Shown here: in pieces, positions 1 through 64,000 of the stretch
How positions within the stretch are numbered: the stretch's first letter is position 1
Layout of the letters: every line of letters starts with the position of its first letter
Assembly (NCBI GenBank): GCA_963815095.1
Contig: CAWFFH010000003.1
Span: 512,001-576,000 of the forward strand
Length of the DNA stretch: 64,000 bases
Direction: 5' to 3'
From: Candidatus Bathyarchaeota archaeon
GTDB lineage: Archaea; Thermoproteota; Bathyarchaeia; Bathyarchaeales; Bathycorpusculaceae
Program-made: the position numbers and the translations under genes
The notes under the pieces: generated by a model
What the model was told of the DNA's origin: nothing
Database searches by the model: none
The model's input: only the letters and a program-made list of their open reading frames with translations

Positions 1-566
1 TGTACCCAACGATAGTCAATTGAGTCACCAAAGAAGGTGCCAGTTGCATCAATGTGGGTTATATTAAGCTCAAGGTTGTCAGATGTGACAGTTGCATTGT
101 TGATTGAATAGACATTTGACAGCATGGAGATCATGTTTTTTGAGTCCATCCCAGAGTAGGCTTGGTATTTCTGTAGAAAACCCTTGGCGGCATCGACTAC
201 ATTATTGTATGATTGGTCGCTAATGGCATTTCCTTTAACAACATATGCGGCCACCATAGATACAGCATTATTTTGTATAGTGCAAATCACATCCACAGCG
301 CTATCTTTTGATTCCAAAGAGTACGTTAGAACTTCTTGTTGGCCATTGATAGGTTGAGTCGAACCAAGGTCAGGTAGTTTTGGCACATCATAATTCCGAA
401 GTGTTATATTATATTGCGTAGTATCAAACGGTAGCACGTTTTTTATGAAGGCTAATGCTTTATCTTGAGCTGTTGAGACTGACGAGTGCACCAAAGAAAC
501 TCCGCCAAGCATTGTTATGATTGATAGTATAAAGATCGCACATATTACTTTGTTTAGTTGTTTCAT
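1..566 (-). CDS. Secreted/surface protein, runs off the window start (not in ORF track)
   Basis: Read by eye: ATG at 566, MKQLNKVICAIFILSIITMLGGVSLVHSSVSTAQDKALAFIKNVLPFD..., signal peptide, GGAGTGA RBS just upstream; frame open to position 1; follows 582..1472. Confidence 0.8.
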   Translation of the reverse strand, partial: MKQLNKVICAIFILSIITMLGGVSLVHSSVSTAQDKALAFIKNVLPFDTTQYNITLRNYDVPKLPDLGSTQPINGQQEVLTYSLESKDSAVDVICTIQNNAVSMVAAYVVKGNAISDQSYNNVVDAAKGFLQKYQAYSGMDSKNMISMLSNVYSINNATVTSDNLELNITHIDATGTFFGDSIDYRWV

Positions 567-581
567 TTTTTATTTTCACTC

Positions 582-1472
582 CTAATATGATAGTACCATG
601 TTCATGTTGCCCCATACAACCAACTGGTTGTTAAGCGGGCAGCTTTGGAAGTTGGCGGATCCATAGATAGTAGTTGCCAAATAGTTTAGAGTAGTTCCAA
701 GACTCCAAGTAGGGTTGTTGTGCATATAGTAGAAGACTGCTGTAGCAAATTGAGCCCATTGCCAATTGGTATTTTGGGGGATACGATTCTCAAATTGAGG
801 TGACGTCCAATCCCAACCTGCATAGACAGCTGGACCGCTAGTGCCGTACTTAGTCATATCAACGCGATGTGTAAAGGCTAAGGGCATTCCGATGTATCCA
901 TAAGCATCTGAATATGGGTATGCAACAGGGTAACTTCTTGATGTGCCGCAGTGCCAAATAAAGTCAAAATGGCATTTTGCCTGATTGGTGGCTAAAAAGA
1001 TACTGTTGTCAGTTGCAACATCAGGATTATCTGTGCATAATAATTCATAGTGAGCGCCATTCCCCCAAGGAACACAGTGGCCTTTTGAAAAAACTGTAAC
1101 TTTGTTATTGCTTTGCTCTAAGGTGGTAAGCGTATTGTAGTAGGTGCTCGGATAAACTCTAGGGTTGGAAGGGGGATTAGGAGGAGTAGTGTCGCCATAA
1201 TAAAAATAGCAGGTGCCATCGTAATGGGCATCGAGATAGTTGTATATATACTGACAACTTTGTTGTGTTAACGATAGTTCATTGGCTGTGTCGCCAGCGC
1301 CGTTAGGGGGCGGGTCTGGTGACCAATTGTTGGGGCAGAAGACACCAGCGCCATAGTTCGTAGCACTCGCAGTTTGTATTCCCATTGAAAGTACTGGTAT
1401 AGATAGCAAACATAGAATCAAAATTGCTCCGATTGACATAATTTTAGGTTTCATGTTTCTTATCTCCGTCAA
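582..1472 (-). CDS. Secreted protein, possible clan CD (caspase/gingipain-like) His-Cys peptidase fold
   Basis: Signal peptide; VFSKGHC and FIWHCGT motifs, each after a hydrophobic strand. Confidence 0.6.
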   Translation of the reverse strand: MTEIRNMKPKIMSIGAILILCLLSIPVLSMGIQTASATNYGAGVFCPNNWSPDPPPNGAGDTANELSLTQQSCQYIYNYLDAHYDGTCYFYYGDTTPPNPPSNPRVYPSTYYNTLTTLEQSNNKVTVFSKGHCVPWGNGAHYELLCTDNPDVATDNSIFLATNQAKCHFDFIWHCGTSRSYPVAYPYSDAYGYIGMPLAFTHRVDMTKYGTSGPAVYAGWDWTSPQFENRIPQNTNWQWAQFATAVFYYMHNNPTWSLGTTLNYLATTIYGSANFQSCPLNNQLVVWGNMNMVLSY

Positions 1473-1516
1473 GACTATTTATCTTGCGTTTCTATGTTAA
1501 TGGGCATGGAGATTTA

Positions 1517-1555
1517 GCGCTATGCTTTAGGACAAAGCGTACACAAAGTAGGACA
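1517..1555 (-). promoter_or_regulatory. Operator box A array upstream of 582..1472
   Basis: Minus strand TGTCCTA-cttt-GTGTACG-ctt-TGTCCTA-aagc-ATAG; same pattern at 3771-3810 and 4901-4936. Confidence 0.6.
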
Positions 1556-1830
1556 GGTCATTAACTCATATCAAGCTAAAGCAAAATCATATCTTAAAAA
1601 TCATCGATGAAGAATAAAAAAGGTTTAATGACCTAATTTGTTACGCTATTTTTGTACCCATGTTTCCCAATCATAGCTTACCGGACCAATTCAGCTTGTG
1701 ATCCAATTGTCTTTGAACCCGTAGTGCCATGAATATCGTGATGGTGCATCAAAAGAAGATTAGAGAACTTAAACCAGAAATGACTGACTTTTACGAAGTT
1801 GGAGTCACAAAAAAATGAAAGTGAGGGTTT

Positions 1831-2460
1831 TTATGGTTGGATATCGCGGTTGAGCGTCATATCCATTTAATTTGTCATTGTATAGTTCATGGTTGTTGAT
1901 TGGAAAGTTGCTGTTTCTTGCATCGTAGAATGGATTTGGTGCATGGTGTTATATTCAAAGTAAATCTGGTAACTCAGGTTCGTGTTCATGGTTGTGTTTG
2001 AGGCCTCAACTGGCGCTGTAACGTTTAAATTTTTTAACGAGGGCGATGGTGTGTTAATGGTCATGGCGAGGTTGTTGCTGGTCAAATCTACCTCAAACAT
2101 TTTATAGGTGCCTGCAGGTACAGTGAGTTCTTTATAGCCTTTGAATGTCAACGTTAAATCGCCGGTTGTTTGGACCGATGATGATAGATTTCCAGGTAGG
2201 GCTGGTTACGGGATTGTTACTGAGTCGCAGACTTTTGCTTCTGGTTTGCTTAGCAGTTGAGCAAGATACTGATCGTTCGCTGGGCTACCGCCCGATACTT
2301 CCTGTGAGGTGTTTCCCAAGTTAACAATCGTTGTGGTGTAGTCAGGTTGAGAGGAGAGAATTTGGTTAGAAACGTCATGGCGTTTTGGCGCTATACGCTG
2401 CTTTGAAGGTTCATGAAGGTGAGGTTTGCTAAGAAGGAGGAGAAGCATCCGCATGTGGAG
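1831..2460 (-). pseudogene. Frameshifted remnant of a membrane-anchored protein paralogous to 8043..8924
   Basis: Fragments share F.GY.ELTVPAGTYK.F..D....NL.M with 8043..8924; homology is spread over several frames. Confidence 0.7.
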
Positions 2461-2509
2461 TTTTTTTGGTTTTCTATAGGACGTCTACGATAGGGGTCAA
2501 AACAAGGAT

Positions 2510-2817
2510 TTGCATATTATTATGGATAATTTTAGTGCTCACAGGACTGCGGAAATTAGGCAGTGGGTTGATAAACATAAGTCTGTTCATTTCCATTTTA
2601 CTCCTACTCAAGCGTCTTGGCTTAATCAGTTGAGTTGTGGTTTTGTATTTTGTCGAGGCAGTTGTTGTCTAAGCAGGATTTTGAGTCTGTGCCTGATTTG
2701 ACTAGTCAGCTTTTAGCTTCCATCGAGCAGTTTGATAGAACTGCTAAGCCGTTTGCATGGGCGTACAAGGGAGAACCGTTAAAAACTAATCAAGGATTTA
2801 AAAGGACTGAGCACTAA
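2510..2817 (+). pseudogene. IS630-family transposase C-terminal remnant (frameshifted)
   Basis: IIMDNFSAH...FHFTPTQASWLNQ, then a 1-nt shift into ELWF..LSRQ...PFAW, typical of IS630/DDE_3. Confidence 0.85.
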
Positions 2818-2871
2818 TCAGGGTCTGTTTTCGATTGGTAATAAAAACTTATTCGAAAACTTTCTATCTTT

Positions 2872-3156
2872 TCAGTCGCCATCTAATTCCTCAAAATGGT
2901 CTTTCCTGTGAATAACTCGGTTTACAAGGACTCCACTAGCCACTATTGTAAATGCAATTAGAGCGGCTAAGCCTATCCAGAGGAGCGCCATAATAAGTTC
3001 TTTTATGAATGATGACTCAGGCGTTGGAAGAGGCATCCCATTGTTTGAATTAGCGGGCGCGAGAAGATAGCCTACTTCAACTACTAAAAGACCTAACAGT
3101 ATAGCCGCTATAGCTGCCAGCGCCATTTGTGTCTTTAATCCTAACACATTTTTCAA
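2872..3156 (-). CDS. Small two-TM membrane protein, divergent from the wHTH-TM regulator
   Basis: Two hydrophobic helices separated by a Pro-rich linker; same layout as 30762..31013. Confidence 0.7.
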   Translation of the reverse strand: MKNVLGLKTQMALAAIAAILLGLLVVEVGYLLAPANSNNGMPLPTPESSFIKELIMALLWIGLAALIAFTIVASGVLVNRVIHRKDHFEELDGD

Positions 3157-3210
3157 GCTCTAATTATCTTAAAACAAACACGCTATTATTTTAATGCTAT
3201 TTTTTGGAAG

Positions 3211-3232
3211 AGTGTACTAATTGCTGTACACT
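3211..3232. promoter_or_regulatory. Palindromic operator box A (AGTGTAC-N8-GTACACT)
   Basis: Perfect 7-bp inverted repeat in the divergent promoter between 2872..3156 and the regulator. Confidence 0.65.
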
Positions 3233-3305
3233 TATGGCAGTGACCAATAGAAAGAAAGTGCTTAAATGTTATGTCACCACTTTAGATTTCGAGGGGGGGG
3301 GAACT

Positions 3306-3728
3306 TTGAGTGACAAAGAATCCAGCGACGTTCTGAAAGGAACTGCACTTGATATTTACCGCTTTATGTTAAAGGCTAATAAACCCATTGGCGTTAGGGA
3401 ACTTGCACGAGCGCTGAAACTCAGTAGTCCTTCGGTAGCTCAGCACCACCTCATTAGGTTAGAAAGTTTGGGTTTAGTTAAGCGTGAATGCGGCAACTAT
3501 GTAGTTAACAGGATTGCATTGGATAACTGCATAAGAATTAGCCATTTTCTGATTCCCAGATATTTCTTTTATCTGCTATTTGCAGTTGTTATTCTGGCAG
3601 CTGAGCTTACCACTCTTAAACCGCTCGTTATTGACCAATTTTATCTCGTCGCAGTAATTGCAAGCATAATAGTTGTTGCTATTTTTAGCTATGAAGCCAT
3701 CAAAGTGTGGCGTAAGGGTGGACTATAG
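3306..3728 (+). CDS. Membrane-anchored winged-helix transcription regulator (wHTH + 2 TM)
   Basis: LKGT...IYRFMLKANKPIGVRELARALKLSSPSVAQHHL..LE..GLV then 2 TM; likely TTG start at 3306 after a G-rich RBS; paralog of 30225..30665. Confidence 0.85.
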   Translation: MSDKESSDVLKGTALDIYRFMLKANKPIGVRELARALKLSSPSVAQHHLIRLESLGLVKRECGNYVVNRIALDNCIRISHFLIPRYFFYLLFAVVILAAELTTLKPLVIDQFYLVAVIASIIVVAIFSYEAIKVWRKGGL

Positions 3729-3770
3729 AAAAAATTTTGGTTAATTTGCTCTCCTGCTAATGAAACGCTG

Positions 3771-3810
3771 TGTCCTATCAGGTAGTACACCCTGTCCTAG
3801 ACTATAGACG
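3771..3810 (+). promoter_or_regulatory. Operator box A array upstream of 3856
   Basis: TGTCCTA-tcagg-TAGTACA-ccc-TGTCCTA-gact-ATAG followed by TTAATA. Confidence 0.6.
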
Positions 3811-3855
3811 TTAATACTAATTATCAGCATCTAAAGCGCAAAGAGAGGTGATAAT

Positions 3856-4825
3856 ATGATTAAGAAGAAAAGCGCTTATAGTTTAACTGCAATACTTCTT
3901 GCCTTTTCGATGCTCTCTGTGATGACGCTTACAACGGCAGCGCAGACAGATAACCAAACTTCAGGCATCGATTCTTGGCAGCCCCCGCAAAACTTTGTTG
4001 ACCCAGTAACTTTAAAGATACAAGAGTTTAGAACACAAGGATTAAGCAATGACCAAATAACTACTGAGTTAGGAAAGCTAAACATGGGTTGGGATTCAGA
4101 GACAGGTGCAACATGGCTTGGGCATGCGTTGACTTCTGAAGAGCAGGCTAAAATGCCAATCAGTACACCAGCAAGCCTTCGAATGAAAATACAGTTACCA
4201 ACCAACAACCCAATGCAGCAACTTCTTTATTCGAGAAAGATTTCAAACATGAGGACCAGTGGATATTCATGGACAGGAGTTAGTACTGAGATAGTTTGTG
4301 GCTCTATGAATGTAGCTTCAGGTCAAACTCTAAACCACTATCTTGTGTCCAATTAGGAGACTTAAATGGCATTACTAACTGGGCTGAAGTAGTTGTTACC
4401 CATGATCTAGGTGAAGCTTACAAGTGGTATACTTATGATTCCGATGAAGGCGGAGGCAGCATGACATATTACATGGACAAGAACACACCCTCAACTGCAA
4501 CGGATACATTTGTAATGATGTTAGATGGCACCCAGGACAGCAATGTTGGAAATACGATGTCTGGATAAATTACAATTGGGTCAGAAGCGGACACCTATCA
4601 AACCTTTGGGTTCAAGGAGGCTTCCAGAACGAAGTATACAGCAACGGACAATTCACCAACGACGCCTCACATTCGACATTCTACCGGAACTGGCTTCACA
4701 ACGCTGGAGGCTGGTCCTACTGGACAAATTCAGTCAGCACAAGTTGGGGTACCGCATCTCCAGTGCATGAAAGCCACTACATGAGCACCTACAGCTACTA
4801 CTGGGACACATGGGTACAAAATTAG
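3856..4825 (+). pseudogene. Frameshifted secreted protein (beta-rich C-terminal domain)
   Basis: Signal peptide ORF 3856..4356 continues in 4296..4568, then in a third frame WKYDVWINYNWVRSGH...YYWDTWVQN* ending 4825; could be assembly errors. Confidence 0.7.
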
Positions 4826-4900
4826 AAACCCATTACCAACTACTTTTTTCTCTTTTTCCAGCATTTTTATTCTTCTTGATAGGAGGGCAGTCCGGCAATC

Positions 4901-4936
4901 TGTACTGAGTTTAGTACACAGTGTCCTAGAGCGTAG
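4901..4936 (+). promoter_or_regulatory. Operator box A array upstream of 4987
   Basis: TGTACTG-agtt-TAGTACA-cag-TGTCCTA-gagc-GTAG. Confidence 0.6.
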
Positions 4937-4986
4937 AAATAACTAACTCTTGTTTATTAAGACAAGATAGAATAGGGCGTGAAAAA

Positions 4987-6816
4987 ATGAAAAAAAAGAT
5001 TTCTATTATTTGCCTAATTCTTATCGGCCTATTGCTGTCAACTTTTCTTTTTATAAGACCAGCAGCCGCGGAAGAAATAGGCTACCAAAACATTTCGGTG
5101 CATGATGCTAAACAAATGATAAAACATACACCAGACATATTGATTCTGGACGTTAGAAACCAAAGTGAATACAATCTGGGTCACTTATATGACTCAATTC
5201 TGATACCGCTATTTATCCTAGAGAGCAATGCTACTAGTAAAAATCAGCTTGCAAACGATACGATAAATATAAATGGAGTTACTTTGCCTGTTATTAATCA
5301 GCAAAATGAAATTCTTGACCTCCAAAAACACATCAATGATCCAATTATAGTCTATTGTGCAGCTGGAGCAAGAAGTGCGCCCGCATGTCAAATTCTGGTA
5401 AACCTTGGTTTTACCCACGTTTACAACATGGAAGGCGGCATAATCAGTTGGATACAAGCGGGGTATGTTATCTACACTAGTCAGCACACAGTTACAGTTA
5501 GTGCCAAAAATGACCACAAACTCTCGGTAAATATCGAGCCATCTCTTCTGTATCAGGACAGTTGTAGTATTTGTCAAAGCATCGCAGCAGCAGGAGACAA
5601 CTCCGTAAACTTAGCCCCAAACGGCACAACTATAAATGAACAAAATAATGGCAATCAGACTATTTATACGGTAACAAATGATGTTAACGATACACAACAA
5701 ATATACACAGTTGATGAAACCACTTTATGGAGCCAAAATCAATCTACTAGCGAGTACAATAAGACAATGAGCCTAATATCTTTGAACATTACCGGAGATG
5801 GTCAATCCATTCAAATAATGCATCTTTACGACAGTATCAAATCCCAAAACTATAACCTTTCAATACTGACAATTCTGATACCATTGGATTCACAAACATA
5901 CAACGTTTCTTCAACTGTCATTGATTTTGCACCGAGCGACCAGACTGGAATTTCATCTCTTGAGCAAGTTGCTTTCAACACATCAGTTACGTTATCACAA
6001 CTGTATACGGGTTTAAGTAAAGTCACCGATGACTTAGGAAAAATTTATCAGAAAAGCGCAGATGCTAATTTAACGAAATTTGCAGATCGATATTATACAA
6101 TTGTCGATGCATTGAATTCGTTATCGAAAACAGTAGAAAAACAACTGCCCACTTATAATTTAAGGATTTTAAACAGTACCGCTATGATACGAGATGATAG
6201 CTGGCAATGTCTAGTATGCCAAATCGCTTTTAACGCCGCTATTGGGATTGGATGCGCTATAATATGCGCTTGCAGTGCAGGAGAAGGATGTGTCCTCTGC
6301 TGGCAAATTTGGAATCAGCGTGCACTTTGGAGTCTCGGAGTATACTACGTTTGCCATAATGTTATCAATTGCGATGGAACTACTGCAACCTATTATTATG
6401 TATCAAGCATCAACTCATATAGCACATATAGCACACACGATCCATATTCGGCATCAGTAAACAATCCTGGCAATCTAGTGGGATCATCACCCAATGGTCA
6501 GTACGCAACTCTCTATGCGGGAAATTATGGAGATCAAGCAATGATTATTGGGAACATGAATGTTGGCGGCGAGCATGGTGACATATCGGTTTACTGCTAT
6601 AGCGGATCAGGCTATTACAGCAACCTATATGTCTACGTATCTTACGACGGCAATACTTGGTATGAAATCAATTCGCCTATAACGGTTTCTTCAACATCGC
6701 CAAGTTGGATTGATTTCGGCTATACTAATACGTGTTTCAATTACATTGCAGTCGTTGGTTATGATACCGGAAACAGCGTATTATTGAACATAGATGCAAT
6801 ACGTTTGACACCCTAA
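4987..6816 (+). CDS. Secreted rhodanese-domain protein with a Cys-rich halocin C8-like segment and a C-terminal beta-sandwich
   Basis: Signal peptide; ILDVR..EY..GHL, VYCAAGARS, YNMEGGI..W rhodanese motifs; CLVC...C..IC.C....CVLC...VC....C cluster. Confidence 0.75.
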   Translation: MKKKISIICLILIGLLLSTFLFIRPAAAEEIGYQNISVHDAKQMIKHTPDILILDVRNQSEYNLGHLYDSILIPLFILESNATSKNQLANDTININGVTLPVINQQNEILDLQKHINDPIIVYCAAGARSAPACQILVNLGFTHVYNMEGGIISWIQAGYVIYTSQHTVTVSAKNDHKLSVNIEPSLLYQDSCSICQSIAAAGDNSVNLAPNGTTINEQNNGNQTIYTVTNDVNDTQQIYTVDETTLWSQNQSTSEYNKTMSLISLNITGDGQSIQIMHLYDSIKSQNYNLSILTILIPLDSQTYNVSSTVIDFAPSDQTGISSLEQVAFNTSVTLSQLYTGLSKVTDDLGKIYQKSADANLTKFADRYYTIVDALNSLSKTVEKQLPTYNLRILNSTAMIRDDSWQCLVCQIAFNAAIGIGCAIICACSAGEGCVLCWQIWNQRALWSLGVYYVCHNVINCDGTTATYYYVSSINSYSTYSTHDPYSASVNNPGNLVGSSPNGQYATLYAGNYGDQAMIIGNMNVGGEHGDISVYCYSGSGYYSNLYVYVSYDGNTWYEINSPITVSSTSPSWIDFGYTNTCFNYIAVVGYDTGNSVLLNIDAIRLTP

Positions 6817-6849
6817 GCCATTCTCATCTTTTCTTTTTTTTAAAAAAAA

Positions 6850-7012
6850 CCATATGTCCATAAGTAACATACAAGGCTTTTCCCTGTTGTGCGAGGTTCT
6901 TTACCCCCCTCAATCGGCAAAGCTTTTTCCATACCGAAAGATAGCTTCCTTACCGTTTTCCCCTCCTAAAAGAAGTTAACCACAAGTTTGTATGCTGGTT
7001 ATGGACATATGG
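6850..7012. mobile_element. MITE (163 bp) with 25-bp terminal inverted repeats
   Basis: CCATATGTCCATAAgtaaCATACAA / TTGTATGctggTTATGGACATATGG (terminal 14 bp perfect), flanked on both sides by AAAAAAAA (candidate 8-bp TSD). Confidence 0.8.
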
Positions 7013-7194
7013 AAAAAAAAGCACAGAAGCCTTTTAGTTAAGAATTTTTGCACTAAATAAAATATATTGTGACTGTTCTAAGAATTGATTTGACTAATCC
7101 AAAGGATTATAAGGTAAAATTAGAAACAATCGATCTGATGTATAGTTACTTTGAAAACCAGCCAAATTTGCAATCGAGAAATTTTCACTTTTAT

Positions 7195-7944
7195 TTACAG
7201 GTCGGGATTATAATTTTGAGTTCTGAAATGTCTTTTTTTACCAAAGTTGTATGATGCAATTGCTCCTACAGTTGGAGCTATTAAAAGTGAGAAGATAAGA
7301 TACCCGTCGCTCCAAAAAAATGCGTAAAGCGGGTCACCTGGTTCAAACTGTTTTCCAAGTAGCCTCGAAATGCCTACAAAAGCAAAGCCTCCTGCGATAA
7401 ATGCGATGGTTATACCTAAGAAGACTCCAATAGCTATGTATACCATTTTAGCTATTACGAGCTGCGCGTTTTTCGAGAGCACATCTCTTAATATGTGCTG
7501 GATCATGTAGCAAAATCCCATGATAAGTATTAGCGAGACTAAATTTTCATACAAATTAGACGAGTTAATGTAACCTGCTGAGTATGCTGCAAAATAAATA
7601 ACAAAAAAAGAGATAAAGGATACCATTGCTCCCAGCCAGAAACGTCGCCACCATTTAGGTTTCAGCCCAAACTGTTGTCTATTAGCTTCGGGGAAATCAG
7701 TTAGCAATCGTGATGCCAACATGCCTTTTTCAGTAAGTGCATAATTTCCGTCTTCTCTTTTCACAACTAACTCGTTAAGTATTTTAAGATGATAGTTCAT
7801 TTTTCCAGTGCTATCTATTGCAAGACCATTCATTAATTCTGTATAGCTTAAGCTTACTTTTTCATGCAGTAAGAGTAACATTTTGCTTCTGGTTTCATCT
7901 TTTAGAATTTTATGTAGCGAAGCAATTCCGGAACTCATGAGCAA
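7195..7944 (-). CDS. ArsR-like wHTH regulator with C-terminal TM helices
   Basis: LHKILKDETRSKMLLLL...LSYTELM...STGKMNYHLKIL..LV.K...Y.LTEKG followed by about 4 TM. Confidence 0.85.
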   Translation of the reverse strand: MLMSSGIASLHKILKDETRSKMLLLLHEKVSLSYTELMNGLAIDSTGKMNYHLKILNELVVKREDGNYALTEKGMLASRLLTDFPEANRQQFGLKPKWWRRFWLGAMVSFISFFVIYFAAYSAGYINSSNLYENLVSLILIMGFCYMIQHILRDVLSKNAQLVIAKMVYIAIGVFLGITIAFIAGGFAFVGISRLLGKQFEPGDPLYAFFWSDGYLIFSLLIAPTVGAIASYNFGKKRHFRTQNYNPDL

Positions 7945-7972
7945 TATATAGTGTGCTAAAGCATTTTAGGCT

Positions 7973-7996
7973 TTTTGACAAAATATTTAGTCAAAA
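7973..7996. promoter_or_regulatory. Operator TTTTGAC-N10-GTCAAAA
   Basis: Perfect 7-bp IR in the divergent promoter 7944/8043; second copy TTGAC-N10-GTCAA at 8972-8991. Confidence 0.65.
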
Positions 7997-8042
7997 CACC
8001 TTAAATCTCTTAGCCCTCAAATAGACAATTGGAGATGTTTAC

Positions 8043-8924
8043 ATGTTTAGACAAGAAAATACGAGTTCATCCCATCCTATTTTTAACCTAAGCCAACCCA
8101 AAGAGAAAACGATTGGCCGGAAGCATCACAAAAAATTGTACACAATAGCCGGAGGATTAGCGGTCTTGGTCATAATTGCAGTCACGGCTCTGTTAATTCC
8201 CCAAGGATCTAGTTCACCAGTACAACTAAGCTTACAGTATACGGTAGGCGACCACATGGTTTATGACATCTCAAGCACTGTTACTGGCCAGCAGACAGGT
8301 ATTCCTCTGTCATCCCCCACGGTTTATAACTCAACAATATCTTTAGACGTCTTAAGCTTCGACGGGGAAAACTATGTCTTAAACGAAACTCTAACAACAA
8401 CGATAATAAATCATCCGTTACCGCCAATAACCCTTAATGTGAGCAAAAACAACTATTATGATAACTTCATGGCGCCCGGCGGACCAGCTATCTTTTACAA
8501 TATCAACAACAATCCAACATTGGTATCCTACTTAGCAAAATCACAGGTTAACATTGGCGATGTCTGGCAGATGCCGGTAAACACAGGCAACGCCAGCTTG
8601 GGATTAACAGGTGAAATAACAATGAAGTTCAGCGGATTCCAAGACCTCACAGTGCCAGCAGGTACATACAAAACATTCAAAATAGACACATCAACGGATA
8701 ACCTGACAATGCACTATGACCCAGCCTACTTGCAAAGCATCCACTTGGCATTCAGCGGCAACTATTCCTTGCGACTAAGCGGCACCACCTATCTAGAACA
8801 AAACACATGCCGATTAATCCAATCCGACCTAACACAATACGGAACTATGACACAACAAAGCGCTGGTAACAACGGCGTCACTACCATAACATCTACAATC
8901 TGTACAGAGAAAACGCTAACATGA
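8043..8924 (+). CDS. Membrane-anchored extracellular beta-rich protein
   Basis: N-terminal TM anchor; Thr/Asn-rich; LTVPAGTYKTFKI motif. Confidence 0.75.
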   Translation: MFRQENTSSSHPIFNLSQPKEKTIGRKHHKKLYTIAGGLAVLVIIAVTALLIPQGSSSPVQLSLQYTVGDHMVYDISSTVTGQQTGIPLSSPTVYNSTISLDVLSFDGENYVLNETLTTTIINHPLPPITLNVSKNNYYDNFMAPGGPAIFYNINNNPTLVSYLAKSQVNIGDVWQMPVNTGNASLGLTGEITMKFSGFQDLTVPAGTYKTFKIDTSTDNLTMHYDPAYLQSIHLAFSGNYSLRLSGTTYLEQNTCRLIQSDLTQYGTMTQQSAGNNGVTTITSTICTEKTLT

Positions 8925-9027
8925 GATACATAACCTATCCTTCCTTTTCAGTAATTCTCGCTAAATTGCTGTTGACGAGATTTTTAGTCAAAAAAAATTA
9001 AATGCATTGAGAGCGTATCTTAGCTTA

Positions 9028-9190
9028 ATGACTTCAACCCGTGAATCACTACATAAAATTCTCAAAGATGAGGCGTGAAGAAAAATCGTTCTTGTACTCA
9101 ACGAGAAAGGTAGCTTTAGGCTACACCGACTTGATGGATAGTTTAGACGTTCGTCACTACTGGCACACTAAATTACCACTTGAAGTTTTC
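9028..9190 (+). pseudogene. Decayed paralog of the ArsR-like wHTH-TM regulator
   Basis: MTSTRESLHKILKDEA*RKIVLVLNEKGS / LGYTDLMDSL / TGTLNYHLK, with a stop and frameshifts; matches the N-terminus of 7195..7944. Confidence 0.75.
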
Positions 9191-9220
9191 GCATGAGTCG
9201 CAAATTATACAAACCTCTTT

Positions 9221-10543
9221 GTGCTACAGTCAGGCCTTTTAAAGGATAATACTTCTGCCGTCAACGAAATAGGCGATTATGCGGTATCAAAAGGATTACA
9301 CTTTGCGGCTTACTTTGACGCTTCAGGTCACGTCCAAAATGCAATGTGGATAGGAACTGCCAAGCAACAATGGGGAGACATGTTCGTGGGCGTCTATTTG
9401 GGCGATGAACCTGGAGGCAAAATGCTTGATGGCTCCGCTACTTTCACTCTCCAAGGAATAACAGTGAATAAATCGAATGATGGCATCGTAAGTTACGATG
9501 ACGGCAATGGGTGTTTAACAGCATTTTTTCCAGACGGCAAAATTACAGTACAGAAAAGCAATGATGGCTTTTCGTCAGAGCTTGACCCTAACAATTCTTC
9601 TATAACGATATCTAACACGCTAAGTAACACCAACTTGACCACTTATGAGCCAAACGGCTCAATAACAGTAAGGGAAACAATCACAAGTACAACAAATAAA
9701 GTATACACAGGCGGTTTACCTTATGGCCACTATGATGCAGGGGACTCTTATCAAGTACTGAGAAATAATTTCTATACAATGGAAAATGGCTCAGACCGTA
9801 TTGCTCAAGAAGAAACTTATCAGCAAGTAAAGAGCACAAACCCAATACCTAACGGCGATACCGCAGCAAATCTCTTTATAGCCAAAACCAAAGGACCCAT
9901 AGATAACTTGAGAAATCAATATAAAATAAGCAAAGGGGATTTTCCAATTTTTACGTCTGATTATGGTCTTTACTGGTGGGATTACAAGAGCGGATACGAC
10001 GTGGTTCTTGCGCAGTTAGGTTGGAACAATTCGGTTGCCCAAGAAATCGCCTTAGTGCGCGGCGCTGCAAATCTGCAGGGCAAAAGCTGGGGAACTATCT
10101 TGACATGGAAATACACCCAAGCCCCATATCTTGCGGATGGAAACGAAATTTTTAACCAAATGAAAACCTCCTACGAAAACGGAGCCCAATACGTCATACT
10201 ATTCAACTATGCAGATGGCATGTCAGGACCATACGGAACCCTACAAGAGGAACATTTCCAGGCATTAGAACGCTTTTGGAATGAAGTAGTCCACAACCCC
10301 ACTGTAATCCATGGTGGCGTTAAAGCTCAAGCAGCGCTGGTTTTGCCAGAAAATTACGGATGGGGCATGCGAAACCCAAACGATACTATTTGGGGCATAT
10401 GGAATGCAAACGGTACTTCACAGCAAATCTGGAACCAGGTACAAAGCAAGCTTACCCAATATGGCTCAAAATTGGATATAGTCTATGATGACCCAGCATA
10501 TCCTATCACAGGAAAATATGGCGAAACATACTATTGGAAATAA
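9221..10543 (+). CDS. N-terminally truncated paralog of 28427..30031 (secreted, possible glycoside-hydrolase-like barrel)
   Basis: Shares DEPGG.MLD, FTSDYGLYW.DY.SGY, ALVRGAA..Q.KSWG, YGWGMR...D.IWGIW; lacks the TM anchor of its paralog. Confidence 0.75.
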   Translation: MLQSGLLKDNTSAVNEIGDYAVSKGLHFAAYFDASGHVQNAMWIGTAKQQWGDMFVGVYLGDEPGGKMLDGSATFTLQGITVNKSNDGIVSYDDGNGCLTAFFPDGKITVQKSNDGFSSELDPNNSSITISNTLSNTNLTTYEPNGSITVRETITSTTNKVYTGGLPYGHYDAGDSYQVLRNNFYTMENGSDRIAQEETYQQVKSTNPIPNGDTAANLFIAKTKGPIDNLRNQYKISKGDFPIFTSDYGLYWWDYKSGYDVVLAQLGWNNSVAQEIALVRGAANLQGKSWGTILTWKYTQAPYLADGNEIFNQMKTSYENGAQYVILFNYADGMSGPYGTLQEEHFQALERFWNEVVHNPTVIHGGVKAQAALVLPENYGWGMRNPNDTIWGIWNANGTSQQIWNQVQSKLTQYGSKLDIVYDDPAYPITGKYGETYYWK

Positions 10544-10938
10544 AGAATAAATCCAATAACCTCACCAAAGAACATTCTATTCAGAAATAACTCAAAATCC
10601 GTTCATCCATCGGTTTGTCCTATGTTTAGTAGAATAGTCGTCGCTAACATAACCTACGAATTGCCCACCTTTAGCGAACCATAAAGTCCTTGAAATCAAT
10701 ATGCTCTATGCCATTTATGCGTTTTAGCCTTGTTTGTTTTGTAGGTTTTTGCGGTATAACAAATTTACGTCACCTAGTTTTCTTTGATTAGTGTGGCAAA
10801 CTTTATCCTGATTTTGCGGTGTACAGGCTACCGCAAGAATGTGTCCTTTATCTATAGTTTGAATCAATAATGACTTAGCCCCTTAACCATGCCCTAGATT
10901 AAACAATATGCAAAGCAAAAAATGGCTAAACCTTAGCC

Positions 10939-11500
10939 TCAGAGGCTTTGCGTATTCGTCGTTGCTAGAGTTGATTTCGGTATTGGCATTGATTGAGAGT
11001 TCGGCGTTGACAATACGGGGATGAAAACGAGTGTACCAAGGCTTGAGTTGTTTTTGGAATCGTAGATAGACTGGCTTATTACTACTGTATCTGTTGTTCC
11101 CCACCAATTATTTGAGGCATTAATGTAGGTAGCTTTAGAAGAAGCTTCAAGTTTTATGCTCATGTTGATATTTCCGTAAATATTATTATCCATTAGAACA
11201 GATTGGTTTGAGAAGGCACTAACATCTAATCCTACCGAGTTCTCGGTTATAGTGTTCCCCCTAATTATTATTGGAAATGGACCCCAAGTCCCCAGGCAAT
11301 ACTTGTTAAGGCCCCAACACCCATTTATTTGCTCCCTCAATAGCTGGAATAGGATGGATAGGTTTAGCTATAACAATAATTACCTCAACTGTAATCAGCC
11401 TGTTTCTAATTGACTTTCTTATTAAATTCGCTGGAAAACAAAAAATTAAGTACCTGACTGCCACGCTTGGAATAATCGCAATAGCCAGCGGACTGCTATA
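10939..11500 (-). pseudogene. Fragments of a right-handed beta-helix (NosD-like) surface protein and a small membrane ORF
   Basis: GNTITEN..G, NNIYGN, INASNNWWGTTD...I.QSIYD motifs; no proper N-terminus. Confidence 0.55.
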
Positions 11501-11773
11501 CTTAGTTCTCGGACCTTGAGAAAGAAAGCATAAAAGGTTGATGGCACGCCTTTTGGCCGCGCCATGATTAAGGGTTGAACGCTTATTTTTTTCGAGAAGG
11601 GGTTTAAAGCGTTTGGGCAGACCCTTAACCGTTTGAATATTAGTAGAGATAGGATAAATAATTTTTCCCAAATCAGGTGGCTTATTAGAGATTTGCTTGC
11701 GTTTGTCATAATGGTTGCTACGCACAAGTTGTTAATACCTAAACTCTATCTTAACAGTTGCTTGGGTTAAGTT

Positions 11774-12067
11774 ATGAGGCGCTCCAAACTAGAAATGTAC
11801 GTTGACATTCTCAAGGTGATAGCACAAAAAGGACCGCTAAAGTTGACGCATGTTATGTATAAGTCAAATGTTAACTGCAGCGTTTTAAAGGAATATTTGG
11901 ATTTTCTAATCAAACAAGGACTAATTGAGGAAAGAACCGTTGGAAAAAGCAGAGTGGTTTATGCAAATACTGCTCGCGGAACAGCAGTTCTTAAAGGCTT
12001 CAGAGAACTGAACAAAGCGCTCCCCATAAAAGAAGAAGACCACAAAATCCCGCCAGAGCTATACTAA
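11774..12067 (+). CDS. Archaeal winged-helix transcription regulator (HTH_45-like)
   Basis: MRRSKLEMYVDILKV...LTHVMYKSNVN...LKEYLDFLIKQGLIEE. Confidence 0.9.
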   Translation: MRRSKLEMYVDILKVIAQKGPLKLTHVMYKSNVNCSVLKEYLDFLIKQGLIEERTVGKSRVVYANTARGTAVLKGFRELNKALPIKEEDHKIPPELY

Positions 12068-12542
12068 AGAAATCAGGTCAATTTTCACCTATGCTCTCAC
12101 TATGCAACTAAAAGACTATCCAGACAGTGCCACGCAAACTAAAGGCCACTTTCGATTGCCTTATCTTATCAAGTCCTGACGCCTCAAAGAAAGGGCAATC
12201 TTAGCATATTCCTCTAGAAAATTACCGGAATTGATGGATCAAAGAGAAGAGAAACAATTGTTAGTAAAATGTCAGACATCTGGCCCCTTTCCCGAACTTA
12301 CACATCGACGCTTAGCAAAAGTTTACCCAATCCTGAGAGGTGATCATATCGAATCATGACGGCATGTGCTGGGAATTTTTATGATCACCTACTGAAGAAT
12401 CAGATAGCATGTTCGGACCACTAATGGTCTGAGATCTTATCTCTGATATAACGAAATAAGACTATTTTCTTAAATTTTCATCACAGTTTGAAGCTGCCAA
12501 TTTGTCCCTTGCACTCTTTTCATAGTCGAGCTTTTCGATAAG

Positions 12543-12866
12543 CTATCTTTTGCGGGGATAGTCTGGTTTCGAATGACCCAATTTCTTCACCCATATTACT
12601 TCATTCTCAATTATCCAATAGTGTGATTGACACGGAAAACTCCAATTTCCAATAGATGGATCTAAAGTCACCGTTTCTCCATTCCATGTCAAACTCCAGT
12701 CTTTTGGTTTAATTGGTGTCACTACGATTTCGCCACAACCGCAAGGGCACCTATGGGTTGCCGTTGCGTAAAGTACGGAGATGTAGAGAATACCCTCCTC
12801 AACCTTTTCAGGAATATAGCGCACAAACTTAGGCGTGATCCGTTTTCGTTTCAATTGGCAAGTCAT
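12543..12866 (-). CDS. DUF6527-family protein (putative Ubl-processing peptidase, BubB-like)
   Basis: H.CPCGCG..VVTP.....W.L......TL.PSIGNWS.PC.SHYWI signature; overlaps the ThiF gene. Confidence 0.85.
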   Translation of the reverse strand: MTCQLKRKRITPKFVRYIPEKVEEGILYISVLYATATHRCPCGCGEIVVTPIKPKDWSLTWNGETVTLDPSIGNWSFPCQSHYWIIENEVIWVKKLGHSKPDYPRKR

Positions 12867-14022
12867 CGTTAATCAGCTCATTTGTGGGAATACTATAGAC
12901 CGTATGGTGCTCGTGTTCCAAATCTGCGTAAAATCCGCAGAGCTTCTTCCACTTAATGACGGCAAGAGCCGCATTTAACGCATTCATCTCCACAATCTGA
13001 ATATTACGAGAATAAACCTCGTCTTCTCCGTTAATGAAGTTGATTCTTCTCGCAACGTGTTCATGAAAGGATGGTGTGCAAGCAGTCACTCGAACTGCGC
13101 CACCTATCGCTTCATTCTGAACTAGACCCATTCCGACATCAATAAATGAAATATTTTTTTCTACAAGGTACTCGACAATAATCTTCTTTGCTTCTGGATT
13201 ATCAAGGCAAAGAAATACGAAGTCCATAGTCTCTAATTCTGAGACGTTCGTATCGTCAATGAATTGGAAATGAGGAATTATTTTCTTCCGCATTCGTGAG
13301 TAATTTTCAGCAAACCACTCCACCTTAGTTAGCTGCTTTCCTAAGTCTTCGCATGACGGTGCCCCTGGACTGCGGAAGGCATTGTGCTGAAGGAACCTGT
13401 CACCATCGAATAGATGAATCTCATTGACCAATGTCTTTGCGACAAAATCAAGGATGTACGCGCCAGTTCCCCCCAGCCCAACAATCGCGATACGTGCTCT
13501 GAGTTTCTCGTTTATCGCTGTAGTGCCTGCATGGCTGGAAGCGTTATCCACGTAGCAAAAGACGGAATCCCCATCGATTGTCCGAATAACCGGGTGGGTT
13601 TGGGCGGTAGCGGTAGGGTCAATAACATGTGCTTCCGCCTCAAGAATCTTGATGTACCTGCTCATCTTTTCGTGATAATTGGCATAGCCTCCATCGGGTT
13701 TATGAGAGAACTGACAGGTAGTTTCAAGTCCTTCGCTGATTTTCAGCCGAAAATTCGGATCATTGACAAGTTTTACCATCTGTGAACCTTTGGAGTCACA
13801 TGGGTATTCTCCGACCCAATAGACGACATGATTGGATGGTTTGATAGTCTTGTCGCCAGCCAAATCTAGCGGGGATACCAACGTTCCATATGCAACTTGT
13901 TTCTTCGAGTTAACATATGGTACGTGTGCGACTAGAAGATGCCCGCTTAATACACTTACTTCGTAGCCTTCGTCTTGAAGTAGCTTTAGGTCATCATTAC
14001 GACTTATCAGTTGGAGTGACAT
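12829..14022 (-). CDS. E2-like (DUF6791)-ThiF/E1 fusion (BubCD-like)
   Basis: N-terminal LISRN.DL..L.DEGYEV...VPYVN...FSHKP; C-terminal IVGLGGTG, FDGD.F.QHNAFRSPGA, IDVGMG, YSRNIQI.EMNALNA. Confidence 0.9.
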   Translation of the reverse strand: MSLQLISRNDDLKLLQDEGYEVSVLSGHLLVAHVPYVNSKKQVAYGTLVSPLDLAGDKTIKPSNHVVYWVGEYPCDSKGSQMVKLVNDPNFRLKISEGLETTCQFSHKPDGGYANYHEKMSRYIKILEAEAHVIDPTATAQTHPVIRTIDGDSVFCYVDNASSHAGTTAINEKLRARIAIVGLGGTGAYILDFVAKTLVNEIHLFDGDRFLQHNAFRSPGAPSCEDLGKQLTKVEWFAENYSRMRKKIIPHFQFIDDTNVSELETMDFVFLCLDNPEAKKIIVEYLVEKNISFIDVGMGLVQNEAIGGAVRVTACTPSFHEHVARRINFINGEDEVYSRNIQIVEMNALNAALAVIKWKKLCGFYADLEHEHHTVYSIPTNELINDDLPIETKTDHA

Positions 14023-14245
14023 CGAATGCCATACCGCTCTTGACCTTTACGGTTTGTCCCTCTGCCAGAGTTCCCTTAGGGTTCTCCTTGGGACCCTTGG
14101 TATAGTCAACTGTGAATATCTCGTTTGGTTTTGGTGGGCGAGGGAATCCCAAATTGACAACCTGCACATAATTGATCGTTTCCTCGTCCCAAGGCTTTCG
14201 ACTACCATTAACAAAAATTTCGAATTTTTTATGTTCTTCAGGCAT
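13997..14245 (-). CDS. Ubiquitin-like (multi-ubiquitin-domain family) protein, BubA-like
   Basis: I.VNG......I.Y.QVV.L.F......FTV.Y.KG......GTL..G.TVKVK.GM.FDV..TDKS; start 14245 after GGAG; overlaps the E2-E1 gene. Confidence 0.85.
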   Translation of the reverse strand: MPEEHKKFEIFVNGSRKPWDEETINYVQVVNLGFPRPPKPNEIFTVDYTKGPKENPKGTLAEGQTVKVKSGMAFDVTPTDKS

Positions 14246-14672
14246 TGTACATTCTCCACTTGTTATAGGTTGTTGACTCATTGGTTAATGACAGAAATAA
14301 AGTTTATTGACTTATTCCCGTTACTTTTTAGGTATCACATTTTATTTGATTATCTTTTTTTTTATAATAAGCCTCTGGCAGCATCTCCAAGGGGTCTGAA
14401 TCTATCTGAAAGTGACAACATTACTTAGGGTCGATTGCCGTCTTTTTCCTTTTAAAGCATTAAGCAGGTTTTGGCGAAGAAATTTTTGATGACATTATAA
14501 TCGCATACATTTTTTACCTCAAATATCGAACAATCATAAGCCTAATCAGGTGCGCGATACCAAACGAAGTTTAATTCGATTTGTGGAGCGTTGATTTCGA
14601 TATTTGGCCGAGTAATAGCACAGTTTGTTTCAGTTTTTGGGCCTTCAACCAAAAAAGTCTTGAGAGCTTTTT

Positions 14673-14894
14673 CTAAATTTTTTTTACGCATTCTTTGCAG
14701 TATAACGACAACGCAAATACGTCTTCATTCATCCAGTTCTTAATAATTTTTCCATTGCCACCTACTAAATATGCTTCCTCAAACGAAAATTTCTTGCGAC
14801 AGTTTGCGCATGAAAAAACTAAACGCTGTTTCGAGTCACATTTTAAAGAACGCTGATATTTGATCTTCTTAGGGGTAATAACGATTTTCACCAA
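14673..14894 (-). CDS. Small zinc-finger protein
   Basis: CANC...YCKEC. Confidence 0.55.
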   Translation of the reverse strand: MVKIVITPKKIKYQRSLKCDSKQRLVFSCANCRKKFSFEEAYLVGGNGKIIKNWMNEDVFALSLYCKECVKKI

Positions 14895-15086
14895 AATAAA
14901 TCAACTCGAATGAGTTTGGCGCCATAACTCCTGAGCATTTCTGATTCTTGATTGATTCGGAAAGATATTTCGCTTTCCTTAAAAACCGAATGCCTCATGC
15001 AAACACATCTCATAGACCCTGCCTTAAAATAATCCTTTTGCGAAATCTTCCGCGTCGGAAACGAATATCATTCCCTAATTTCATTA

Positions 15087-15344
15087 TCAGTTACCTGTCC
15101 CGTTAGGAACAAATTCTAAAAAGCTTATAATTAAGTCAAATTGTCCAGCCCTTGCTCGAGTACGTGCTAAGGAAGTTATGGATCCTCCAGCTTTTCTTTC
15201 TACGTATAAGTCTGAACAAGTCCATCCTTCGCTCTGAATAAACCGTATGCACACTTGAAGTTGACTTGAAATAATTGATTTTTGATTGTTTGTCGAGAAA
15301 GCGCAAATGTAAATTGCTGCTCTATTCTGAATGGCAATAGCCAT
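15087..15344 (-). CDS. Degenerate serine-recombinase (resolvase N-terminal)-like small protein
   Basis: MAIAIQNRAAIYICAFSTNNQ...SQLQVC..F...GW....Y.E...G...ARAGQFDLII; lies directly downstream of the wHTH. Confidence 0.6.
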   Translation of the reverse strand: MAIAIQNRAAIYICAFSTNNQKSIISSQLQVCIRFIQSEGWTCSDLYVERKAGGSITSLARTRARAGQFDLIISFLEFVPNGTGN

Positions 15345-15379
15345 ACCACTTTCACATTTGCTAGGGTTCCGAGAGTCAT

Positions 15380-15592
15380 CTACTTTTCGGCAACATACAT
15401 TTTTGCTCTTCCCACTATCCTCGAAATCTTCACTTTTCCACACTTTTCTAATCCAAATACATATTTTGAGATAGTGTTCCGATGCACGCCGGTTTTTGCG
15501 GCTATTTCTTCTATTGAGAAGTCTTTTGGATACTCTTTCCGAAGGAATTCCAAGACTATTTTTTCGATATCTTGGTTCATTTTGTTGTGCAC
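15380..15592 (-). CDS. Small wHTH transcription regulator
   Basis: VLEFLRKEYPKDFSIEEIAAKTGVHRNTISKYV..LEK.GKV....VGRAKMY. Confidence 0.85.
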   Translation of the reverse strand: MHNKMNQDIEKIVLEFLRKEYPKDFSIEEIAAKTGVHRNTISKYVFGLEKCGKVKISRIVGRAKMYVAEK

Positions 15593-15659
15593 TGGTGAAC
15601 ATCGTTATCAAACAACGCTTATATAGTTGGTTGTTTATTAATGTTGTGCATTAACGCAC

Positions 15660-16094
15660 AGCGTTAAAGGTGACGAAAAATGGAGAAAAAACATATTGAG
15701 AACATGGCAAACAAGAAGACCGCCCAGATAATGAAAAAAGAAAATTATCAGCAAACAACTATGATATTAAATAAAAATGCTCAATTGGCAGCTATTTACG
15801 TTTCCGACGAAGCAAAAAAAGAAGTTAACATTTCGAAACAAGTAGAGGCATGTCAGAAGTTTCTTAGCGAAAAAGGGTTCAAATTTTCAGGGGATCTTTT
15901 TCTAAAAAAAGAAGGGACTGACCATATTGATGAACTTGTAAGGGCTCGAGCACGGTCGCGAAGATTTGATTACATGGTAAGTTACCTTTTATGCCCAGGC
16001 AAATCACCGGGATTTTTTATTGGAATGATCGTTTGTTGGAATGCCCAAAACTTCCTAATAAAGCCTATTCAAGCGTTAAGGTGACGAAAAAATG
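15660..16094 (+). repeat. Imperfect direct repeat of about 24 bp flanking 15680..16084
   Basis: AGCGTTAAAGGTGACGAAAAATGG (15660-15683) vs AGCGTTAAGGTGACGAAAAAATGG (16072-16095). Confidence 0.7.
15680..16084 (+). CDS. Second degenerate resolvase-like domain protein
   Basis: AAIYVSDE...ISKQVEACQKF..EKGF.....F...G....ARSRRFDYMV. Confidence 0.6.
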   Translation: MEKKHIENMANKKTAQIMKKENYQQTTMILNKNAQLAAIYVSDEAKKEVNISKQVEACQKFLSEKGFKFSGDLFLKKEGTDHIDELVRARARSRRFDYMVSYLLCPGKSPGFFIGMIVCWNAQNFLIKPIQALR

Positions 16095-16167
16095 GTTTGG
16101 AAAGAAACTAGTTTTTCTCTATTTAAAAGAAAACTGCAAAAATAAGTCATCAAAGGAGTAACTTATT

Positions 16168-17313
16168 ATGAATACAGTTTTAGCAAAATGTCCAATTTGT
16201 GGAAGCGAAACCTCCAACTTCAAGATAAACGAGGACAACTTGAGATTTCTCGAGCAACGTTTCCATGATAATAATCTCGACCAAGCAATTGTTCTTGCCA
16301 GCATCGCCTGGAACAACTTTCCGGGGTTGAGGCTTAACGCGGACAGCAGAACATTGATTAATGGTCTATTGAAAAGCGTTCAAGAACAAGTAGCCAACGC
16401 TCTAACGCCCCTAAACATGGTCACTAAGATGGTTTATCCGCTAAGCGAGAAATTAGAGGCGCTAATTGAAACCCTTCCTGAGGGGGTCAAAAAAGAGTTT
16501 TGCGAATTAAAAGTGCAACTAACCGAAAAATTAGAGTTAATACATGAAGCAGCCACCAGCGCTACTGAACCTGTCCAAAGAGATCTAAAAGAGCTAAACG
16601 ACACCATCAATCAACTGATCAACAAACCAGTTAGCAAGGGTCTTGTAAACGAAGAGACACTGAAGCTTAGTTGGCAAGAGGTTTTTGTTAAAGACCAGAC
16701 ATTTAAAAAAGGAGGACCCGGGCAGCCAGATCTTGTGATTATCCCCAGCATTCAACTCAATGGCAAATGTTTCGGTCAGAAAATTATAGTGGAACGAAAA
16801 GCGGGTAGACAAAAATATTGTGGGACACATTTGGCGGAAACCATTCAACACACGAAGGCTGAGGGTTCGACCTACGGAATACTAGTATACGACGCGCCTT
16901 CCAACCTTCTCGAGGTTCAGAAACCGTTTTACGTGTCTATGTCTCAAGGAGTTACCATCGCCATAACTGATATTGAATCTGGCGGTTGGAAAACCGCGCG
17001 ACAAATTTTTGAGGTGTTCCAATCGGTTTTGCCCAATGATGCTGCAGATAACGCAAGCAAAATAGACATTGGAAAGCTGCAAAGGGCCATAGACGAAATC
17101 GCTACCGTCAACCAACAAATTGAAACACTCCGAAAATGTAACAATTCTGCGCTTTCTAACTGCGAAAAGTCTAGGACCCTGATAAACAGATTGGAAGAAC
17201 TAATAGCGGCCTATCAGGAAAAACTTAGAGAACTGCTTTGCCCAAGCACTCCTCCTCCTCAGATCTGGTCATCAGAAAAACTAATTCAGGAAAATAAAAA
17301 CTCGCTAGTATAA
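16168..17313 (+). CDS. Coiled-coil + PD-(D/E)XK nuclease-like protein (RmuC/DUF2130-like)
   Basis: N-terminal CPIC; heptad region; KGLVNEE, PDLVI, IIVERK motifs; C-terminal coiled coil. Confidence 0.7.
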   Translation: MNTVLAKCPICGSETSNFKINEDNLRFLEQRFHDNNLDQAIVLASIAWNNFPGLRLNADSRTLINGLLKSVQEQVANALTPLNMVTKMVYPLSEKLEALIETLPEGVKKEFCELKVQLTEKLELIHEAATSATEPVQRDLKELNDTINQLINKPVSKGLVNEETLKLSWQEVFVKDQTFKKGGPGQPDLVIIPSIQLNGKCFGQKIIVERKAGRQKYCGTHLAETIQHTKAEGSTYGILVYDAPSNLLEVQKPFYVSMSQGVTIAITDIESGGWKTARQIFEVFQSVLPNDAADNASKIDIGKLQRAIDEIATVNQQIETLRKCNNSALSNCEKSRTLINRLEELIAAYQEKLRELLCPSTPPPQIWSSEKLIQENKNSLV

Positions 17314-17370
17314 GATTAAGTATACAGTTCTTTCTTGCCCCTTTTTGAAAAAACTTTTTGAGGAATTTTT

Positions 17371-18558
17371 GTGGACAAAGCTTTCAAAGCAACAAAGAAC
17401 AGCCCCATCAGAAAGATAGGCGAAGATCCAAAACCAACTTCGCTAGGGTGCTCTGTAAGTGAAGCTTACCCACAAAGAAGGGGAAAGAGAGAGTTCAGCG
17501 AACGAGAAATGCGGGGGCTCGCGATTTTAGCAAAGGGCAGCATGATTAAGAGAAATGATGAAAACACGTACTTAGTACGATCATCAAACATGGAAAGATG
17601 GTACAAAGTATATTGGAATGGGAAACGGTGGGTCTGCGAATGTAAAGACCACGAAAAAAGACTTCAATCGTGTAAGCATGTATATGCTGTGCTTTTTCTA
17701 AACAGATTGCCCTACATTCTAATGGCGAATTTTCAATCCGGAGAGATCAGATGTCCAAAATGCAATTCAAACCGAATAATAAGAAAAGGACTAAGCCATC
17801 ACAAAGAATTTGCAGATCAGAGATATATGTGCAAGGAATGCAAGCATAAATTCGGTGATAAGGGTGAGAGTAAAGGTCTGAAAGGAAATCCTCTAGCAGT
17901 AATCGCGGTGGCAGACCTTTATTTCAAAGGATTAAGCCTCCGTGCGATAGAACACCACATGAACAGTATCTACTCATTACATGTTTCGTATCCAACGATA
18001 TTCCGATGGATAAGGCGCATCATAAAGAACATGAAAGCACTGGAGAAAGAACACAGTTTGCATGTTGGGAAAACGTGGCATGTGGACGAAACCCTGATAA
18101 AAATAAGAGGCAAGCTCGCTTATCTGTGGAATGCTTTGGATGCGGAAACAAAGATATTGCTGGCAAGCGAGGTAACTTTTGGAAGAACAAGCGAAGACGC
18201 TGAAATGGTAATACGCGAGGCATTAAGAAAAGCTCAGTCGGGACTTGGAGAAATTGAAATTGTGACAGACGGCTTGAAAAGTTACAATATCGCCTTATCA
18301 AAGGATTATGATTGCAAAATAAAGCATCTATCGAAGCCTAAATTTACCGACCCAACTAACAACAACTTAGTTGAACGAGTAAACGGAACTCTTAAAACGA
18401 GAATAAAAAACTTCCGAAGACTAGACAATCTGTCTTCTTCAGCCCAACTTCTCGATGGACTTCGATTATACTATAACTCCAAGCGTCCTCACTCAGCTCT
18501 CGGAGGGAAAACACCAATCGAAGCCAGCTCAGAGTTAAACAAAAGAGTCCAAAGTTGA
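17371..18558 (+). mobile_element. SWIM + Zn-ribbon + HTH + IS6-like DDE transposase
   Basis: CECKD...CKH (SWIM), CPKC...QRYMCKEC, WHVDET, VTDGL, NNLVERVN, YYNSKRPHSALGGKTP. Confidence 0.85.
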
Positions 18559-19356
18559 ATCTTTGGGCTTGGATCTTTTGCTTCGTTTTTTTGGGCTAAT
18601 ATTTTTCTTGTAATCAATTGCAAGTTTTATTAGAGGGAGCCAACTGTGTTTTCCATCGATTGATTTTTTGTTTAGCGCAACTTCTGCTGGTGTCATATCG
18701 CAAAGGCTTGGACTAGGGTTGACAAAATTATAATCAATTACTACACCCTTTATTATTAGCGGTGATTTTTCTTTACTGTGCAAGCTTTTCATTGCGTTAA
18801 ATCTAGCCCTAAATACGCCGTTATGCCCTTCAATCGCTTGGTTTTGTCCCATGTCACCTTCTCTTTTATTTACTGTGAGTTTTGTTTTGGGTCCACACGC
18901 ATCTTTAACCGCCTTATCATATACTGGCAGGCCATCGCATCTCACTTCAACAGGGGATTTTTTGGCCATTGCCACGGCATTTTTAAAAGCTATTTTTACT
19001 GTTTCAATTGTAACTGGATAGTCTATATTTATGCCAAGATCAAAACCAGTCTTTAGATCTCTAACCACCATTAATGCTAACTCATTCTTTCTAAGCTTAA
19101 AGAACATTTCATCCGTTTCCCATATGTCCCCGAACTGAAACTCAAAACCGTATTCACCTTTTTCAATATAATATGGTAGAGCTTCGTCTACTGCTCCTAC
19201 CCAGTACAATATTCGGCGGAGTATAGTTGCAGGAGAAATCGGAATTCCGTAGTGTGCCCTAAACAAGCGAGAAATCTTTCGTAGACACATTCCCGCATAA
19301 AAAAGATCAAGCAAATAAGCATACTGTTCTAAAGTCAACCGATAGCCCAATATCAA
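18535..19356 (-). mobile_element. Second HTH-DDE transposase/integrase-like gene, convergent with the first
   Basis: GMCLRKI..., WETDE, RCDGLPVY, NQAIEGHNG, YNFVNP...TPAE. Confidence 0.8.
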
Positions 19357-19559
19357 TTCCTCCCAAAAATTTTAGGTCCAATTATTGAAACAGTAACTTT
19401 CATAAAAGACAAGGACCAGCCCCTGAAACAATACCGTTGCTGGTTCTGTTTCAAATCACCAGCTTTTGCCGCTTGACTCACTACTGTTTCAAATGTGGAC
19501 TTACAATGGACTGTTTCAATGTGCTCAGTCGGATAAATTGAGCATTTCTTTTTTTTCAA
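19353..19559 (-). CDS. Small protein, possibly a degenerate InsA-like Zn-ribbon
   Basis: K.G......QRYC motif; stop/start overlaps with both neighbours. Confidence 0.4.
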   Translation of the reverse strand: MKKKKCSIYPTEHIETVHCKSTFETVVSQAAKAGDLKQNQQRYCFRGWSLSFMKVTVSIIGPKIFGRN

Positions 19560-20023
19560 AGTTTTTCGCTCGCTCCAAGTTTCGGTTCTAGATAGTCAAA
19601 AATTTTGTCGTCTTCCAGACCCCATTCACGGATGGTACTTTCGACTAGTTGCTGTATTTTCAATTTTTTACTCTCTTGCAGCATGAACGCCCAGACTTCC
19701 GAAGGTACTTTGTGAGACCACTCGATTTCCATCCAGAAAATAGCGGCCTCACCTTTATCCGGCTGGCAGTTGGTCCATTCCTCTTCGATTTCTTCAGCAG
19801 AGAAAAAAGCGGTTTTTTGCCCATGAAGAGTACGTTTTAGATTATCATAACAAATGATAAACTCACTTATGCCCGTCCAGTCTCTGAAGGCACCAGTTTC
19901 TTTAGAACCACACTTAGTAGCCAACAGTTTTCTAACTTCCACACATATGTCTGCAAACTTGTCAATGTCAGATTCTTTACCAAACAGCCAATTATCACAA
20001 CTACCCATTGTTTTACCACCCAT
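19556..20023 (-). CDS. Hypothetical acidic protein
   Basis: 155-aa ORF in an operon-like run. Confidence 0.6.
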   Translation of the reverse strand: MGGKTMGSCDNWLFGKESDIDKFADICVEVRKLLATKCGSKETGAFRDWTGISEFIICYDNLKRTLHGQKTAFFSAEEIEEEWTNCQPDKGEAAIFWMEIEWSHKVPSEVWAFMLQESKKLKIQQLVESTIREWGLEDDKIFDYLEPKLGASEKL

Positions 20024-20041
20024 AAACGATTTTACAATTTT

Positions 20042-20230
20042 TCATTTGTAACTTTGACCTCTACACAACCTAAGCCAAATCGGAACCCAAAGAAGAAATG
20101 TAGCCTTGTCAAGTGAATCATCCAAGGACAGAATCGTTTCCCTTAAGGCATTTCCAGGCGGCAAAGACTCGGAGACGAAAGTCTTTAACCTTCTAATGTT
20201 AACGTACTTGCTGCTTTGCAATTGTTGCAC
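20042..20230 (-). CDS. Small helical protein
   Basis: VNIRRLKTF....LP....LRETILS..D.L....FL.....WLRL amphipathic pattern; heads the minus-strand run. Confidence 0.55.
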   Translation of the reverse strand: MQQLQSSKYVNIRRLKTFVSESLPPGNALRETILSLDDSLDKATFLLWVPIWLRLCRGQSYK

Positions 20231-20373
20231 CGCTAATCAAACGAGGCGGTATCATGGTTGTAAGGCTTTTGAGGACGTTTGGTATCCGAGAATTGCCCAT
20301 TGGTATTTTTTCGTAGTGCAAAAAGAGTTTGTACTGAAAGCTAAGTCTGAATATTGGAGACATTTTATTAATC

Positions 20374-22005
20374 GTGGCAATATTAGGATGCAATGACCCC
20401 AAAATGAAGACGCTGACTAAAAGCAGGATTGCACATGACATACTGCGAACCTTTTTTACTGCAGATATGAAAAGACAACCGTTTGTTACCGACCGTGCTT
20501 TTAGAACTTTAAAGCACAACCGCAATGAAGTACACTATGTAAAGAATGATTTGCTAAAGGCTGGAATAATAGTAAGGCAAAAGCACGCGTATGTTTTGGG
20601 TGGAGGGAGCTTTGAGCGACGAGACAAGATACTCGAATACCTTGATTTTGTCAGAAGTGGGGATCCAATTCGTATTCAAATCGGAACCTATAACTTGCGC
20701 AGAATCTTTAGCGCTGCCATTTATCCTGAACCGGGGAAATTTGAAGATTTTCTTGGAAATTCTAATTTGAAGGAGTTAATTCAAGGGCATGATGTTGTTG
20801 AGATAACACGCTCGGATGAAGTTTGGAAGCTATTTAATGAGGTCTTGAATGACTATAAGAAGTTCGATTGGCAACTACTTTGTTTGATAGATGTTATATT
20901 AAAAGCTGTAAGACTCGTCAACAAGAATGAGAACAAAGATTTTTGGAACAAGCGGTTCGATGACAGAACATTGGGTGAGGGACTTATTCTTAATGTTAAA
21001 AAAGCCATTTTTGACATTATCTGTTCTGAAATATACGCCGAAACATATTCTAAAACGCATTCGATATATGAAAAAATTGTCATAAAACTTGTGCTAACAA
21101 TCAGAGAAGTAGATATGCAAAATGCCGCTCTTGTCAGTACCATCAAAGGGCTCTTTAGTTTGCCTCAGAAAAGCACTAACTTTTCAAGATTGGACCTGTC
21201 TGCTGCTGAATTCGACCGAGCTCCAGAGCAGCACGGGATTCCAGATATCTGGCACACACAAGGAGCCTACAGCGATTTATTTAAGGTAATTTATCGAATA
21301 CTTGAAAACTTAGAAAGTGTATCTATCCGGGACTTGCTGGAAGACTGGTTAACTGAAAAAGACACGAACCTCAAGTTTACCGCTCAGATTTTCTATTATT
21401 TTTTAATCAAAGATAGACTGTTAAAGAAAGCCGCTTGGTCAAATGATGACCAAAAAATTTACAATAACACGTTGGACTATAACATTCAACTTAAGCATAG
21501 CCAAGACCTTGTAAAAGGAATTCTTGCAATCAATGAATTTCTTCCACAATTTACACCTCAAAATGACTTCTACAAAGGTAATTTGCTTAGAGGAATAGGA
21601 AAGAGACAAAAATTACAAGCCGATCCTGAGATGTGGCCATTCGTTTTGCAACATCTCGGCGTCGATTATCCCCATATTATTGAGCTTTTCAAAAGATGCA
21701 AATGCCTTTTAGACAAAATCCAATATCTTGAAACCCAGGATGAACGAATAGAATGGGAAAGGATAACGAAGGAGGCTCTTGAAGACAAGTCAGAGCGTCT
21801 TAATAGCGTTCCAGAAGTAAAAGAGACAAATAGTACTGAAGAAGCTGAAGCGACTCTATCTTTGACTGAAGTGGAAAGGTTCGAGCTAGAAGAAGAGACA
21901 TCAAATACTAGATTCGAACTTGAAAATCAACTAAAAAATTTAATGCGGAATGTTAGGAACGGTGAATTAATCAAAGGCAAATGTGATCTATGTCAAAAGC
22001 ATTAA
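20374..22005 (+). CDS. Large hypothetical protein (possible N-terminal wHTH, helical body, C-terminal CxxC)
   Basis: 543-aa ORF; ends IKGKCDLC. Confidence 0.75.
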   Translation: MAILGCNDPKMKTLTKSRIAHDILRTFFTADMKRQPFVTDRAFRTLKHNRNEVHYVKNDLLKAGIIVRQKHAYVLGGGSFERRDKILEYLDFVRSGDPIRIQIGTYNLRRIFSAAIYPEPGKFEDFLGNSNLKELIQGHDVVEITRSDEVWKLFNEVLNDYKKFDWQLLCLIDVILKAVRLVNKNENKDFWNKRFDDRTLGEGLILNVKKAIFDIICSEIYAETYSKTHSIYEKIVIKLVLTIREVDMQNAALVSTIKGLFSLPQKSTNFSRLDLSAAEFDRAPEQHGIPDIWHTQGAYSDLFKVIYRILENLESVSIRDLLEDWLTEKDTNLKFTAQIFYYFLIKDRLLKKAAWSNDDQKIYNNTLDYNIQLKHSQDLVKGILAINEFLPQFTPQNDFYKGNLLRGIGKRQKLQADPEMWPFVLQHLGVDYPHIIELFKRCKCLLDKIQYLETQDERIEWERITKEALEDKSERLNSVPEVKETNSTEEAEATLSLTEVERFELEEETSNTRFELENQLKNLMRNVRNGELIKGKCDLCQKH

Positions 22006-22192
22006 CATAGAAAATTCGTGCCTTAAATGAGACGCAAAAATTTCCATCCTATTTATCAATTGTTAATTGTGTGTATGTTTTGCAGATAAATGCTATTCAG
22101 GGATTTTTTACACAATTGGCGTTGAATACAGCTTAAAAGATTCTTTTGGGGTCATTAAACATTGGGTGACGAAAATGAAGCACAAAAAATGC

Positions 22193-22975
22193 CTATTTCC
22201 TCGCAAAGGCAACTGCCAAAGAGTCGCTCTTAACAAGGCTTGCAGTCTTCAAAAATCCTATCCGTTGGTTAGCCTTTTCCACTTTTGGCGCATATCTATC
22301 TCTATAGCGGCAAATTCTTTCAACCGCATATCGTTTGGTATCTTCATCTTTAGCTAATGCTCGATCCCATAGGCTCATTTCCTCCTCTGGCTTTGCGAGA
22401 TTTTCGGGCGAAATAAGAAAGAAAAAATCAGCGAAGCTTTCCAGCGTCATCTTTTCCATCTCCTGCTTTGTCATTTTTTTGAAACCAAAACCAGCAAGCT
22501 TATCGATTAGGTCTTGCTCTGATCTTTGATATTGTCCAGTGTTAAAGTTGAGGAACATTCGGATTGTTTTTACCGCTATTTCCCTGTTGGCGAAATAGGG
22601 CGAGAATATGATGGGAAGCAGCTTTTTACCTTGGTTGGATACTATTTTGTCAATTCTATCTTTTAAAGCATAGTCAGCCAATTCTTCCAAAAAAACGCCA
22701 TCTAAAACACGAAGCAATCCCCACAAAGTCAACTCTATGAACTGCCCTTCCTGACCAACTTGAGACGCCTCAACTTTTATGAAGCCATCCTTTAAAAGCC
22801 TCTCCAAAGAACGTTTGACTCCCTGAACTGATATTTCACGAGCGGATTTTCCAGACTGCGAAGCTACTCTGCCCCTTAGCCTCTCAAAGTCGCTGAGACA
22901 ACAACCATTCAACTCGCCCGCAACTGCTAAAAGCAAGTCGTCATCATTGACTAATCGATTACCCATGGACAACAC
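22193..22975 (-). CDS. wHTH-domain protein
   Basis: VKRSLERLLKDGFIKV......IELTLWGLL wing motif; GAGGTG RBS. Confidence 0.7.
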   Translation of the reverse strand: MLSMGNRLVNDDDLLLAVAGELNGCCLSDFERLRGRVASQSGKSAREISVQGVKRSLERLLKDGFIKVEASQVGQEGQFIELTLWGLLRVLDGVFLEELADYALKDRIDKIVSNQGKKLLPIIFSPYFANREIAVKTIRMFLNFNTGQYQRSEQDLIDKLAGFGFKKMTKQEMEKMTLESFADFFFLISPENLAKPEEEMSLWDRALAKDEDTKRYAVERICRYRDRYAPKVEKANQRIGFLKTASLVKSDSLAVAFARK

Positions 22976-23039
22976 CTCATTTCTGATATTTTGTAATTGC
23001 AGCTATCCTCATTTTTACCTTTAAGCTTTTTTGCCAGTA

Positions 23040-23056
23040 AAGTAGCGACCGCTACA
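23040..23056. promoter_or_regulatory. 17-bp palindromic site AAGTAGCGACCGCTACA, copy 1
   Basis: Identical copy at 24571-24587; both lie about 65 bp upstream of a minus-strand start. Confidence 0.7.
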
Positions 23057-23153
23057 GCATTTCCTTTTCAGGGTTCTGTCAAGTTGTCGGTTGAGAAGGG
23101 GTCGTGTAAACTTTCGGTTGATTTGCGAAGAGACAAAAAGAAAAGGTGGTGGT

Positions 23154-23543
23154 TTAGGTTGGTTGCGGCGAGAGAGTTTTTCTTTTTTTGCTTCTTGCCC
23201 ATGCCGTCCAGATGACTATTATGCCTGCAATGGCGGCGGCTATGGTGATTGCGAAGAATATCAATCCATAGTCAGGTTGGGATTCTGGAGTTGGTGTTGG
23301 AGCTATGGTTGGCTCGGTTTTAGGTACACCGGGATTGGAGGGTTCGCTGGGAATGTTTATGTCTAGGTTGTTTTGTTCATCTGGTGGCAGATTGTAGTTA
23401 GGGATTTGCGGCGGCTGAAAATCTTGTGCGAGGACAAAACTGGTTGACGTTAAGCACAGGAGCATAAATAATGCTGTTGAGATAACAATTGTTGTTTTGC
23501 TTTTCTGGTTGATTGTTAAGTTGACCAATTGTTCTCCATCCAA
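23154..23543 (-). CDS. Small membrane protein with Pro-rich linker
   Basis: Signal peptide, P/T-rich stalk, C-terminal TM and basic tail. Confidence 0.7.
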   Translation of the reverse strand: MDGEQLVNLTINQKSKTTIVISTALFMLLCLTSTSFVLAQDFQPPQIPNYNLPPDEQNNLDINIPSEPSNPGVPKTEPTIAPTPTPESQPDYGLIFFAITIAAAIAGIIVIWTAWARSKKRKTLSPQPT

Positions 23544-23666
23544 AGGTCATAGTATTAAATCGTAATACATAGTGTCGAAGGGCATATATAACATTTACTT
23601 ACGTTTACATACAATTACAGATAACCCCTAAACAGCACTGCAAACATAAGACCCTCAGGATACAGG

Positions 23667-23825
23667 ATGACTAAACTAAAACTAACCGTCAGTCTTAACC
23701 CCGAACAAATACACTGGATAGATGAGCAAGTCAAACTAGGACACTTCGCAGACAGAAGTCACGCAGTCCAGTTTTCACTACTAAAAGTAAAAGAACTAAT
23801 CAACAAAGGCGAAATCAAGTTCTAA
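23667..23825 (+). CDS. Ribbon-helix-helix (CopG-like) protein, 52 aa (not in ORF track)
   Basis: MTKLKLTVSLNPEQIHWIDEQVKLGHFADRSHAVQFSLLKVKELINKGEIKF. Confidence 0.8.
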   Translation: MTKLKLTVSLNPEQIHWIDEQVKLGHFADRSHAVQFSLLKVKELINKGEIKF

Positions 23826-24505
23826 GACTTCAAGGCTTTGGAGTGAGTTCCGTTTCTGGTTGCGTTACGTGTAAGCTTTTCTTTTAATTTTTGGACATCT
23901 CGGCTGGTCACTTGAAATACTTGTGCTGCTTGCCTTGTCTCTTGTGCTGTATCCTCAATTTTTTCAGAGGCAACAAGCAAAAGTTTGGGAAGATACTTGG
24001 AACTTAAGAGGTCCCGTTGAACCTTTGGTGGAGAAAAATTGATGTCCGCCAAGAACTCTGATGTTTTGCACAAAAGTTCGTTTGCTTCAAAGATTCTTTT
24101 GTAGCCAAATTCATCTAGTGATAAGATAATCAATCCTTCGTCATGACAAATAAAATAATTAGATGAAGTAAACTCTGAAATTTGGCAATTAATTCTCTGT
24201 GCTATTTCCTCCAAACCTTCTCTGATTTCTTTGAGACTTCGCTTAATTTGAGCCATCTTGAGGAGTTCATCCTCTTTCAAAACGATGCTTTCAGAGTTCA
24301 AGTCGTTTGACTCCGGATTACCTCGTTCTTTTGAGACACTTTTTTCTATTGACGCCCAATTGACAGCAATCTCCCTTAAAGAATGGGCAACTTTATCTAT
24401 TTCTTTGGTTTTTTCCCAAACCTGATTGCTTAATTGTTCATTTTCAAAGTAGTGGTTAGTAAGGTCCGAAAGTATTCTAATTAATTCGTTTTCCATTATT
24501 TGCAC
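23822..24505 (-). CDS. Hypothetical coiled-coil/helical protein
   Basis: 227-aa ORF, GAGGTG at the start. Confidence 0.7.
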   Translation of the reverse strand: MQIMENELIRILSDLTNHYFENEQLSNQVWEKTKEIDKVAHSLREIAVNWASIEKSVSKERGNPESNDLNSESIVLKEDELLKMAQIKRSLKEIREGLEEIAQRINCQISEFTSSNYFICHDEGLIILSLDEFGYKRIFEANELLCKTSEFLADINFSPPKVQRDLLSSKYLPKLLLVASEKIEDTAQETRQAAQVFQVTSRDVQKLKEKLTRNATRNGTHSKALKS

Positions 24506-24570
24506 CTCAAATAGGAAAAACTTGCATTATGTGCTTCTCTTGCCGAAATTATTAAAATTTTTGTACTTCT

Positions 24571-24587
24571 AAGTAGCGACCGCTACA
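24571..24587. promoter_or_regulatory. 17-bp palindromic site, copy 2
   Basis: Identical to 23040-23056. Confidence 0.7.
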
Positions 24588-24870
24588 ACTGTGGTTCGCG
24601 CGTTATCTGAACAAGGCACAGTTAACCATCCAGAACCTTTTACAAGCTTGAAGGTTAAGAGCAACTCCTCTTTCGGCAAGAAAAAGATTTCCATAGCCAC
24701 TTACTCTGTAGCCACGCACTATTTCATTTTTTGGTGGCAACTGGAAGGGAACGGGGTAGGCGCATTAACCTTCGAATTAACAGACTGCCCATAACTCAGG
24801 AACTGCATAAACCTTTTTTGTTTTTAGCAAGTCATCTTTTCAAAAATTGTAAATTATAACAAGCAAACTA

Positions 24871-24906
24871 TTCTATGGTTTAGCACATTCTTTCTAAAGT
24901 GTAGAA
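24871..24906. promoter_or_regulatory. Tandem operator box B (TTCTA-N5-TAGAA) upstream of the G1 peptidase
   Basis: TTCTAtggttTAGCA and TTCTAaagtgTAGAA, followed by TTAAGTA. Confidence 0.6.
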
Positions 24907-25056
24907 TTAAGTAACTCTTGCTAATTAAGAGATTATGTAGTTTGCTCTAACAAAGCAAACTCCACCAAGACTTATTGTCTTAGGGGCGTGTCACCGCCTA
25001 GTCCTAAGCGAAGGGCAGAAAGAGAACAACAATAAAATGACTCTGAGGTTAAAAAA

Positions 25057-25884
25057 ATGACTAAAAAACATCAAATGCTTAAGCTGTCTGTACTCTTGGT
25101 TGGTTCATTGATGCTTTTAGCGGTATTTGGTCAAGTTATAACAGCGCAGGCTATGTCAACGACTACAAAAAATGGAATTATGCAAAATTTCGTCAAGCTA
25201 TCCCAAGACACAGGAAGCACTGATAACTGGGCAGGATATTTAGTAATGGGAGGAGCGCAACAAGTCACAGCTGCTATAGCATCATGGAAAGTACCAGCGG
25301 TAAGTGGAAACGGTTACTCTAGTTTTTGGGTTGGCATCGATGATTATGGAAACGACTTGGAACAAATCGGCACCATGTCTCAGATGGTAAATGGCGTAGC
25401 GACTTATTTTGCATGGTATGAGTACCTTCCTAGCAATTGGGTAACCATAACTAGTATGACTATACATCCAGGTGACACCATAATTGGAACCGTTTATGAA
25501 ATAGGCCAGAGTGGAACGTCCTACAATATTCAAGTGAATATCTACGATGTAACACAAGGCGACACACAGTTCCACACAACTCAATGGATAGCCAATTGGC
25601 ATGGTAACTCTGCTGAATGGATAGCGGAAGCACCCATTGTAGGTACCCTTCAACCCTTAGCAAACTTTGGCACAGCATACTTTGGTCAAGACTACACTAG
25701 CTGTATTCCATCATGCGAAGCAACCATCAATGGCCAGAGCGGTTATATTAGCTCGTTTGGCGTAAACAACTGGGTGCAGATAACGATGATGTCAGAAAAT
25801 AATCAGTATGTCAAAGCTGCCACGTCAGCCTTAAGCAGTGATGGCTCGAGCTTTACGGTCACTTGGGAAAACGCTGGACCATAA
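25057..25884 (+). CDS. Secreted glutamic peptidase, family G1 (eqolisin/Peptidase_A4)
   Basis: NWAGY, SFWVGID, LEQIGT, YFAWYE, SAEWIAEAP, LANFGT; catalytic Gln and Glu present. Confidence 0.9.
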   Translation: MTKKHQMLKLSVLLVGSLMLLAVFGQVITAQAMSTTTKNGIMQNFVKLSQDTGSTDNWAGYLVMGGAQQVTAAIASWKVPAVSGNGYSSFWVGIDDYGNDLEQIGTMSQMVNGVATYFAWYEYLPSNWVTITSMTIHPGDTIIGTVYEIGQSGTSYNIQVNIYDVTQGDTQFHTTQWIANWHGNSAEWIAEAPIVGTLQPLANFGTAYFGQDYTSCIPSCEATINGQSGYISSFGVNNWVQITMMSENNQYVKAATSALSSDGSSFTVTWENAGP

Positions 25885-26292
25885 GAAATAAATAAACCCT
25901 TTTTTTCTTTTTTGTTACTGTTATAACGGAAACTGTTGCCACAACTTCAATAACTTGTTCTTAATGTCGACCAGCCAGAATATCGTTGGTGTTTGTCGGA
26001 AAGGCAGCATATTAGTGAATAATTTAAAAAGCCTATAGAGTAGTCGTGTGCTTTATCGAATTACGAATTTTTTTATTGCTCTTAACGTGATCGCCCTGCT
26101 GATTGCCAACAGTTTGCCTTTTGAAATATTCGCGAACAAAAGGGCTCCACACGATTGACAGACAGAACTAAGGAATCAAATTTTCTAATCAGTTACGCTA
26201 GTGCGAAATCAAGTATAATGGCAAACAGCAACAGCTAAAATAGGGAAAACAGGGCCTGAGTAACGCTCGGCGTGCGCTAATTAAAAATTCCG

Positions 26293-26949
26293 TTAACCTA
26301 GATTAAGGCATGGTAGAGTCCCCGTGTAGGGTTGAGTTCCAACATTAACAATGGGAGTGCTAAGACTCGTTGAAGGCAGTCCAAGGACGTATAGCCCATC
26401 TGACCCTCCCGAAGTGACAATGTAGTTAACAATCACTTGATAGTAACTTACCTGTGTCACACTTGATTCAGTGACACTCAATCCTGAGCTAGTTACAAGC
26501 GTGCCATTCGATAACACATTTAATACAGGAACTGGATTCGTGACTGAAAAGGCGGATATCGATAAATTGTTGTAGTCGAATCCTGTATATGTGACTGTAA
26601 ATTTACCTACACTATTTGGTAACAGAACAAATTCAGTTGTTCCCGAAGTTGGATAAGTAGTCGTCACAAAACCAGTCTCGTTCGAAAAGGCCAAAGTCGC
26701 GAAGATGGCAGGACCCCCTTCAGTGACATTAGGAACTACAGTTGAACTACCGGTCGGCTGAGGAGAATTTACACTTTGACCCCCAACTAAACCAACTTTT
26801 TGCTGGGGAGAGGTTCCACTTTGCTTCTGAGGTAGGTAGCCAAATTGATAGTAAAGCGGAACCAACATAATAGCAACTAAAACTGACACTATCACGTAAA
26901 TCCATACGTGTTTTCTAATCCCTTTTTGCATCTGAAAGTCACCAACCAA
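26293..26949 (-). CDS. Membrane-anchored Ser/Thr-rich surface protein
   Basis: N-terminal TM, beta-rich ectodomain. Confidence 0.7.
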   Translation of the reverse strand: MVGDFQMQKGIRKHVWIYVIVSVLVAIMLVPLYYQFGYLPQKQSGTSPQQKVGLVGGQSVNSPQPTGSSTVVPNVTEGGPAIFATLAFSNETGFVTTTYPTSGTTEFVLLPNSVGKFTVTYTGFDYNNLSISAFSVTNPVPVLNVLSNGTLVTSSGLSVTESSVTQVSYYQVIVNYIVTSGGSDGLYVLGLPSTSLSTPIVNVGTQPYTGTLPCLNLG

Positions 26950-27474
26950 ATGATGGATGAACCGTTATTATTAATACTATACTTTAGGTCATATCACTTT
27001 CGAGGTGTCCACCTTTTGGAACGACTTGTTCTTGTTAACCAATTAAAACTTGGAAGTTAGAAAGTACCAACTGCGCTTAACCTTTTTCAGTTTTTAGGGC
27101 AATACCCTCTTATACAATAATTGCACCTTTCACGGTCGGTGTTAGTGCAAGCAGTAGCGGTGTAGAAACAAGCAGTTGGCTGAGAAGCAATAGACTGGTA
27201 TTTGTTTTAGTTAAAGACTTCATATTGAAAGTCTCCGTTCAGCAAGTAGGTTAATGGGATACAAACCGTTTAATTCTATACTTTAATGCTTATGCTAAAT
27301 AGTAGAACGGCTTGGTTGTCAAAATTCTCAAACTTTGAAAAAGCGGTGAGGCAACAACAATTTCTGCTCCTGTCAAGCCATAAACGACTCGAACGGTTCC
27401 GGTCGGGAAATAATGCTAAATTTGTAAATACTAGAAATTAAAAAAAAGGAAAAGATTTGGATAACTTACGACAA

Positions 27475-28293
27475 TTATCCTGTTTGAGTATATTGACCGT
27501 ACCAAGCATTGTTGTTGTAGTAGTTCACAGGAGAGAAGTGGTTGAAGTCGTTCAGGTATAAATTTTGGAAATTGACATTGTAATTAGCTCCATTATTCTG
27601 TTGGTAATTAACGCCGCTCCATTGTCCAAAGATATTTCCCTGAATCCCTGATCCGATCGTTGACTCACATGATGAGAAGACATATGACGTCGAAGTGAAG
27701 CCGGTATAGCGATTGCCTATTTCTTGCCACCCTGCACCCTTGTTGAGGTTGTAATATCCATGCCAAGTTCCTTGGTATTGTCCAACAGCAAGTCCAATGG
27801 TTTGACCAAGTGCGAGCCCTGATGGTGTTGCCGTTGTTTCAAGGACGTTGCTATCATGACCACCCCACCAAGTTGTTAAGTACACGTAAGGTGTTCCCCA
27901 GCCGTTGTTGTAATCAACTGCAATGCCAACTTCAGCCGCGGCATCCAGATTTAGGTTAGAGACAGCTGCCAAACCCATCCAGTTCGTAAAAGAATTCGAA
28001 CCCATTCCTATTGCGTCGAGTGCCACTTGAGCGTTCACCTGGGTCACGAGGGTTTCGGACTGGTCAGGTTCGCAACCATACGAAGTAGAGGCTTGGGGCG
28101 ATGCGCCAGATTGTGTCGTGTTCATTCCTGATGGCGGTAATGGCTGAGGAAACGTTCTCGGTCCTGCGCTATTACCTGCCGTGGCTGCCTGTGCAGGCTG
28201 CATGAGCAAGTTTGCTGCCATCAAACTAAATAGTAAGACGGCGATTGCTCCAATCATTTGTTTGCTAGGTTTAATTTTAACCATTTTAGTCAT
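27475..28293 (-). CDS. Secreted beta-sandwich protein, possibly glutamic-peptidase-like
   Basis: Signal peptide, pro-region-like linker, W/Y/N/G-rich domain with AAEVG and SCES. Confidence 0.65.
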   Translation of the reverse strand: MTKMVKIKPSKQMIGAIAVLLFSLMAANLLMQPAQAATAGNSAGPRTFPQPLPPSGMNTTQSGASPQASTSYGCEPDQSETLVTQVNAQVALDAIGMGSNSFTNWMGLAAVSNLNLDAAAEVGIAVDYNNGWGTPYVYLTTWWGGHDSNVLETTATPSGLALGQTIGLAVGQYQGTWHGYYNLNKGAGWQEIGNRYTGFTSTSYVFSSCESTIGSGIQGNIFGQWSGVNYQQNNGANYNVNFQNLYLNDFNHFSPVNYYNNNAWYGQYTQTG

Positions 28294-28332
28294 TCCTTCT
28301 ATAGCCCTATGGTTTGCTGAGCACTGCTATAA

Positions 28333-28369
28333 TTCTACACATTAGCCTGTTTTTCTAAATTTTAGAACA
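28333..28369. promoter_or_regulatory. Tandem operator box B in divergent promoter 28293/28427
   Basis: TTCTAcacatTAGCC and TTCTAaatttTAGAA. Confidence 0.6.
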
Positions 28370-28426
28370 AGAGCACTCTAAAATACTACGAGTAAATCTT
28401 TAGCAAGTACTAAATCAGCCTAGTTC

Positions 28427-30031
28427 ATGGAAGATAGCCACTTAACTTGGCTTTGCAAGTGTGAATCTAAGATGAAAAAAAACCTAATAATCGCTTTATC
28501 ACTTGTGGTAATAGTGGTCGTTGTATTGTCATCGTTTACCGCTGTAGAAGTTTATCGGTCTTTTTCCACTCATGTTGCAGCCAATAAATCATTTTATGTG
28601 GGAGTTACATTCGGTGGAGATTCAGTAAAAGAGGCGAAGCAACTGATTGATAGAGTCAAGAGTTATACTAACCTGTTTGTTTTGGCGTCGGGTACATTGA
28701 TGCAAAACGTAGCCGCTACACAGCAGATCGGCGATTATGCCACTAACGCAGGATTAAATATAATCTTGTATTACGGCAGAAGCGGCGACCCTAGTACTTG
28801 CGTGTCTCTGCTCAACCTTGCTAAAGCCCGTTGGGGCAGCCATTTCCTTGGGCTATACTACCAAGATGAACCAGGAGGCAACATGCTTGATTCCCAAGTA
28901 CCGCTTTATGCGGATGGCAATGTCACGGCAAACAACGCAATCTCAAAAGGCGCAAACGGAACGATTTCGACGTCAAAAATTTTCTATGAAGGATCAAACA
29001 CCACTTGGGTCACTATTTCATTTGAACCTTCAGGAGTAATCAATTTGCAAACCACCATAGAAACAAATAGGAGTACGCCGCTTTCATTCCCATTTTCTAC
29101 CGCCGTTCCCTCGGTGAATACCACACACCTCCCCGCGAGCCTTGATAGCTACGTATATACTTCAACATTTTTGACTTATTACACGAACGGGACAATTAAC
29201 TGTACTTTCAACAACGACACCTCAACAATTGAGCCGCTAAACTACTATCCAGATGGCACTGTGCAGTATGAAAATGGCACATACGCGACTGATGAAGGCG
29301 ACATTTCTCAGTTTGAACCTTACCAGCAATTATGGGATTCTAATCCAATTCAAACTTATGCTGAAGCAGCAAACGACTTTGTGAATACTGAGAAGATGAC
29401 ATTGACTTCGATTGGCAATGAATCAAATGTCAGGCTTTTCACTTCAGACTATGGCCTCTACTGGTTCGACTACCTGAGCGGCTACAATACTGTATTTGCA
29501 GAGTTATTCGGAACGCAAACTGACTCAGAGACTTTAGCACTAGTTAGAGGCGCTGCTGATATGCAGAACAAAAGTTGGGGTGTAATGATTGAGCCTGCAA
29601 GCCAATCACCGATTACTCTCCAAACTGGCAACCAAATATACGGTGAGTTGCAGCAAGCTTACGAATGCGGTGCGACATATGGTGTAGTCTTTAACTATGC
29701 ACTAAACAACACAGATGGAGTTTTGCAGGACGAACAGTTCGCTGCAATTCAAAAGTTTTGGAATAACAATATGAATAGTGCGAGAGACACCGGCGCCTTT
29801 ACCGCTCAAGATGTGTTAGTATTGCCCGCAGATTATGGATGGGGCATGAGGAGCCAAAATGATAAGATATGGGGTATCTGGCAACCGGATGCTAATTCAC
29901 AGCAGGTCTGGGACTCAGTACAACAGTCCCTAGCCACCTATGGTTCAAAACTTGACATTGTGTATACAGATCCGTCCTTCTCAATTGCAGGGAGATACCA
30001 ACATGTCATTTATTGGAACGGAACAGCCTGA
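28427..30031 (+). CDS. Membrane-anchored secreted protein, possible glycoside-hydrolase-like barrel
   Basis: TM anchor, FYVGVTFGG..AKQLID.VK.YTNLFVL, DEPGG; paralog of 9221..10543. Confidence 0.8.
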   Translation: MEDSHLTWLCKCESKMKKNLIIALSLVVIVVVVLSSFTAVEVYRSFSTHVAANKSFYVGVTFGGDSVKEAKQLIDRVKSYTNLFVLASGTLMQNVAATQQIGDYATNAGLNIILYYGRSGDPSTCVSLLNLAKARWGSHFLGLYYQDEPGGNMLDSQVPLYADGNVTANNAISKGANGTISTSKIFYEGSNTTWVTISFEPSGVINLQTTIETNRSTPLSFPFSTAVPSVNTTHLPASLDSYVYTSTFLTYYTNGTINCTFNNDTSTIEPLNYYPDGTVQYENGTYATDEGDISQFEPYQQLWDSNPIQTYAEAANDFVNTEKMTLTSIGNESNVRLFTSDYGLYWFDYLSGYNTVFAELFGTQTDSETLALVRGAADMQNKSWGVMIEPASQSPITLQTGNQIYGELQQAYECGATYGVVFNYALNNTDGVLQDEQFAAIQKFWNNNMNSARDTGAFTAQDVLVLPADYGWGMRSQNDKIWGIWQPDANSQQVWDSVQQSLATYGSKLDIVYTDPSFSIAGRYQHVIYWNGTA

Positions 30032-30224
30032 AAATCCTTTAATTGATAAAGCAGTTACTGAATCACCACAAGCTCGGCACAATGCGGTTCATATCTCTAT
30101 CCTTTAGAGGTCAATTATAAATGAGTCTAAATAGCCGTCTAGCTATCTAAAAAAGATGCGCATGGTTTCGTTAACTTTAGTTAAAAGTCGCTTCCAAATA
30201 CCTGCCTCTTTAATTTTTGATCTA

Positions 30225-30665
30225 TTATTTTGATTTTATCCAGTCTCTAAGCGTCTCATAACATAATATTACTACTATGAGCGCGATCGCAACAGTCTCA
30301 AAAAAATAGCTTCTATCAAGGAAAGCAGGTCTAAAAAAGACAAGCGCTATTATTAGGACTAAAATGGAGAATAGGGCATAAATGAAGTGTCTTGGAACCA
30401 AAAAGCGATTGATTTTTATTGAATTATCTAAAACAACTTTTGCAATTACAAAGTTACCATTTTCACGTCTAACAAAGCCAGACTCTTCTAGTTTACAAAG
30501 GTGATATAATGCTACTGATGGACTGCTAAGCTTTAGTGCGTGCTGAATCTCTCTCACACTTAAAGGCTTGCTTGCTTTCACCATGTAGCGATAAACTACA
30601 TAAGTAGTTCCTTTTAGTATTGACAATTCTTCTTTAGTAACAGTTAATCTCCCTCTAGGGCACAA
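30225..30665 (-). CDS. Membrane-anchored wHTH regulator (paralog of 3306..3728)
   Basis: LKGTT..VYRYM....KPLSVREIQHALKLSSPSVALYHL.KLE..G.V + 2 TM. Confidence 0.85.
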   Translation of the reverse strand: MCPRGRLTVTKEELSILKGTTYVVYRYMVKASKPLSVREIQHALKLSSPSVALYHLCKLEESGFVRRENGNFVIAKVVLDNSIKINRFLVPRHFIYALFSILVLIIALVFFRPAFLDRSYFFETVAIALIVVILCYETLRDWIKSK

Positions 30666-30711
30666 ATGGTAGAATAAAATAATCGTTAATATTATTTGTT
30701 ATTTATTCCTA

Positions 30712-30728
30712 TTCTAAAATTTAGAACA
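30712..30728. promoter_or_regulatory. Operator box B in the regulator's own divergent promoter
   Basis: TTCTAaaattTAGAA; another copy TTCTAaaataTAGAA at 31071-31085. Confidence 0.65.
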
Positions 30729-30761
30729 CTTTATTAAAGAAATAGAATTATAAGGACGCCT

Positions 30762-31013
30762 TTGCAGTTCAAAGATATGCAAGAAGTAAAAATGACCACT
30801 GCAATCATAGTAGCACTGACGTTAGCTATTTCGCTGACTCTAGTTACAATCTATCTTTTACCACAAGGCAATGCTCCAATACTACAAATTTCTGAACCGC
30901 AGGAACAAATCCCTTGGCAATATCTAGCGCTAGGCTTAACCGTTGTTTTTGTTGGTGGGGCTACTTGCATTGTGCTAGCCATAAAACGCATGGTTCGTCA
31001 ATCAATATCCTGA
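30762..31013 (+). CDS. Small two-TM membrane protein, divergent from the regulator
   Basis: Same layout as 2872..3156. Confidence 0.65.
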   Translation: MQFKDMQEVKMTTAIIVALTLAISLTLVTIYLLPQGNAPILQISEPQEQIPWQYLALGLTVVFVGGATCIVLAIKRMVRQSIS

Positions 31014-31243
31014 ATTGATTTAGTTTGGGTTTATTTAACTTAAGTTGCAATTAAGGTGAAGTATTGCGTGTTCTAAAATATAGAATTAAGTATTATTGCA
31101 CAGTAAGACTTGGTTGTTAACACTAACACTGCTCAATAGCACACTTAAAACTCGATATACGTGCAATAGTCAAAAGCTGCCCCCTCCTCCATGACTTCTC
31201 AGAGTCTTTTTACTTATAACTCCCATCTGGGGGGTAGACATAG

Positions 31244-31610
31244 GTGGCGCGGAAGATGGGCAAGGGTGCGGAATTGGAAGTGTTCAGTGGTCGACAAGCC
31301 AAACTAAACCGTGTTATATTCATGATTCTTGATTCTAAGAACCTCTTGACAAGCTATGATATGTACCTAGAAATCAGGCGAATTAAGAGTTTTAGACATG
31401 TCAAAAGGCAAAGCGTTGACAGGCGAATGAAGGCATTATGTGAACAGGGCTGGACAGTTAAGTATGGAGTGAGACCTGCAAAAGCCCATTTTCTTTCACC
31501 TTTATACGCATTAAGCATCGAGCATAAGCCGCCTTAACGCTGAGCAAGACAGACCTGAATGTCTTCATTCAAGTAGCCGCAGGCTATTTTACCGAATTAC
31601 CTTTTGTTAA
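31244..31610 (+). pseudogene. Frameshifted wHTH protein
   Basis: VFSGRQAKLNR.IF.IL...YDMY...VDRRMKAL...GW; coding appears to continue in another frame (AALTLSKTDLNVFIQ). Confidence 0.55.
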
Positions 31611-31672
31611 ATAGTCTCAGCCGTTCTTCGCGCTAAAAGAGTTTAAAACAGGCTAAACAAATGATTTGGATA

Positions 31673-31705
31673 TGGTGCAGGGGTTGAGGTTTGAATCCAC
31701 AAATC
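31673..31705 (-). pseudogene. Decayed tRNA 3'-end fragment (Leu-like), possible old att scar
   Basis: TGGTGCAGGGGTTGAGGTTTGAATCCAC is the reverse complement of a degenerate T-arm, acceptor strand and CCA. Confidence 0.5.
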
Positions 31706-31859
31706 TTTTCTATTATTTGGGCAATCATTGAAATCATGTATAAAAGAAATTTTGATGTTCTTTAAATAGTGAAATGGCTTTATCCATAGCTATAAATCGA
31801 CAATCTCCAAAAAGCGGCTTTAACCTTTGTAAGAGAAACTTTGAAGGAAGTTAGTTAAA

Positions 31860-32345
31860 ATGCAATCAATCAGAATCGAACAAAAAGAAGAAAAACATAG
31901 AATATGTCCTGACTGCAAATCAGGGTCGCTAATAAGAGAGACGAAAGTATTTTTTTCGTGTTCAAAATGTGACAGCATTTACCGCGATTCACCCTCCAAG
32001 GGATTGAAAAGGATAAATGTTGATCCTGTAAGTGATGTTTCTTCCTATCCGGAAATTACTTTCCTTGCTGAACCTCCATATTGTGATTGCGAACTTAAAG
32101 AATATTTGAAAACTATGGTATACAATTATGGACCTAAGTATTGCCGTGAACACAATGTTATCAGTTTGGGCGGAATGTATGAGTCAAAAGATCTTGAGAT
32201 TATTGATAAGGAAACTGAATATGTGTTATTGCACGAAAGTCTCCATTGGGTTTTAGGCAAGTTTGTCTGCGAGTCAGCTTCATTTTGGCTTGATAATGAA
32301 AATGTTTCTGAATTCATTGACGATTATCTTTTTGACATTCAGTAA
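31860..32345 (+). CDS. Zn-ribbon + HExxH zincin-like protein
   Basis: CPDC...CSKC and VLLHESLHWVL. Confidence 0.65.
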   Translation: MQSIRIEQKEEKHRICPDCKSGSLIRETKVFFSCSKCDSIYRDSPSKGLKRINVDPVSDVSSYPEITFLAEPPYCDCELKEYLKTMVYNYGPKYCREHNVISLGGMYESKDLEIIDKETEYVLLHESLHWVLGKFVCESASFWLDNENVSEFIDDYLFDIQ

Positions 32346-32514
32346 AGTTCCTCAATTCGTTGAATTTCAATAATTGCTTTTCATAAGCGCTTTTAACTGT
32401 GTAAAAAGGGCTGTTGCTATAAGGCCCCGATCGAGGCTAATATCTGCAGCGATCGTTTAGCTCACGATTTCTATAGTCATAACTCTTGCTCGGAGCATCC
32501 ATAGTCGGTTGGCA

Positions 32515-33825
32515 TTAGTTGTTATCAAAGTTATTTCTTATTACAACCATGCTTTCAGAGAGCTTAGCAACATATTCCCAGCCTCTCTCCAAGTACGCAT
32601 TAGTCTCCTGAACACTGACGACCTTTTGTCTATGAGAGTCTATTACTGGATTGTGCTCCTTTTCTCCTACGATGCCAGCAAGTAGTTTTTGTTTAAGAAT
32701 AGCCTGAATTTCTTCGTCACTAAACTTGGACAACTCTAGCTTGTTAACGTCTTCTTCGCTTAGACCAGCCACCATTAAAAGCTGCTTTTGGATGCTCTGC
32801 CGTAGCTTCTCCTCACTCGTCGAAGGTTCATCGATTGTTCTCAAAAGCTCCTCACCCCTTTCATAAGCAGTTCGCATGTCCTCAATAACCGTTTCAGGTA
32901 ACTTTTGTTTGTTAGTTGTATACCTGTTTTCAATATCGCCCTTATGACCCATCCAAAACTGACGATAATCCCGCAAGACCCAGCCTTTGGATTCAGCTAA
33001 CATTAACTGAGTATCAAAGTAACACCTTAAAACATAGGGGCGCCATGGAAAACCTGCTTTTCTTATGCAATCTCTTGCTGCATCGCCTATGTTTGCTGTT
33101 CTGATAAAAGGTTTCATTTTTCCTTTAGGTGTTATAATCGCTGATTTGCTATTGATGTTTTCGCCATCCCTAATTCTAGCTTCTAGATAGTCTTTTATGT
33201 AGTTGCATGCCTCTTGACCGATAAAGGTGAAATATTGATGTCTTGCCTTGCTGAGTTCTTTACGTACGACAACTATTGTGGGAATTTTAAGAAAGGTTAC
33301 GGCTTTATCGGTAATGGATATCTCGGGAAAGTCCCGTATTGTTAGTCCATCAGTTCCTTTATAGTCGCCAATAGTTTCAGGACGAAAACCTCCATGCGCA
33401 AGCAGCACGCAAATGCTTCTTGACTTCTCATCACCTGATAGCAGAATACGCTGAAGCTCACTCTTTATTGGGGTCCTTTCCTCTTTGAGGGTTGGTGCAT
33501 CTTGGGCTCCTCTTATCCTTATGCGGCCCCTAACTTGTATGCGGTTATGTAAAAGCCACGATTTTATTGCCTTAATGGTTGAGTGAATATAGCTTCCCGT
33601 ATGACCTTTCTGTTCCATCCTTGAAACTGTATCCAGAAACAAATCATAGAGCTCCTCTTCTTTCATCTCAAGCAGTCTATTTGGGGCTACGTTTAGTTCT
33701 TTGCAAAAATGTCCTAACCGGCGAAGGTACACATCAGCAGTTATGATTGACCCACGCGCGACGTTATCGTACCATCTTTTAAGGACTTTGTTTTCTAGCA
33801 GGGTTGCGTATTCACTCTCGCGCAA
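32515..33825 (-). CDS. Tyrosine recombinase/integrase
   Basis: GFRPET (R), RPYVLR, MGHKG, RYT (Y); TTG start after GGAGGA; immediately 3' of tRNA-Arg. Confidence 0.92.
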   Translation of the reverse strand: MRESEYATLLENKVLKRWYDNVARGSIITADVYLRRLGHFCKELNVAPNRLLEMKEEELYDLFLDTVSRMEQKGHTGSYIHSTIKAIKSWLLHNRIQVRGRIRIRGAQDAPTLKEERTPIKSELQRILLSGDEKSRSICVLLAHGGFRPETIGDYKGTDGLTIRDFPEISITDKAVTFLKIPTIVVVRKELSKARHQYFTFIGQEACNYIKDYLEARIRDGENINSKSAIITPKGKMKPFIRTANIGDAARDCIRKAGFPWRPYVLRCYFDTQLMLAESKGWVLRDYRQFWMGHKGDIENRYTTNKQKLPETVIEDMRTAYERGEELLRTIDEPSTSEEKLRQSIQKQLLMVAGLSEEDVNKLELSKFSDEEIQAILKQKLLAGIVGEKEHNPVIDSHRQKVVSVQETNAYLERGWEYVAKLSESMVVIRNNFDNN

Positions 33826-33901
33826 GCACTTTCCTCCACAAAAGAAACCGTCAGCGCTTTTTGCTTATAAAACTGCCTATGGTTCTGCTCCCAAAAGGGA
33901 G

Positions 33902-33977
33902 CGGGCCCGCTGGGATTTGAACCCAGGATTCTCGGCTCCGGAGGCCGATGCCTTAATCCGTGCTAGACTACGAGCCC
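33902..33977 (-). tRNA. tRNA-Arg(CCG)
   Basis: GGGCTCG...TCGGC-CT-CCG-GA-GCCGA...GGTTCAAATCC...CGGGCCCG cloverleaf; CCA not encoded. Confidence 0.95.
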
Positions 33978-34021
33978 ACGGCGTAGAGAAACCAAACATG
34001 CTTTGCTGATTTAAAGCTAAC

Positions 34022-34522
34022 TTATTCCTGAATTAATTCTTGGTCTATCCACCAAGCTTTCTTTTTGCCCGATTTTTCGCCCGCGTAGTATTCGATTATT
34101 GATTTTCCCAGTTGCTTCTTGGAGGTTTTCTGGATTTTCCGCAACCTGTTGAGTATGAGCCATCTGTTTGTTTTAATGTAGTCCGCCAGTTCAGGTGTGG
34201 TTGCTGATTTGTAATGCATCAAATATTCCATTATTTTGTGGTCGACTTCGTCGATGCAGTAAGTGTGGGGGTCGATTTTTCCATGTTGAAAAGTAAGGAT
34301 TTCTAAATCGGATAGGTATTTGCGGATTTGTCCGAATTCCTGTTCGATTTTGTTCATGCGCTCTTGCAGGGCTAAGAGTTTGTCTGCTTTAGGGGTTTTT
34401 TGGAGCTTTTCGTTTATAGCTTCGCGGATAAAAGTGCTTCTGTCGCCTTCGGGAATGCGTAGAGCCAGTTCTTGGTAGGTTTCTTCAGGTATTTTTACAG
34501 TGACTATTCTGATGTCGCTCAA
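34022..34522 (-). CDS. RHH + coiled-coil + wHTH regulator
   Basis: IVTVKIPE......RSTFIREAI; C-terminal TTPELADY. Confidence 0.8.
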   Translation of the reverse strand: MSDIRIVTVKIPEETYQELALRIPEGDRSTFIREAINEKLQKTPKADKLLALQERMNKIEQEFGQIRKYLSDLEILTFQHGKIDPHTYCIDEVDHKIMEYLMHYKSATTPELADYIKTNRWLILNRLRKIQKTSKKQLGKSIIEYYAGEKSGKKKAWWIDQELIQE

Positions 34523-34680
34523 TGTGGACGCCTCGGCAACGTGTTATGAGTCTTCTTATTATTTCATAGTTTCTCTCCCGTCATAATGCAATCAATAAAG
34601 CCCAGCACAGACCAAGCCTACCAGAAAATTCTAAGTGTGAATCAGCTTTTGATTTCTATAAAACCCATAACGTTTTATTA

Positions 34681-35646
34681 GTGACCTCACAAAATAGTCG
34701 CACGGTGACTTATGTGATAGATTGGTCGCAAAAAGAGCTGTTAATTTTAGCATTTGACCATCGAGCGTCGTTCCTAGAAAAAATGTTCGGCATCAAAGGT
34801 CGTCAACCAACCCCCGAAGAAAAGCGGCAAATCGAGGACTACAAAAAAATAATCTTTGAAGGCTTCCGATTAGCTACAAAGAAGAAAGTTCCTAAAGATA
34901 TAGCCGGTTTACTTGTGGATGAAGAATTCGGCACTGGTGTTTTGTGTGAAGCAAAAAAAGACGGATTAATGTTTGCTATGCCAGTGGAGAAGTCGGGGCA
35001 AGACGAATTTGATTTTGATTATGGCGATAACTTTGCCAAACATATTGAAGAATTTGACCCAACCTTTGTGAAAGTTCTGGTACGCTATAACCCTGAAGGC
35101 GACGCTGGTATGAATAAAAGACAGCTTCTAAGGCTAAAGAAGCTCAGCGACTACTTAGCTCAAAAGAAAAGACCATTCCTCTTCGAACTAATAGTTCCCT
35201 CCACTACCGAGCAGTTGGCAAAACTGGGCGGGTCAAAACAAAAATACGACCAAGAATTACGTCCCAAACTTATGGTGGAAAGCATTAAGGAGATTCAAGC
35301 AGCAGGTGTAGAACCTGCCATCTGGAAACTGGAAGGCGTCGATAAACCGGAGTCTGCTAAAGCAGTAGTAAAGCAAGCACAAAGCGGTGGAAGAAAAGTA
35401 GGAGTCATCACTTTGGGACGAGGCGAATCCAAAGAGAAAGTTCAGGAATGGCTCAAAGTTGGCGCCAAAATCCCCGGGATCATAGGGTTTGCCGTTGGAA
35501 GAACGATTTTCTGGGAACCATTAGCTGATCATAAAGCAGGCAAAACTTCAAGAAAAGAAGCGGTGGAAAAAGTCGCCCAGAACTACGAAGAGTTCACCGA
35601 GCTATGGCTGAACGAATGTGAAAGCAAGAAGGAGATAAAGAAATGA
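34681..35646 (+). CDS. DUF2090 / LacD-like class I aldolase-fold protein
   Basis: ILAFDHR, PVEKSG, VKVLVRYNP, WKLEG, LGRG, GFAVGRTIF. Confidence 0.85.
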   Translation: MTSQNSRTVTYVIDWSQKELLILAFDHRASFLEKMFGIKGRQPTPEEKRQIEDYKKIIFEGFRLATKKKVPKDIAGLLVDEEFGTGVLCEAKKDGLMFAMPVEKSGQDEFDFDYGDNFAKHIEEFDPTFVKVLVRYNPEGDAGMNKRQLLRLKKLSDYLAQKKRPFLFELIVPSTTEQLAKLGGSKQKYDQELRPKLMVESIKEIQAAGVEPAIWKLEGVDKPESAKAVVKQAQSGGRKVGVITLGRGESKEKVQEWLKVGAKIPGIIGFAVGRTIFWEPLADHKAGKTSRKEAVEKVAQNYEEFTELWLNECESKKEIKK

Positions 35647-36626
35647 CATCGCTAAGATCACTATCCCCATCCTTAACAAGAATCACTACAGCCGGAGCGG
35701 TAGGCGCTGCATTACATATTGGTAAAGGTGACCCAGACAAAGTTGACCAAACAGCTTTGGATTTTTCAAGAGCCGTTCTAAACCAAACTGAAGTAGACGG
35801 AGAAGTCATCTGTTGCGAGGGACCCAAAGACAATGCTCCAGCGTTCAGTTACAAAGAAAAAGTCGGCAATGGCAACGGCCCTAAAGTAGAATTCATAATT
35901 GACCAAGTAGATGGCACAACCGCGACATCAAAGGGAAAGAAAGACGCCATCTCAGCTTTATGCTGCGCACCAACAGGATGCTTGCAAGTTTTGCCAGACG
36001 ACGGCTACTACTTCAAAGTTGCAACCGACGGCAAATCAAAAGGAAAAATCAACCTTGACATGTCTATTGAAGAAATTGTGAAAACAATTGCCAAATTGAA
36101 GAATCGCCCATTAGCAAACTTCACTGTCATTATGCTTGAACGTGAACGGCACAATGAATTGCTTGCGAAACTAAGAAAGATGGGCGTAAGAATCATCCTT
36201 ATAGCCGACGGCGACATTGGAGGCTCCATCGTCACTTGCCTACCTGACTCAGGTGTTGACCTTCTAATCGGTGCAGGGGCAGGAGCAGAAGCCACAATCG
36301 CTGCAGTCGCAGTGAAGTGCCTTGGCGGAACAATGCTTGTTAAGGTTTGGAAGGACAAAAAAGACGATGCTAAACGAATGGACAGACTTAAAGCGGCAGG
36401 CGTCGACATCAACAAAACATATACTGAAGACGAGTTAGCAAAGGGCAACGAAATGATTTTTGCAGCTTCAGGTGTCACTAAAGGCGAAATGCTTGACGGA
36501 GTGCGTTTCACTGCTGGAGGCGCAGTCGTTCAATCTATCTGTACAAGACTTCCCAGCGGTACACTCGAATGGTCAACAACTAATCTGAAGTTCGGAGACC
36601 ATCCAGTCTACAAACAAATAACTTAA
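35643..36626 (+). CDS. glpX: Fructose-1,6-bisphosphatase class II
   Basis: EGPKDNAP, DQVDGT, LERERH, IADGDI, AASGVTKGEMLDGVRF; ATGA overlap with the upstream gene. Confidence 0.85.
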   Translation: MTSLRSLSPSLTRITTAGAVGAALHIGKGDPDKVDQTALDFSRAVLNQTEVDGEVICCEGPKDNAPAFSYKEKVGNGNGPKVEFIIDQVDGTTATSKGKKDAISALCCAPTGCLQVLPDDGYYFKVATDGKSKGKINLDMSIEEIVKTIAKLKNRPLANFTVIMLERERHNELLAKLRKMGVRIILIADGDIGGSIVTCLPDSGVDLLIGAGAGAEATIAAVAVKCLGGTMLVKVWKDKKDDAKRMDRLKAAGVDINKTYTEDELAKGNEMIFAASGVTKGEMLDGVRFTAGGAVVQSICTRLPSGTLEWSTTNLKFGDHPVYKQIT

Positions 36627-36693
36627 ACACCCGTTTTTGGGCAAATTTTCTTTCTTTCAATGAAACGGTTAAAAAAAAGTCGATAGAATTCTT

Positions 36694-37317
36694 TTAACTG
36701 TGAGTATGGTCGTCTTCTGGCGGGATGGGTTGACCTGACAGTTTTGCTAATGCAAGGTAACGCTGCTCAACTATATCATAAAGTTGCTTGCGCAAGTCTT
36801 CTCCAACAGCGTTTTTCTTTTGTAGCAAGACCAATTTTTTGGCTAATTCCTCATCACCAAGTCCTTTGAACCATGCTTCAAAATCGCCGCGTTGCAGGTG
36901 AAATTCTATCGATAAGACGTCGGCTTTCTCAAGTTTGTTTGCGAAGTCCCGCAGGCTGTGTGCGTGAAGGTTTAGAGGTTTTCCGAATGTAACAAAGAAG
37001 TTGAATGCTTTATCGTGTGGTGCATAAGCTAATATGGCTACGGCTTTTTCTTTTGTTGTTTCAGGTATGCCCAGCGCTCTTTTTCCCTTCTCGGTTAATG
37101 CATAGAGTCCTTTCTCAGGTAAACTTACATATCCCATTTTGGTGAGGCCTAAGAGGTGCATGTTAACTGGCTGGTACTCTTTTTTTGCTTCTTTGGCGAT
37201 TTCCATGGCTTTGAGTGGTTTCTCGTTTAGTAGCATGGTTTCCAGTATTTCTTGTTTAATCGGTGATAAACTCATTTTGGGCACCTTATCGTTAGCTATG
37301 TAGAACGATCTAATCAA
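36694..37317 (-). CDS. wHTH + DUF5752-like protein
   Basis: N-terminal wHTH; AF.F......AHSL.DF...L......SIEFHL.RGDFE.W...LGD.ELA. Confidence 0.8.
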   Translation of the reverse strand: MIRSFYIANDKVPKMSLSPIKQEILETMLLNEKPLKAMEIAKEAKKEYQPVNMHLLGLTKMGYVSLPEKGLYALTEKGKRALGIPETTKEKAVAILAYAPHDKAFNFFVTFGKPLNLHAHSLRDFANKLEKADVLSIEFHLQRGDFEAWFKGLGDEELAKKLVLLQKKNAVGEDLRKQLYDIVEQRYLALAKLSGQPIPPEDDHTHS

Positions 37318-37421
37318 ACTTTTCGTTAACTTTTCTCTTGAAGCTGGAGGCTTTATGGCTAAAAAATTTTGGCCTTGATAAGTAAAGTTTTAGTATAAAG
37401 CTTCATAATGCTAAATGAATA

Positions 37422-38690
37422 ATGGTGGCTTGTCAAGACTTGAAGATTGCTGTTTTTGTTTACGAGTACCCACCTAAAATCGTTGGTGGATTAGGAACAT
37501 ATGCTGCCGAGATTACACGTAAATTTGTTCTAAACGATCATGACGTTACCGTTTTTACAATGAATGATGATGCAGGTTCGTTACCGACACGAGAGATTTG
37601 GCGTGGAATAGAAATCCACCGCCCCCTCCACATAGACGTATCCGATTCATTGCCCGACGTAATCGCAGAGGACATACGGAAATGGGGCCGAGGCATTCAC
37701 TTGTTCGGCAAACTGATGGTTTATAACTATCTTTCCGCTGCAAAGCTGGTTAACGAACTTATCAAAAAAGAAGGCATGAAATACGATGTTGTTGTAGCGC
37801 ACGATTGGCTCTCAGCAATGGGCGGCATAACTGTTAAACGCGAAACTGGGTTACCGTTGGCTTTCCATGTTCACTCAACTGAGAAGGGCAGAACATTAGG
37901 CAATGGCTCCAGTGTTGTTAGCAACATCGAGTTACGAGGTGGCAAGATGGCCGACATGGTTGTCACGGTCTCGTACGCCATGAAAGACGAACTAGTCCAA
38001 TTGGGTTTTCCTAGAGAAAAAATCCAAGTCAGCTACAACGGCGTCGACCCCCAAAAATACAATCCCGTAAACGTTTCCAAAGAAAATATTCAAAAAATCA
38101 GGGCAAAATATGGCATCAAAGACGACGAGTTAATGATTCTTTTCCTCGGTCGTCTCGTCGTGGTTAAGGGCGTTGATAAGTTGATTATGGCAATGCCGCA
38201 TATCCTCTCAAAGATTCCTAAAGCCAAATTAGTCGTGGTAGGCGTCGGCGACTTGCAGGAATACCTAACCAACCTTACCCGAATGACGAAACTTGATGAG
38301 TACGTCAAGTTCTGCTTTGACTTCATCCCAGAAGAAGAACGCATCCAACATTATGCAGCTTGTGACATAGCAGTGTTTCCAAGCCACTACGAACCCTTTG
38401 GCATAGTTGCACTCGAAGCCATGAGTATGGAGAAACCCGTTGTCGTCGGCGCTGCCGGAGTTAGCGGTATGCGGGAAATAGTAATTTGCTGCGGAGAAGA
38501 ACAATGCGGCTACCACATAGACCCAAACAACCCCTCAGACATCGCTTGGGGCGTCATCAGCGCACTTGAAAGTCCTGAAAAACGACGGATGCTCGGCAAA
38601 AACGGCAGAAAACGAGTCTTAGCCGAATTCACATGGAGCAAAATCGCCGAGAAAACCGTACAGCTCTACGAAACAATCACTAAACGGTAA
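37422..38690 (+). CDS. GT4 glycosyltransferase (glycogen synthase-like)
   Basis: EYPP..VGGLG, HDW, HSTE.GR, YEPFGIVALEAM. Confidence 0.9.
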   Translation: MVACQDLKIAVFVYEYPPKIVGGLGTYAAEITRKFVLNDHDVTVFTMNDDAGSLPTREIWRGIEIHRPLHIDVSDSLPDVIAEDIRKWGRGIHLFGKLMVYNYLSAAKLVNELIKKEGMKYDVVVAHDWLSAMGGITVKRETGLPLAFHVHSTEKGRTLGNGSSVVSNIELRGGKMADMVVTVSYAMKDELVQLGFPREKIQVSYNGVDPQKYNPVNVSKENIQKIRAKYGIKDDELMILFLGRLVVVKGVDKLIMAMPHILSKIPKAKLVVVGVGDLQEYLTNLTRMTKLDEYVKFCFDFIPEEERIQHYAACDIAVFPSHYEPFGIVALEAMSMEKPVVVGAAGVSGMREIVICCGEEQCGYHIDPNNPSDIAWGVISALESPEKRRMLGKNGRKRVLAEFTWSKIAEKTVQLYETITKR

Positions 38691-38695
38691 ATCTT

Positions 38696-39310
38696 TTGAC
38701 AGACGACTTTGATTTAAAGCATCGAGTCGCAAGAGAAGCCGCTACCCTCCTTTATTTTGGAGCTGAAAAAGAGTACAAGCAAGCTAAGCAGAAAGCGGCC
38801 CAAACATTTGGCGTTCATTTTTTGCCCTCTAACCTCGAAATCGCCTTGGAACTTGATAATATAGCTGAGGAAAATGAAGGCGAGAATAGAAAAACACGCT
38901 TAATCCAAATGCGCAAAGAGGCATTGGAAGTAATGCATCTTTTAGCAGGGTGCTATCCAGTTTTGATTGGGAGCGTTTGGCGGGGAACGATCAAACAGGG
39001 AAGCGACATCGACATCGCCATTTACTCGGATGAACCCGAAGAAACCATCAAAATCCTCAAAGCAGGCGGAATAAAGATTTTGAAATCAGCTTGGACTACC
39101 GTTAACAAACGCGGCGCAACCTTGGAGTCTTTGCATATCTACGCTGAAACCGCATCTAAACATGGACTTGAAATTGTTGTCCGCAGCCGCGAGGAAGCAG
39201 GGAAAAAACGGAAATGTGAAACCTTCGGAGACGAGCTAAAAGGCTTAAACAGTAAGGAACTTGAAAAAGTTCTTGAAACTAACTCAACCCGACAGTTCAT
39301 CCCATCGTAA
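38696..39310 (+). CDS. Nucleotidyltransferase-domain protein
   Basis: GSVWRG.....SDIDI. Confidence 0.85.
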   Translation: MTDDFDLKHRVAREAATLLYFGAEKEYKQAKQKAAQTFGVHFLPSNLEIALELDNIAEENEGENRKTRLIQMRKEALEVMHLLAGCYPVLIGSVWRGTIKQGSDIDIAIYSDEPEETIKILKAGGIKILKSAWTTVNKRGATLESLHIYAETASKHGLEIVVRSREEAGKKRKCETFGDELKGLNSKELEKVLETNSTRQFIPS

Positions 39311-39390
39311 TTCTCTTTGAAAAAATGGTTTTTCATCAAAAAAGAAAATAAATGACGCTTTCAAATAATATTTTTGTGCGCTGATGCAAG

Positions 39391-39792
39391 ATGGCAATAG
39401 ATAAAAAATCCATCAAGAAAATATTTCCACACCTCTACAAGGAACTAGAAACTGGAGAAGTTAAAGTTCCAATTAATGCCGTACGCAAAAACCCGTTAGA
39501 GGCTGAAGAAGCTGCTATTGGAGAGGAATTTGAAGACTTCACTGAAGAAGTTACATCCTGCACTGAGACGCCTGATAAGCTTCGGCATTTTAATCCTTCC
39601 GCCATAGATTTTATTCGACGTTGCGACACCCAAGGGGAGGCAGAGGAAATTATCGCGTATCTGCAGAAGAAGGGCGAAATAACAAAGGAGAACGCTGAAC
39701 AGATGCGGTGCCAGCTCAAACGGGATGGCGTGAGAAGCTTCGGTCCCAAAAAAGAAGAAAACCACTACTTTAGAGAAGGCGGCATCTACTAA
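39391..39792 (+). CDS. DUF2095-like conserved archaeal protein
   Basis: FPHL..ELE...P.AIDFIRRCDT..EA.EII.YL.KKGEI...GVRSFG.KKE. Confidence 0.85.
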   Translation: MAIDKKSIKKIFPHLYKELETGEVKVPINAVRKNPLEAEEAAIGEEFEDFTEEVTSCTETPDKLRHFNPSAIDFIRRCDTQGEAEEIIAYLQKKGEITKENAEQMRCQLKRDGVRSFGPKKEENHYFREGGIY

Positions 39793-39895
39793 ACCTCTTA
39801 TTCTTGCGATCTAAAGATAAATAATAACTTCTAAAAGCCAATTGGGATTTGACTGGGAACCAGCTGAATAGCATGTCATAAACTATAAGTTTGTT

Positions 39896-40516
39896 TTAGA
39901 CAGCAAAGTCCTGGCATTTATTGAGCAAACCCAAAACTTTAGCATACAACTCTTCTGTCACAGCCTCTTTGGGTTTATCACCGTCAACTCGAACCAAATC
40001 GCCCTTCGCCACAAACTTGAGGTAAACTTCCCTGACTTTCTGTTGTGTTTCAAAGGTTTCCATAACAGATCTCTTTCGTTTCAGACGCTCAATAACGCGT
40101 TCAGGAGACACATCAAGGAAAATGCTGAAATCCGGCTGCAGAGCGCGGGCATTGATGGTTTTTATCCATTCTAAACTAAGTCCAGCACTGCCCTGGTATG
40201 CTAAAGATGAGTAAATGTAGCGGTCACAAATCACTAATTTTCCCTCGTCTAAGGCGGGCTTTACTTCTCTGTACATATGCTCGATGCGGTCGGCGGCGAA
40301 AAGTAAAGCTTCAGCTTCGGTTGGGAGACGTTTGTCTTCATAGAGGCAACCTTCGCGGATGAAGGCACCGATTTTGCCGCGGCTAGGCTCAGCAGTCAAC
40401 ACAACATTGTGACTTAGGGAAAGTTTGTTCGCGAGGAAGGTTGCTTGGGTAGTTTTTCCGCTTCCGTCTAAGCCTTCGATAACTATAAAGATGCCTTTTT
40501 TCCCCATTTTTGTCAA
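39896..40516 (-). CDS. tmk: Thymidylate kinase
   Basis: FIVIEGLDGSGKTTQ, LLFAADR, DRYIYSSLAYQ. Confidence 0.95.
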   Translation of the reverse strand: MTKMGKKGIFIVIEGLDGSGKTTQATFLANKLSLSHNVVLTAEPSRGKIGAFIREGCLYEDKRLPTEAEALLFAADRIEHMYREVKPALDEGKLVICDRYIYSSLAYQGSAGLSLEWIKTINARALQPDFSIFLDVSPERVIERLKRKRSVMETFETQQKVREVYLKFVAKGDLVRVDGDKPKEAVTEELYAKVLGLLNKCQDFAV

Positions 40517-40582
40517 CTCGGCTGGTTAGCGTTACACATTAATGGAAGTTACCTAAATATAGCTTACAACTGTGAGGCTGCG

Positions 40583-41866
40583 TTGGTGCCGAAAGCTTAC
40601 TGGGGAGAAATCAAGGATCCCGTACACGGATACGTGTACATTACTGAAGCCGAAAAAAACGTAATCGACACTTATCCTATGCAAAGACTCCGCAGGCTCA
40701 GGCAGCTTGCCGGTTCTGAATACGTATATCCCGGCGCTAACCACACACGTTTCGAACATTGCTTAGGAGTAATGTACCTTGCTGGACATGTTTTAGAAAA
40801 CCCTAACATTTCACGAATCGTTAACGATGAAGAAGTGGATATGTGCCGCATTTCAGCTCTTCTCCATGACTGTGGCCATGGACCTTTCTCACATGTCTTT
40901 GAGCACCTGTTAATCAAAGACCTCGAGAAAACCCACGAAGACATAACCTCATGGATTATAGAAAAGAGCGAAGTCAGCGACAAACTATCCAAGATGGGCT
41001 TCAACGCAAAGGAAGTCGCTGGGCTTGCAGTGGGCAAATTGCACAAAAAAGACCGCGCATTCCTCGATCAAATAATAAGCAGCGCGGTCGACGTTGACAA
41101 ACAAGATTTCATCGTGCGAGACACTTACCATACAGGAGCCGAATACGGCTTCATTGACGTTTACCGCCTCATACATGCACTTGACGTTTTGGGCGAAAAC
41201 TTGGCAGTTGAATTAGGAGCGTTGTCAGCTTTGGAAGCTTTCGTTATTGCCCGAATTGAATCTTTTAAGAGCATCTATTTCCACCGCGTTGGACGAGCCG
41301 CACAAATTATGCTGGCTACTGCTATGGACAAGGCCAACAAAGAACTTGGTCTAACAGCCTTCAAAACACCCGAAGAATACATGGCATTGGACGATTACAC
41401 CGTTTGGGCAGCACTCAGAAAATGCAAAGCATCTAACGAAGTAATCAGCAACTTAGAAAATCGGCGCATGCTCAAATGCGCTTACGAACGGACCTTCTAC
41501 GAGAAGGACGCTATGATATCTAATTTATTCGGTCGCGAGGCGTACCGGCGACAGGTGCAGAGTGAAATCGCCAGAGAGGCAGGAGTCGAATTAGATTCCG
41601 TTATAATTGATGTGCCAACGGTGCCTTCTGTCCCCTATCATCACGCAGTACTTATGGAATCAACCGAAATTCCAGTCTTCACAAGAAGTCCAGGGGGAGA
41701 AAAGAAGCTCCAACGGCTAAGTGAGAGCTCCAAGATTTTTGAAACCCTCAAAGGTTTCATGAATATCTTGCGCGTCTACACCTCAGAGGCCGATAGAGCA
41801 AAGGTCGAGAAAGCAACCGCGAAGATTCTGGGCAAGATTCCTTCGGCCGCAAAAATCTCATTCTAA
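40583..41866 (+). CDS. HD-domain phosphohydrolase (dNTP triphosphohydrolase-like)
   Basis: DPVHG, QRLRRLRQL, YPGANHTRFEH, LLHDCGHGPFSH. Confidence 0.9.
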   Translation: MVPKAYWGEIKDPVHGYVYITEAEKNVIDTYPMQRLRRLRQLAGSEYVYPGANHTRFEHCLGVMYLAGHVLENPNISRIVNDEEVDMCRISALLHDCGHGPFSHVFEHLLIKDLEKTHEDITSWIIEKSEVSDKLSKMGFNAKEVAGLAVGKLHKKDRAFLDQIISSAVDVDKQDFIVRDTYHTGAEYGFIDVYRLIHALDVLGENLAVELGALSALEAFVIARIESFKSIYFHRVGRAAQIMLATAMDKANKELGLTAFKTPEEYMALDDYTVWAALRKCKASNEVISNLENRRMLKCAYERTFYEKDAMISNLFGREAYRRQVQSEIAREAGVELDSVIIDVPTVPSVPYHHAVLMESTEIPVFTRSPGGEKKLQRLSESSKIFETLKGFMNILRVYTSEADRAKVEKATAKILGKIPSAAKISF

Positions 41867-41943
41867 TTCTGTGATTGGCTTTTTTCTTAAATACTAGGTG
41901 TTGCTTAAGAAAACAACACGAAGAACGCTAAGAAGGGAACTGT

Positions 41944-42462
41944 ATGTCAAAGGATAACGCAGATGACAGAAAAATCATAAGTGTGCGAATCAAAAGAAAA
42001 CCGGAGCCAAAGACAGAGTCATCTCCGCTTTATTCAGAAAAAGATGTTCGCCGTTTCGTTTCAGAGTTTGTTTCTTCTTGGATAAGAGGAGACATAATTA
42101 TCCGATTCCCAACAGCTGCTGAGTTGGCAAAGAAGACACCGCTTAGTATCGCGTTCCCAACTGACCCCTCTGTTAACGCTGAATTAAAAATCAAAGAACA
42201 CTATGTTGACCTTCTTTCGGTAATCGCTGGAACAAAACCTGCATCCGCCGAGGAACAGCAAAGAGCAATCGATGAAGTTTTCAAGATGTTGCTTATGTTC
42301 CGTAGCGCAAATCGAATTGAAGGTAAAATCATCTCAAACGACCTCGAAAAAAGAATCCAAGATCTCGAAAAAACCAACGCAAATCAAGCTAAACTTGTCG
42401 AGCAAATAACTGCCTTTTTGTTTACCCCAAAAAAACCCAAAGCCGTCAAGCCTGTTAGCTAA
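41944..42462 (+). CDS. Hypothetical protein
   Basis: 172-aa ORF with C-terminal coiled coil. Confidence 0.65.
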   Translation: MSKDNADDRKIISVRIKRKPEPKTESSPLYSEKDVRRFVSEFVSSWIRGDIIIRFPTAAELAKKTPLSIAFPTDPSVNAELKIKEHYVDLLSVIAGTKPASAEEQQRAIDEVFKMLLMFRSANRIEGKIISNDLEKRIQDLEKTNANQAKLVEQITAFLFTPKKPKAVKPVS

Positions 42463-42534
42463 AAGTATGGTTCTGGAAGGGTAAGGTTTATTCGAGGGAA
42501 AAAGCATTCTGGTTGATGCTTTATTGTAAAAAGC

Positions 42535-42612
42535 GCTCCGGTAGTATAGTCCGGTCAAGTATACTGGCCTTTCGAGTCGGCGACCCGGGTCCAAATCCCG
42601 GCCGGAGCACCA
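42535..42612 (+). tRNA. tRNA-Glu(TTC)
   Basis: GCTCCGG...CTGGC-CT-TTC-GA-GTCGG...CCGGAGC-A-CCA cloverleaf. Confidence 0.92.
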
Positions 42613-42885
42613 ATTCTACTATTCTCTTTCTTCGGGTGATTAATGCTCTAAGCGTGTGCTTGTCGAGTTGGTTTTGGTAAGTGAGATTTTTTCCGTATTT
42701 TCGCAGGTTAGTTTACCAAATTCTAATCCTTGCAAAAGACACTTCAATTGGGACGTTGCTTAACCAAGGTTTTTCCAAAATTTAGCTTTGGGATTATATT
42801 TGACGAGGTATAGATTTTTCTGAGAAAAAAGTTCACTTATTTGACAAAAAAGAAGAAGGTGAGAAAAGTTAAGTTATGAGCTTAC

Positions 42886-43107
42886 TTATTTTCCCATGAT
42901 TTTTCTAGCGGCGATTTCTATGTCTTCCGCTTTGATAGTTTTTCTTCCAGCATGCATCGCAAAATCGAGTGCTTCTTTGGCGATTTTTACGCCGATATCT
43001 TCTAGTGCCTTTGCGAGTTCTTTTGCTGCTGCTTCAGATACTCTGTCAGCGCCTGCTTTTTTGCATAATCTGTGCATGGGGGCTACGGCTATTTCTAATT
43101 CAGTCAT
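42886..43107 (-). CDS. Archaeal histone (HMf family)
   Basis: APMHRL.KKAGADRVSE.A...L.....A...A.HAGRKTIKAEDI. Confidence 0.95.
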   Translation of the reverse strand: MTELEIAVAPMHRLCKKAGADRVSEAAAKELAKALEDIGVKIAKEALDFAMHAGRKTIKAEDIEIAARKIMGK

Positions 43108-43256
43108 ATCGACATCTCTTTAGCTTCTTTTTCTCTTTAAGGCAATATTTAACCTTTGTTATTGTTTTTTTCCTTGAATCACCCATAACAATCAACTTGC
43201 CCTTTGAGGAAAGAAAAATTATTAAACACTCATTTGTGAATATAGCGTTGAGAAAG

Positions 43257-44030
43257 ATGAAACTAATAGATGCTCACGTTCACCTGTCCGACGCAGAATA
43301 TGTCGGGCACATAGATGAATTGATAGCTGATGCAAAAAACGCGGGCGTAACCGCATTAGTCACCAATTCAATGGATCTAAAAACTTGTATAAACGACATT
43401 AAACTAGCCCAAGAATACCCCGACCTTGTTATTCCAGCCTTAGGAATCCACCCCTGGAACGTAAACGTCCTCAAGGAAAATGAACTTCAAGAAACCATAG
43501 ACTTTATTCAAAAACAAAAGGGTATCGTCAAAGCAATAGGTGAAATCGGCTTAGACTACAAGTACGAAACCATTTGGGAAAAACAAACAATTGTCTTCGA
43601 CAAAATGCTCCACCTGGCCGAAACACTTGAGCTACCTGTTATCATACATTCTCGTGGAACAACAGACAAAATCGTCGAAATGCTTCCCTCTTACAACCTC
43701 AAACGCGTGTTGTTGCATTGGTTTAGTCACCCCATGAGCGCCCTCGCCAAAGCATTAGACAACGGCTACTTCATTACCGAAGGTCCACCAGCGACCTACT
43801 CCAATGGCATTCGAGAAGTCATAGACAACACTCCCATAACCAACTTGTTAACAGAAACTGACGGTCCGGTAACCTATTGGAAACAACCCTTTAATGGGCA
43901 ATTAACTAAGCCCTCGTACATACGCAATGTGGTTACCGCAGTGGCTGAAATAAAAAAAATGCACGCAGAAAATGTTGCGGAGCAAATAATCAAGAACTTT
44001 GAGACATTCTTCAACATAAAAGTAAACTGA
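43257..44030 (+). CDS. tatD: TatD-family hydrolase
   Basis: LIDAHVH, GIHP, AIGEIGLD, IIHSR, LTETDGP; likely start ATG 43257. Confidence 0.92.
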   Translation: MKLIDAHVHLSDAEYVGHIDELIADAKNAGVTALVTNSMDLKTCINDIKLAQEYPDLVIPALGIHPWNVNVLKENELQETIDFIQKQKGIVKAIGEIGLDYKYETIWEKQTIVFDKMLHLAETLELPVIIHSRGTTDKIVEMLPSYNLKRVLLHWFSHPMSALAKALDNGYFITEGPPATYSNGIREVIDNTPITNLLTETDGPVTYWKQPFNGQLTKPSYIRNVVTAVAEIKKMHAENVAEQIIKNFETFFNIKVN

Positions 44031-44090
44031 AAGATTCATTTTTTTCTGCCAAGTTCACCTCCCAGTTTGCCGGTCACTTAATTCGCTTCG

Positions 44091-44336
44091 TTAAGGCGTA
44101 AACTTAAAATTAGCTAACTTGAGAGGGGATTTAACAGTTTTATTTTTACCACTTGCAGATAGATTTAATTGATTTATTCCACTTGCTTCAAAAAACTTTT
44201 CAGGCTTAAATTTCGCATTATCTAAAGCGAATAACTTAACAAGCTCAGAAATAAAGCCTTCCTTGGTTTCGCTTTCACTGGTTTTAATCAATTTAGCTAT
44301 TTTTTCAAAGTGTTGTTTACTGAACATACTTACCAA
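44091..44336 (-). CDS. Small hypothetical protein of the element
   Basis: MFSKQHFEKIAKLI...LF..DN.KF..EKF..A; overlaps the ATPase stop. Confidence 0.6.
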   Translation of the reverse strand: MVSMFSKQHFEKIAKLIKTSESETKEGFISELVKLFALDNAKFKPEKFFEASGINQLNLSASGKNKTVKSPLKLANFKFTP

Positions 44337-45463
44337 TTCTCCATAAATTCACTATCTTCACTTAGAAAGTCTTCATCAAGTTCATTATCTTCTTTTTCAC
44401 TTTCTAAAGCTTCCAAGTTTTCACTTTCTTTTTCTATTTTGTTTAGTTCTGTTTCTGGTTCTTCTATTTCTGTTTCTGAATTCTCACTTTCAAATAAACT
44501 GTTGGGTTTCTTGAATCTTTTAGGCACAGAGAATGGGTTAAGCCATAAACCAATTTTTTCTGTTAAACTTAGAGGTTTAGGTTTTGGCAGACTGATAAGC
44601 CATTCTTTTTTTATTTCTGCATTGATTTTATAGGGCTTAAGATGTTGCTTAAACTCTGGGGATTCAAACACTTCTCCATTAAAAAACCAGTGTTTAAAAG
44701 GCATTTCAGCGAAGCTTATCTTATACTGCTTTTCAAGTCTTCTCAAATTAGGTGTGATGTCTTCAGAACTTAAGCGTCCTAAAACTTGAATCTGTTTAGC
44801 TCTTACTGTCTTAGACATGTCTGTTAGTCTCTGGGAACAACTAAAGAAACTCTCTCGATTATTACGTGCTTCATTAAAGACAGTTAAGAATTCTTCGCAT
44901 TCGTTCTTGGCTGTACTTCTTGAGTTAAAAGCGTCTTGTGCTTCTTCTAAAATGTAAGCAATAGCCTTAGTGTTTTCATGATTGACTGTGTGCTGTTTTT
45001 CTATTCGCTGTTGATTGTCTAAATAATTTATTATTGTTCTAATCGCAAAACTTCTTTTACTTGGCTTTCTTGTGGACAAATTAAATAGAATGTCCTTATG
45101 CTTTTCCAGAGCTAACTTAACTAAATGCCAATTCTCAAAGCTGTATTTCTCTGAGTCTTCAGTGCTCTTTCTTTCGTTGCTTAGTATGTCGTGTTCTCTA
45201 ATCTGAAAAACTGGTATTTGACTGAACCCGTAAAGCCATGCTAAAGAACCATCAAAAGCGATTAAGCGAACTTCAGGATTTTTCATTAATTCTTCGGCGA
45301 TTTTAAATAATAATCTGCTTTTTCCATGTCCCTTGCTTGCTGTTGCTTGTATTCCGCCACTGGTTAAGCCTTGATAAATCATGTCTTCAAAATCTCTTTT
45401 GCAATGTTGGTTTATGTTGCTCTGCTTTGTTGCGCCTTCTTGCTCTTCTTCTGCGTTAGTCAT
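44330..45463 (-). CDS. P-loop ATPase, FtsK/HerA/Zot-like (possible genome-packaging ATPase)
   Basis: Walker A ASKGHGKS, Walker B YILEEAQ, ARN, SQR...KTVR; acidic C-terminal tail. Confidence 0.8.
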   Translation of the reverse strand: MTNAEEEQEGATKQSNINQHCKRDFEDMIYQGLTSGGIQATASKGHGKSRLLFKIAEELMKNPEVRLIAFDGSLAWLYGFSQIPVFQIREHDILSNERKSTEDSEKYSFENWHLVKLALEKHKDILFNLSTRKPSKRSFAIRTIINYLDNQQRIEKQHTVNHENTKAIAYILEEAQDAFNSRSTAKNECEEFLTVFNEARNNRESFFSCSQRLTDMSKTVRAKQIQVLGRLSSEDITPNLRRLEKQYKISFAEMPFKHWFFNGEVFESPEFKQHLKPYKINAEIKKEWLISLPKPKPLSLTEKIGLWLNPFSVPKRFKKPNSLFESENSETEIEEPETELNKIEKESENLEALESEKEDNELDEDFLSEDSEFMENW

Positions 45464-45816
45464 ATGCGTTTTTCCTTAATTCAGTGGGCTATTTAATGAA
45501 AAATGGTCGATTTAAGGCGTATCTTCGAAGCTTTTCGATAAAAAAGCATTAAAAACAGCCATTTTCTGATATTGAGCCCGAAAAATCCTTACATAACAAG
45601 AATTTTTTAGCTAATTTTATGGTGGGAATAGTTTTCATTAGAATTTAGACAATTTTGAAAAGACTTTCTTAATTTTTTAAAGCGTTTATTGGGAATATCA
45701 TGAATCTTTTTGGAATGATTTGAAATAGCTTATCCAAAAGGATTCCGTAACCATTATGAACAGAGACTATTTTTTCAGACTTATTTTTTTTGGAGCAATC
45801 TTTTTTTCTTGAATAT

Positions 45817-46590
45817 CTAAGGAGAGGGGGGGTCATTGCTCCATAATTCTTTTGATGCCAGTCTCAAATTATGCTCTTCAAGAGCTTTAACAAAATCTTT
45901 GTTTTCTTTCAAAGGAGATTTTATTTCTGGAAAATGAACAAATATTAGATACAAATAGAAATTACAAACGGCTCTAAGTGATTTGTATATGTTTGTCACT
46001 TCACTGCATTCAACATTCGAACGACCATATGTGCTACTCATGAAGTCAACGGCTGTGTCAATAAGTTGCTGATGGGAAGGATGAATCCTTTTTGAAAGAT
46101 TTTTCCATTCATTAACTATTCCGCCTTTGCAGGGGAGATTAATTTCTTTTAATAGACCATTCATTCTCAGTTCTTTATTCTCTCCTTTTCTTAAAATGTT
46201 CAGTTTTTTTTCAAAATCAATGTTAGGATAGGTAGTGTCAACATATTCAGATTGTACCATTGACTCAAGCATTTATCTGATATTATGGTATGCGTTTCTG
46301 TAGAGTCCACAGGCAGATAGGTACATTGTTCCAATTATTGAACGAAATGATTCCACAAAACAAGTGAAAAGAAGTCGTTGGCTGTATCTGTCGGAGATGA
46401 ATCCATTCTTGATAAACGAAGGAATTCTGTGGAAAGTGGCGAAAGTAAAGCCCATGAGAAGCATTAATTCCTTTATTTTTAATAAGTCGGGGCAACCCTT
46501 TTTTGAAACCTCTACTGCTTCTTGAAATATCTCGAAATGGAAATCCTCTGTAATGTTACGCAACCACTTAGACGGGTCAGTTTGAGACAC
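45817..46590 (-). pseudogene. Helical (HEPN-like) protein split by an in-frame TAA
   Basis: 46273..46590 and 45817..46272 are one frame: ...AYHNIR*MLES...; LSKRIHP motif near the C-terminus. Confidence 0.65.
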
Positions 46591-46762
46591 TATTTCCTCA
46601 CTTTAAGAAGTCTATCCGAACCAAATAATTTGTTGTCATTTTAAGAACTATATTCAATCTATACTTTTGGAATGCTTTTAGTTTTTGTGGTTAACTTCGT
46701 TCATTATTTCAGAGTCAAAATTATTTATGCTTAGAACACCTATTCAACTATGAGTGAATAAT

Positions 46763-46861
46763 ATGCCTAAAAAAGGAACAGAAAAAGTAGAGTTTAAAGC
46801 AAAGGTTATGGTTCCCAAAACGAAAACAGTTACATTCTACGCTAAGAAAAAGAAAAAGTAG
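46763..46861 (+). CDS. 32-aa Lys-rich microprotein (not in ORF track)
   Basis: MPKKGTEKVEFKAKVMVPKTKTVTFYAKKKKK, preceded by GAGTGA and a TTTATG box. Confidence 0.5.
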   Translation: MPKKGTEKVEFKAKVMVPKTKTVTFYAKKKKK

Positions 46862-46985
46862 CAGTTTTGCTTACTCTATGAAAAATAGTTTTGTTGCTTA
46901 ATTAGAGTAATCTCTATCAATTTTCAAAACTTCTATCTACCAAAATTATTTAAATTTAAACAGATACTCTCACAAGGGGACATTA

Positions 46986-47510
46986 TTGTTTTTTGAAGAA
47001 GACAAGAAAAGAACGAAGCCAAATCAAGCATTAAAAAAAATGATCTACATAAGAGACAAAGGCGTTTGTAGGTTGTGCAGTGAAAGAGTTGATCCTTTTA
47101 ATTTTGAAGTTGGTCACGATATAGCACATTCAAAGGGTGGAAAACTAAATCTGCAAAATGCAATTTTGCTTTGTTCCCTTTGCAATAAATCTATGAGAAC
47201 TCTAACTCTAAAACAAGCAAGGAAAGCACTCGGTATAAAATCTCCAGAAGTGGACTCAAAGAAAGCGCTTAAGAAACTCAGTATGAAGGAACTAAAGTTT
47301 CTTGCAAAGAATCATAGAATCAAAGTGAAAGGTAAAGTCTCAGAAGGGTTCCTGAGTAGTACCACTTTAGCTCCGACTAAAGCTCAGTATGTAAATGCTT
47401 TAGCCAAAGAAATGATGGGTGAGCAGATTAATGAAGAAATAAAAAAAATTCCAAAACCAGAACCTAAGAAAAAAAGTAGAAAAAAGAATGACTCTTTTTC
47501 TTTTTTTTGA
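46986..47510 (+). CDS. HNH endonuclease with basic C-terminal domain
   Basis: RDKGVCRLC, EVGHDIAHSKGG....N..LLC..CN. Confidence 0.88.
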   Translation: MFFEEDKKRTKPNQALKKMIYIRDKGVCRLCSERVDPFNFEVGHDIAHSKGGKLNLQNAILLCSLCNKSMRTLTLKQARKALGIKSPEVDSKKALKKLSMKELKFLAKNHRIKVKGKVSEGFLSSTTLAPTKAQYVNALAKEMMGEQINEEIKKIPKPEPKKKSRKKNDSFSFF

Positions 47511-47831
47511 CTCAATTTTAATTCCATGCTAAAGATTTAAGACATGGTACCTTGAAGAAATTGCCTTAATGAAAGATAAAGACTATATAAAATCGCGTTA
47601 ATCCACGGTTATTTTTTTAAATTATATTGTTTGCGCAAGCCTTAACCTTTAGACTATTTGGTTTTTAAAGCTTTTTTTGGTGAAAAGGGGATTAAATCAG
47701 ACTTTATTATTTCGAGTTTTTTGTTTATTCTTTATGGTATTGTTGCAAAATTTACGGAATGTATTGCATGTTTAATGTGAAATCACCTTATATATGCGAT
47801 AACTGTAATTTTTAAAATGGTGTTAACACCA

Positions 47832-47912
47832 CTGAGGATAAAACAAGTCAGTGGGATGGTTAGGGGTGGTCTGCGAGCCATTTGTGAAACCATTCCACTA
47901 ACTTGTCCTCAG
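47832..47912. other. Long imperfect hairpin (candidate ncRNA or origin)
   Basis: CTGAGGA..ACAAGT.AGTGGGATGGTT pairs with AACCATTCCACT.ACTTGTCCTCAG; adjacent palindrome GGTGTTAACACC. Confidence 0.55.
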
Positions 47913-48111
47913 CACGTATGTTCTAACTGTAAATTATAAAAAAAATTTACAACCTATAAAAAGATTCATATCATGCTACAAATATGTAAAGTGTGAGCCT
48001 TTTCTCAAACACCAATAATTATCATTAATTTAATGTCTAAAAATTATTCCTTTTTCAGCACCATCTCTCTGCACGTCTGCTTTCTTCGTGATATATACAC
48101 GTATTATTATG

Positions 48112-48663
48112 TTAGTTAGTTAGTTCACTATTAGTTATTAGATTAGTTATTAGTGATAATATATTCTCTATTGATAGTATAGTTATAGAATACTCACTTG
48201 CTAACACTTGAATTGGTATTGGAGAGAAATTTTCTGGTCTGTTGGTTAATAGTATCCATAAAATATTTCTTTTTGGCTTTGGGCAATTCTTGAAACGTCC
48301 AATTCTATCTCGTATGAACCATTTTCGTCTGTACTTGTAAGGTTTACTCATGTAGCTTGCTTCAACGTAAAGATAATAATTGCCTATTTTCAATTCAAAG
48401 TCTACGCCGATTGTTTTTGTATGTGTCCATTCGAATGGGTCTATTGGATTATGATACTTGATATACTCTCCTAATCCAGAATCTTCCAGTTTAGGCAACA
48501 CTTCTTTAATTTCAAAATCATAGCCTAACTGGTCTTTCCAACCCATTTTATACTTTTTAATGAAGCGGGTTAAGGTAACTTTTTCTTCTTTTTTCAGTTC
48601 ACGATTTTCTTGATTGTATTTTATTCTTCGATATTCATTTAATTCATTTCGACTTAGTTTCAA
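48112..48663 (-). CDS. PD-(D/E)XK-like nuclease-fold protein
   Basis: GVDFELKIGNYYLYVEAS motif. Confidence 0.55.
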   Translation of the reverse strand: MKLSRNELNEYRRIKYNQENRELKKEEKVTLTRFIKKYKMGWKDQLGYDFEIKEVLPKLEDSGLGEYIKYHNPIDPFEWTHTKTIGVDFELKIGNYYLYVEASYMSKPYKYRRKWFIRDRIGRFKNCPKPKRNILWILLTNRPENFSPIPIQVLASEYSITILSIENILSLITNLITNSELTN

Positions 48664-48752
48664 TTCTTTCCTTCAGGGAAAAGTGTATCTTACTACCAGT
48701 CAGTTCTTGGAGAAAGGTAGAGAACTTTTCACCTGAAAAAAAGATTAAAGGT

Positions 48753-49007
48753 TTAACGTGGCTTGAATTCAATTCGTTTTCTGAGAAAGTCAACTTCGAT
48801 AATATAATTGTCGTAATCCATCGACCTTTCACATTCTTCTTTAGAATAGCACATAAAAGAAACTTCTAATAGCATTTCCTTATTTTTTGACTCAAGTGAT
48901 GAATTCACTTCTTTGTAGTGACAATCTATGCGAGAGATGTCTCCAATAAATTCGTCGTGTGTCTTTTTAGAATTTAATTTGTTCTCAGGATTATTATTTT
49001 CTTGCAT
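48753..49007 (-). CDS. Hypothetical protein
   Basis: 84-aa ORF divergent from the RHH operon. Confidence 0.5.
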   Translation of the reverse strand: MQENNNPENKLNSKKTHDEFIGDISRIDCHYKEVNSSLESKNKEMLLEVSFMCYSKEECERSMDYDNYIIEVDFLRKRIEFKPR

Positions 49008-49226
49008 TTCTATTACCTGATTCCTGAGAGTGCGAAAACTTGAACTTCAATATCCACTCAGAAGACATTATTAAATAGTTCTGTTTTTTGACACCTATTA
49101 TAAGTTAAATAAATATTAAAAAACTTGTAATTTTTACAATAACACTTAGTGTTTAGTGTAATAAAAACATTTATATGTTAGTTTGTATGTTGTTATATAT
49201 AAACATTGTGGTAAAGGTAGTGAAGT

Positions 49227-49541
49227 ATGAATAAAAAAATGAAGAAAAATCGCCCAGTAATGATTGATGAGACAGCACAGACACGTTTAGCTTGGATTTC
49301 AAAAGTTTCTGGACGTAGCCGAAAAAGTATATTGGAAGAAATTATTGAAGAAATGACATCTCTCGCATGCATGTATGATAAAGCTTACTTGAAAATAGAA
49401 AGCTCAGTTTTAGCAAGTGAGGTTAGAATCGTGGTTATGGGATATGGCAAAAAAATTAAAGCGGGTAGTTTTAGAGTTGGCTCAGAAACCTCAGAAAGTA
49501 AAATCAACAGGTTAATTGCTCAAGAACTTGGAGAGAGCTAA
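49227..49541 (+). CDS. RHH/CopG-like DNA-binding protein
   Basis: RPVMIDE....RL..IS..SGRS.KSILEEII. Confidence 0.7.
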   Translation: MNKKMKKNRPVMIDETAQTRLAWISKVSGRSRKSILEEIIEEMTSLACMYDKAYLKIESSVLASEVRIVVMGYGKKIKAGSFRVGSETSESKINRLIAQELGES

Positions 49542-49543
49542 AC

Positions 49544-49936
49544 ATGGTACAAATATCTGATTTGGACGTTTCTAAATTAAATGGTGGAAACGGTCTGCCT
49601 CATGGGTTATGCGATTTATGCACCGAAAATTGTTCTCGACATAAAATTTGTGTAAATTGTCCAGATTTTAAGTTGAGTACACAATATCAAATGGGCTCTT
49701 CTCAGCAACTGAACCAAACGCAAACTGAAAAAAAAGAATTAGAAGAAACCTTGACATTTCGTGAAAGTTGCCCAGAATGCGTTGCCGCTGGAAAAATTTG
49801 TGCTACTCTTCAGGGAGAAGATGTTTGCTTATCGCCTTTTACTGTTGGTAAAGAGGTTTTTTATGATTTTAAGCCATGTGAGAAAAACCCTAATCAAAAT
49901 ATTGGCTTTCTTAAAATAAAAAAAGTGGAAGTATAA
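49544..49936 (+). CDS. Cys-rich zinc-binding protein
   Basis: CDLC...C....CVNC, CPEC....C.......C. Confidence 0.7.
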   Translation: MVQISDLDVSKLNGGNGLPHGLCDLCTENCSRHKICVNCPDFKLSTQYQMGSSQQLNQTQTEKKELEETLTFRESCPECVAAGKICATLQGEDVCLSPFTVGKEVFYDFKPCEKNPNQNIGFLKIKKVEV

Positions 49937-49939
49937 TTT

Positions 49940-50503
49940 ATGAATGAAGAAGATTTAAGAGATCAAGAAATTGAAAGGCAAAAAACTGCAGAATGGATGT
50001 CTAAGCAAGGATCAATAACTAAAGTTAACAACGTGGCTATAACGAAAACACAAGCTGAGGCAATAAAGAAAGTCCTCGCTGGAAATGAAGAGGTTCCTTC
50101 AAAAGATGAATTTGAAGCTCAGAGCCAATTTGAAGAGAGAATGAGAACTTTTGTTCGGGCATTGAGACAAGCGAAAGAGGAAGATGATGAATATATTCGG
50201 AGAGATTCAGAGCTGAAAAATAGCGGAAAAGGCACTATTGGCATGACTCCCGAAATGTTTCAAAGAGAGCATTGTTCTGGAAATTCTGAAGGCTACTCCA
50301 CAAATGAAGAAAGGATAGACGATTTGAGAAAAAAAGGCGACACTGAGACACTTAATAAACTATGGGCAAAAAGTCTTCAGGGCATTAAAGAGAACCCAAA
50401 CAAAACCCTGAACTTCGAATATAAAGATCCTTGGAAAGATGGAAAATCAGCTATACGACATAAGCTTGATTCAGATAATAAAAAAGCAAGGGGTGAAAAC
50501 TAA
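49940..50503 (+). CDS. Hypothetical charged helical protein
   Basis: 187-aa ORF in operon. Confidence 0.7.
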   Translation: MNEEDLRDQEIERQKTAEWMSKQGSITKVNNVAITKTQAEAIKKVLAGNEEVPSKDEFEAQSQFEERMRTFVRALRQAKEEDDEYIRRDSELKNSGKGTIGMTPEMFQREHCSGNSEGYSTNEERIDDLRKKGDTETLNKLWAKSLQGIKENPNKTLNFEYKDPWKDGKSAIRHKLDSDNKKARGEN

Positions 50504-51039
50504 TGATAATGGAAACACAAACATCTCTTTCTGAACGTATAGAATGGAATAAAGAGCAAAAAAGGTACATGTTGAGACGCAAAACTTCTATCTGGAATTA
50601 TGACCCAATTGAACAACGCAAATTAGGAAATAACCCTTTAAGCAGAAAAACCACATGGCATGAATTAAATGTTTTACCTCAAGGCAGAAGACCTGAAAAG
50701 AAAGTTCTTATCCCAATAATTATTAAAAAACTTGCAACCGACAGAGAAACTTTAGAGACTTTAACAGCGTACTTTAGTCAAACACTTGAGGTCAGTATAC
50801 TTAGCGACTCAAAATATGCGAATTTATACCTTGTCGAAAATATGGGTAAAGCCTATCTAAACTGTATTTCATCTGGGCAATGTTGCCCTATTGCTCTTAG
50901 TGGAGCTAACCAAACTGGTACAGAAAAGAAATTCGCTGGAAAAGAAGTTCGCTTAACAGATGAGCAAGCATTAAAAATGATTGATGAGGGTTCACCAGTC
51001 TATGAAAAAGTAGGCTCGGAATACAGGATTCTAATTTAA
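50503..51039 (+). CDS. Hypothetical protein
   Basis: 178-aa ORF, TAATG coupling to the upstream gene. Confidence 0.7.
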   Translation: MIMETQTSLSERIEWNKEQKRYMLRRKTSIWNYDPIEQRKLGNNPLSRKTTWHELNVLPQGRRPEKKVLIPIIIKKLATDRETLETLTAYFSQTLEVSILSDSKYANLYLVENMGKAYLNCISSGQCCPIALSGANQTGTEKKFAGKEVRLTDEQALKMIDEGSPVYEKVGSEYRILI

Positions 51040-51706
51040 GCTTACTTTGGGGTTTCGTAAGAGGATTTGATGTTATGGCTATGAAGATGTTAGTAATCAT
51101 CGCTGAAGTTCTTATCAACCATCTGAGCCAAAAACGTCAATTTCAATAGAAGCTATTTTGCCTTAATTCTATATTCCAAGAGAGGGCATTCACCTATTCT
51201 TCGAAACCCTTATTCCTTGACTGTGGGGGAGTATTAAGCTCAATTTAGGGTTGCTTGGCATGTATATATAAGTCGAAGTTTAGCGAAGTAATAAGTTGCA
51301 GATTTTAGAGTTTTTGCGGGATAAATCAACATTAAGCCCTTAGGTTTAAGGAGTTAACTCATAGAAAATAAAAAATTGAGTCTCTTATCAGTGCCATTAA
51401 AAAACGTGAGTGCCCCACTCTTAGAGCATAGTTTAAACAATTTGTGTTTTTTGATTAGTTTAGTAGGGGTATGTTTTCGCTTTAGTTTCGAAGTTTTGTA
51501 ACCTGTAGGCACTAACCACACATCTTAAGCATGGAGATTAACCATAAGTTTCTTGTTTAGTCATGTTCTTTATGGTTGACTACTTCGATATTTCGAATAT
51601 AGGGGAAATAAAAGAAGAAGTTTAGAAAAAATTAGAGAAAACTTGGGATAAATAGAGAAATTAGAGTAATAAAGAAAGGATACTTTGTGCCTTTTTGTTT
51701 TAGTGT

Positions 51707-51934
51707 TTATGTTGTCGGGTTAAGTTGTTTGTTTCCTTGCTTTTGTTCATGTTGTTTTATTAACATCGGTAACAAGAAAGCGAAAACAACTACCACAACA
51801 GCAATGCTTAACCCAGAAACAGTGTAGCTAATGGCGTTAAAGATTGACAAAATTACTATAATTACTAACAAAACCGACCCGATGATTGCCAACATTTTTC
51901 TTAATTTTGTAGGAAATATTTTCCCATTATACAT
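51707..51934 (-). CDS. Small two-TM membrane protein
   Basis: Two hydrophobic helices. Confidence 0.65.
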   Translation of the reverse strand: MYNGKIFPTKLRKMLAIIGSVLLVIIVILSIFNAISYTVSGLSIAVVVVVFAFLLPMLIKQHEQKQGNKQLNPTT

Positions 51935-52011
51935 GATTACAATTATTGTTTTGACCTTGCTTAAAAGATTATAGAACCTGTGTCATTAAGAAAAAAGAGT
52001 TTTGAAGCTAC

Positions 52012-53349
52012 TTATCTGTCATAGCCATCACGTGTATACTCTTCATCGGCTCTTACTTGTTTTTTCTTCTTATCAGTTATCTTAAAGGATTTAGTGCTAA
52101 ACTGCGTTTTTTGTGGTTCATGCGTATAAGATGGGTCTATTTTCTTGAATTGTTGCTCTCTTTCATCAAGAATTTCTTTAGATTCAGCTTTTTCGTTAGA
52201 AGGTTGCAGAACGCTATAATTCATGCCTTTTTCATGGTTTAATAGTTGAGTAACCAAGCCTTTTAACTCTTCAATCTGCGACTGTTGGCTTATAAATTTG
52301 GTTTCTGTCTCTTTTAATTCACTTTCAAGAACACTATTGCTTTTTGGAATCAGATAGGGCAATGCAGTTTCATATTTTCCAATCAATTCTTGGCAGTCAT
52401 GTGAACTATAATTCTGTGCTATTCCAGCTATTTTATGAGCCATTAACGGAGAAATCAAGTTTTCTTGTATTCCTGCACTCTCTAAGGCACTTTGATAAAA
52501 TTCTCTTAAGTCGTGAATGCTAAAGCGTTTCTTTTCTAAATCTCCAAAAGCTGAAAGGCTAACATGATTAAACAATTCATTTATTCCTTTTATTGTAAGT
52601 GGCTTTTGTGGTTTCTCTTTGCCTTTTTGGTAATAGGCAACAAACAAAGGCGAATCATCTTTCAACTCATAGCCTTTTTGTTTTGCCTCTGCTCTGTATT
52701 GCTCAAGTTTCTCACTTGCGAATTTATGAACAAAACAAATTTGTTTGTTTCCTTTATAGCGTCCTTTTCCACTGCCTTTCAATCTTGCACTTTCAATTTC
52801 CAAAGAGTATGGCACGTTTGGGTTTTCTGTTTGCTTAAGGTCACACCATTTTAATAAAACCAGAGTGCCGACCCTCACGCTTGTACTTGCAGTAAACCAG
52901 AGCATAGCCTTGTCTCTTGCTGTTCTCATAACACCTTCTAAGGCAGTCAAATCGTCTAAACTTGGTTTGCGTTTTTTGGATTCTGGTGTTTCATTTTTTA
53001 TGTTGCTTGCAGTGGATGGCTCAAGGCTTCTTTTGTTGTGCTTATAGAATGAGAACACAGTGCTTCTCATCATTAAACGAGCAGTGGGTTTCATGCCTTT
53101 ATTTTCTCTGAAAAAGGTCTCAAGTAAATCTTCTGCGATAAACTCTTTTTCTGTTCCGACATTCTGCAAGCCTTGAACTTTGAGAGCAATTAGCTGGTCT
53201 GGTGTTTGTTTTGTATAATCACAATAGCGTTTGAAGTAATCAGTGAAGATTTTTTGAGTGTTTGCTGAACCTATTTTTTCAAGCCATTTCTGCCCACTTG
53301 AAAAACTATTTAGCCATTTAGCCCTCTGCAATTCCTTGTCACTGCTCAA
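52012..53349 (-). CDS. Tyrosine recombinase/integrase
   Basis: SVRVGTL (R), SIHDLR (HxxR), LMAHK, NYS (Y). Confidence 0.92.
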   Translation of the reverse strand: MSSDKELQRAKWLNSFSSGQKWLEKIGSANTQKIFTDYFKRYCDYTKQTPDQLIALKVQGLQNVGTEKEFIAEDLLETFFRENKGMKPTARLMMRSTVFSFYKHNKRSLEPSTASNIKNETPESKKRKPSLDDLTALEGVMRTARDKAMLWFTASTSVRVGTLVLLKWCDLKQTENPNVPYSLEIESARLKGSGKGRYKGNKQICFVHKFASEKLEQYRAEAKQKGYELKDDSPLFVAYYQKGKEKPQKPLTIKGINELFNHVSLSAFGDLEKKRFSIHDLREFYQSALESAGIQENLISPLMAHKIAGIAQNYSSHDCQELIGKYETALPYLIPKSNSVLESELKETETKFISQQSQIEELKGLVTQLLNHEKGMNYSVLQPSNEKAESKEILDEREQQFKKIDPSYTHEPQKTQFSTKSFKITDKKKKQVRADEEYTRDGYDR

Positions 53350-53517
53350 TTAACTCACCTCTTGCAGAGTTTAAGTTTTTGCTGTTGGAAGTGGCTAAAC
53401 AGTTAATCCCTTTCCCAGAAGGGACAAACTTAAATTAAGCCTCTCATCTATTGAGAGGTGCTCCTACGCTTTTAAACGTCGGAGAAAAGTAAATCGTTAA
53501 ATTCGGAGGAATACTAA

Positions 53518-53757
53518 CTGGGAAAAGTAAAGACTGATCAGATCAAAAAGCTGGGCAAAGAACTAATGGCTCGCTTTCCAACCAAATTCAACACCAACTT
53601 TGACGAGAACAAAGGTGCAGTTGACGAGTTAACCAAAGGTGCAACAACACGCGTAAGAAACCAAACTGCAGGCTACATAACACGCACTCTTGCATTAGCT
53701 CAAGCTAACTCAGAAAATGAATCTGACCTCGAAGAACAAGAAGAAATGGCAGAATAA
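53518..53757 (+). CDS. rps17e: 30S ribosomal protein S17e (CTG start)
   Basis: In-frame CTG-GKVKTDQIKKLGKELMARFP..F.TNFDENK..V......RVRNQTAGYIT; GGAGGA RBS 7 nt upstream of the CTG. Confidence 0.92.
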   Translation: MGKVKTDQIKKLGKELMARFPTKFNTNFDENKGAVDELTKGATTRVRNQTAGYITRTLALAQANSENESDLEEQEEMAE

Positions 53758-53774
53758 TTCTGGAACCAAACACT

Positions 53775-54155
53775 ATGATGGATGACTACAGGAAAGGTTG
53801 GGCACTACGGTACCTTCGTGAAGCCAAAGCTGAATTAGAAGCAGCACGAAAAATCCCGTACATGGCGCCAAGCCTTGTTGTTGAAGCCATCCGAAAGGCT
53901 CGAAACGCTATATACTACAGTCTTGGTGAACCTGCCTTCATAGAAATACTCATACGTGAAGAAGTAACCAAAAACCCTGTCACCAACGATTCTGTTCTGC
54001 GTTTTCTAATTGAAATCGAAACCATCGTTCAACAAATTTCACAGTTAGAAGAAGTTAACGGTGACGCCATGATGAAACAGGCCGATTCTATCGTTAACAT
54101 CGCAACCGACATCGTTGAAACCTTGACGCAAGAAAAACTTGAAAGTTTTAGTTAA
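53775..54155 (+). CDS. Conserved hypothetical helical protein
   Basis: GWALRYLREAKAELEAA...AIYYSLG. Confidence 0.75.
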   Translation: MMDDYRKGWALRYLREAKAELEAARKIPYMAPSLVVEAIRKARNAIYYSLGEPAFIEILIREEVTKNPVTNDSVLRFLIEIETIVQQISQLEEVNGDAMMKQADSIVNIATDIVETLTQEKLESFS

Positions 54156-54203
54156 AATTTTTAACAACCCCTGCTTATTTTATTTGATGTGAGTGGAGCT
54201 TAG

Positions 54204-54488
54204 GTGCCTTTAACTGTAAAATTCATCGGTGCACTGCGTCATCTTTCGGGAAAAACACAATTCACCGTTACCTTCCAAGAGGGGATCTCCATAAAACAAT
54301 TAGTCACCAACATTAGCAAAGAAATGCCCACGTTAAAACATACGTTCAGCGATCAAGAACTAAACGATTCAAGATCAAACTCGCTCATACTTGTCAATGG
54401 CCGAGAAATAAGTGTACTAAACGGTTATGAAACCAAATTAAACGACGGCGACGAAATCGTTTTTGTTCCCGTCGTTCACGGCGGCTAA
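54204..54488 (+). CDS. MoaD/ThiS/SAMP ubiquitin-like protein
   Basis: ILVNG.....T.L.DGDEI...P.VHGG C-terminal di-Gly. Confidence 0.92.
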   Translation: MPLTVKFIGALRHLSGKTQFTVTFQEGISIKQLVTNISKEMPTLKHTFSDQELNDSRSNSLILVNGREISVLNGYETKLNDGDEIVFVPVVHGG

Positions 54489-54494
54489 CCCAAA

Positions 54495-55268
54495 ATGATT
54501 ACGTTAACCAGTGACTTCGGGTTAAAAGACCCATACGTGGGAGAGATGAAAGGCGTCATCTTAACCATAAACCCCAACGCCAAAATAATTGACATAACCC
54601 ATGAAGTTGAAAAATTCAGCGTTCGCATGGGCGCTTTTATGTTGGCTTCAGCCGCACCATATTTTCCTAAAGGCACTATCCATTTGGCAGTTGTGGACCC
54701 AGGTGTTGGAACTGAAAGACGCGCCATTTTGGTTCAGACTAAGCAGAGTTTTCTTATTGGACCAGACAACGGAGTTTTGATTTTAGCAGCTCAAAACCAA
54801 GACATCGAACACATCTTCCAAATTACAAACCTTAAGTTTACGTTAACCCCAGTTTCAAGCACCTTTCATGGAAGAGATGTTTTTGCGCCCGCAGCTGCAC
54901 ACTTGGACATTGGTGTGAACATTTCAGCGTTTGGTCCAGAAATCTCTGACGCGGTCAAGCCCGAATACACAATCTTACAACACAGAAACGGTTCTTTAAT
55001 AGGCGAAGTATTGCATGTTGATAGCTTCGGCAACATAATCACAAACATACCTCAGAAAGAAATAGCCCAAGCCAAAAAAATCAAGGCAAAACTCCAAAAC
55101 CTTTCGTTAAACCTAAATTTCGGCAAAACTTACAATCAAGCTAACCCCAAGGAGGCTATAGCTCTGATAGGCAGCCTTGGCTTTTTGGAAATCGCATTAA
55201 ACCAAGCAAGTGCAGCTGAGAGGTTCAATGTCAAAACCGGAGATAAAATCGAGGTTAAGCCTGCATAA
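54495..55268 (+). CDS. SAM hydroxide adenosyltransferase (DUF62, chlorinase/fluorinase family)
   Basis: ITLTSDFG..DPYVG.MKG, VVDPGVG, GPDNG, STFHGRDVF, VDSFGN. Confidence 0.92.
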   Translation: MITLTSDFGLKDPYVGEMKGVILTINPNAKIIDITHEVEKFSVRMGAFMLASAAPYFPKGTIHLAVVDPGVGTERRAILVQTKQSFLIGPDNGVLILAAQNQDIEHIFQITNLKFTLTPVSSTFHGRDVFAPAAAHLDIGVNISAFGPEISDAVKPEYTILQHRNGSLIGEVLHVDSFGNIITNIPQKEIAQAKKIKAKLQNLSLNLNFGKTYNQANPKEAIALIGSLGFLEIALNQASAAERFNVKTGDKIEVKPA

Positions 55269-55277
55269 TTCAGTAGC

Positions 55278-56258
55278 TTAATTTTTTATTTTTTCCACAA
55301 CTTTCTCGATGACATCAATGGGGTTCTCTAAATGTGCAAGTTTGTCTTTTACGTCAAATATTTTGCCAAGATACTTCTCGGCATAACTAAGAATTCCCTG
55401 CTCAGTCGTTATGAACAATGGAAAACCTCTCTTCGCTAAATACCTGTTCACGTAGGTTTTTGCCATATCAGAGATCGCTATGCTAGGGACACCTTGGAGA
55501 GCAGCTTCACGAGCAATCGTGCCTCCATAACTAACCACTAAATCAGCGTTCGCAACCAAACTTGCTGAATCTTCAAATCCAGCTTTAACGCCGAAAGCTT
55601 CACCTTCGCCATTGTATCTTTCGATTAAATGTACATTTCCCAGTTCAGAAAGTTTCTTAGAGAGGGATTTTGCGTTATCTTGTTTTCCTTTAGCATAAGC
55701 GGCTTTAGATTCGATTTGCCTGACAACAATTAACGGTTTTTCTAAATTAGCAATTTTTGAGGGCTTAAAATCTTTGATCCATGCAACCTCATCTACTCCT
55801 TTAAAGGAGACAACATTTTTTGCACAATAAGCTCTTGTGAAACTCTTAGGCAAAGCCTCGGAAACCACAACAGTGTGTGCGAAGGGTATTGTTAGTCTGT
55901 TAGTGGCTAAAGCATGAGGTGTGTCAGCAGTCAAAATGATTGGGATTCCTAAGCCGAAAGCAGTTCGGCAGAGCTCAACTGACTGGTGAGCGATGGCGAT
56001 GTCTGGTCGGTTTTCTTTGAAAAGTTTTGAGAATTCTATTATGCGTTCAGCACTCTCTTCCAGCCTTGAGGTAAGCGTAGAGGGGTTGTATTCGCCCACG
56101 ACAAGAGGTTTTTCACCAAGGATTTTGGCAAGCGGTATTGTGTCAGGGTGTTGTCTTGTCGTAAAAATAAACTCGTATCCAGATTTTCTCAGCCGCTTTC
56201 CAATAGCGGCACCATACCGTGTGTGTTTACCGGTGCAGGCGTCATACCAAATTTTCAT
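55278..56258 (-). CDS. DUF354-family GT-B fold protein
   Basis: MKIWYD....H, GGTIAREAA.QGVPSI. Confidence 0.85.
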   Translation of the reverse strand: MKIWYDACTGKHTRYGAAIGKRLRKSGYEFIFTTRQHPDTIPLAKILGEKPLVVGEYNPSTLTSRLEESAERIIEFSKLFKENRPDIAIAHQSVELCRTAFGLGIPIILTADTPHALATNRLTIPFAHTVVVSEALPKSFTRAYCAKNVVSFKGVDEVAWIKDFKPSKIANLEKPLIVVRQIESKAAYAKGKQDNAKSLSKKLSELGNVHLIERYNGEGEAFGVKAGFEDSASLVANADLVVSYGGTIAREAALQGVPSIAISDMAKTYVNRYLAKRGFPLFITTEQGILSYAEKYLGKIFDVKDKLAHLENPIDVIEKVVEKIKN

Positions 56259-56767
56259 TTTAGCACCTTTCGCTGTGCTTTAATGAATACATCACGTTTA
56301 GACTCATATGCCTCCAAAGTCATTACTTTTTTAGCAGGTGTTCCAGCAACGACAGTTTTAGGCGGAACATCTTTAGATACAACGCTTCCTCCGCCAACCA
56401 CCGCTTTTTCGCCTACCGTAACATTTGGCAGTATTGTGACTCCTCCACCGATTGCAGCGCCATCTTTTATTATTGGAGGGTTCAAGAAGCTACTTTTTGG
56501 GTATTTGTCGTTTAGAAGGCTGCTGTTGGGTGCTATGAACACGTTGTCGCCGAGTATGCAGCCGTTGGATATGGTTACGTGTGCTTGTACGTTGCAATTT
56601 TTGCCTAAGGTTACGTTTTTGCCTATGTCAACGAAACTGCCGATAAGAGTTCCGTCGCCAATTTTTGTGCCGTCACCAATGACGACATAGTTCCAGATGG
56701 AGACGTCTTTGCCTATTTGCACATTAGTTCCTGTGACAATGCCAGTGCCTTTCTTTGGATTCTGCAT
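56255..56767 (-). CDS. Hexapeptide-repeat sugar N-acetyltransferase
   Basis: Left-handed beta-helix repeats, NDKYP, VVSKDVP...VVAGTPAK. Confidence 0.9.
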   Translation of the reverse strand: MQNPKKGTGIVTGTNVQIGKDVSIWNYVVIGDGTKIGDGTLIGSFVDIGKNVTLGKNCNVQAHVTISNGCILGDNVFIAPNSSLLNDKYPKSSFLNPPIIKDGAAIGGGVTILPNVTVGEKAVVGGGSVVSKDVPPKTVVAGTPAKKVMTLEAYESKRDVFIKAQRKVLK

Positions 56768-56838
56768 GCTTGTCCTTTCGAGCTTCAACTTTAAATAGTT
56801 TAAGATTAAATGACTTTCCAATGAATGGTGGCTTACGT

Positions 56839-57732
56839 TTGGCTAAAGAAACCGTTTTAATTGTTGGTTTAGGAGAGATAGGCCATACTCTTTTCGCGTT
56901 GTATACTGAGGCTAAAGAAAAGTTCGCGGTTTATGGTTTAGATTTAGACGTGAAAAAAATGAAGGCACTTGGTCAAACCAAAGACAAAGTTCCAGCAAAC
57001 GTTGACACCTTGCAGATTTGCCTTCCTTGTGGCAGTCCAGAAAAATTCTCAGACATTATCCAAGGTTACGTTGAACAATACAAGCCTAAACTAACAATCA
57101 TCAACAGCACGGTTCCACCGGGAACAACACTAAAAGTTTCAGTTGCCTGCAAGTGCCTTGTCGCTCATTCTCCTGCTCGCGGCGTTCACATAAATGCTGA
57201 GCACATGATTTGGGAGCTGAAGCGTTGGACTAAATATGTTGGCGGAGCAAACGTGGCTGCGGGTAAAGCAGCTAAAATTCATTTTGAAAAATTGGGTCTA
57301 AAAGTTAAGGTTCTCAGAAGCTGCCGCGAAACCGAATTGGCAAAACTCTTCGAAACCACCTATCGCGCTTGGATGATTGCATCCTTCCAAGAAATGCACC
57401 GCATCTCAAGGGCTTTTGACGCTGAATTCGACGAAGCAGTTGACTTCCTTGAAGACACCCATAAAGAACGCTTTGACCGCCCTGTTATGTTTCCGGGAGT
57501 TATCGGTGGACATTGCCTTATCCCCAATACGGAACTGCTGCTCAAAAGCTATGACTCAGAGTTTCTTAGGCTGATCTTGAAGTCTAACGAGAAGCGTAAA
57601 GAAGAAATCAAGGACGCAACGGTTAAGGCTGAAGCGGACAAGGTTGCGGTGAGGGCAATTGCATTGGAAAAGAAGCTTGCTGGACCAAAAAACGTGGTTT
57701 TAGACGAGAAAAACCCGTCAGGATGCACGTAA
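56839..57732 (+). CDS. NDP-sugar dehydrogenase-like protein (UDP-glucose/GDP-mannose dehydrogenase family)
   Basis: IVGLGEIG, STVPPGTT, HSP.RG, ELAKL.ETTYR, GGHCL. Confidence 0.85.
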   Translation: MAKETVLIVGLGEIGHTLFALYTEAKEKFAVYGLDLDVKKMKALGQTKDKVPANVDTLQICLPCGSPEKFSDIIQGYVEQYKPKLTIINSTVPPGTTLKVSVACKCLVAHSPARGVHINAEHMIWELKRWTKYVGGANVAAGKAAKIHFEKLGLKVKVLRSCRETELAKLFETTYRAWMIASFQEMHRISRAFDAEFDEAVDFLEDTHKERFDRPVMFPGVIGGHCLIPNTELLLKSYDSEFLRLILKSNEKRKEEIKDATVKAEADKVAVRAIALEKKLAGPKNVVLDEKNPSGCT

Positions 57733-57749
57733 CAGAAAAAATTTTACGT

Positions 57750-58496
57750 TTACATTTTTTCGATAATCAGTTCTTTTGCAAAGCCAGCAATAAACTCAAC
57801 ATTCAACTTCGTCAAGTACCAGAATGTTGCTGCGCTCAAGTTACTCAGGGCTGCGAATGGTGTAAATATGAACCGTGCAGCCATTCTTCGCACAAGCTTG
57901 TAGAGTCCAAAGTGCCCATAGCGCCTGTAAGATACGCCGATCGTGACATAGTTTTTTGAAGTACCCAAATGTGTTGCACCGAGAAATGGCAGAACTTTCC
58001 AAATATAACCTGTTTTCTGGACGTAACGTTTGAAGTATTGGTCTTCTCCAAAGAACAGTTTTGGAGGGTTATAGTTTTCCATAAGTTTACGGCGTATGAT
58101 AATGTTGTTGATGTGTGGGTTAGTATCTAATTTGCTCAGGTTATATACTGTACCAACAACTCGCTCGTATGCGGCCACATGCTTGTTTTTGTGAACCGCC
58201 ACCGTACCAATAGCGCCAACATTAGGAGTTATTGCTTTGGTGACGAGTTGGAGCCAATTGTCAGGCAGAAGCATATCGTCATCAACCATCGCCACCCACT
58301 CGGTACCCGCCTGCAGAACCCCTTTTTTGCGTGCAATACTGAGCGGTTTTTCATGTGTGTTGATGATTTGCCCCGCACATGACATATGCTTAAGTTGCTG
58401 CATCAGTGTTGGGTTAGCTTCATCTCTTGAGGGAACAACAAAATCGACTTTCATGTCACTTTGGGAGCAGAATGGCATAGGGCATAATGTTCTCAA
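57750..58496 (-). CDS. GT2 glycosyltransferase
   Basis: VVPS, AR..G, VAMVDDD, GEDQ. Confidence 0.85.
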   Translation of the reverse strand: MRTLCPMPFCSQSDMKVDFVVPSRDEANPTLMQQLKHMSCAGQIINTHEKPLSIARKKGVLQAGTEWVAMVDDDMLLPDNWLQLVTKAITPNVGAIGTVAVHKNKHVAAYERVVGTVYNLSKLDTNPHINNIIIRRKLMENYNPPKLFFGEDQYFKRYVQKTGYIWKVLPFLGATHLGTSKNYVTIGVSYRRYGHFGLYKLVRRMAARFIFTPFAALSNLSAATFWYLTKLNVEFIAGFAKELIIEKM

Positions 58497-58550
58497 TTAA
58501 GTTAAATAATTTATCGCAATCAATAAACGCGAGCTGAGCAAAGAAAAAGT

Positions 58551-59942
58551 TTACATATTCAAGATTTTAACTGCTTTTTGCGCAGCACGCTTGTAGCTTT
58601 TCTTGGTTATCATACCTTTCTGGATGCCATTGAGTAATTGTAGAATCATGCCCTGTTTAACATGTTCCACTATTTGTTGTTCAGCGATTCCGGGAAGGCG
58701 CATGCAATTGCCGATTTTAACGTTGTAGCTGGCTATGTCGAACTTTTTAGCTATGTTGTATAGTTTTGAGCCTATGATTGGGTTAGTGATGGACCAGGAA
58801 ATGTATTCAATGAGGTTGTCTCTTAGGCATGTTTTCGCAAACTCTAAAGTATTGTTAACCTCTTCAGGGGTTTCGTATTCGAGTTTGCCGTTTGTTTCCC
58901 AAGCGTTATAGAGCATCAAGAACCCGTAAACCTTAATGTGGTGCTTCTTGAGCAATTCGAGTGTTCGTATGTTGTCTGCTTGCGTCGCGTTCTTGCCAAT
59001 GCCTTTTAGGACCCTATCGTTAGCGGATTCGAGACCGATGTGGACAAGCCAAACATGGATGTCACGAAGTCTTTGTGCTAATTCATCATTGAGTTTATCG
59101 GCTCGCAGGTTACATTGGAAAGTCATGCCCTTAAGTTTCAGTTTTTCTATTTCATTGCAAACTTCCAGGCACCATTTTATATCAACGTTAAAAGTGTCAG
59201 AGCGAAGGTAGATTTCGCGTATGCCTCTGCCATAAAGGTAGTTGATTTCTTCGGCGATGCTTTTTGGTGAACGCTGCCTTATCCAGGGTTTTTCAAGTTT
59301 CCAAACTGGGTTAGAGCAGTAAGTGCAGTAGTTGGGGCATCCACGAATTGGGAGAAGGTATGCCATGCGTTTCTTTCTGCTTACGGCTATATCGTAGTTT
59401 CCGAAGTCTATTAGGTCCCATTCTGGGAAGAAATCGATGTCTTTTAGGAGCGGTCTTATGCCATTATTTTTCTGATTGTTAACTGTCCCGACAACATCTG
59501 TTATGAATTCTTTGGCTTGGACTTTTCTGATTAATTCGGTAGTGGTTTCTTCACCCTCTCCCACAATGCAAACGTCGATTGGCGTATTTTTGAGGACGTC
59601 TTGGGGGTCGATGGTTGGGTGGGCGCCGCCTGCAACCATAAGCATTTTTAATCCTAGGGCTTTGACTTTGGCTATTGTTTCAAAGGACAACTCTCTTCGG
59701 GGTGTTGTGAAGGATATAGCGTAAATGTCAGGTTTGATTTCCTTGACTTTTTCGAGGTGTTCCTCCATGGAAAGGAAGGGCTCAAGATAAGTGAATTCCA
59801 CGTTGGGCAGGCGTGGTTTGGCGTAGCCGATGATATAGAGGATTCCAAGGTTTGGTGACTCGGTGACGGCTTCTCCTTTTGATTCATGCCCAAATGGTGG
59901 GTCAGCAAAAACCACTTTAAGATTCTTTTCTGTGGGAGCCAT
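58551..59942 (-). CDS. B12-binding radical SAM protein
   Basis: PNLGILYI, GGAHPT, GEGE, RGCPNYCTYC, IGLES; likely start ATG 59942. Confidence 0.9.
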   Translation of the reverse strand: MAPTEKNLKVVFADPPFGHESKGEAVTESPNLGILYIIGYAKPRLPNVEFTYLEPFLSMEEHLEKVKEIKPDIYAISFTTPRRELSFETIAKVKALGLKMLMVAGGAHPTIDPQDVLKNTPIDVCIVGEGEETTTELIRKVQAKEFITDVVGTVNNQKNNGIRPLLKDIDFFPEWDLIDFGNYDIAVSRKKRMAYLLPIRGCPNYCTYCSNPVWKLEKPWIRQRSPKSIAEEINYLYGRGIREIYLRSDTFNVDIKWCLEVCNEIEKLKLKGMTFQCNLRADKLNDELAQRLRDIHVWLVHIGLESANDRVLKGIGKNATQADNIRTLELLKKHHIKVYGFLMLYNAWETNGKLEYETPEEVNNTLEFAKTCLRDNLIEYISWSITNPIIGSKLYNIAKKFDIASYNVKIGNCMRLPGIAEQQIVEHVKQGMILQLLNGIQKGMITKKSYKRAAQKAVKILNM

Positions 59943-60094
59943 ATTTTGTTTTGTCACCGAAATGCCATCCACTACTGACTTTCCATGCAAGCGTATATAT
60001 TTTGCTACTTTAGCTTTCTTTATGCGGCTACAGGTAAACTTCATAAACTGCAACAGTGAAAATGTAACGCACACTAAATTGAGGCATAATTGAG

Positions 60095-61222
60095 TTGGCA
60101 ACATACCTTGTAGTTCATCCATACCTTGACATTTACGGCGGCGGCGAACGCGTCTGCCACAATGTAATCAAAACTTTAGTCGCCCATGGGCAAAAAGTTG
60201 AATTGTTGACTTTTGATTTTGAAGCAAACAAGTACCACGATATTGTCGGAGAAGAGTTTCCCAAGCAAGTTGTTGTCCACTCACTTGGCAAACGAATTGA
60301 GGTTGAGCCGCCCTTTACTATCTACAAGCGGCACCACAACTTTGTTAAGCTACTAAAAAAATACAAAAACCAATTAGAATACGATTATTTGTTTTCCACA
60401 CAATCTTCCTCGCCCTTTGAACCAGTTTTCTTAAACAAAGCCAAAAAAAACATAGCTTACGTCCACTTCCCAGAAATCCACTATGACTACGCCCGCTCTG
60501 GGCTGAAGAGACGGCTTTATCTGGGGCTGTTTAAGCGATGGGTTGAGCAGGGGATAGATAAGCTGGACTTGGTTTTCTGTAATAGCAATTATACTAAAGA
60601 AAAAATTATGCAGTATTGGACAAGTCATGGAGTAAAAGAGCCAATCGTTATTTATCCCCCAGTTAACCTAGAGAAGTTTTGGTCCGACAAGCCCTTAGAA
60701 AAACGTCGCAAAAAAGTAACTTACGTTGCCCGTTTTATTCCCGTTAAGAGACATGAAATAATGAAAAAATTAGCCATTGACCTGCCTGACTATGAGTTTG
60801 TAAGTGTCGGCGGATTAATCGATTCAGAAAAAGCATGGTTTGACAAATTCAAAGAAAACCTACCGCCGAATTATTCTGTTAAAACTAACTTGCCTGGACC
60901 AGAGATGCTTGAAGTTTTGCATGATTCCCAAATCTATGTTCATTTAATGGAAGGAGAACATTTCGGTATAGCACCTGTTGAAGGCTTAGCAAGCGGATGC
61001 GTTACACTGGTTCATAACAGTGGAGGGATGAAAGAGTTTATCTCCGACGAGTTCAGATGGGAAACCTACGATGACTTGAAAGAAAAGATTGTTCAATATA
61101 TGGAAGATGGAAACACGAAATCAAACTGGGAGGTTAAACGCCAACAATTATGGAACAAGATTTGCATACTTAATCCTGAATCGTTTCAAAATAATATTTG
61201 GACTAAATTGCAGGAACTTTAG
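60095..61222 (+). CDS. GT4 glycosyltransferase (Alg11-like)
   Basis: GGGERV, YVHFP, NSNYT, YPPV, EHFGIAPVEGLASG. Confidence 0.9.
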   Translation: MATYLVVHPYLDIYGGGERVCHNVIKTLVAHGQKVELLTFDFEANKYHDIVGEEFPKQVVVHSLGKRIEVEPPFTIYKRHHNFVKLLKKYKNQLEYDYLFSTQSSSPFEPVFLNKAKKNIAYVHFPEIHYDYARSGLKRRLYLGLFKRWVEQGIDKLDLVFCNSNYTKEKIMQYWTSHGVKEPIVIYPPVNLEKFWSDKPLEKRRKKVTYVARFIPVKRHEIMKKLAIDLPDYEFVSVGGLIDSEKAWFDKFKENLPPNYSVKTNLPGPEMLEVLHDSQIYVHLMEGEHFGIAPVEGLASGCVTLVHNSGGMKEFISDEFRWETYDDLKEKIVQYMEDGNTKSNWEVKRQQLWNKICILNPESFQNNIWTKLQEL

Positions 61223-61389
61223 GCAAACTTGATAAAAATATTGCAGAAGCATAAAGGGAAAATCTTCATCAGCGAGTACTTTTAGGTCTTGCGTTTTAAA
61301 GGGTTTTTACCATAGCTTTAAATCAACCTAAGGCTTATTAAAAATTTATTTAGTTGTATAAAAGATAGAGCGATAATAACTCGTGCAAA

Positions 61390-62949
61390 ATGGAATCGCT
61401 TACAACTAATATCAATGATACTGTGATGATGAAGATATTGGACAATTACAAGAAAATTCATGCTCTTCTTGAAATTAAACTAAATTCTCTGAAAACATCG
61501 CTAAACTCTGAAAATAAAAAAGGTTTTTTCAACAATCATTGGCGATTTAGTAAGAAGGCAAAAGGACTAATAGCTTTTGCAATTATAATTGTCATTCTAG
61601 TTTCCATTTTTGCTTTCTTGCCAAAAGCAAACAATCAACTCGATACGGAACAGCAAAACACTAATGATGTCTCCGATTCTCCGACCGACACTCCCACAGA
61701 TTCACCACAGGATACCCCTCAAGTGACTAGTAGTCCAACCAATAAACCAGATCTGGCTTCACAAATTTCAATCTCAATAGGTAAATGGGCTAATGAAATA
61801 GCCCAAGAAATATCCCCCAATACTTTGGGTATATTGGAGTCTGCTAAAACCTTGAATAGTTCTGTCTGGAAGGCGGTAGCATCGAATGCTTGGCATTACT
61901 TTGATCTGGGTATTGGAGTAATTGAAAAAACAGGGCTTCCTGGTTCAGGAGATGATTTTTCAGCATTCACTGACTGGGATTTGGGCGTTTATATTCAAGC
62001 TATTATGGATGCAAATTCCACAGGGTTGATTGGTAATGATGGTGCTTGGGGTTCTAGTGCGCGATTAGAAAAAGTTGTTTGGTTCCTAGAACATAGAGAG
62101 CTTAACTCAACTACTAATTACCCGTATTGGTTCTATCAAGCAAAAGACGGATCAGACTATCATGCGAATTCTGATATTGCTGGAGGTGCAGTTAATGTTG
62201 TCGATACGGGAAGGTTGTTTGTTGCGCTTGATAACCTTAGAGCATTCAATAATAGTTTAGCTCAACGAATAAACGATATAGTTCTTCATGGGAGATCCAA
62301 CTATGCAATTTTAGTTCCTGATATCAAAGCGGACAGTCTCACATCCACCAGCATTTATGCTTATTATATTGCCAGCGGGTTTGCAAGTTTTTGGCCCAAT
62401 GAACTTTCAAATGCACCAAACACGATACTCAATAATATCTTTGCTTCAGGCAATGTTACAACCAAAGAAGGTGTCTCTTTACCCAAAGCGGAATTAACGG
62501 GCGATCCATTGTTTTGCTCGTTTTTTGAACTTAGAAATAATGATCCCAGAATACTAACTTTAGTAAATGCTTTTTATCTGGCACATGAAGCATACTACAA
62601 CTCTACAGGCAAATACCGCGCTTTTAGCGAAGGACAATCTTCTTCAAGTGATTGGGTATGGGAGTGGGTAATTATGTCTGATGGGAAAACATGGGTTACC
62701 CAAAGTAATTCTCAAAATACCTCTGTATCTCCAACGATTTTCACTAAAATAGCCTTTAGCTTCTTGGCAACGTACAATACAACCTATGCAATGAACATGT
62801 CTGTCTACCTTGAGAAAAATCTCCCAGAATCTAATGGTGGCTTTTATGAAGGAGTGGATGAATCGGGAAATCTCATTAACGCGGTTGGATGCAATAGCAA
62901 TGGTTTAATCTTAGAGGCAGCACTTTACGGCATACGACATTACCCATAA
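61390..62949 (+). CDS. Membrane-anchored (alpha/alpha)6-like carbohydrate-active protein (DUF3131-like)
   Basis: TM + P/T/D linker; AW.YF..G.G....TGLP, TDWDLG, DTGRL. Confidence 0.7.
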   Translation: MESLTTNINDTVMMKILDNYKKIHALLEIKLNSLKTSLNSENKKGFFNNHWRFSKKAKGLIAFAIIIVILVSIFAFLPKANNQLDTEQQNTNDVSDSPTDTPTDSPQDTPQVTSSPTNKPDLASQISISIGKWANEIAQEISPNTLGILESAKTLNSSVWKAVASNAWHYFDLGIGVIEKTGLPGSGDDFSAFTDWDLGVYIQAIMDANSTGLIGNDGAWGSSARLEKVVWFLEHRELNSTTNYPYWFYQAKDGSDYHANSDIAGGAVNVVDTGRLFVALDNLRAFNNSLAQRINDIVLHGRSNYAILVPDIKADSLTSTSIYAYYIASGFASFWPNELSNAPNTILNNIFASGNVTTKEGVSLPKAELTGDPLFCSFFELRNNDPRILTLVNAFYLAHEAYYNSTGKYRAFSEGQSSSSDWVWEWVIMSDGKTWVTQSNSQNTSVSPTIFTKIAFSFLATYNTTYAMNMSVYLEKNLPESNGGFYEGVDESGNLINAVGCNSNGLILEAALYGIRHYP

Positions 62950-63523
62950 ACATTCGGTGTATGTTTTGTTATACCCTCTAAAGTACTCAATAGTGCTTAT
63001 GTAGAAACCAAATAAAATAATGCACGGTGGAAGAGGGATCCAGCATATTGCCTGACATTATTCGTTAAAACATTCTCAGCAAAATCCTTCAATGAAATAT
63101 ATTCATCACTGATGGCAGAATTACTGCATGCCTCCAATTGAGAACTATACCTCTCATCCAAATTGGCATTAGCTGTGTTTGCGTATGTTCCAAAATCGAG
63201 GGAACAAAAGTACTCATAGTAAGATTATTGCAAAGGTTTTTCGGCTTTTGATTCCAAACATTCTCAGAGTTGCCCGCTTGATAGAAATGTTTAAATTACT
63301 ATATATAGCTCGGAAAAATCTTAATAAAAGCTTTTTCGTCAAGAAATCTTGACTAAGACAAAAAAGGGAGGGTCAAGAGTTTTTGGGAAGAAATAAGTTA
63401 AAGTGCGATGAACTGAACTTAGGAAAGATTCAGGTACAAGCCTATTGGGACGATTGCTCCAAAAATGACGAGTGTAAGGTTGTTTTCGCCATTCTATCAA
63501 ATGCTTCAAGCTAATTTAGCATT

Positions 63524-64000
63524 TTAAGACTCCAGTAACTTCCTGTAGAGGTTTATATGATTCTCAACGCATTTGTTTGTCTCGTGATATCGCAAGGCAT
63601 ATTCGTGTGCCGCTACACCCAAAGAACGCCAGGCATCATCTTTGATTAAGTACTCCAAACCAGCTTGCAGCTCAGAAACTTCCTGAGTAGGCGTGTAGAC
63701 ACCAAATTTTTCAGTGTAACCGTCAGGGTTTCTAGTGCTCAGTAGCGCACAACCGTAAGCTATGCCTTCTAAGAAACTAACTGGCATCGCCTCGCAGAAG
63801 CTGGTGTTAATTAGGATCCAGCTTTGTTTTAGTAGGTTGATTTTTTCTTCTTCGCTTACTTTTCCTAGAATGTGAACGTTTGGCAGGGTGCTATATTTTT
63901 TTAGTAGTTGCTTACCGTAATTGAGGAAATTAGCTTTTCCAGGTACAAAAAAACTTACAGTTGGATTTTTTCTGGCGAGTTCAAACATGAGTTCAGGATG
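63524..64000 (-). CDS. GT4 glycosyltransferase, C-terminal part (5' end outside the window)
   Basis: LINTS..EAMPVSFLEG.AYG..LLS. Confidence 0.85.
   Translation of the reverse strand, partial: HPELMFELARKNPTVSFFVPGKANFLNYGKQLLKKYSTLPNVHILGKVSEEEKINLLKQSWILINTSFCEAMPVSFLEGIAYGCALLSTRNPDGYTEKFGVYTPTQEVSELQAGLEYLIKDDAWRSLGVAAHEYALRYHETNKCVENHINLYRKLLES

Follow-up and report, generated by a model that had tools for sequence, protein, structure and literature searches.

To our knowledge, Bub pathways are the only ubiquitin-like cascades that operate without catalytic cysteines. Protein conjugates made by members of this family have been shown both in vitro and inside E. coli cells, and ATP-dependent conjugation by way of tyrosine and serine oxyesters has been demonstrated in the Citrobacter and E. 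coli systems only (PMC11601596). In the same study, Ye et al. reported that 39% of 544 bacterial Bub operons adjoin the regulators CapW/BrxR or CapH+CapP, a common association that does not define the type, and that none of the Bub operons tested protected E. coli from phages (PMC11601596). The main text of this paper refers to archaea only for a JAMM structure (PMC11601596), and Iyer et al. 2006 list bacteria alone in row 6e of Table 1. Our full-text literature search returned no mention of archaeal Bub operons; the supplementary operon tables of the two 2024 preprints (Table S1 in both) may list some. Within the literature searched, Bub has so far been analysed solely in bacteria.

We examined a 64,000-nucleotide stretch of a Candidatus Bathyarchaeota contig (hereafter: the window) that contains such a gene set. 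Taken jointly, our results make it likely that this locus is a Type II Bub conjugation operon, that it would work by the mechanism of its homologues, and that a ~35 kb tRNA-Arg(CCG) element carries it as cargo. New relative to the described systems are an archaea-only BubBD clade, the location of the operon on a tRNA-Arg element, and a BubE protein without the bacterial hydrophobic tail.

The original prediction, made from the letters and their open reading frames, described three overlapping genes for a ubiquitin-like protein (Ubl), an E2–E1/ThiF fusion and a DUF6527 protein, and assigned them to a Bub-type system. The ORF list and Pfam agree with this description; Multi_ubiq, DUF6791, ThiF and DUF6527 are all matched by Pfam, and the set and order of the genes are those of Type II Bub (PMC11601596). 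The operon consists of the following features.

12543–14245/14281, minus strand: bubA–bubBD–bubE, three overlapping ORFs (ORF list and Pfam)
13997..14245, minus strand: bubA, Ubl with a single beta-grasp (Multi_ubiq) domain (PF14452, E 9.3e-16)
12829..14022, minus strand: bubBD, E2–E1 fusion of 397 aa (Pfam DUF6791 + ThiF, NCBIfam NF004805)
~13543–14022, minus strand: E2 (DUF6791) domain of BubBD, residues ~1–160, which holds Ser106, Lys108 and His65
within bubBD, minus strand: E1 adenylation domain, residues ~165–380, which holds Arg217 and the crossover-loop Tyr337
12543..12866, minus strand: bubE, DUF6527 Ser–His peptidase candidate of 107 aa (PF20137, E 3.6e-25)

At the level of sequence, positions 12543–14245/14281 are confirmed to contain the full gene set of a Type II Bub (6E.2) operon in the sense of Ye et al. 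2024 (PMC11601596). The domain and family matches to the Bub proteins (Pfam, NCBIfam) are far beyond chance. The genes bubA and bubBD overlap by 26 nt, bubBD and bubE by 38 nt. The same A–BD–E gene order is found in 80/80 related loci, 79 of which contain BubA; the exception (L026) lacks this gene because the end of the contig cuts the locus. Pfam detects no JAB domain in the three Bub proteins or in the neighbouring ORFs.

In BubBD, Pfam matches DUF6791 to residues 10–159 (E 7.8e-54) and ThiF to residues 174–298 (E 1.2e-14), and the NCBIfam model NF004805 assigns 540.6 bits to the protein (cut-off 352). The residues proposed as catalytic in the original prediction, namely the Ser of FSHKP (Ser106), the Tyr of EVYSRNIQ (Tyr337) and the Ser and His of DUF6527 (Ser71 and His82), proved to be invariant among the aligned sequences (61 BubBD, 36 BubE). 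In BubBD, His65, Ser106, Arg217 and Tyr337 occur in 61/61 sequences and Lys108 in 60/61. The residues that Ye et al. mutated in E. coli BubBD are S106, R219 and Y342 (PMC11601596), and the numbering of Ser106, Arg217 and Tyr337 is nearly the same. This invariance and this numbering, rather than a direct alignment, suggest that Ser106 and Tyr337 are equivalent to the E. coli residues. The E2 domain also has a Cys75 that 59/61 BubBD proteins share, so that, judged from sequence, a cysteine may still play a role. At position 314, the sole crossover-loop position tabulated besides Tyr337, most proteins contain Thr and 1/61 contains Cys. As predicted, CxxC zinc motifs are found nowhere in the translated 397-aa protein.

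Structural models give a similar assignment. The AF2 model of BubBD has a pLDDT of 88.1, and the model of the E2 domain alone one of 89.9. The closest structural relative of the E1 domain is Citrobacter BubCD (Foldseek E 1.4e-11). Foldseek alone found no match for the E2 domain at E ≤ 0.001 (BubB: E 0.12). In the VIA wide search, Citrobacter BubB is the closest match to this domain (Z 9.5, rmsd 3.5 Å, 120/128 residues), followed by UEV, E2 and RWD folds at Z 4–6 (at most 6.0). These comparisons point to a diverged UBC fold like that of BubB as the predicted structure of the E2 domain.

Two in-frame start codons are available for bubA. An ATG at 14281 would make a protein of 94 aa (13997..14281), and the ATG at 14245, which codes for Met13 of this longer frame, gives an 82-aa BubA. 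Since a GGAG motif sits 8 nt before the ATG at 14245 and the BubA homologues of L012 and L015 start at the aligned position, 14245 is probably the true start and the product probably 82 aa long. BubA ends in VTPTDKS, with a Lys–Ser terminus in place of Gly–Gly, and aligns from start to finish with the C-terminal domain of BubA from E. coli ZDHYS365 (PDB 9cd2), which also ends in TDKS. The original prediction had singled out the missing di-Gly. This reading of the terminus was correct, but the feature is the norm of the family rather than an oddity: PDB 9cd2 has the same end, and the terminal Ser is invariant in 36/36 BubA sequences.

The DUF6527 domain of BubE is complete (positions 2–63 of 63) and contains the motifs CPCGCG, PSIGN and SHY. 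Cys40, Cys44, Cys79, Ser71 and His82 are present in 36/36 BubE sequences and Cys42 in at least 90%; the spacing of these residues fits that of C57/C59/C61/C99, S92 and H102 in the Citrobacter protein (PMC11601596). Cys40/42/44/79 presumably bind zinc, and the catalytic dyad would consist of Ser71 and His82. A PDB sequence search with BubE returned no solved relative, only chance-level matches such as arenavirus glycoproteins (E ≥ 0.044).

The operon had been called intact, which is correct as to its open frames and the complete core domain of BubE, but the C-terminal tail of this protein is short. Past SHY it measures 24 aa and is basic, compared to medians of 40.5 aa in the archaeal clade and 67 aa in bacteria (78/80 rows; L069 and L050 lack SHY and were left out). 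Only the tail of L019/G034 (15 aa) is shorter within the archaeal clade. Within the last 20 residues of BubE, the median count of Trp/Phe is 1 for the archaeal clade and 3 for bacteria. Ye et al. called a hydrophobic N- or C-terminal extension conserved across BubE (PMC11601596); the window protein has such an extension at neither end, the N-terminus not being hydrophobic. This extension is an accessory and not a catalytic feature. An in-frame stretch beyond the bubE stop is possibly a decayed remnant. We rejected a frameshift in bubE: the helix that homologues contain is not encoded in any of the three frames that follow the gene.

For the pair BubA and BubE, the predicted complex scored 0.81, a mark reached by 58/80 solved complexes and by 2/110 mismatched pairs; the best of 3 controls scored 0.00. 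The runs share at least 98% of contacts, with partner pLDDT of at least 83. In the model, BubA residues 87–94 lie against BubE residues 70–78 and His82, and the BubE tail is not involved. On the basis of this model we predict with confidence that the C-terminal tail of BubA docks onto BubE at the Ser–His dyad.

By homology with the E. coli and Citrobacter systems we infer how this operon might work. The E1 domain of dimeric BubBD would bind BubA and, with assistance from Arg217, use ATP to adenylate the carboxylate of its C-terminal Ser. The crossover-loop Tyr337 would attack this adenylate to give a BubA~Tyr oxyester. The E2 domain, probably of the opposite protomer, would next receive BubA on its Ser106, in a site tuned by Lys108 and His65, and pass it onto lysines of target proteins. 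BubE, as a zinc-stabilised Ser71/His82 peptidase, would bind the BubA tail, strip the targets and so restrain the system. Conjugation activity is what we infer from this analogy. The antiviral role that the original prediction called probable is putative for this operon, and Ye et al. saw no phage protection by Bub operons in E. coli (PMC11601596). The system may protect against archaeal viruses, act in a stress response, or benefit the element that carries it.

To place the operon among its relatives we relied on quick IQ-TREE runs with SH-aLRT support only. The window BubBD falls within an archaea-only clade of 12 rows (11 distinct sequences, SH-aLRT 99) that covers Bathyarchaeia, Nitrososphaerota and Thermoplasmatota. 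The closest homologues of all three Bub proteins are archaeal. BubA and BubE are 59–70% identical within the archaeal group versus 35–61% to bacterial copies, and the bacterial BubBD proteins found are at most 57% identical. The original prediction described a bacterial-type operon acquired horizontally. Horizontal transfer is upheld, but the nearest relatives are archaeal, and membership in the archaea-only clade suggests that the direct donor was probably another archaeon. A single clade for all archaeal BubBD proteins is rejected (p-AU 0.0037), so Bub crossed the domain boundary at least twice. To root the tree and find the direction of transfer, five IMG/VR BubBD sequences (35–51% identity) were added as distant rows; this produced long branches and a deep-node support of 0–13. 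The 12 archaeal rows still grouped (SH-aLRT 79), and the tree gives no direction of transfer between the two domains. Among the archaeal genomes sampled, at most 1% contain DUF6791, and a tblastn search with BubBD against 50,697 phage records found nothing.

The genomic surroundings of the operon indicate how it may have arrived. The relevant features are as follows.

1..33915, no strand: integrated mobile element of ~34.85 kb that carries the operon (congener comparison, direct repeat)
33901..33977, minus strand: tRNA-Arg(CCG), integration target and right attachment site (repeat, congener synteny)
32515..33825, minus strand: candidate tyrosine recombinase (integrase) of 436 aa (ESM Atlas features)
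17371..18558, plus strand: IS-type DDE transposase within the element (DDE_Tnp_IS240, E 3e-19; rve_3, E 3.8e-13)
18535–19356, minus strand: DDE transposase fragment (Pfam, E 4.5e-5)
15380..15592, minus strand: small HTH protein of 70 aa (Pfam HTH_11, E 9.4e-7; HTH_3, E 1.7e-5)

On its left side the element extends ~933 nt beyond the window, to C3:511067, where 15 nt of the tRNA 3' end recur as a direct repeat (C3:511067–511081). The target is the sole tRNA-Arg(CCG) gene of the genome, and synteny with congeners picks up again exactly at this gene. Four congeners lack the element and match only outside its span, with both flanks syntenic, while the congener G387 (core ~80% identical) contains the same element at 95–100% identity. 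Since the operon sits in a ~35 kb tRNA-Arg-integrated element that is missing from four congeners, the horizontal acquisition proposed in the original prediction is strongly supported.

The 436-aa ORF next to the tRNA gene has no match in Pfam, PHROG or NCBIfam, and the same is true of eight or nine further large ORFs in the element. In ESM Atlas it scores 0.99 (223/256 features) to archaeal clusters with the automatic names 'putative site-specific integrase', where 24% of members carry PF00589, and 'Tyr recombinase domain-containing protein'. We take this result as a lead rather than a test, and the ORF as a candidate for the integrase of the element. A 98.4% identical copy adjoins a different Bub operon in L018, a related Bathyarchaeia record.

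Genes are sparse around the operon, where IS elements and fragments of genes occur. The HTH gene at 15380..15592 lies 1.1 kb upstream on the strand of the operon and is not conserved beside other archaeal Bub operons; its product is a possible regulator. CapW/BrxR or CapH+CapP were not found near the operon, only generic HTH proteins. All-against-all BLAST of 14 archaeal loci revealed no conserved fourth gene beside the 13 other Bub operons, and the flanking ORFs that are shared are only shadows that overlap Bub genes on the opposite strand. The idea of a defence island was dropped because PADLOC, run on 10 large ORFs of the element, gave 0 matches to other defence genes.

Several other explanations have to be weighed against a Type II Bub operon carried by an archaeal element. 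The operon could be a bacterial contaminant, or the result of a chimeric join in the MAG: the estimated contamination is 4.2%, and the near-identical copy in G387 ends its contig exactly at the tRNA gene, where assemblers can break or mis-join. This origin is very improbable, since the window is part of a 1.53 Mb contig with an archaeal 16S gene, synteny with the four congeners exists on either side of the element, the closest homologues of all three proteins are archaeal, the flanks of L018 are 92% identical, and pieces at 97–100% identity occur in independent DNA runs of another study. We give just as little credence to a sulfur-carrier or cofactor system in which a ThiF/MoeB-type adenylation enzyme has nothing to do with protein conjugation. 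Such a reading could appeal to the ThiF domain, to the public annotation as 'ThiF family adenylyltransferase', and to a rhodanese-domain protein in the element (4987–6816). However, BubBD scores far under the cut-offs of the UbaA (13.6 bits vs 450), ThiF (34.2 vs 159) and MoeB (19.3 vs 266) models, and a fused UBC-like E2, a dedicated peptidase and the lack of both a Gly–Gly end and CxxC pairs all speak for a different function. The rhodanese gene is on the opposite strand some ~5.7 kb away, other archaeal Bub operons have no conserved neighbour beyond the three genes, and the Bub family is known to make protein conjugates (PMC11601596).

A conjugation operon on an archaeal element might still be a decaying, non-functional passenger that is no longer under selection and whose BubE is already truncated. 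The tail of 24 aa compared to the clade median, the in-frame stretch past the bubE stop as a potential remnant, and the gene-poor flanks with IS elements and fragments would fit this scenario. We judge it improbable because the three frames are open, every catalytic residue is retained, the DUF6527 domain is complete, and the predicted BubA–BubE interface does not use the tail. Moreover, the even shorter tail of L019/G034 indicates that short BubE tails recur in the clade. RNA-library contigs from two or three studies (the RNA sets X6 and X7 are possibly one data set) also map to bubA and bubBD, and one of them crosses the overlap of these genes; they cover 13413–13563, 13774–13966 and 13896–14171 only, and the missing cover over bubE and the flanks is uninformative. 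We regard these contigs as a weak sign of transcription, as they may stem from contaminating DNA. The operon could also be active in the service of the mobile element, for maintenance, transfer or competition between elements, instead of antiviral defence of the host. An integrative element carries the operon as cargo, the related element in L018 bears a different Bub allele beside a nearly identical integrase, BubBD occurs on 128 PLSDB plasmid records (96 conjugative or mobilizable), no phage protection was seen in E. coli (PMC11601596), and no further defence gene was detected in the element. Defence systems typically ride mobile elements anyway, however, and the 39% of bacterial Bub operons that adjoin CapW/BrxR or CapH+CapP have defence-associated regulators as neighbours (PMC11601596). 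On balance, we consider service to the element somewhat unlikely.

The reading we prefer, a Type II Bub operon moved by a tRNA-Arg element, would imply that cysteine-free tagging chemistry also circulates among archaea, and that one Bub lineage moves among three archaeal phyla on integrative elements. With an 82-aa Ubl and a 107-aa BubE without the tail, the window operon would be a compact case that could reveal the essential parts of the system. Because the archaeal copies look horizontally acquired, they have no bearing on the origin of eukaryotic ubiquitin. A bolder proposal, and as a whole a rather unlikely one, is that a cysteine-free archaeal lineage, shuttled by tRNA elements, tags foreign proteins as an antiviral or inter-element weapon, with its regulation altered by the loss of the BubE tail. 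If true, a family of elements with divergent tyrosine recombinases would move Bub among Bathyarchaeia, Nitrososphaerota and Thermoplasmatota, and archaeal Bub would be regulated unlike its bacterial counterpart, BubE having lost its membrane-associating tail.

Among the described systems, the Type II Bub operon of E. coli ZDHYS365 (PDB 9cd2) resembles the window most closely in layout. Both have the order BubA/BubBD/BubE, the same Ser, Lys/His, Arg and Tyr residues in the E2–E1 fusion, a TDKS end of BubA, and a four-cysteine site plus Ser–His dyad in BubE; the E. coli operon likewise belongs to a mobile element that sits at a tRNA gene (PMC11601596). The E. coli copy has a bacterial host, whereas the window copy is archaeal and belongs to an archaea-only clade. 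PMC11601603 describes three beta-grasp domains and Ca2+-dependent filaments for E. coli BubA, in contrast to the single domain of the window protein. The window operon also differs by a BubE without hydrophobic extension and by the fact that neither CapW nor CapH/CapP was seen.

The Type I Bub system of Citrobacter sp. (PDB 9ea4, 9ea8, 9eae, 9eav) provides the best structural matches to the E1 and E2 domains, and has in common with the window the oxyester Tyr/Ser logic and a DUF6527 peptidase. The likeness in sequence is marginal (E 0.0012, E1 domain only). [quoted passage not shown]

Type II CBASS (Cap2/Cap3) shares the fusion of E2 and E1, but the PADLOC E1–E2 matches to BubBD comprise the adenylation domain only (residues ~170–290, best E 2.5e-7). 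Unlike in Type II CBASS, neither a CD-NTase nor a JAB gene is among the neighbours of the operon. CBASS has no Ubl gene, and Cap2 works through catalytic cysteines. Bil operons likewise combine Ubl, E1, E2 and a peptidase in a cassette on mobile or defence loci, but rely on separate E1 and E2 enzymes with catalytic cysteines and on a JAB deubiquitinase; unlike for Bub, antiphage activity has been shown for Bil (PMC11601596).

Archaea also conjugate Ubl proteins by means of SAMP/UbaA, with Gly–Gly ends, a stand-alone MoeB-like E1 and no E2; an ORF in the core genome at 54204–54488 that ends in GG is a SAMP-like candidate. The eukaryote-like E1–E2–RING systems of Caldiarchaeum and Asgard archaea use cysteine thioesters. 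Beside these two, the Bub operon described here would represent a third kind of Ubl conjugation for archaea.

The original prediction of three overlapping genes, coding for a ubiquitin-like protein (Ubl), an E2/ThiF fusion and a DUF6527 protein, agrees with the open reading frames and with Pfam, where Multi_ubiq, DUF6791, ThiF and DUF6527 were all matched:

13997..14281, minus strand: bubA, ORF of 94 aa ending ...VTPTDKS (Pfam Multi_ubiq, E 9.3e-16)
12829..14022, minus strand: bubBD, ORF of 397 aa, E2-E1 fusion (Pfam DUF6791, residues 10-159, E 7.8e-54; ThiF, residues 174-298, E 1.2e-14)
12543..12866, minus strand: bubE, ORF of 107 aa, peptidase candidate (Pfam DUF6527, E 3.6e-25)

The overlaps measure 26 nt (bubA/bubBD) and 38 nt (bubBD/bubE). 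The 26-nt overlap of bubA with bubBD recurs in nearly every related locus, which suggests translational coupling. BubBD scores 540.6 bits against NCBIfam NF004805 (PRK06153.1-4; cut-off 352), and stays far under the cut-offs of the NCBIfam models for ThiF, MoeB and SAMP-E1. PADLOC, used in a 2023 version that holds no Bub models, matched BubBD weakly to Cap2-type models by way of the adenylation domain only. An ATG at 14245, inside the 94-aa bubA ORF and preceded at 8 nt by GGAG, aligns with the start of two close BubA homologues, so that an 82-aa BubA beginning at 14245 appears likelier; residue numbers of BubA refer to the 94-aa ORF. Past the bubE TAG the frame stays open for 26 further codons (12466-12543, minus strand; LIEKLDYEKSARDKLAAS...). 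This stretch may be what is left, after decay, of the C-terminal helix found in other BubE proteins, with a similarity too weak to call.

Bub operons were defined by Ye, Gong, Chambers and Corbett and carry the older names "6E" or "DUF6527" operons (PMC11601596). Domains and conserved residues of the predicted gene set fit the definition in that paper, which upholds the assignment as a Bub-type operon. According to the same paper, the E2 serine in the systems of E. coli ZDHYS365 and Citrobacter comes with a Lys and a His that are both invariant, and the peptidase activity of Citrobacter BubE, which has a Ser-His dyad and a Cys4 site, is weak and stimulated by zinc (PMC11601596). The residues originally proposed as catalytic proved invariant: Ser106 and Tyr337 occur in all 61 aligned BubBD sequences, as do His65 and Arg217 (Lys108: 60/61), and Ser71 and His82 occur in all 36 aligned BubE sequences, together with Cys40, Cys44 and Cys79 (Cys42: at least 90%). 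With BubBD positions matched to those of E. coli by invariance and near-identical numbering, the window proteins appear from these alignments to retain every residue of the E. coli/Citrobacter set. The Ubl had also been singled out for lacking a di-Gly end. This absence is real but no anomaly: the multi-ubiquitin protein of E. coli ZDHYS365 (PDB 9cd2), which is that operon's BubA, aligns through the last residue of window BubA and shares its TDKS end, and all 36 BubA sequences end in Ser. The family to which the locus belongs is known and biochemically characterised; the function and biological role of this operon we infer.

Structure predictions were made for all three proteins. The AF2 model of BubBD from a 61-sequence alignment (pLDDT 88.1, pTM 0.83) retrieved Citrobacter BubCD structures as the top Foldseek match (E 1.4e-11), ahead of ThiF, UBA5 and MoeB. 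Modelled by itself (pLDDT 89.9), the E2 domain gave no Foldseek match at E ≤ 0.001 (BubB: E 0.12, probability 0.80). In an all-against-all VIA search, Citrobacter BubB came out on top (Z 9.5, with 120 of 128 residues aligned at rmsd 3.5 Å), and UEV, E2 and RWD folds ranked below it at Z 4-6. A predicted complex of BubA and BubE scored 0.81 (best control 0.00), a mark attained by 58 of 80 solved complexes and by 2 of 110 mismatched pairs. At least 98% of its contacts agree between runs, partner pLDDT is at least 83, and residues 87-94 of BubA face residues 70-78 and His82 of BubE. This model supports binding of BubA by BubE; a sequence search of the PDB found no solved structure of a BubE relative.

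Contigs from RNA libraries cover 13413-13563 and 13896-14171 (runs X6 and X7, whose identical results may be one data set), the latter crossing the bubA/bubBD overlap, and 13774-13966 (run X11, another study). These are a weak hint of operon transcription, because RNA libraries can hold contaminating DNA. DNA contigs from a further study contain pieces of 11337-13975 at 97-100% identity.

The source genome comprises 2.69 Mb in 9 contigs (98.45% complete, estimated contamination 4.2%), and the 1.53 Mb contig around the window also holds a full archaeal 16S gene (1486 bits). A public Candidatus Bathyarchaeota archaeon record (L011) is identical to the window over 9,191 bases. Within the window's conserved core, a 94-aa ORF ending ...VVHGG (54204-54488, plus strand) is a candidate for the host SAMP named in the original prediction, and would be a Ubl of SAMP/ThiS-MoaD type.

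The operon lies in integrated DNA with the following features:

1-33915, left end at contig position 511067, 933 nt left of the window: element of ~34.85 kb at a tRNA-Arg(CCG) site, with direct repeat
32515-33825, minus strand: candidate integrase, 436 aa, adjoining the tRNA, from ESM Atlas features
17371-19356: IS240/rve-type DDE transposase, 395 aa, and abutting 273-aa DDE fragment, opposite strand
4987-6816, plus strand: N-terminal rhodanese-domain protein, 609 aa
11774-12067, plus strand: winged-helix HTH_45 gene, convergent with the operon

In four congeners (G002, G013, G029, G007) similarity to the window is confined to the part from 33,901 onwards, a boundary that coincides exactly with the tRNA-Arg(CCG) gene. 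For the first three the comparison also took in 20 kb beyond the left edge of the window, where similarity stops at contig position ~510,644. Between these flanks the four show only short paralogous matches. Flank spacing is ~4.4 kb in G002, ~11 kb in G013, ~21 kb in G029 and ~35 kb in the source genome, which marks the site as a variable hotspot. The 3' end of the tRNA is repeated directly over 15 nt at 511067-511081 of the contig (E 0.007 within 45.8 kb). Within 20 nt of this repeat, identity to a fifth congener, G387, jumps from ~80% in the core to 95-100% in the element. Such identity points to either very recent interspecies transfer or a binning or assembly artefact; the G387 contig ends at the tRNA, and both genomes are MAGs.

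The 436-aa ORF has no Pfam, PHROG or NCBIfam match. ESM Atlas places it at 0.99 with archaeal "Tyr recombinase" and "site-specific integrase" clusters, which occur most often in Bathyarchaeota, Thermoplasmatota and Nitrososphaerota, the phyla of the archaeal Bub clade. It may belong to a divergent integrase family missed by current HMM libraries. A second Bathyarchaeia record (L018:1-9191) encodes the integrase at 98.4% amino acid identity and shares two element blocks at 92%. Beside its integrase, at another position in the element, stands an intact Bub operon that differs from the one in the window (BubBD 59% identical); the start codon of its bubBD frame is not ATG, GTG or TTG. Other element genes encode several HTH proteins and a peptidase A4, and PADLOC found no defence gene among 10 element ORFs. 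The rhodanese is the sole sulfur-transfer-type domain near the E1 and is no conserved neighbour of other Bub operons. The HTH_45 family has many DNA paralogues (69-75% identical) dispersed across genomes of the genus. The stretch 15760-16095 is 89% identical to one in G002, which suggests repeated or mobile sequence. Two divergently placed ORFs at 15087-16084 (174 and 134 aa) have no Pfam match and share a motif pattern that presumably resembles the serine recombinase N-terminal domain; they may be decayed copies.

At least 7,972 of 8,000 scored candidates are BubBD relatives at E ≤ 0.001, and 501 representatives of 50%-identity clusters match at E ≤ 1e-30. Relatives are encoded in at least 573 of 600 candidate stretches from species-representative genomes, in 128 plasmid records (each <60% identity) and in 5 IMG/VR contigs; no record of the phage collection searched matched. 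Among the best 80 genome loci, the BD-E pair is present in all, BubA in 79, and 14 bear archaeal titles, including all of the top 12. In a quick, unrooted IQ-TREE of 80 BubBD rows with SH-aLRT support (L018 omitted for an incomplete ORF call, L068 trimmed, L004 and L019 from the same genome), a single group (SH-aLRT 99) unites 12 archaeal rows, 11 of them distinct in sequence, from Bathyarchaeia, Nitrososphaerota/Nitrosopumilus and Thermoplasmata, with the phyla intermixed. The other two, from Methanomassiliicoccaceae (L022) and an "uncultured archaeon" (L032), lie among bacteria, and a single clade of all 14 was rejected (p-AU 0.0037). Since BubA and BubE are likewise closest within the archaeal group among these loci, the cassette moves as a unit. 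We infer a bacterial origin of the system solely from the much wider bacterial diversity. An IMG/VR contig, viral or proviral (L098), encodes a 43% identical BubBD at 5983-7182 as sister of the archaeal clade (SH-aLRT 91), a placement made unreliable by its very long branch. In a Nitrosopumilus record a tRNA-Ser gene (L013:2401-2485) lies 1.3 kb from the Bub operon, another tRNA-adjacent site.

DUF6791 occurs in 4 of 401 genomes in the class sample and in 4 of 401 in the phylum sample, the source genome counted in each, and in 2 of 401 around a Thermoplasmata genome, that genome counted. Congeners encoding the full-length protein were G034, out of 36 in one draw, and G387 and G398 in another. 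Public databases already hold homologous archaeal proteins, named "ThiF family adenylyltransferase". Our literature search, supplementary tables aside, turned up no account of Bub operons in archaea; row 6e of Table 1 in Iyer 2006 lists bacteria only.

No CapW/BrxR or CapH+CapP regulators were found among ORFs near the operon, and no fourth gene is conserved among the other archaeal Bub loci; the flanks of 13 archaeal loci (81 ORFs) encode two phage-type integrases and two DDE transposases. Compared to bacterial Bub, the window Ubl is a single beta-grasp domain. Window BubE is short: it continues for 24 residues after its SHY motif, compared with a median of 40.5 for the archaeal clade and of 67 for 64 bacterial BubE sequences. 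Nearly the whole archaeal clade lacks the aromatic, hydrophobic terminus that is usual in bacterial BubE. The novelty of the locus lies in its archaeal lineage, in its being cargo of an archaeal integrative element and in a BubE devoid of the tail.
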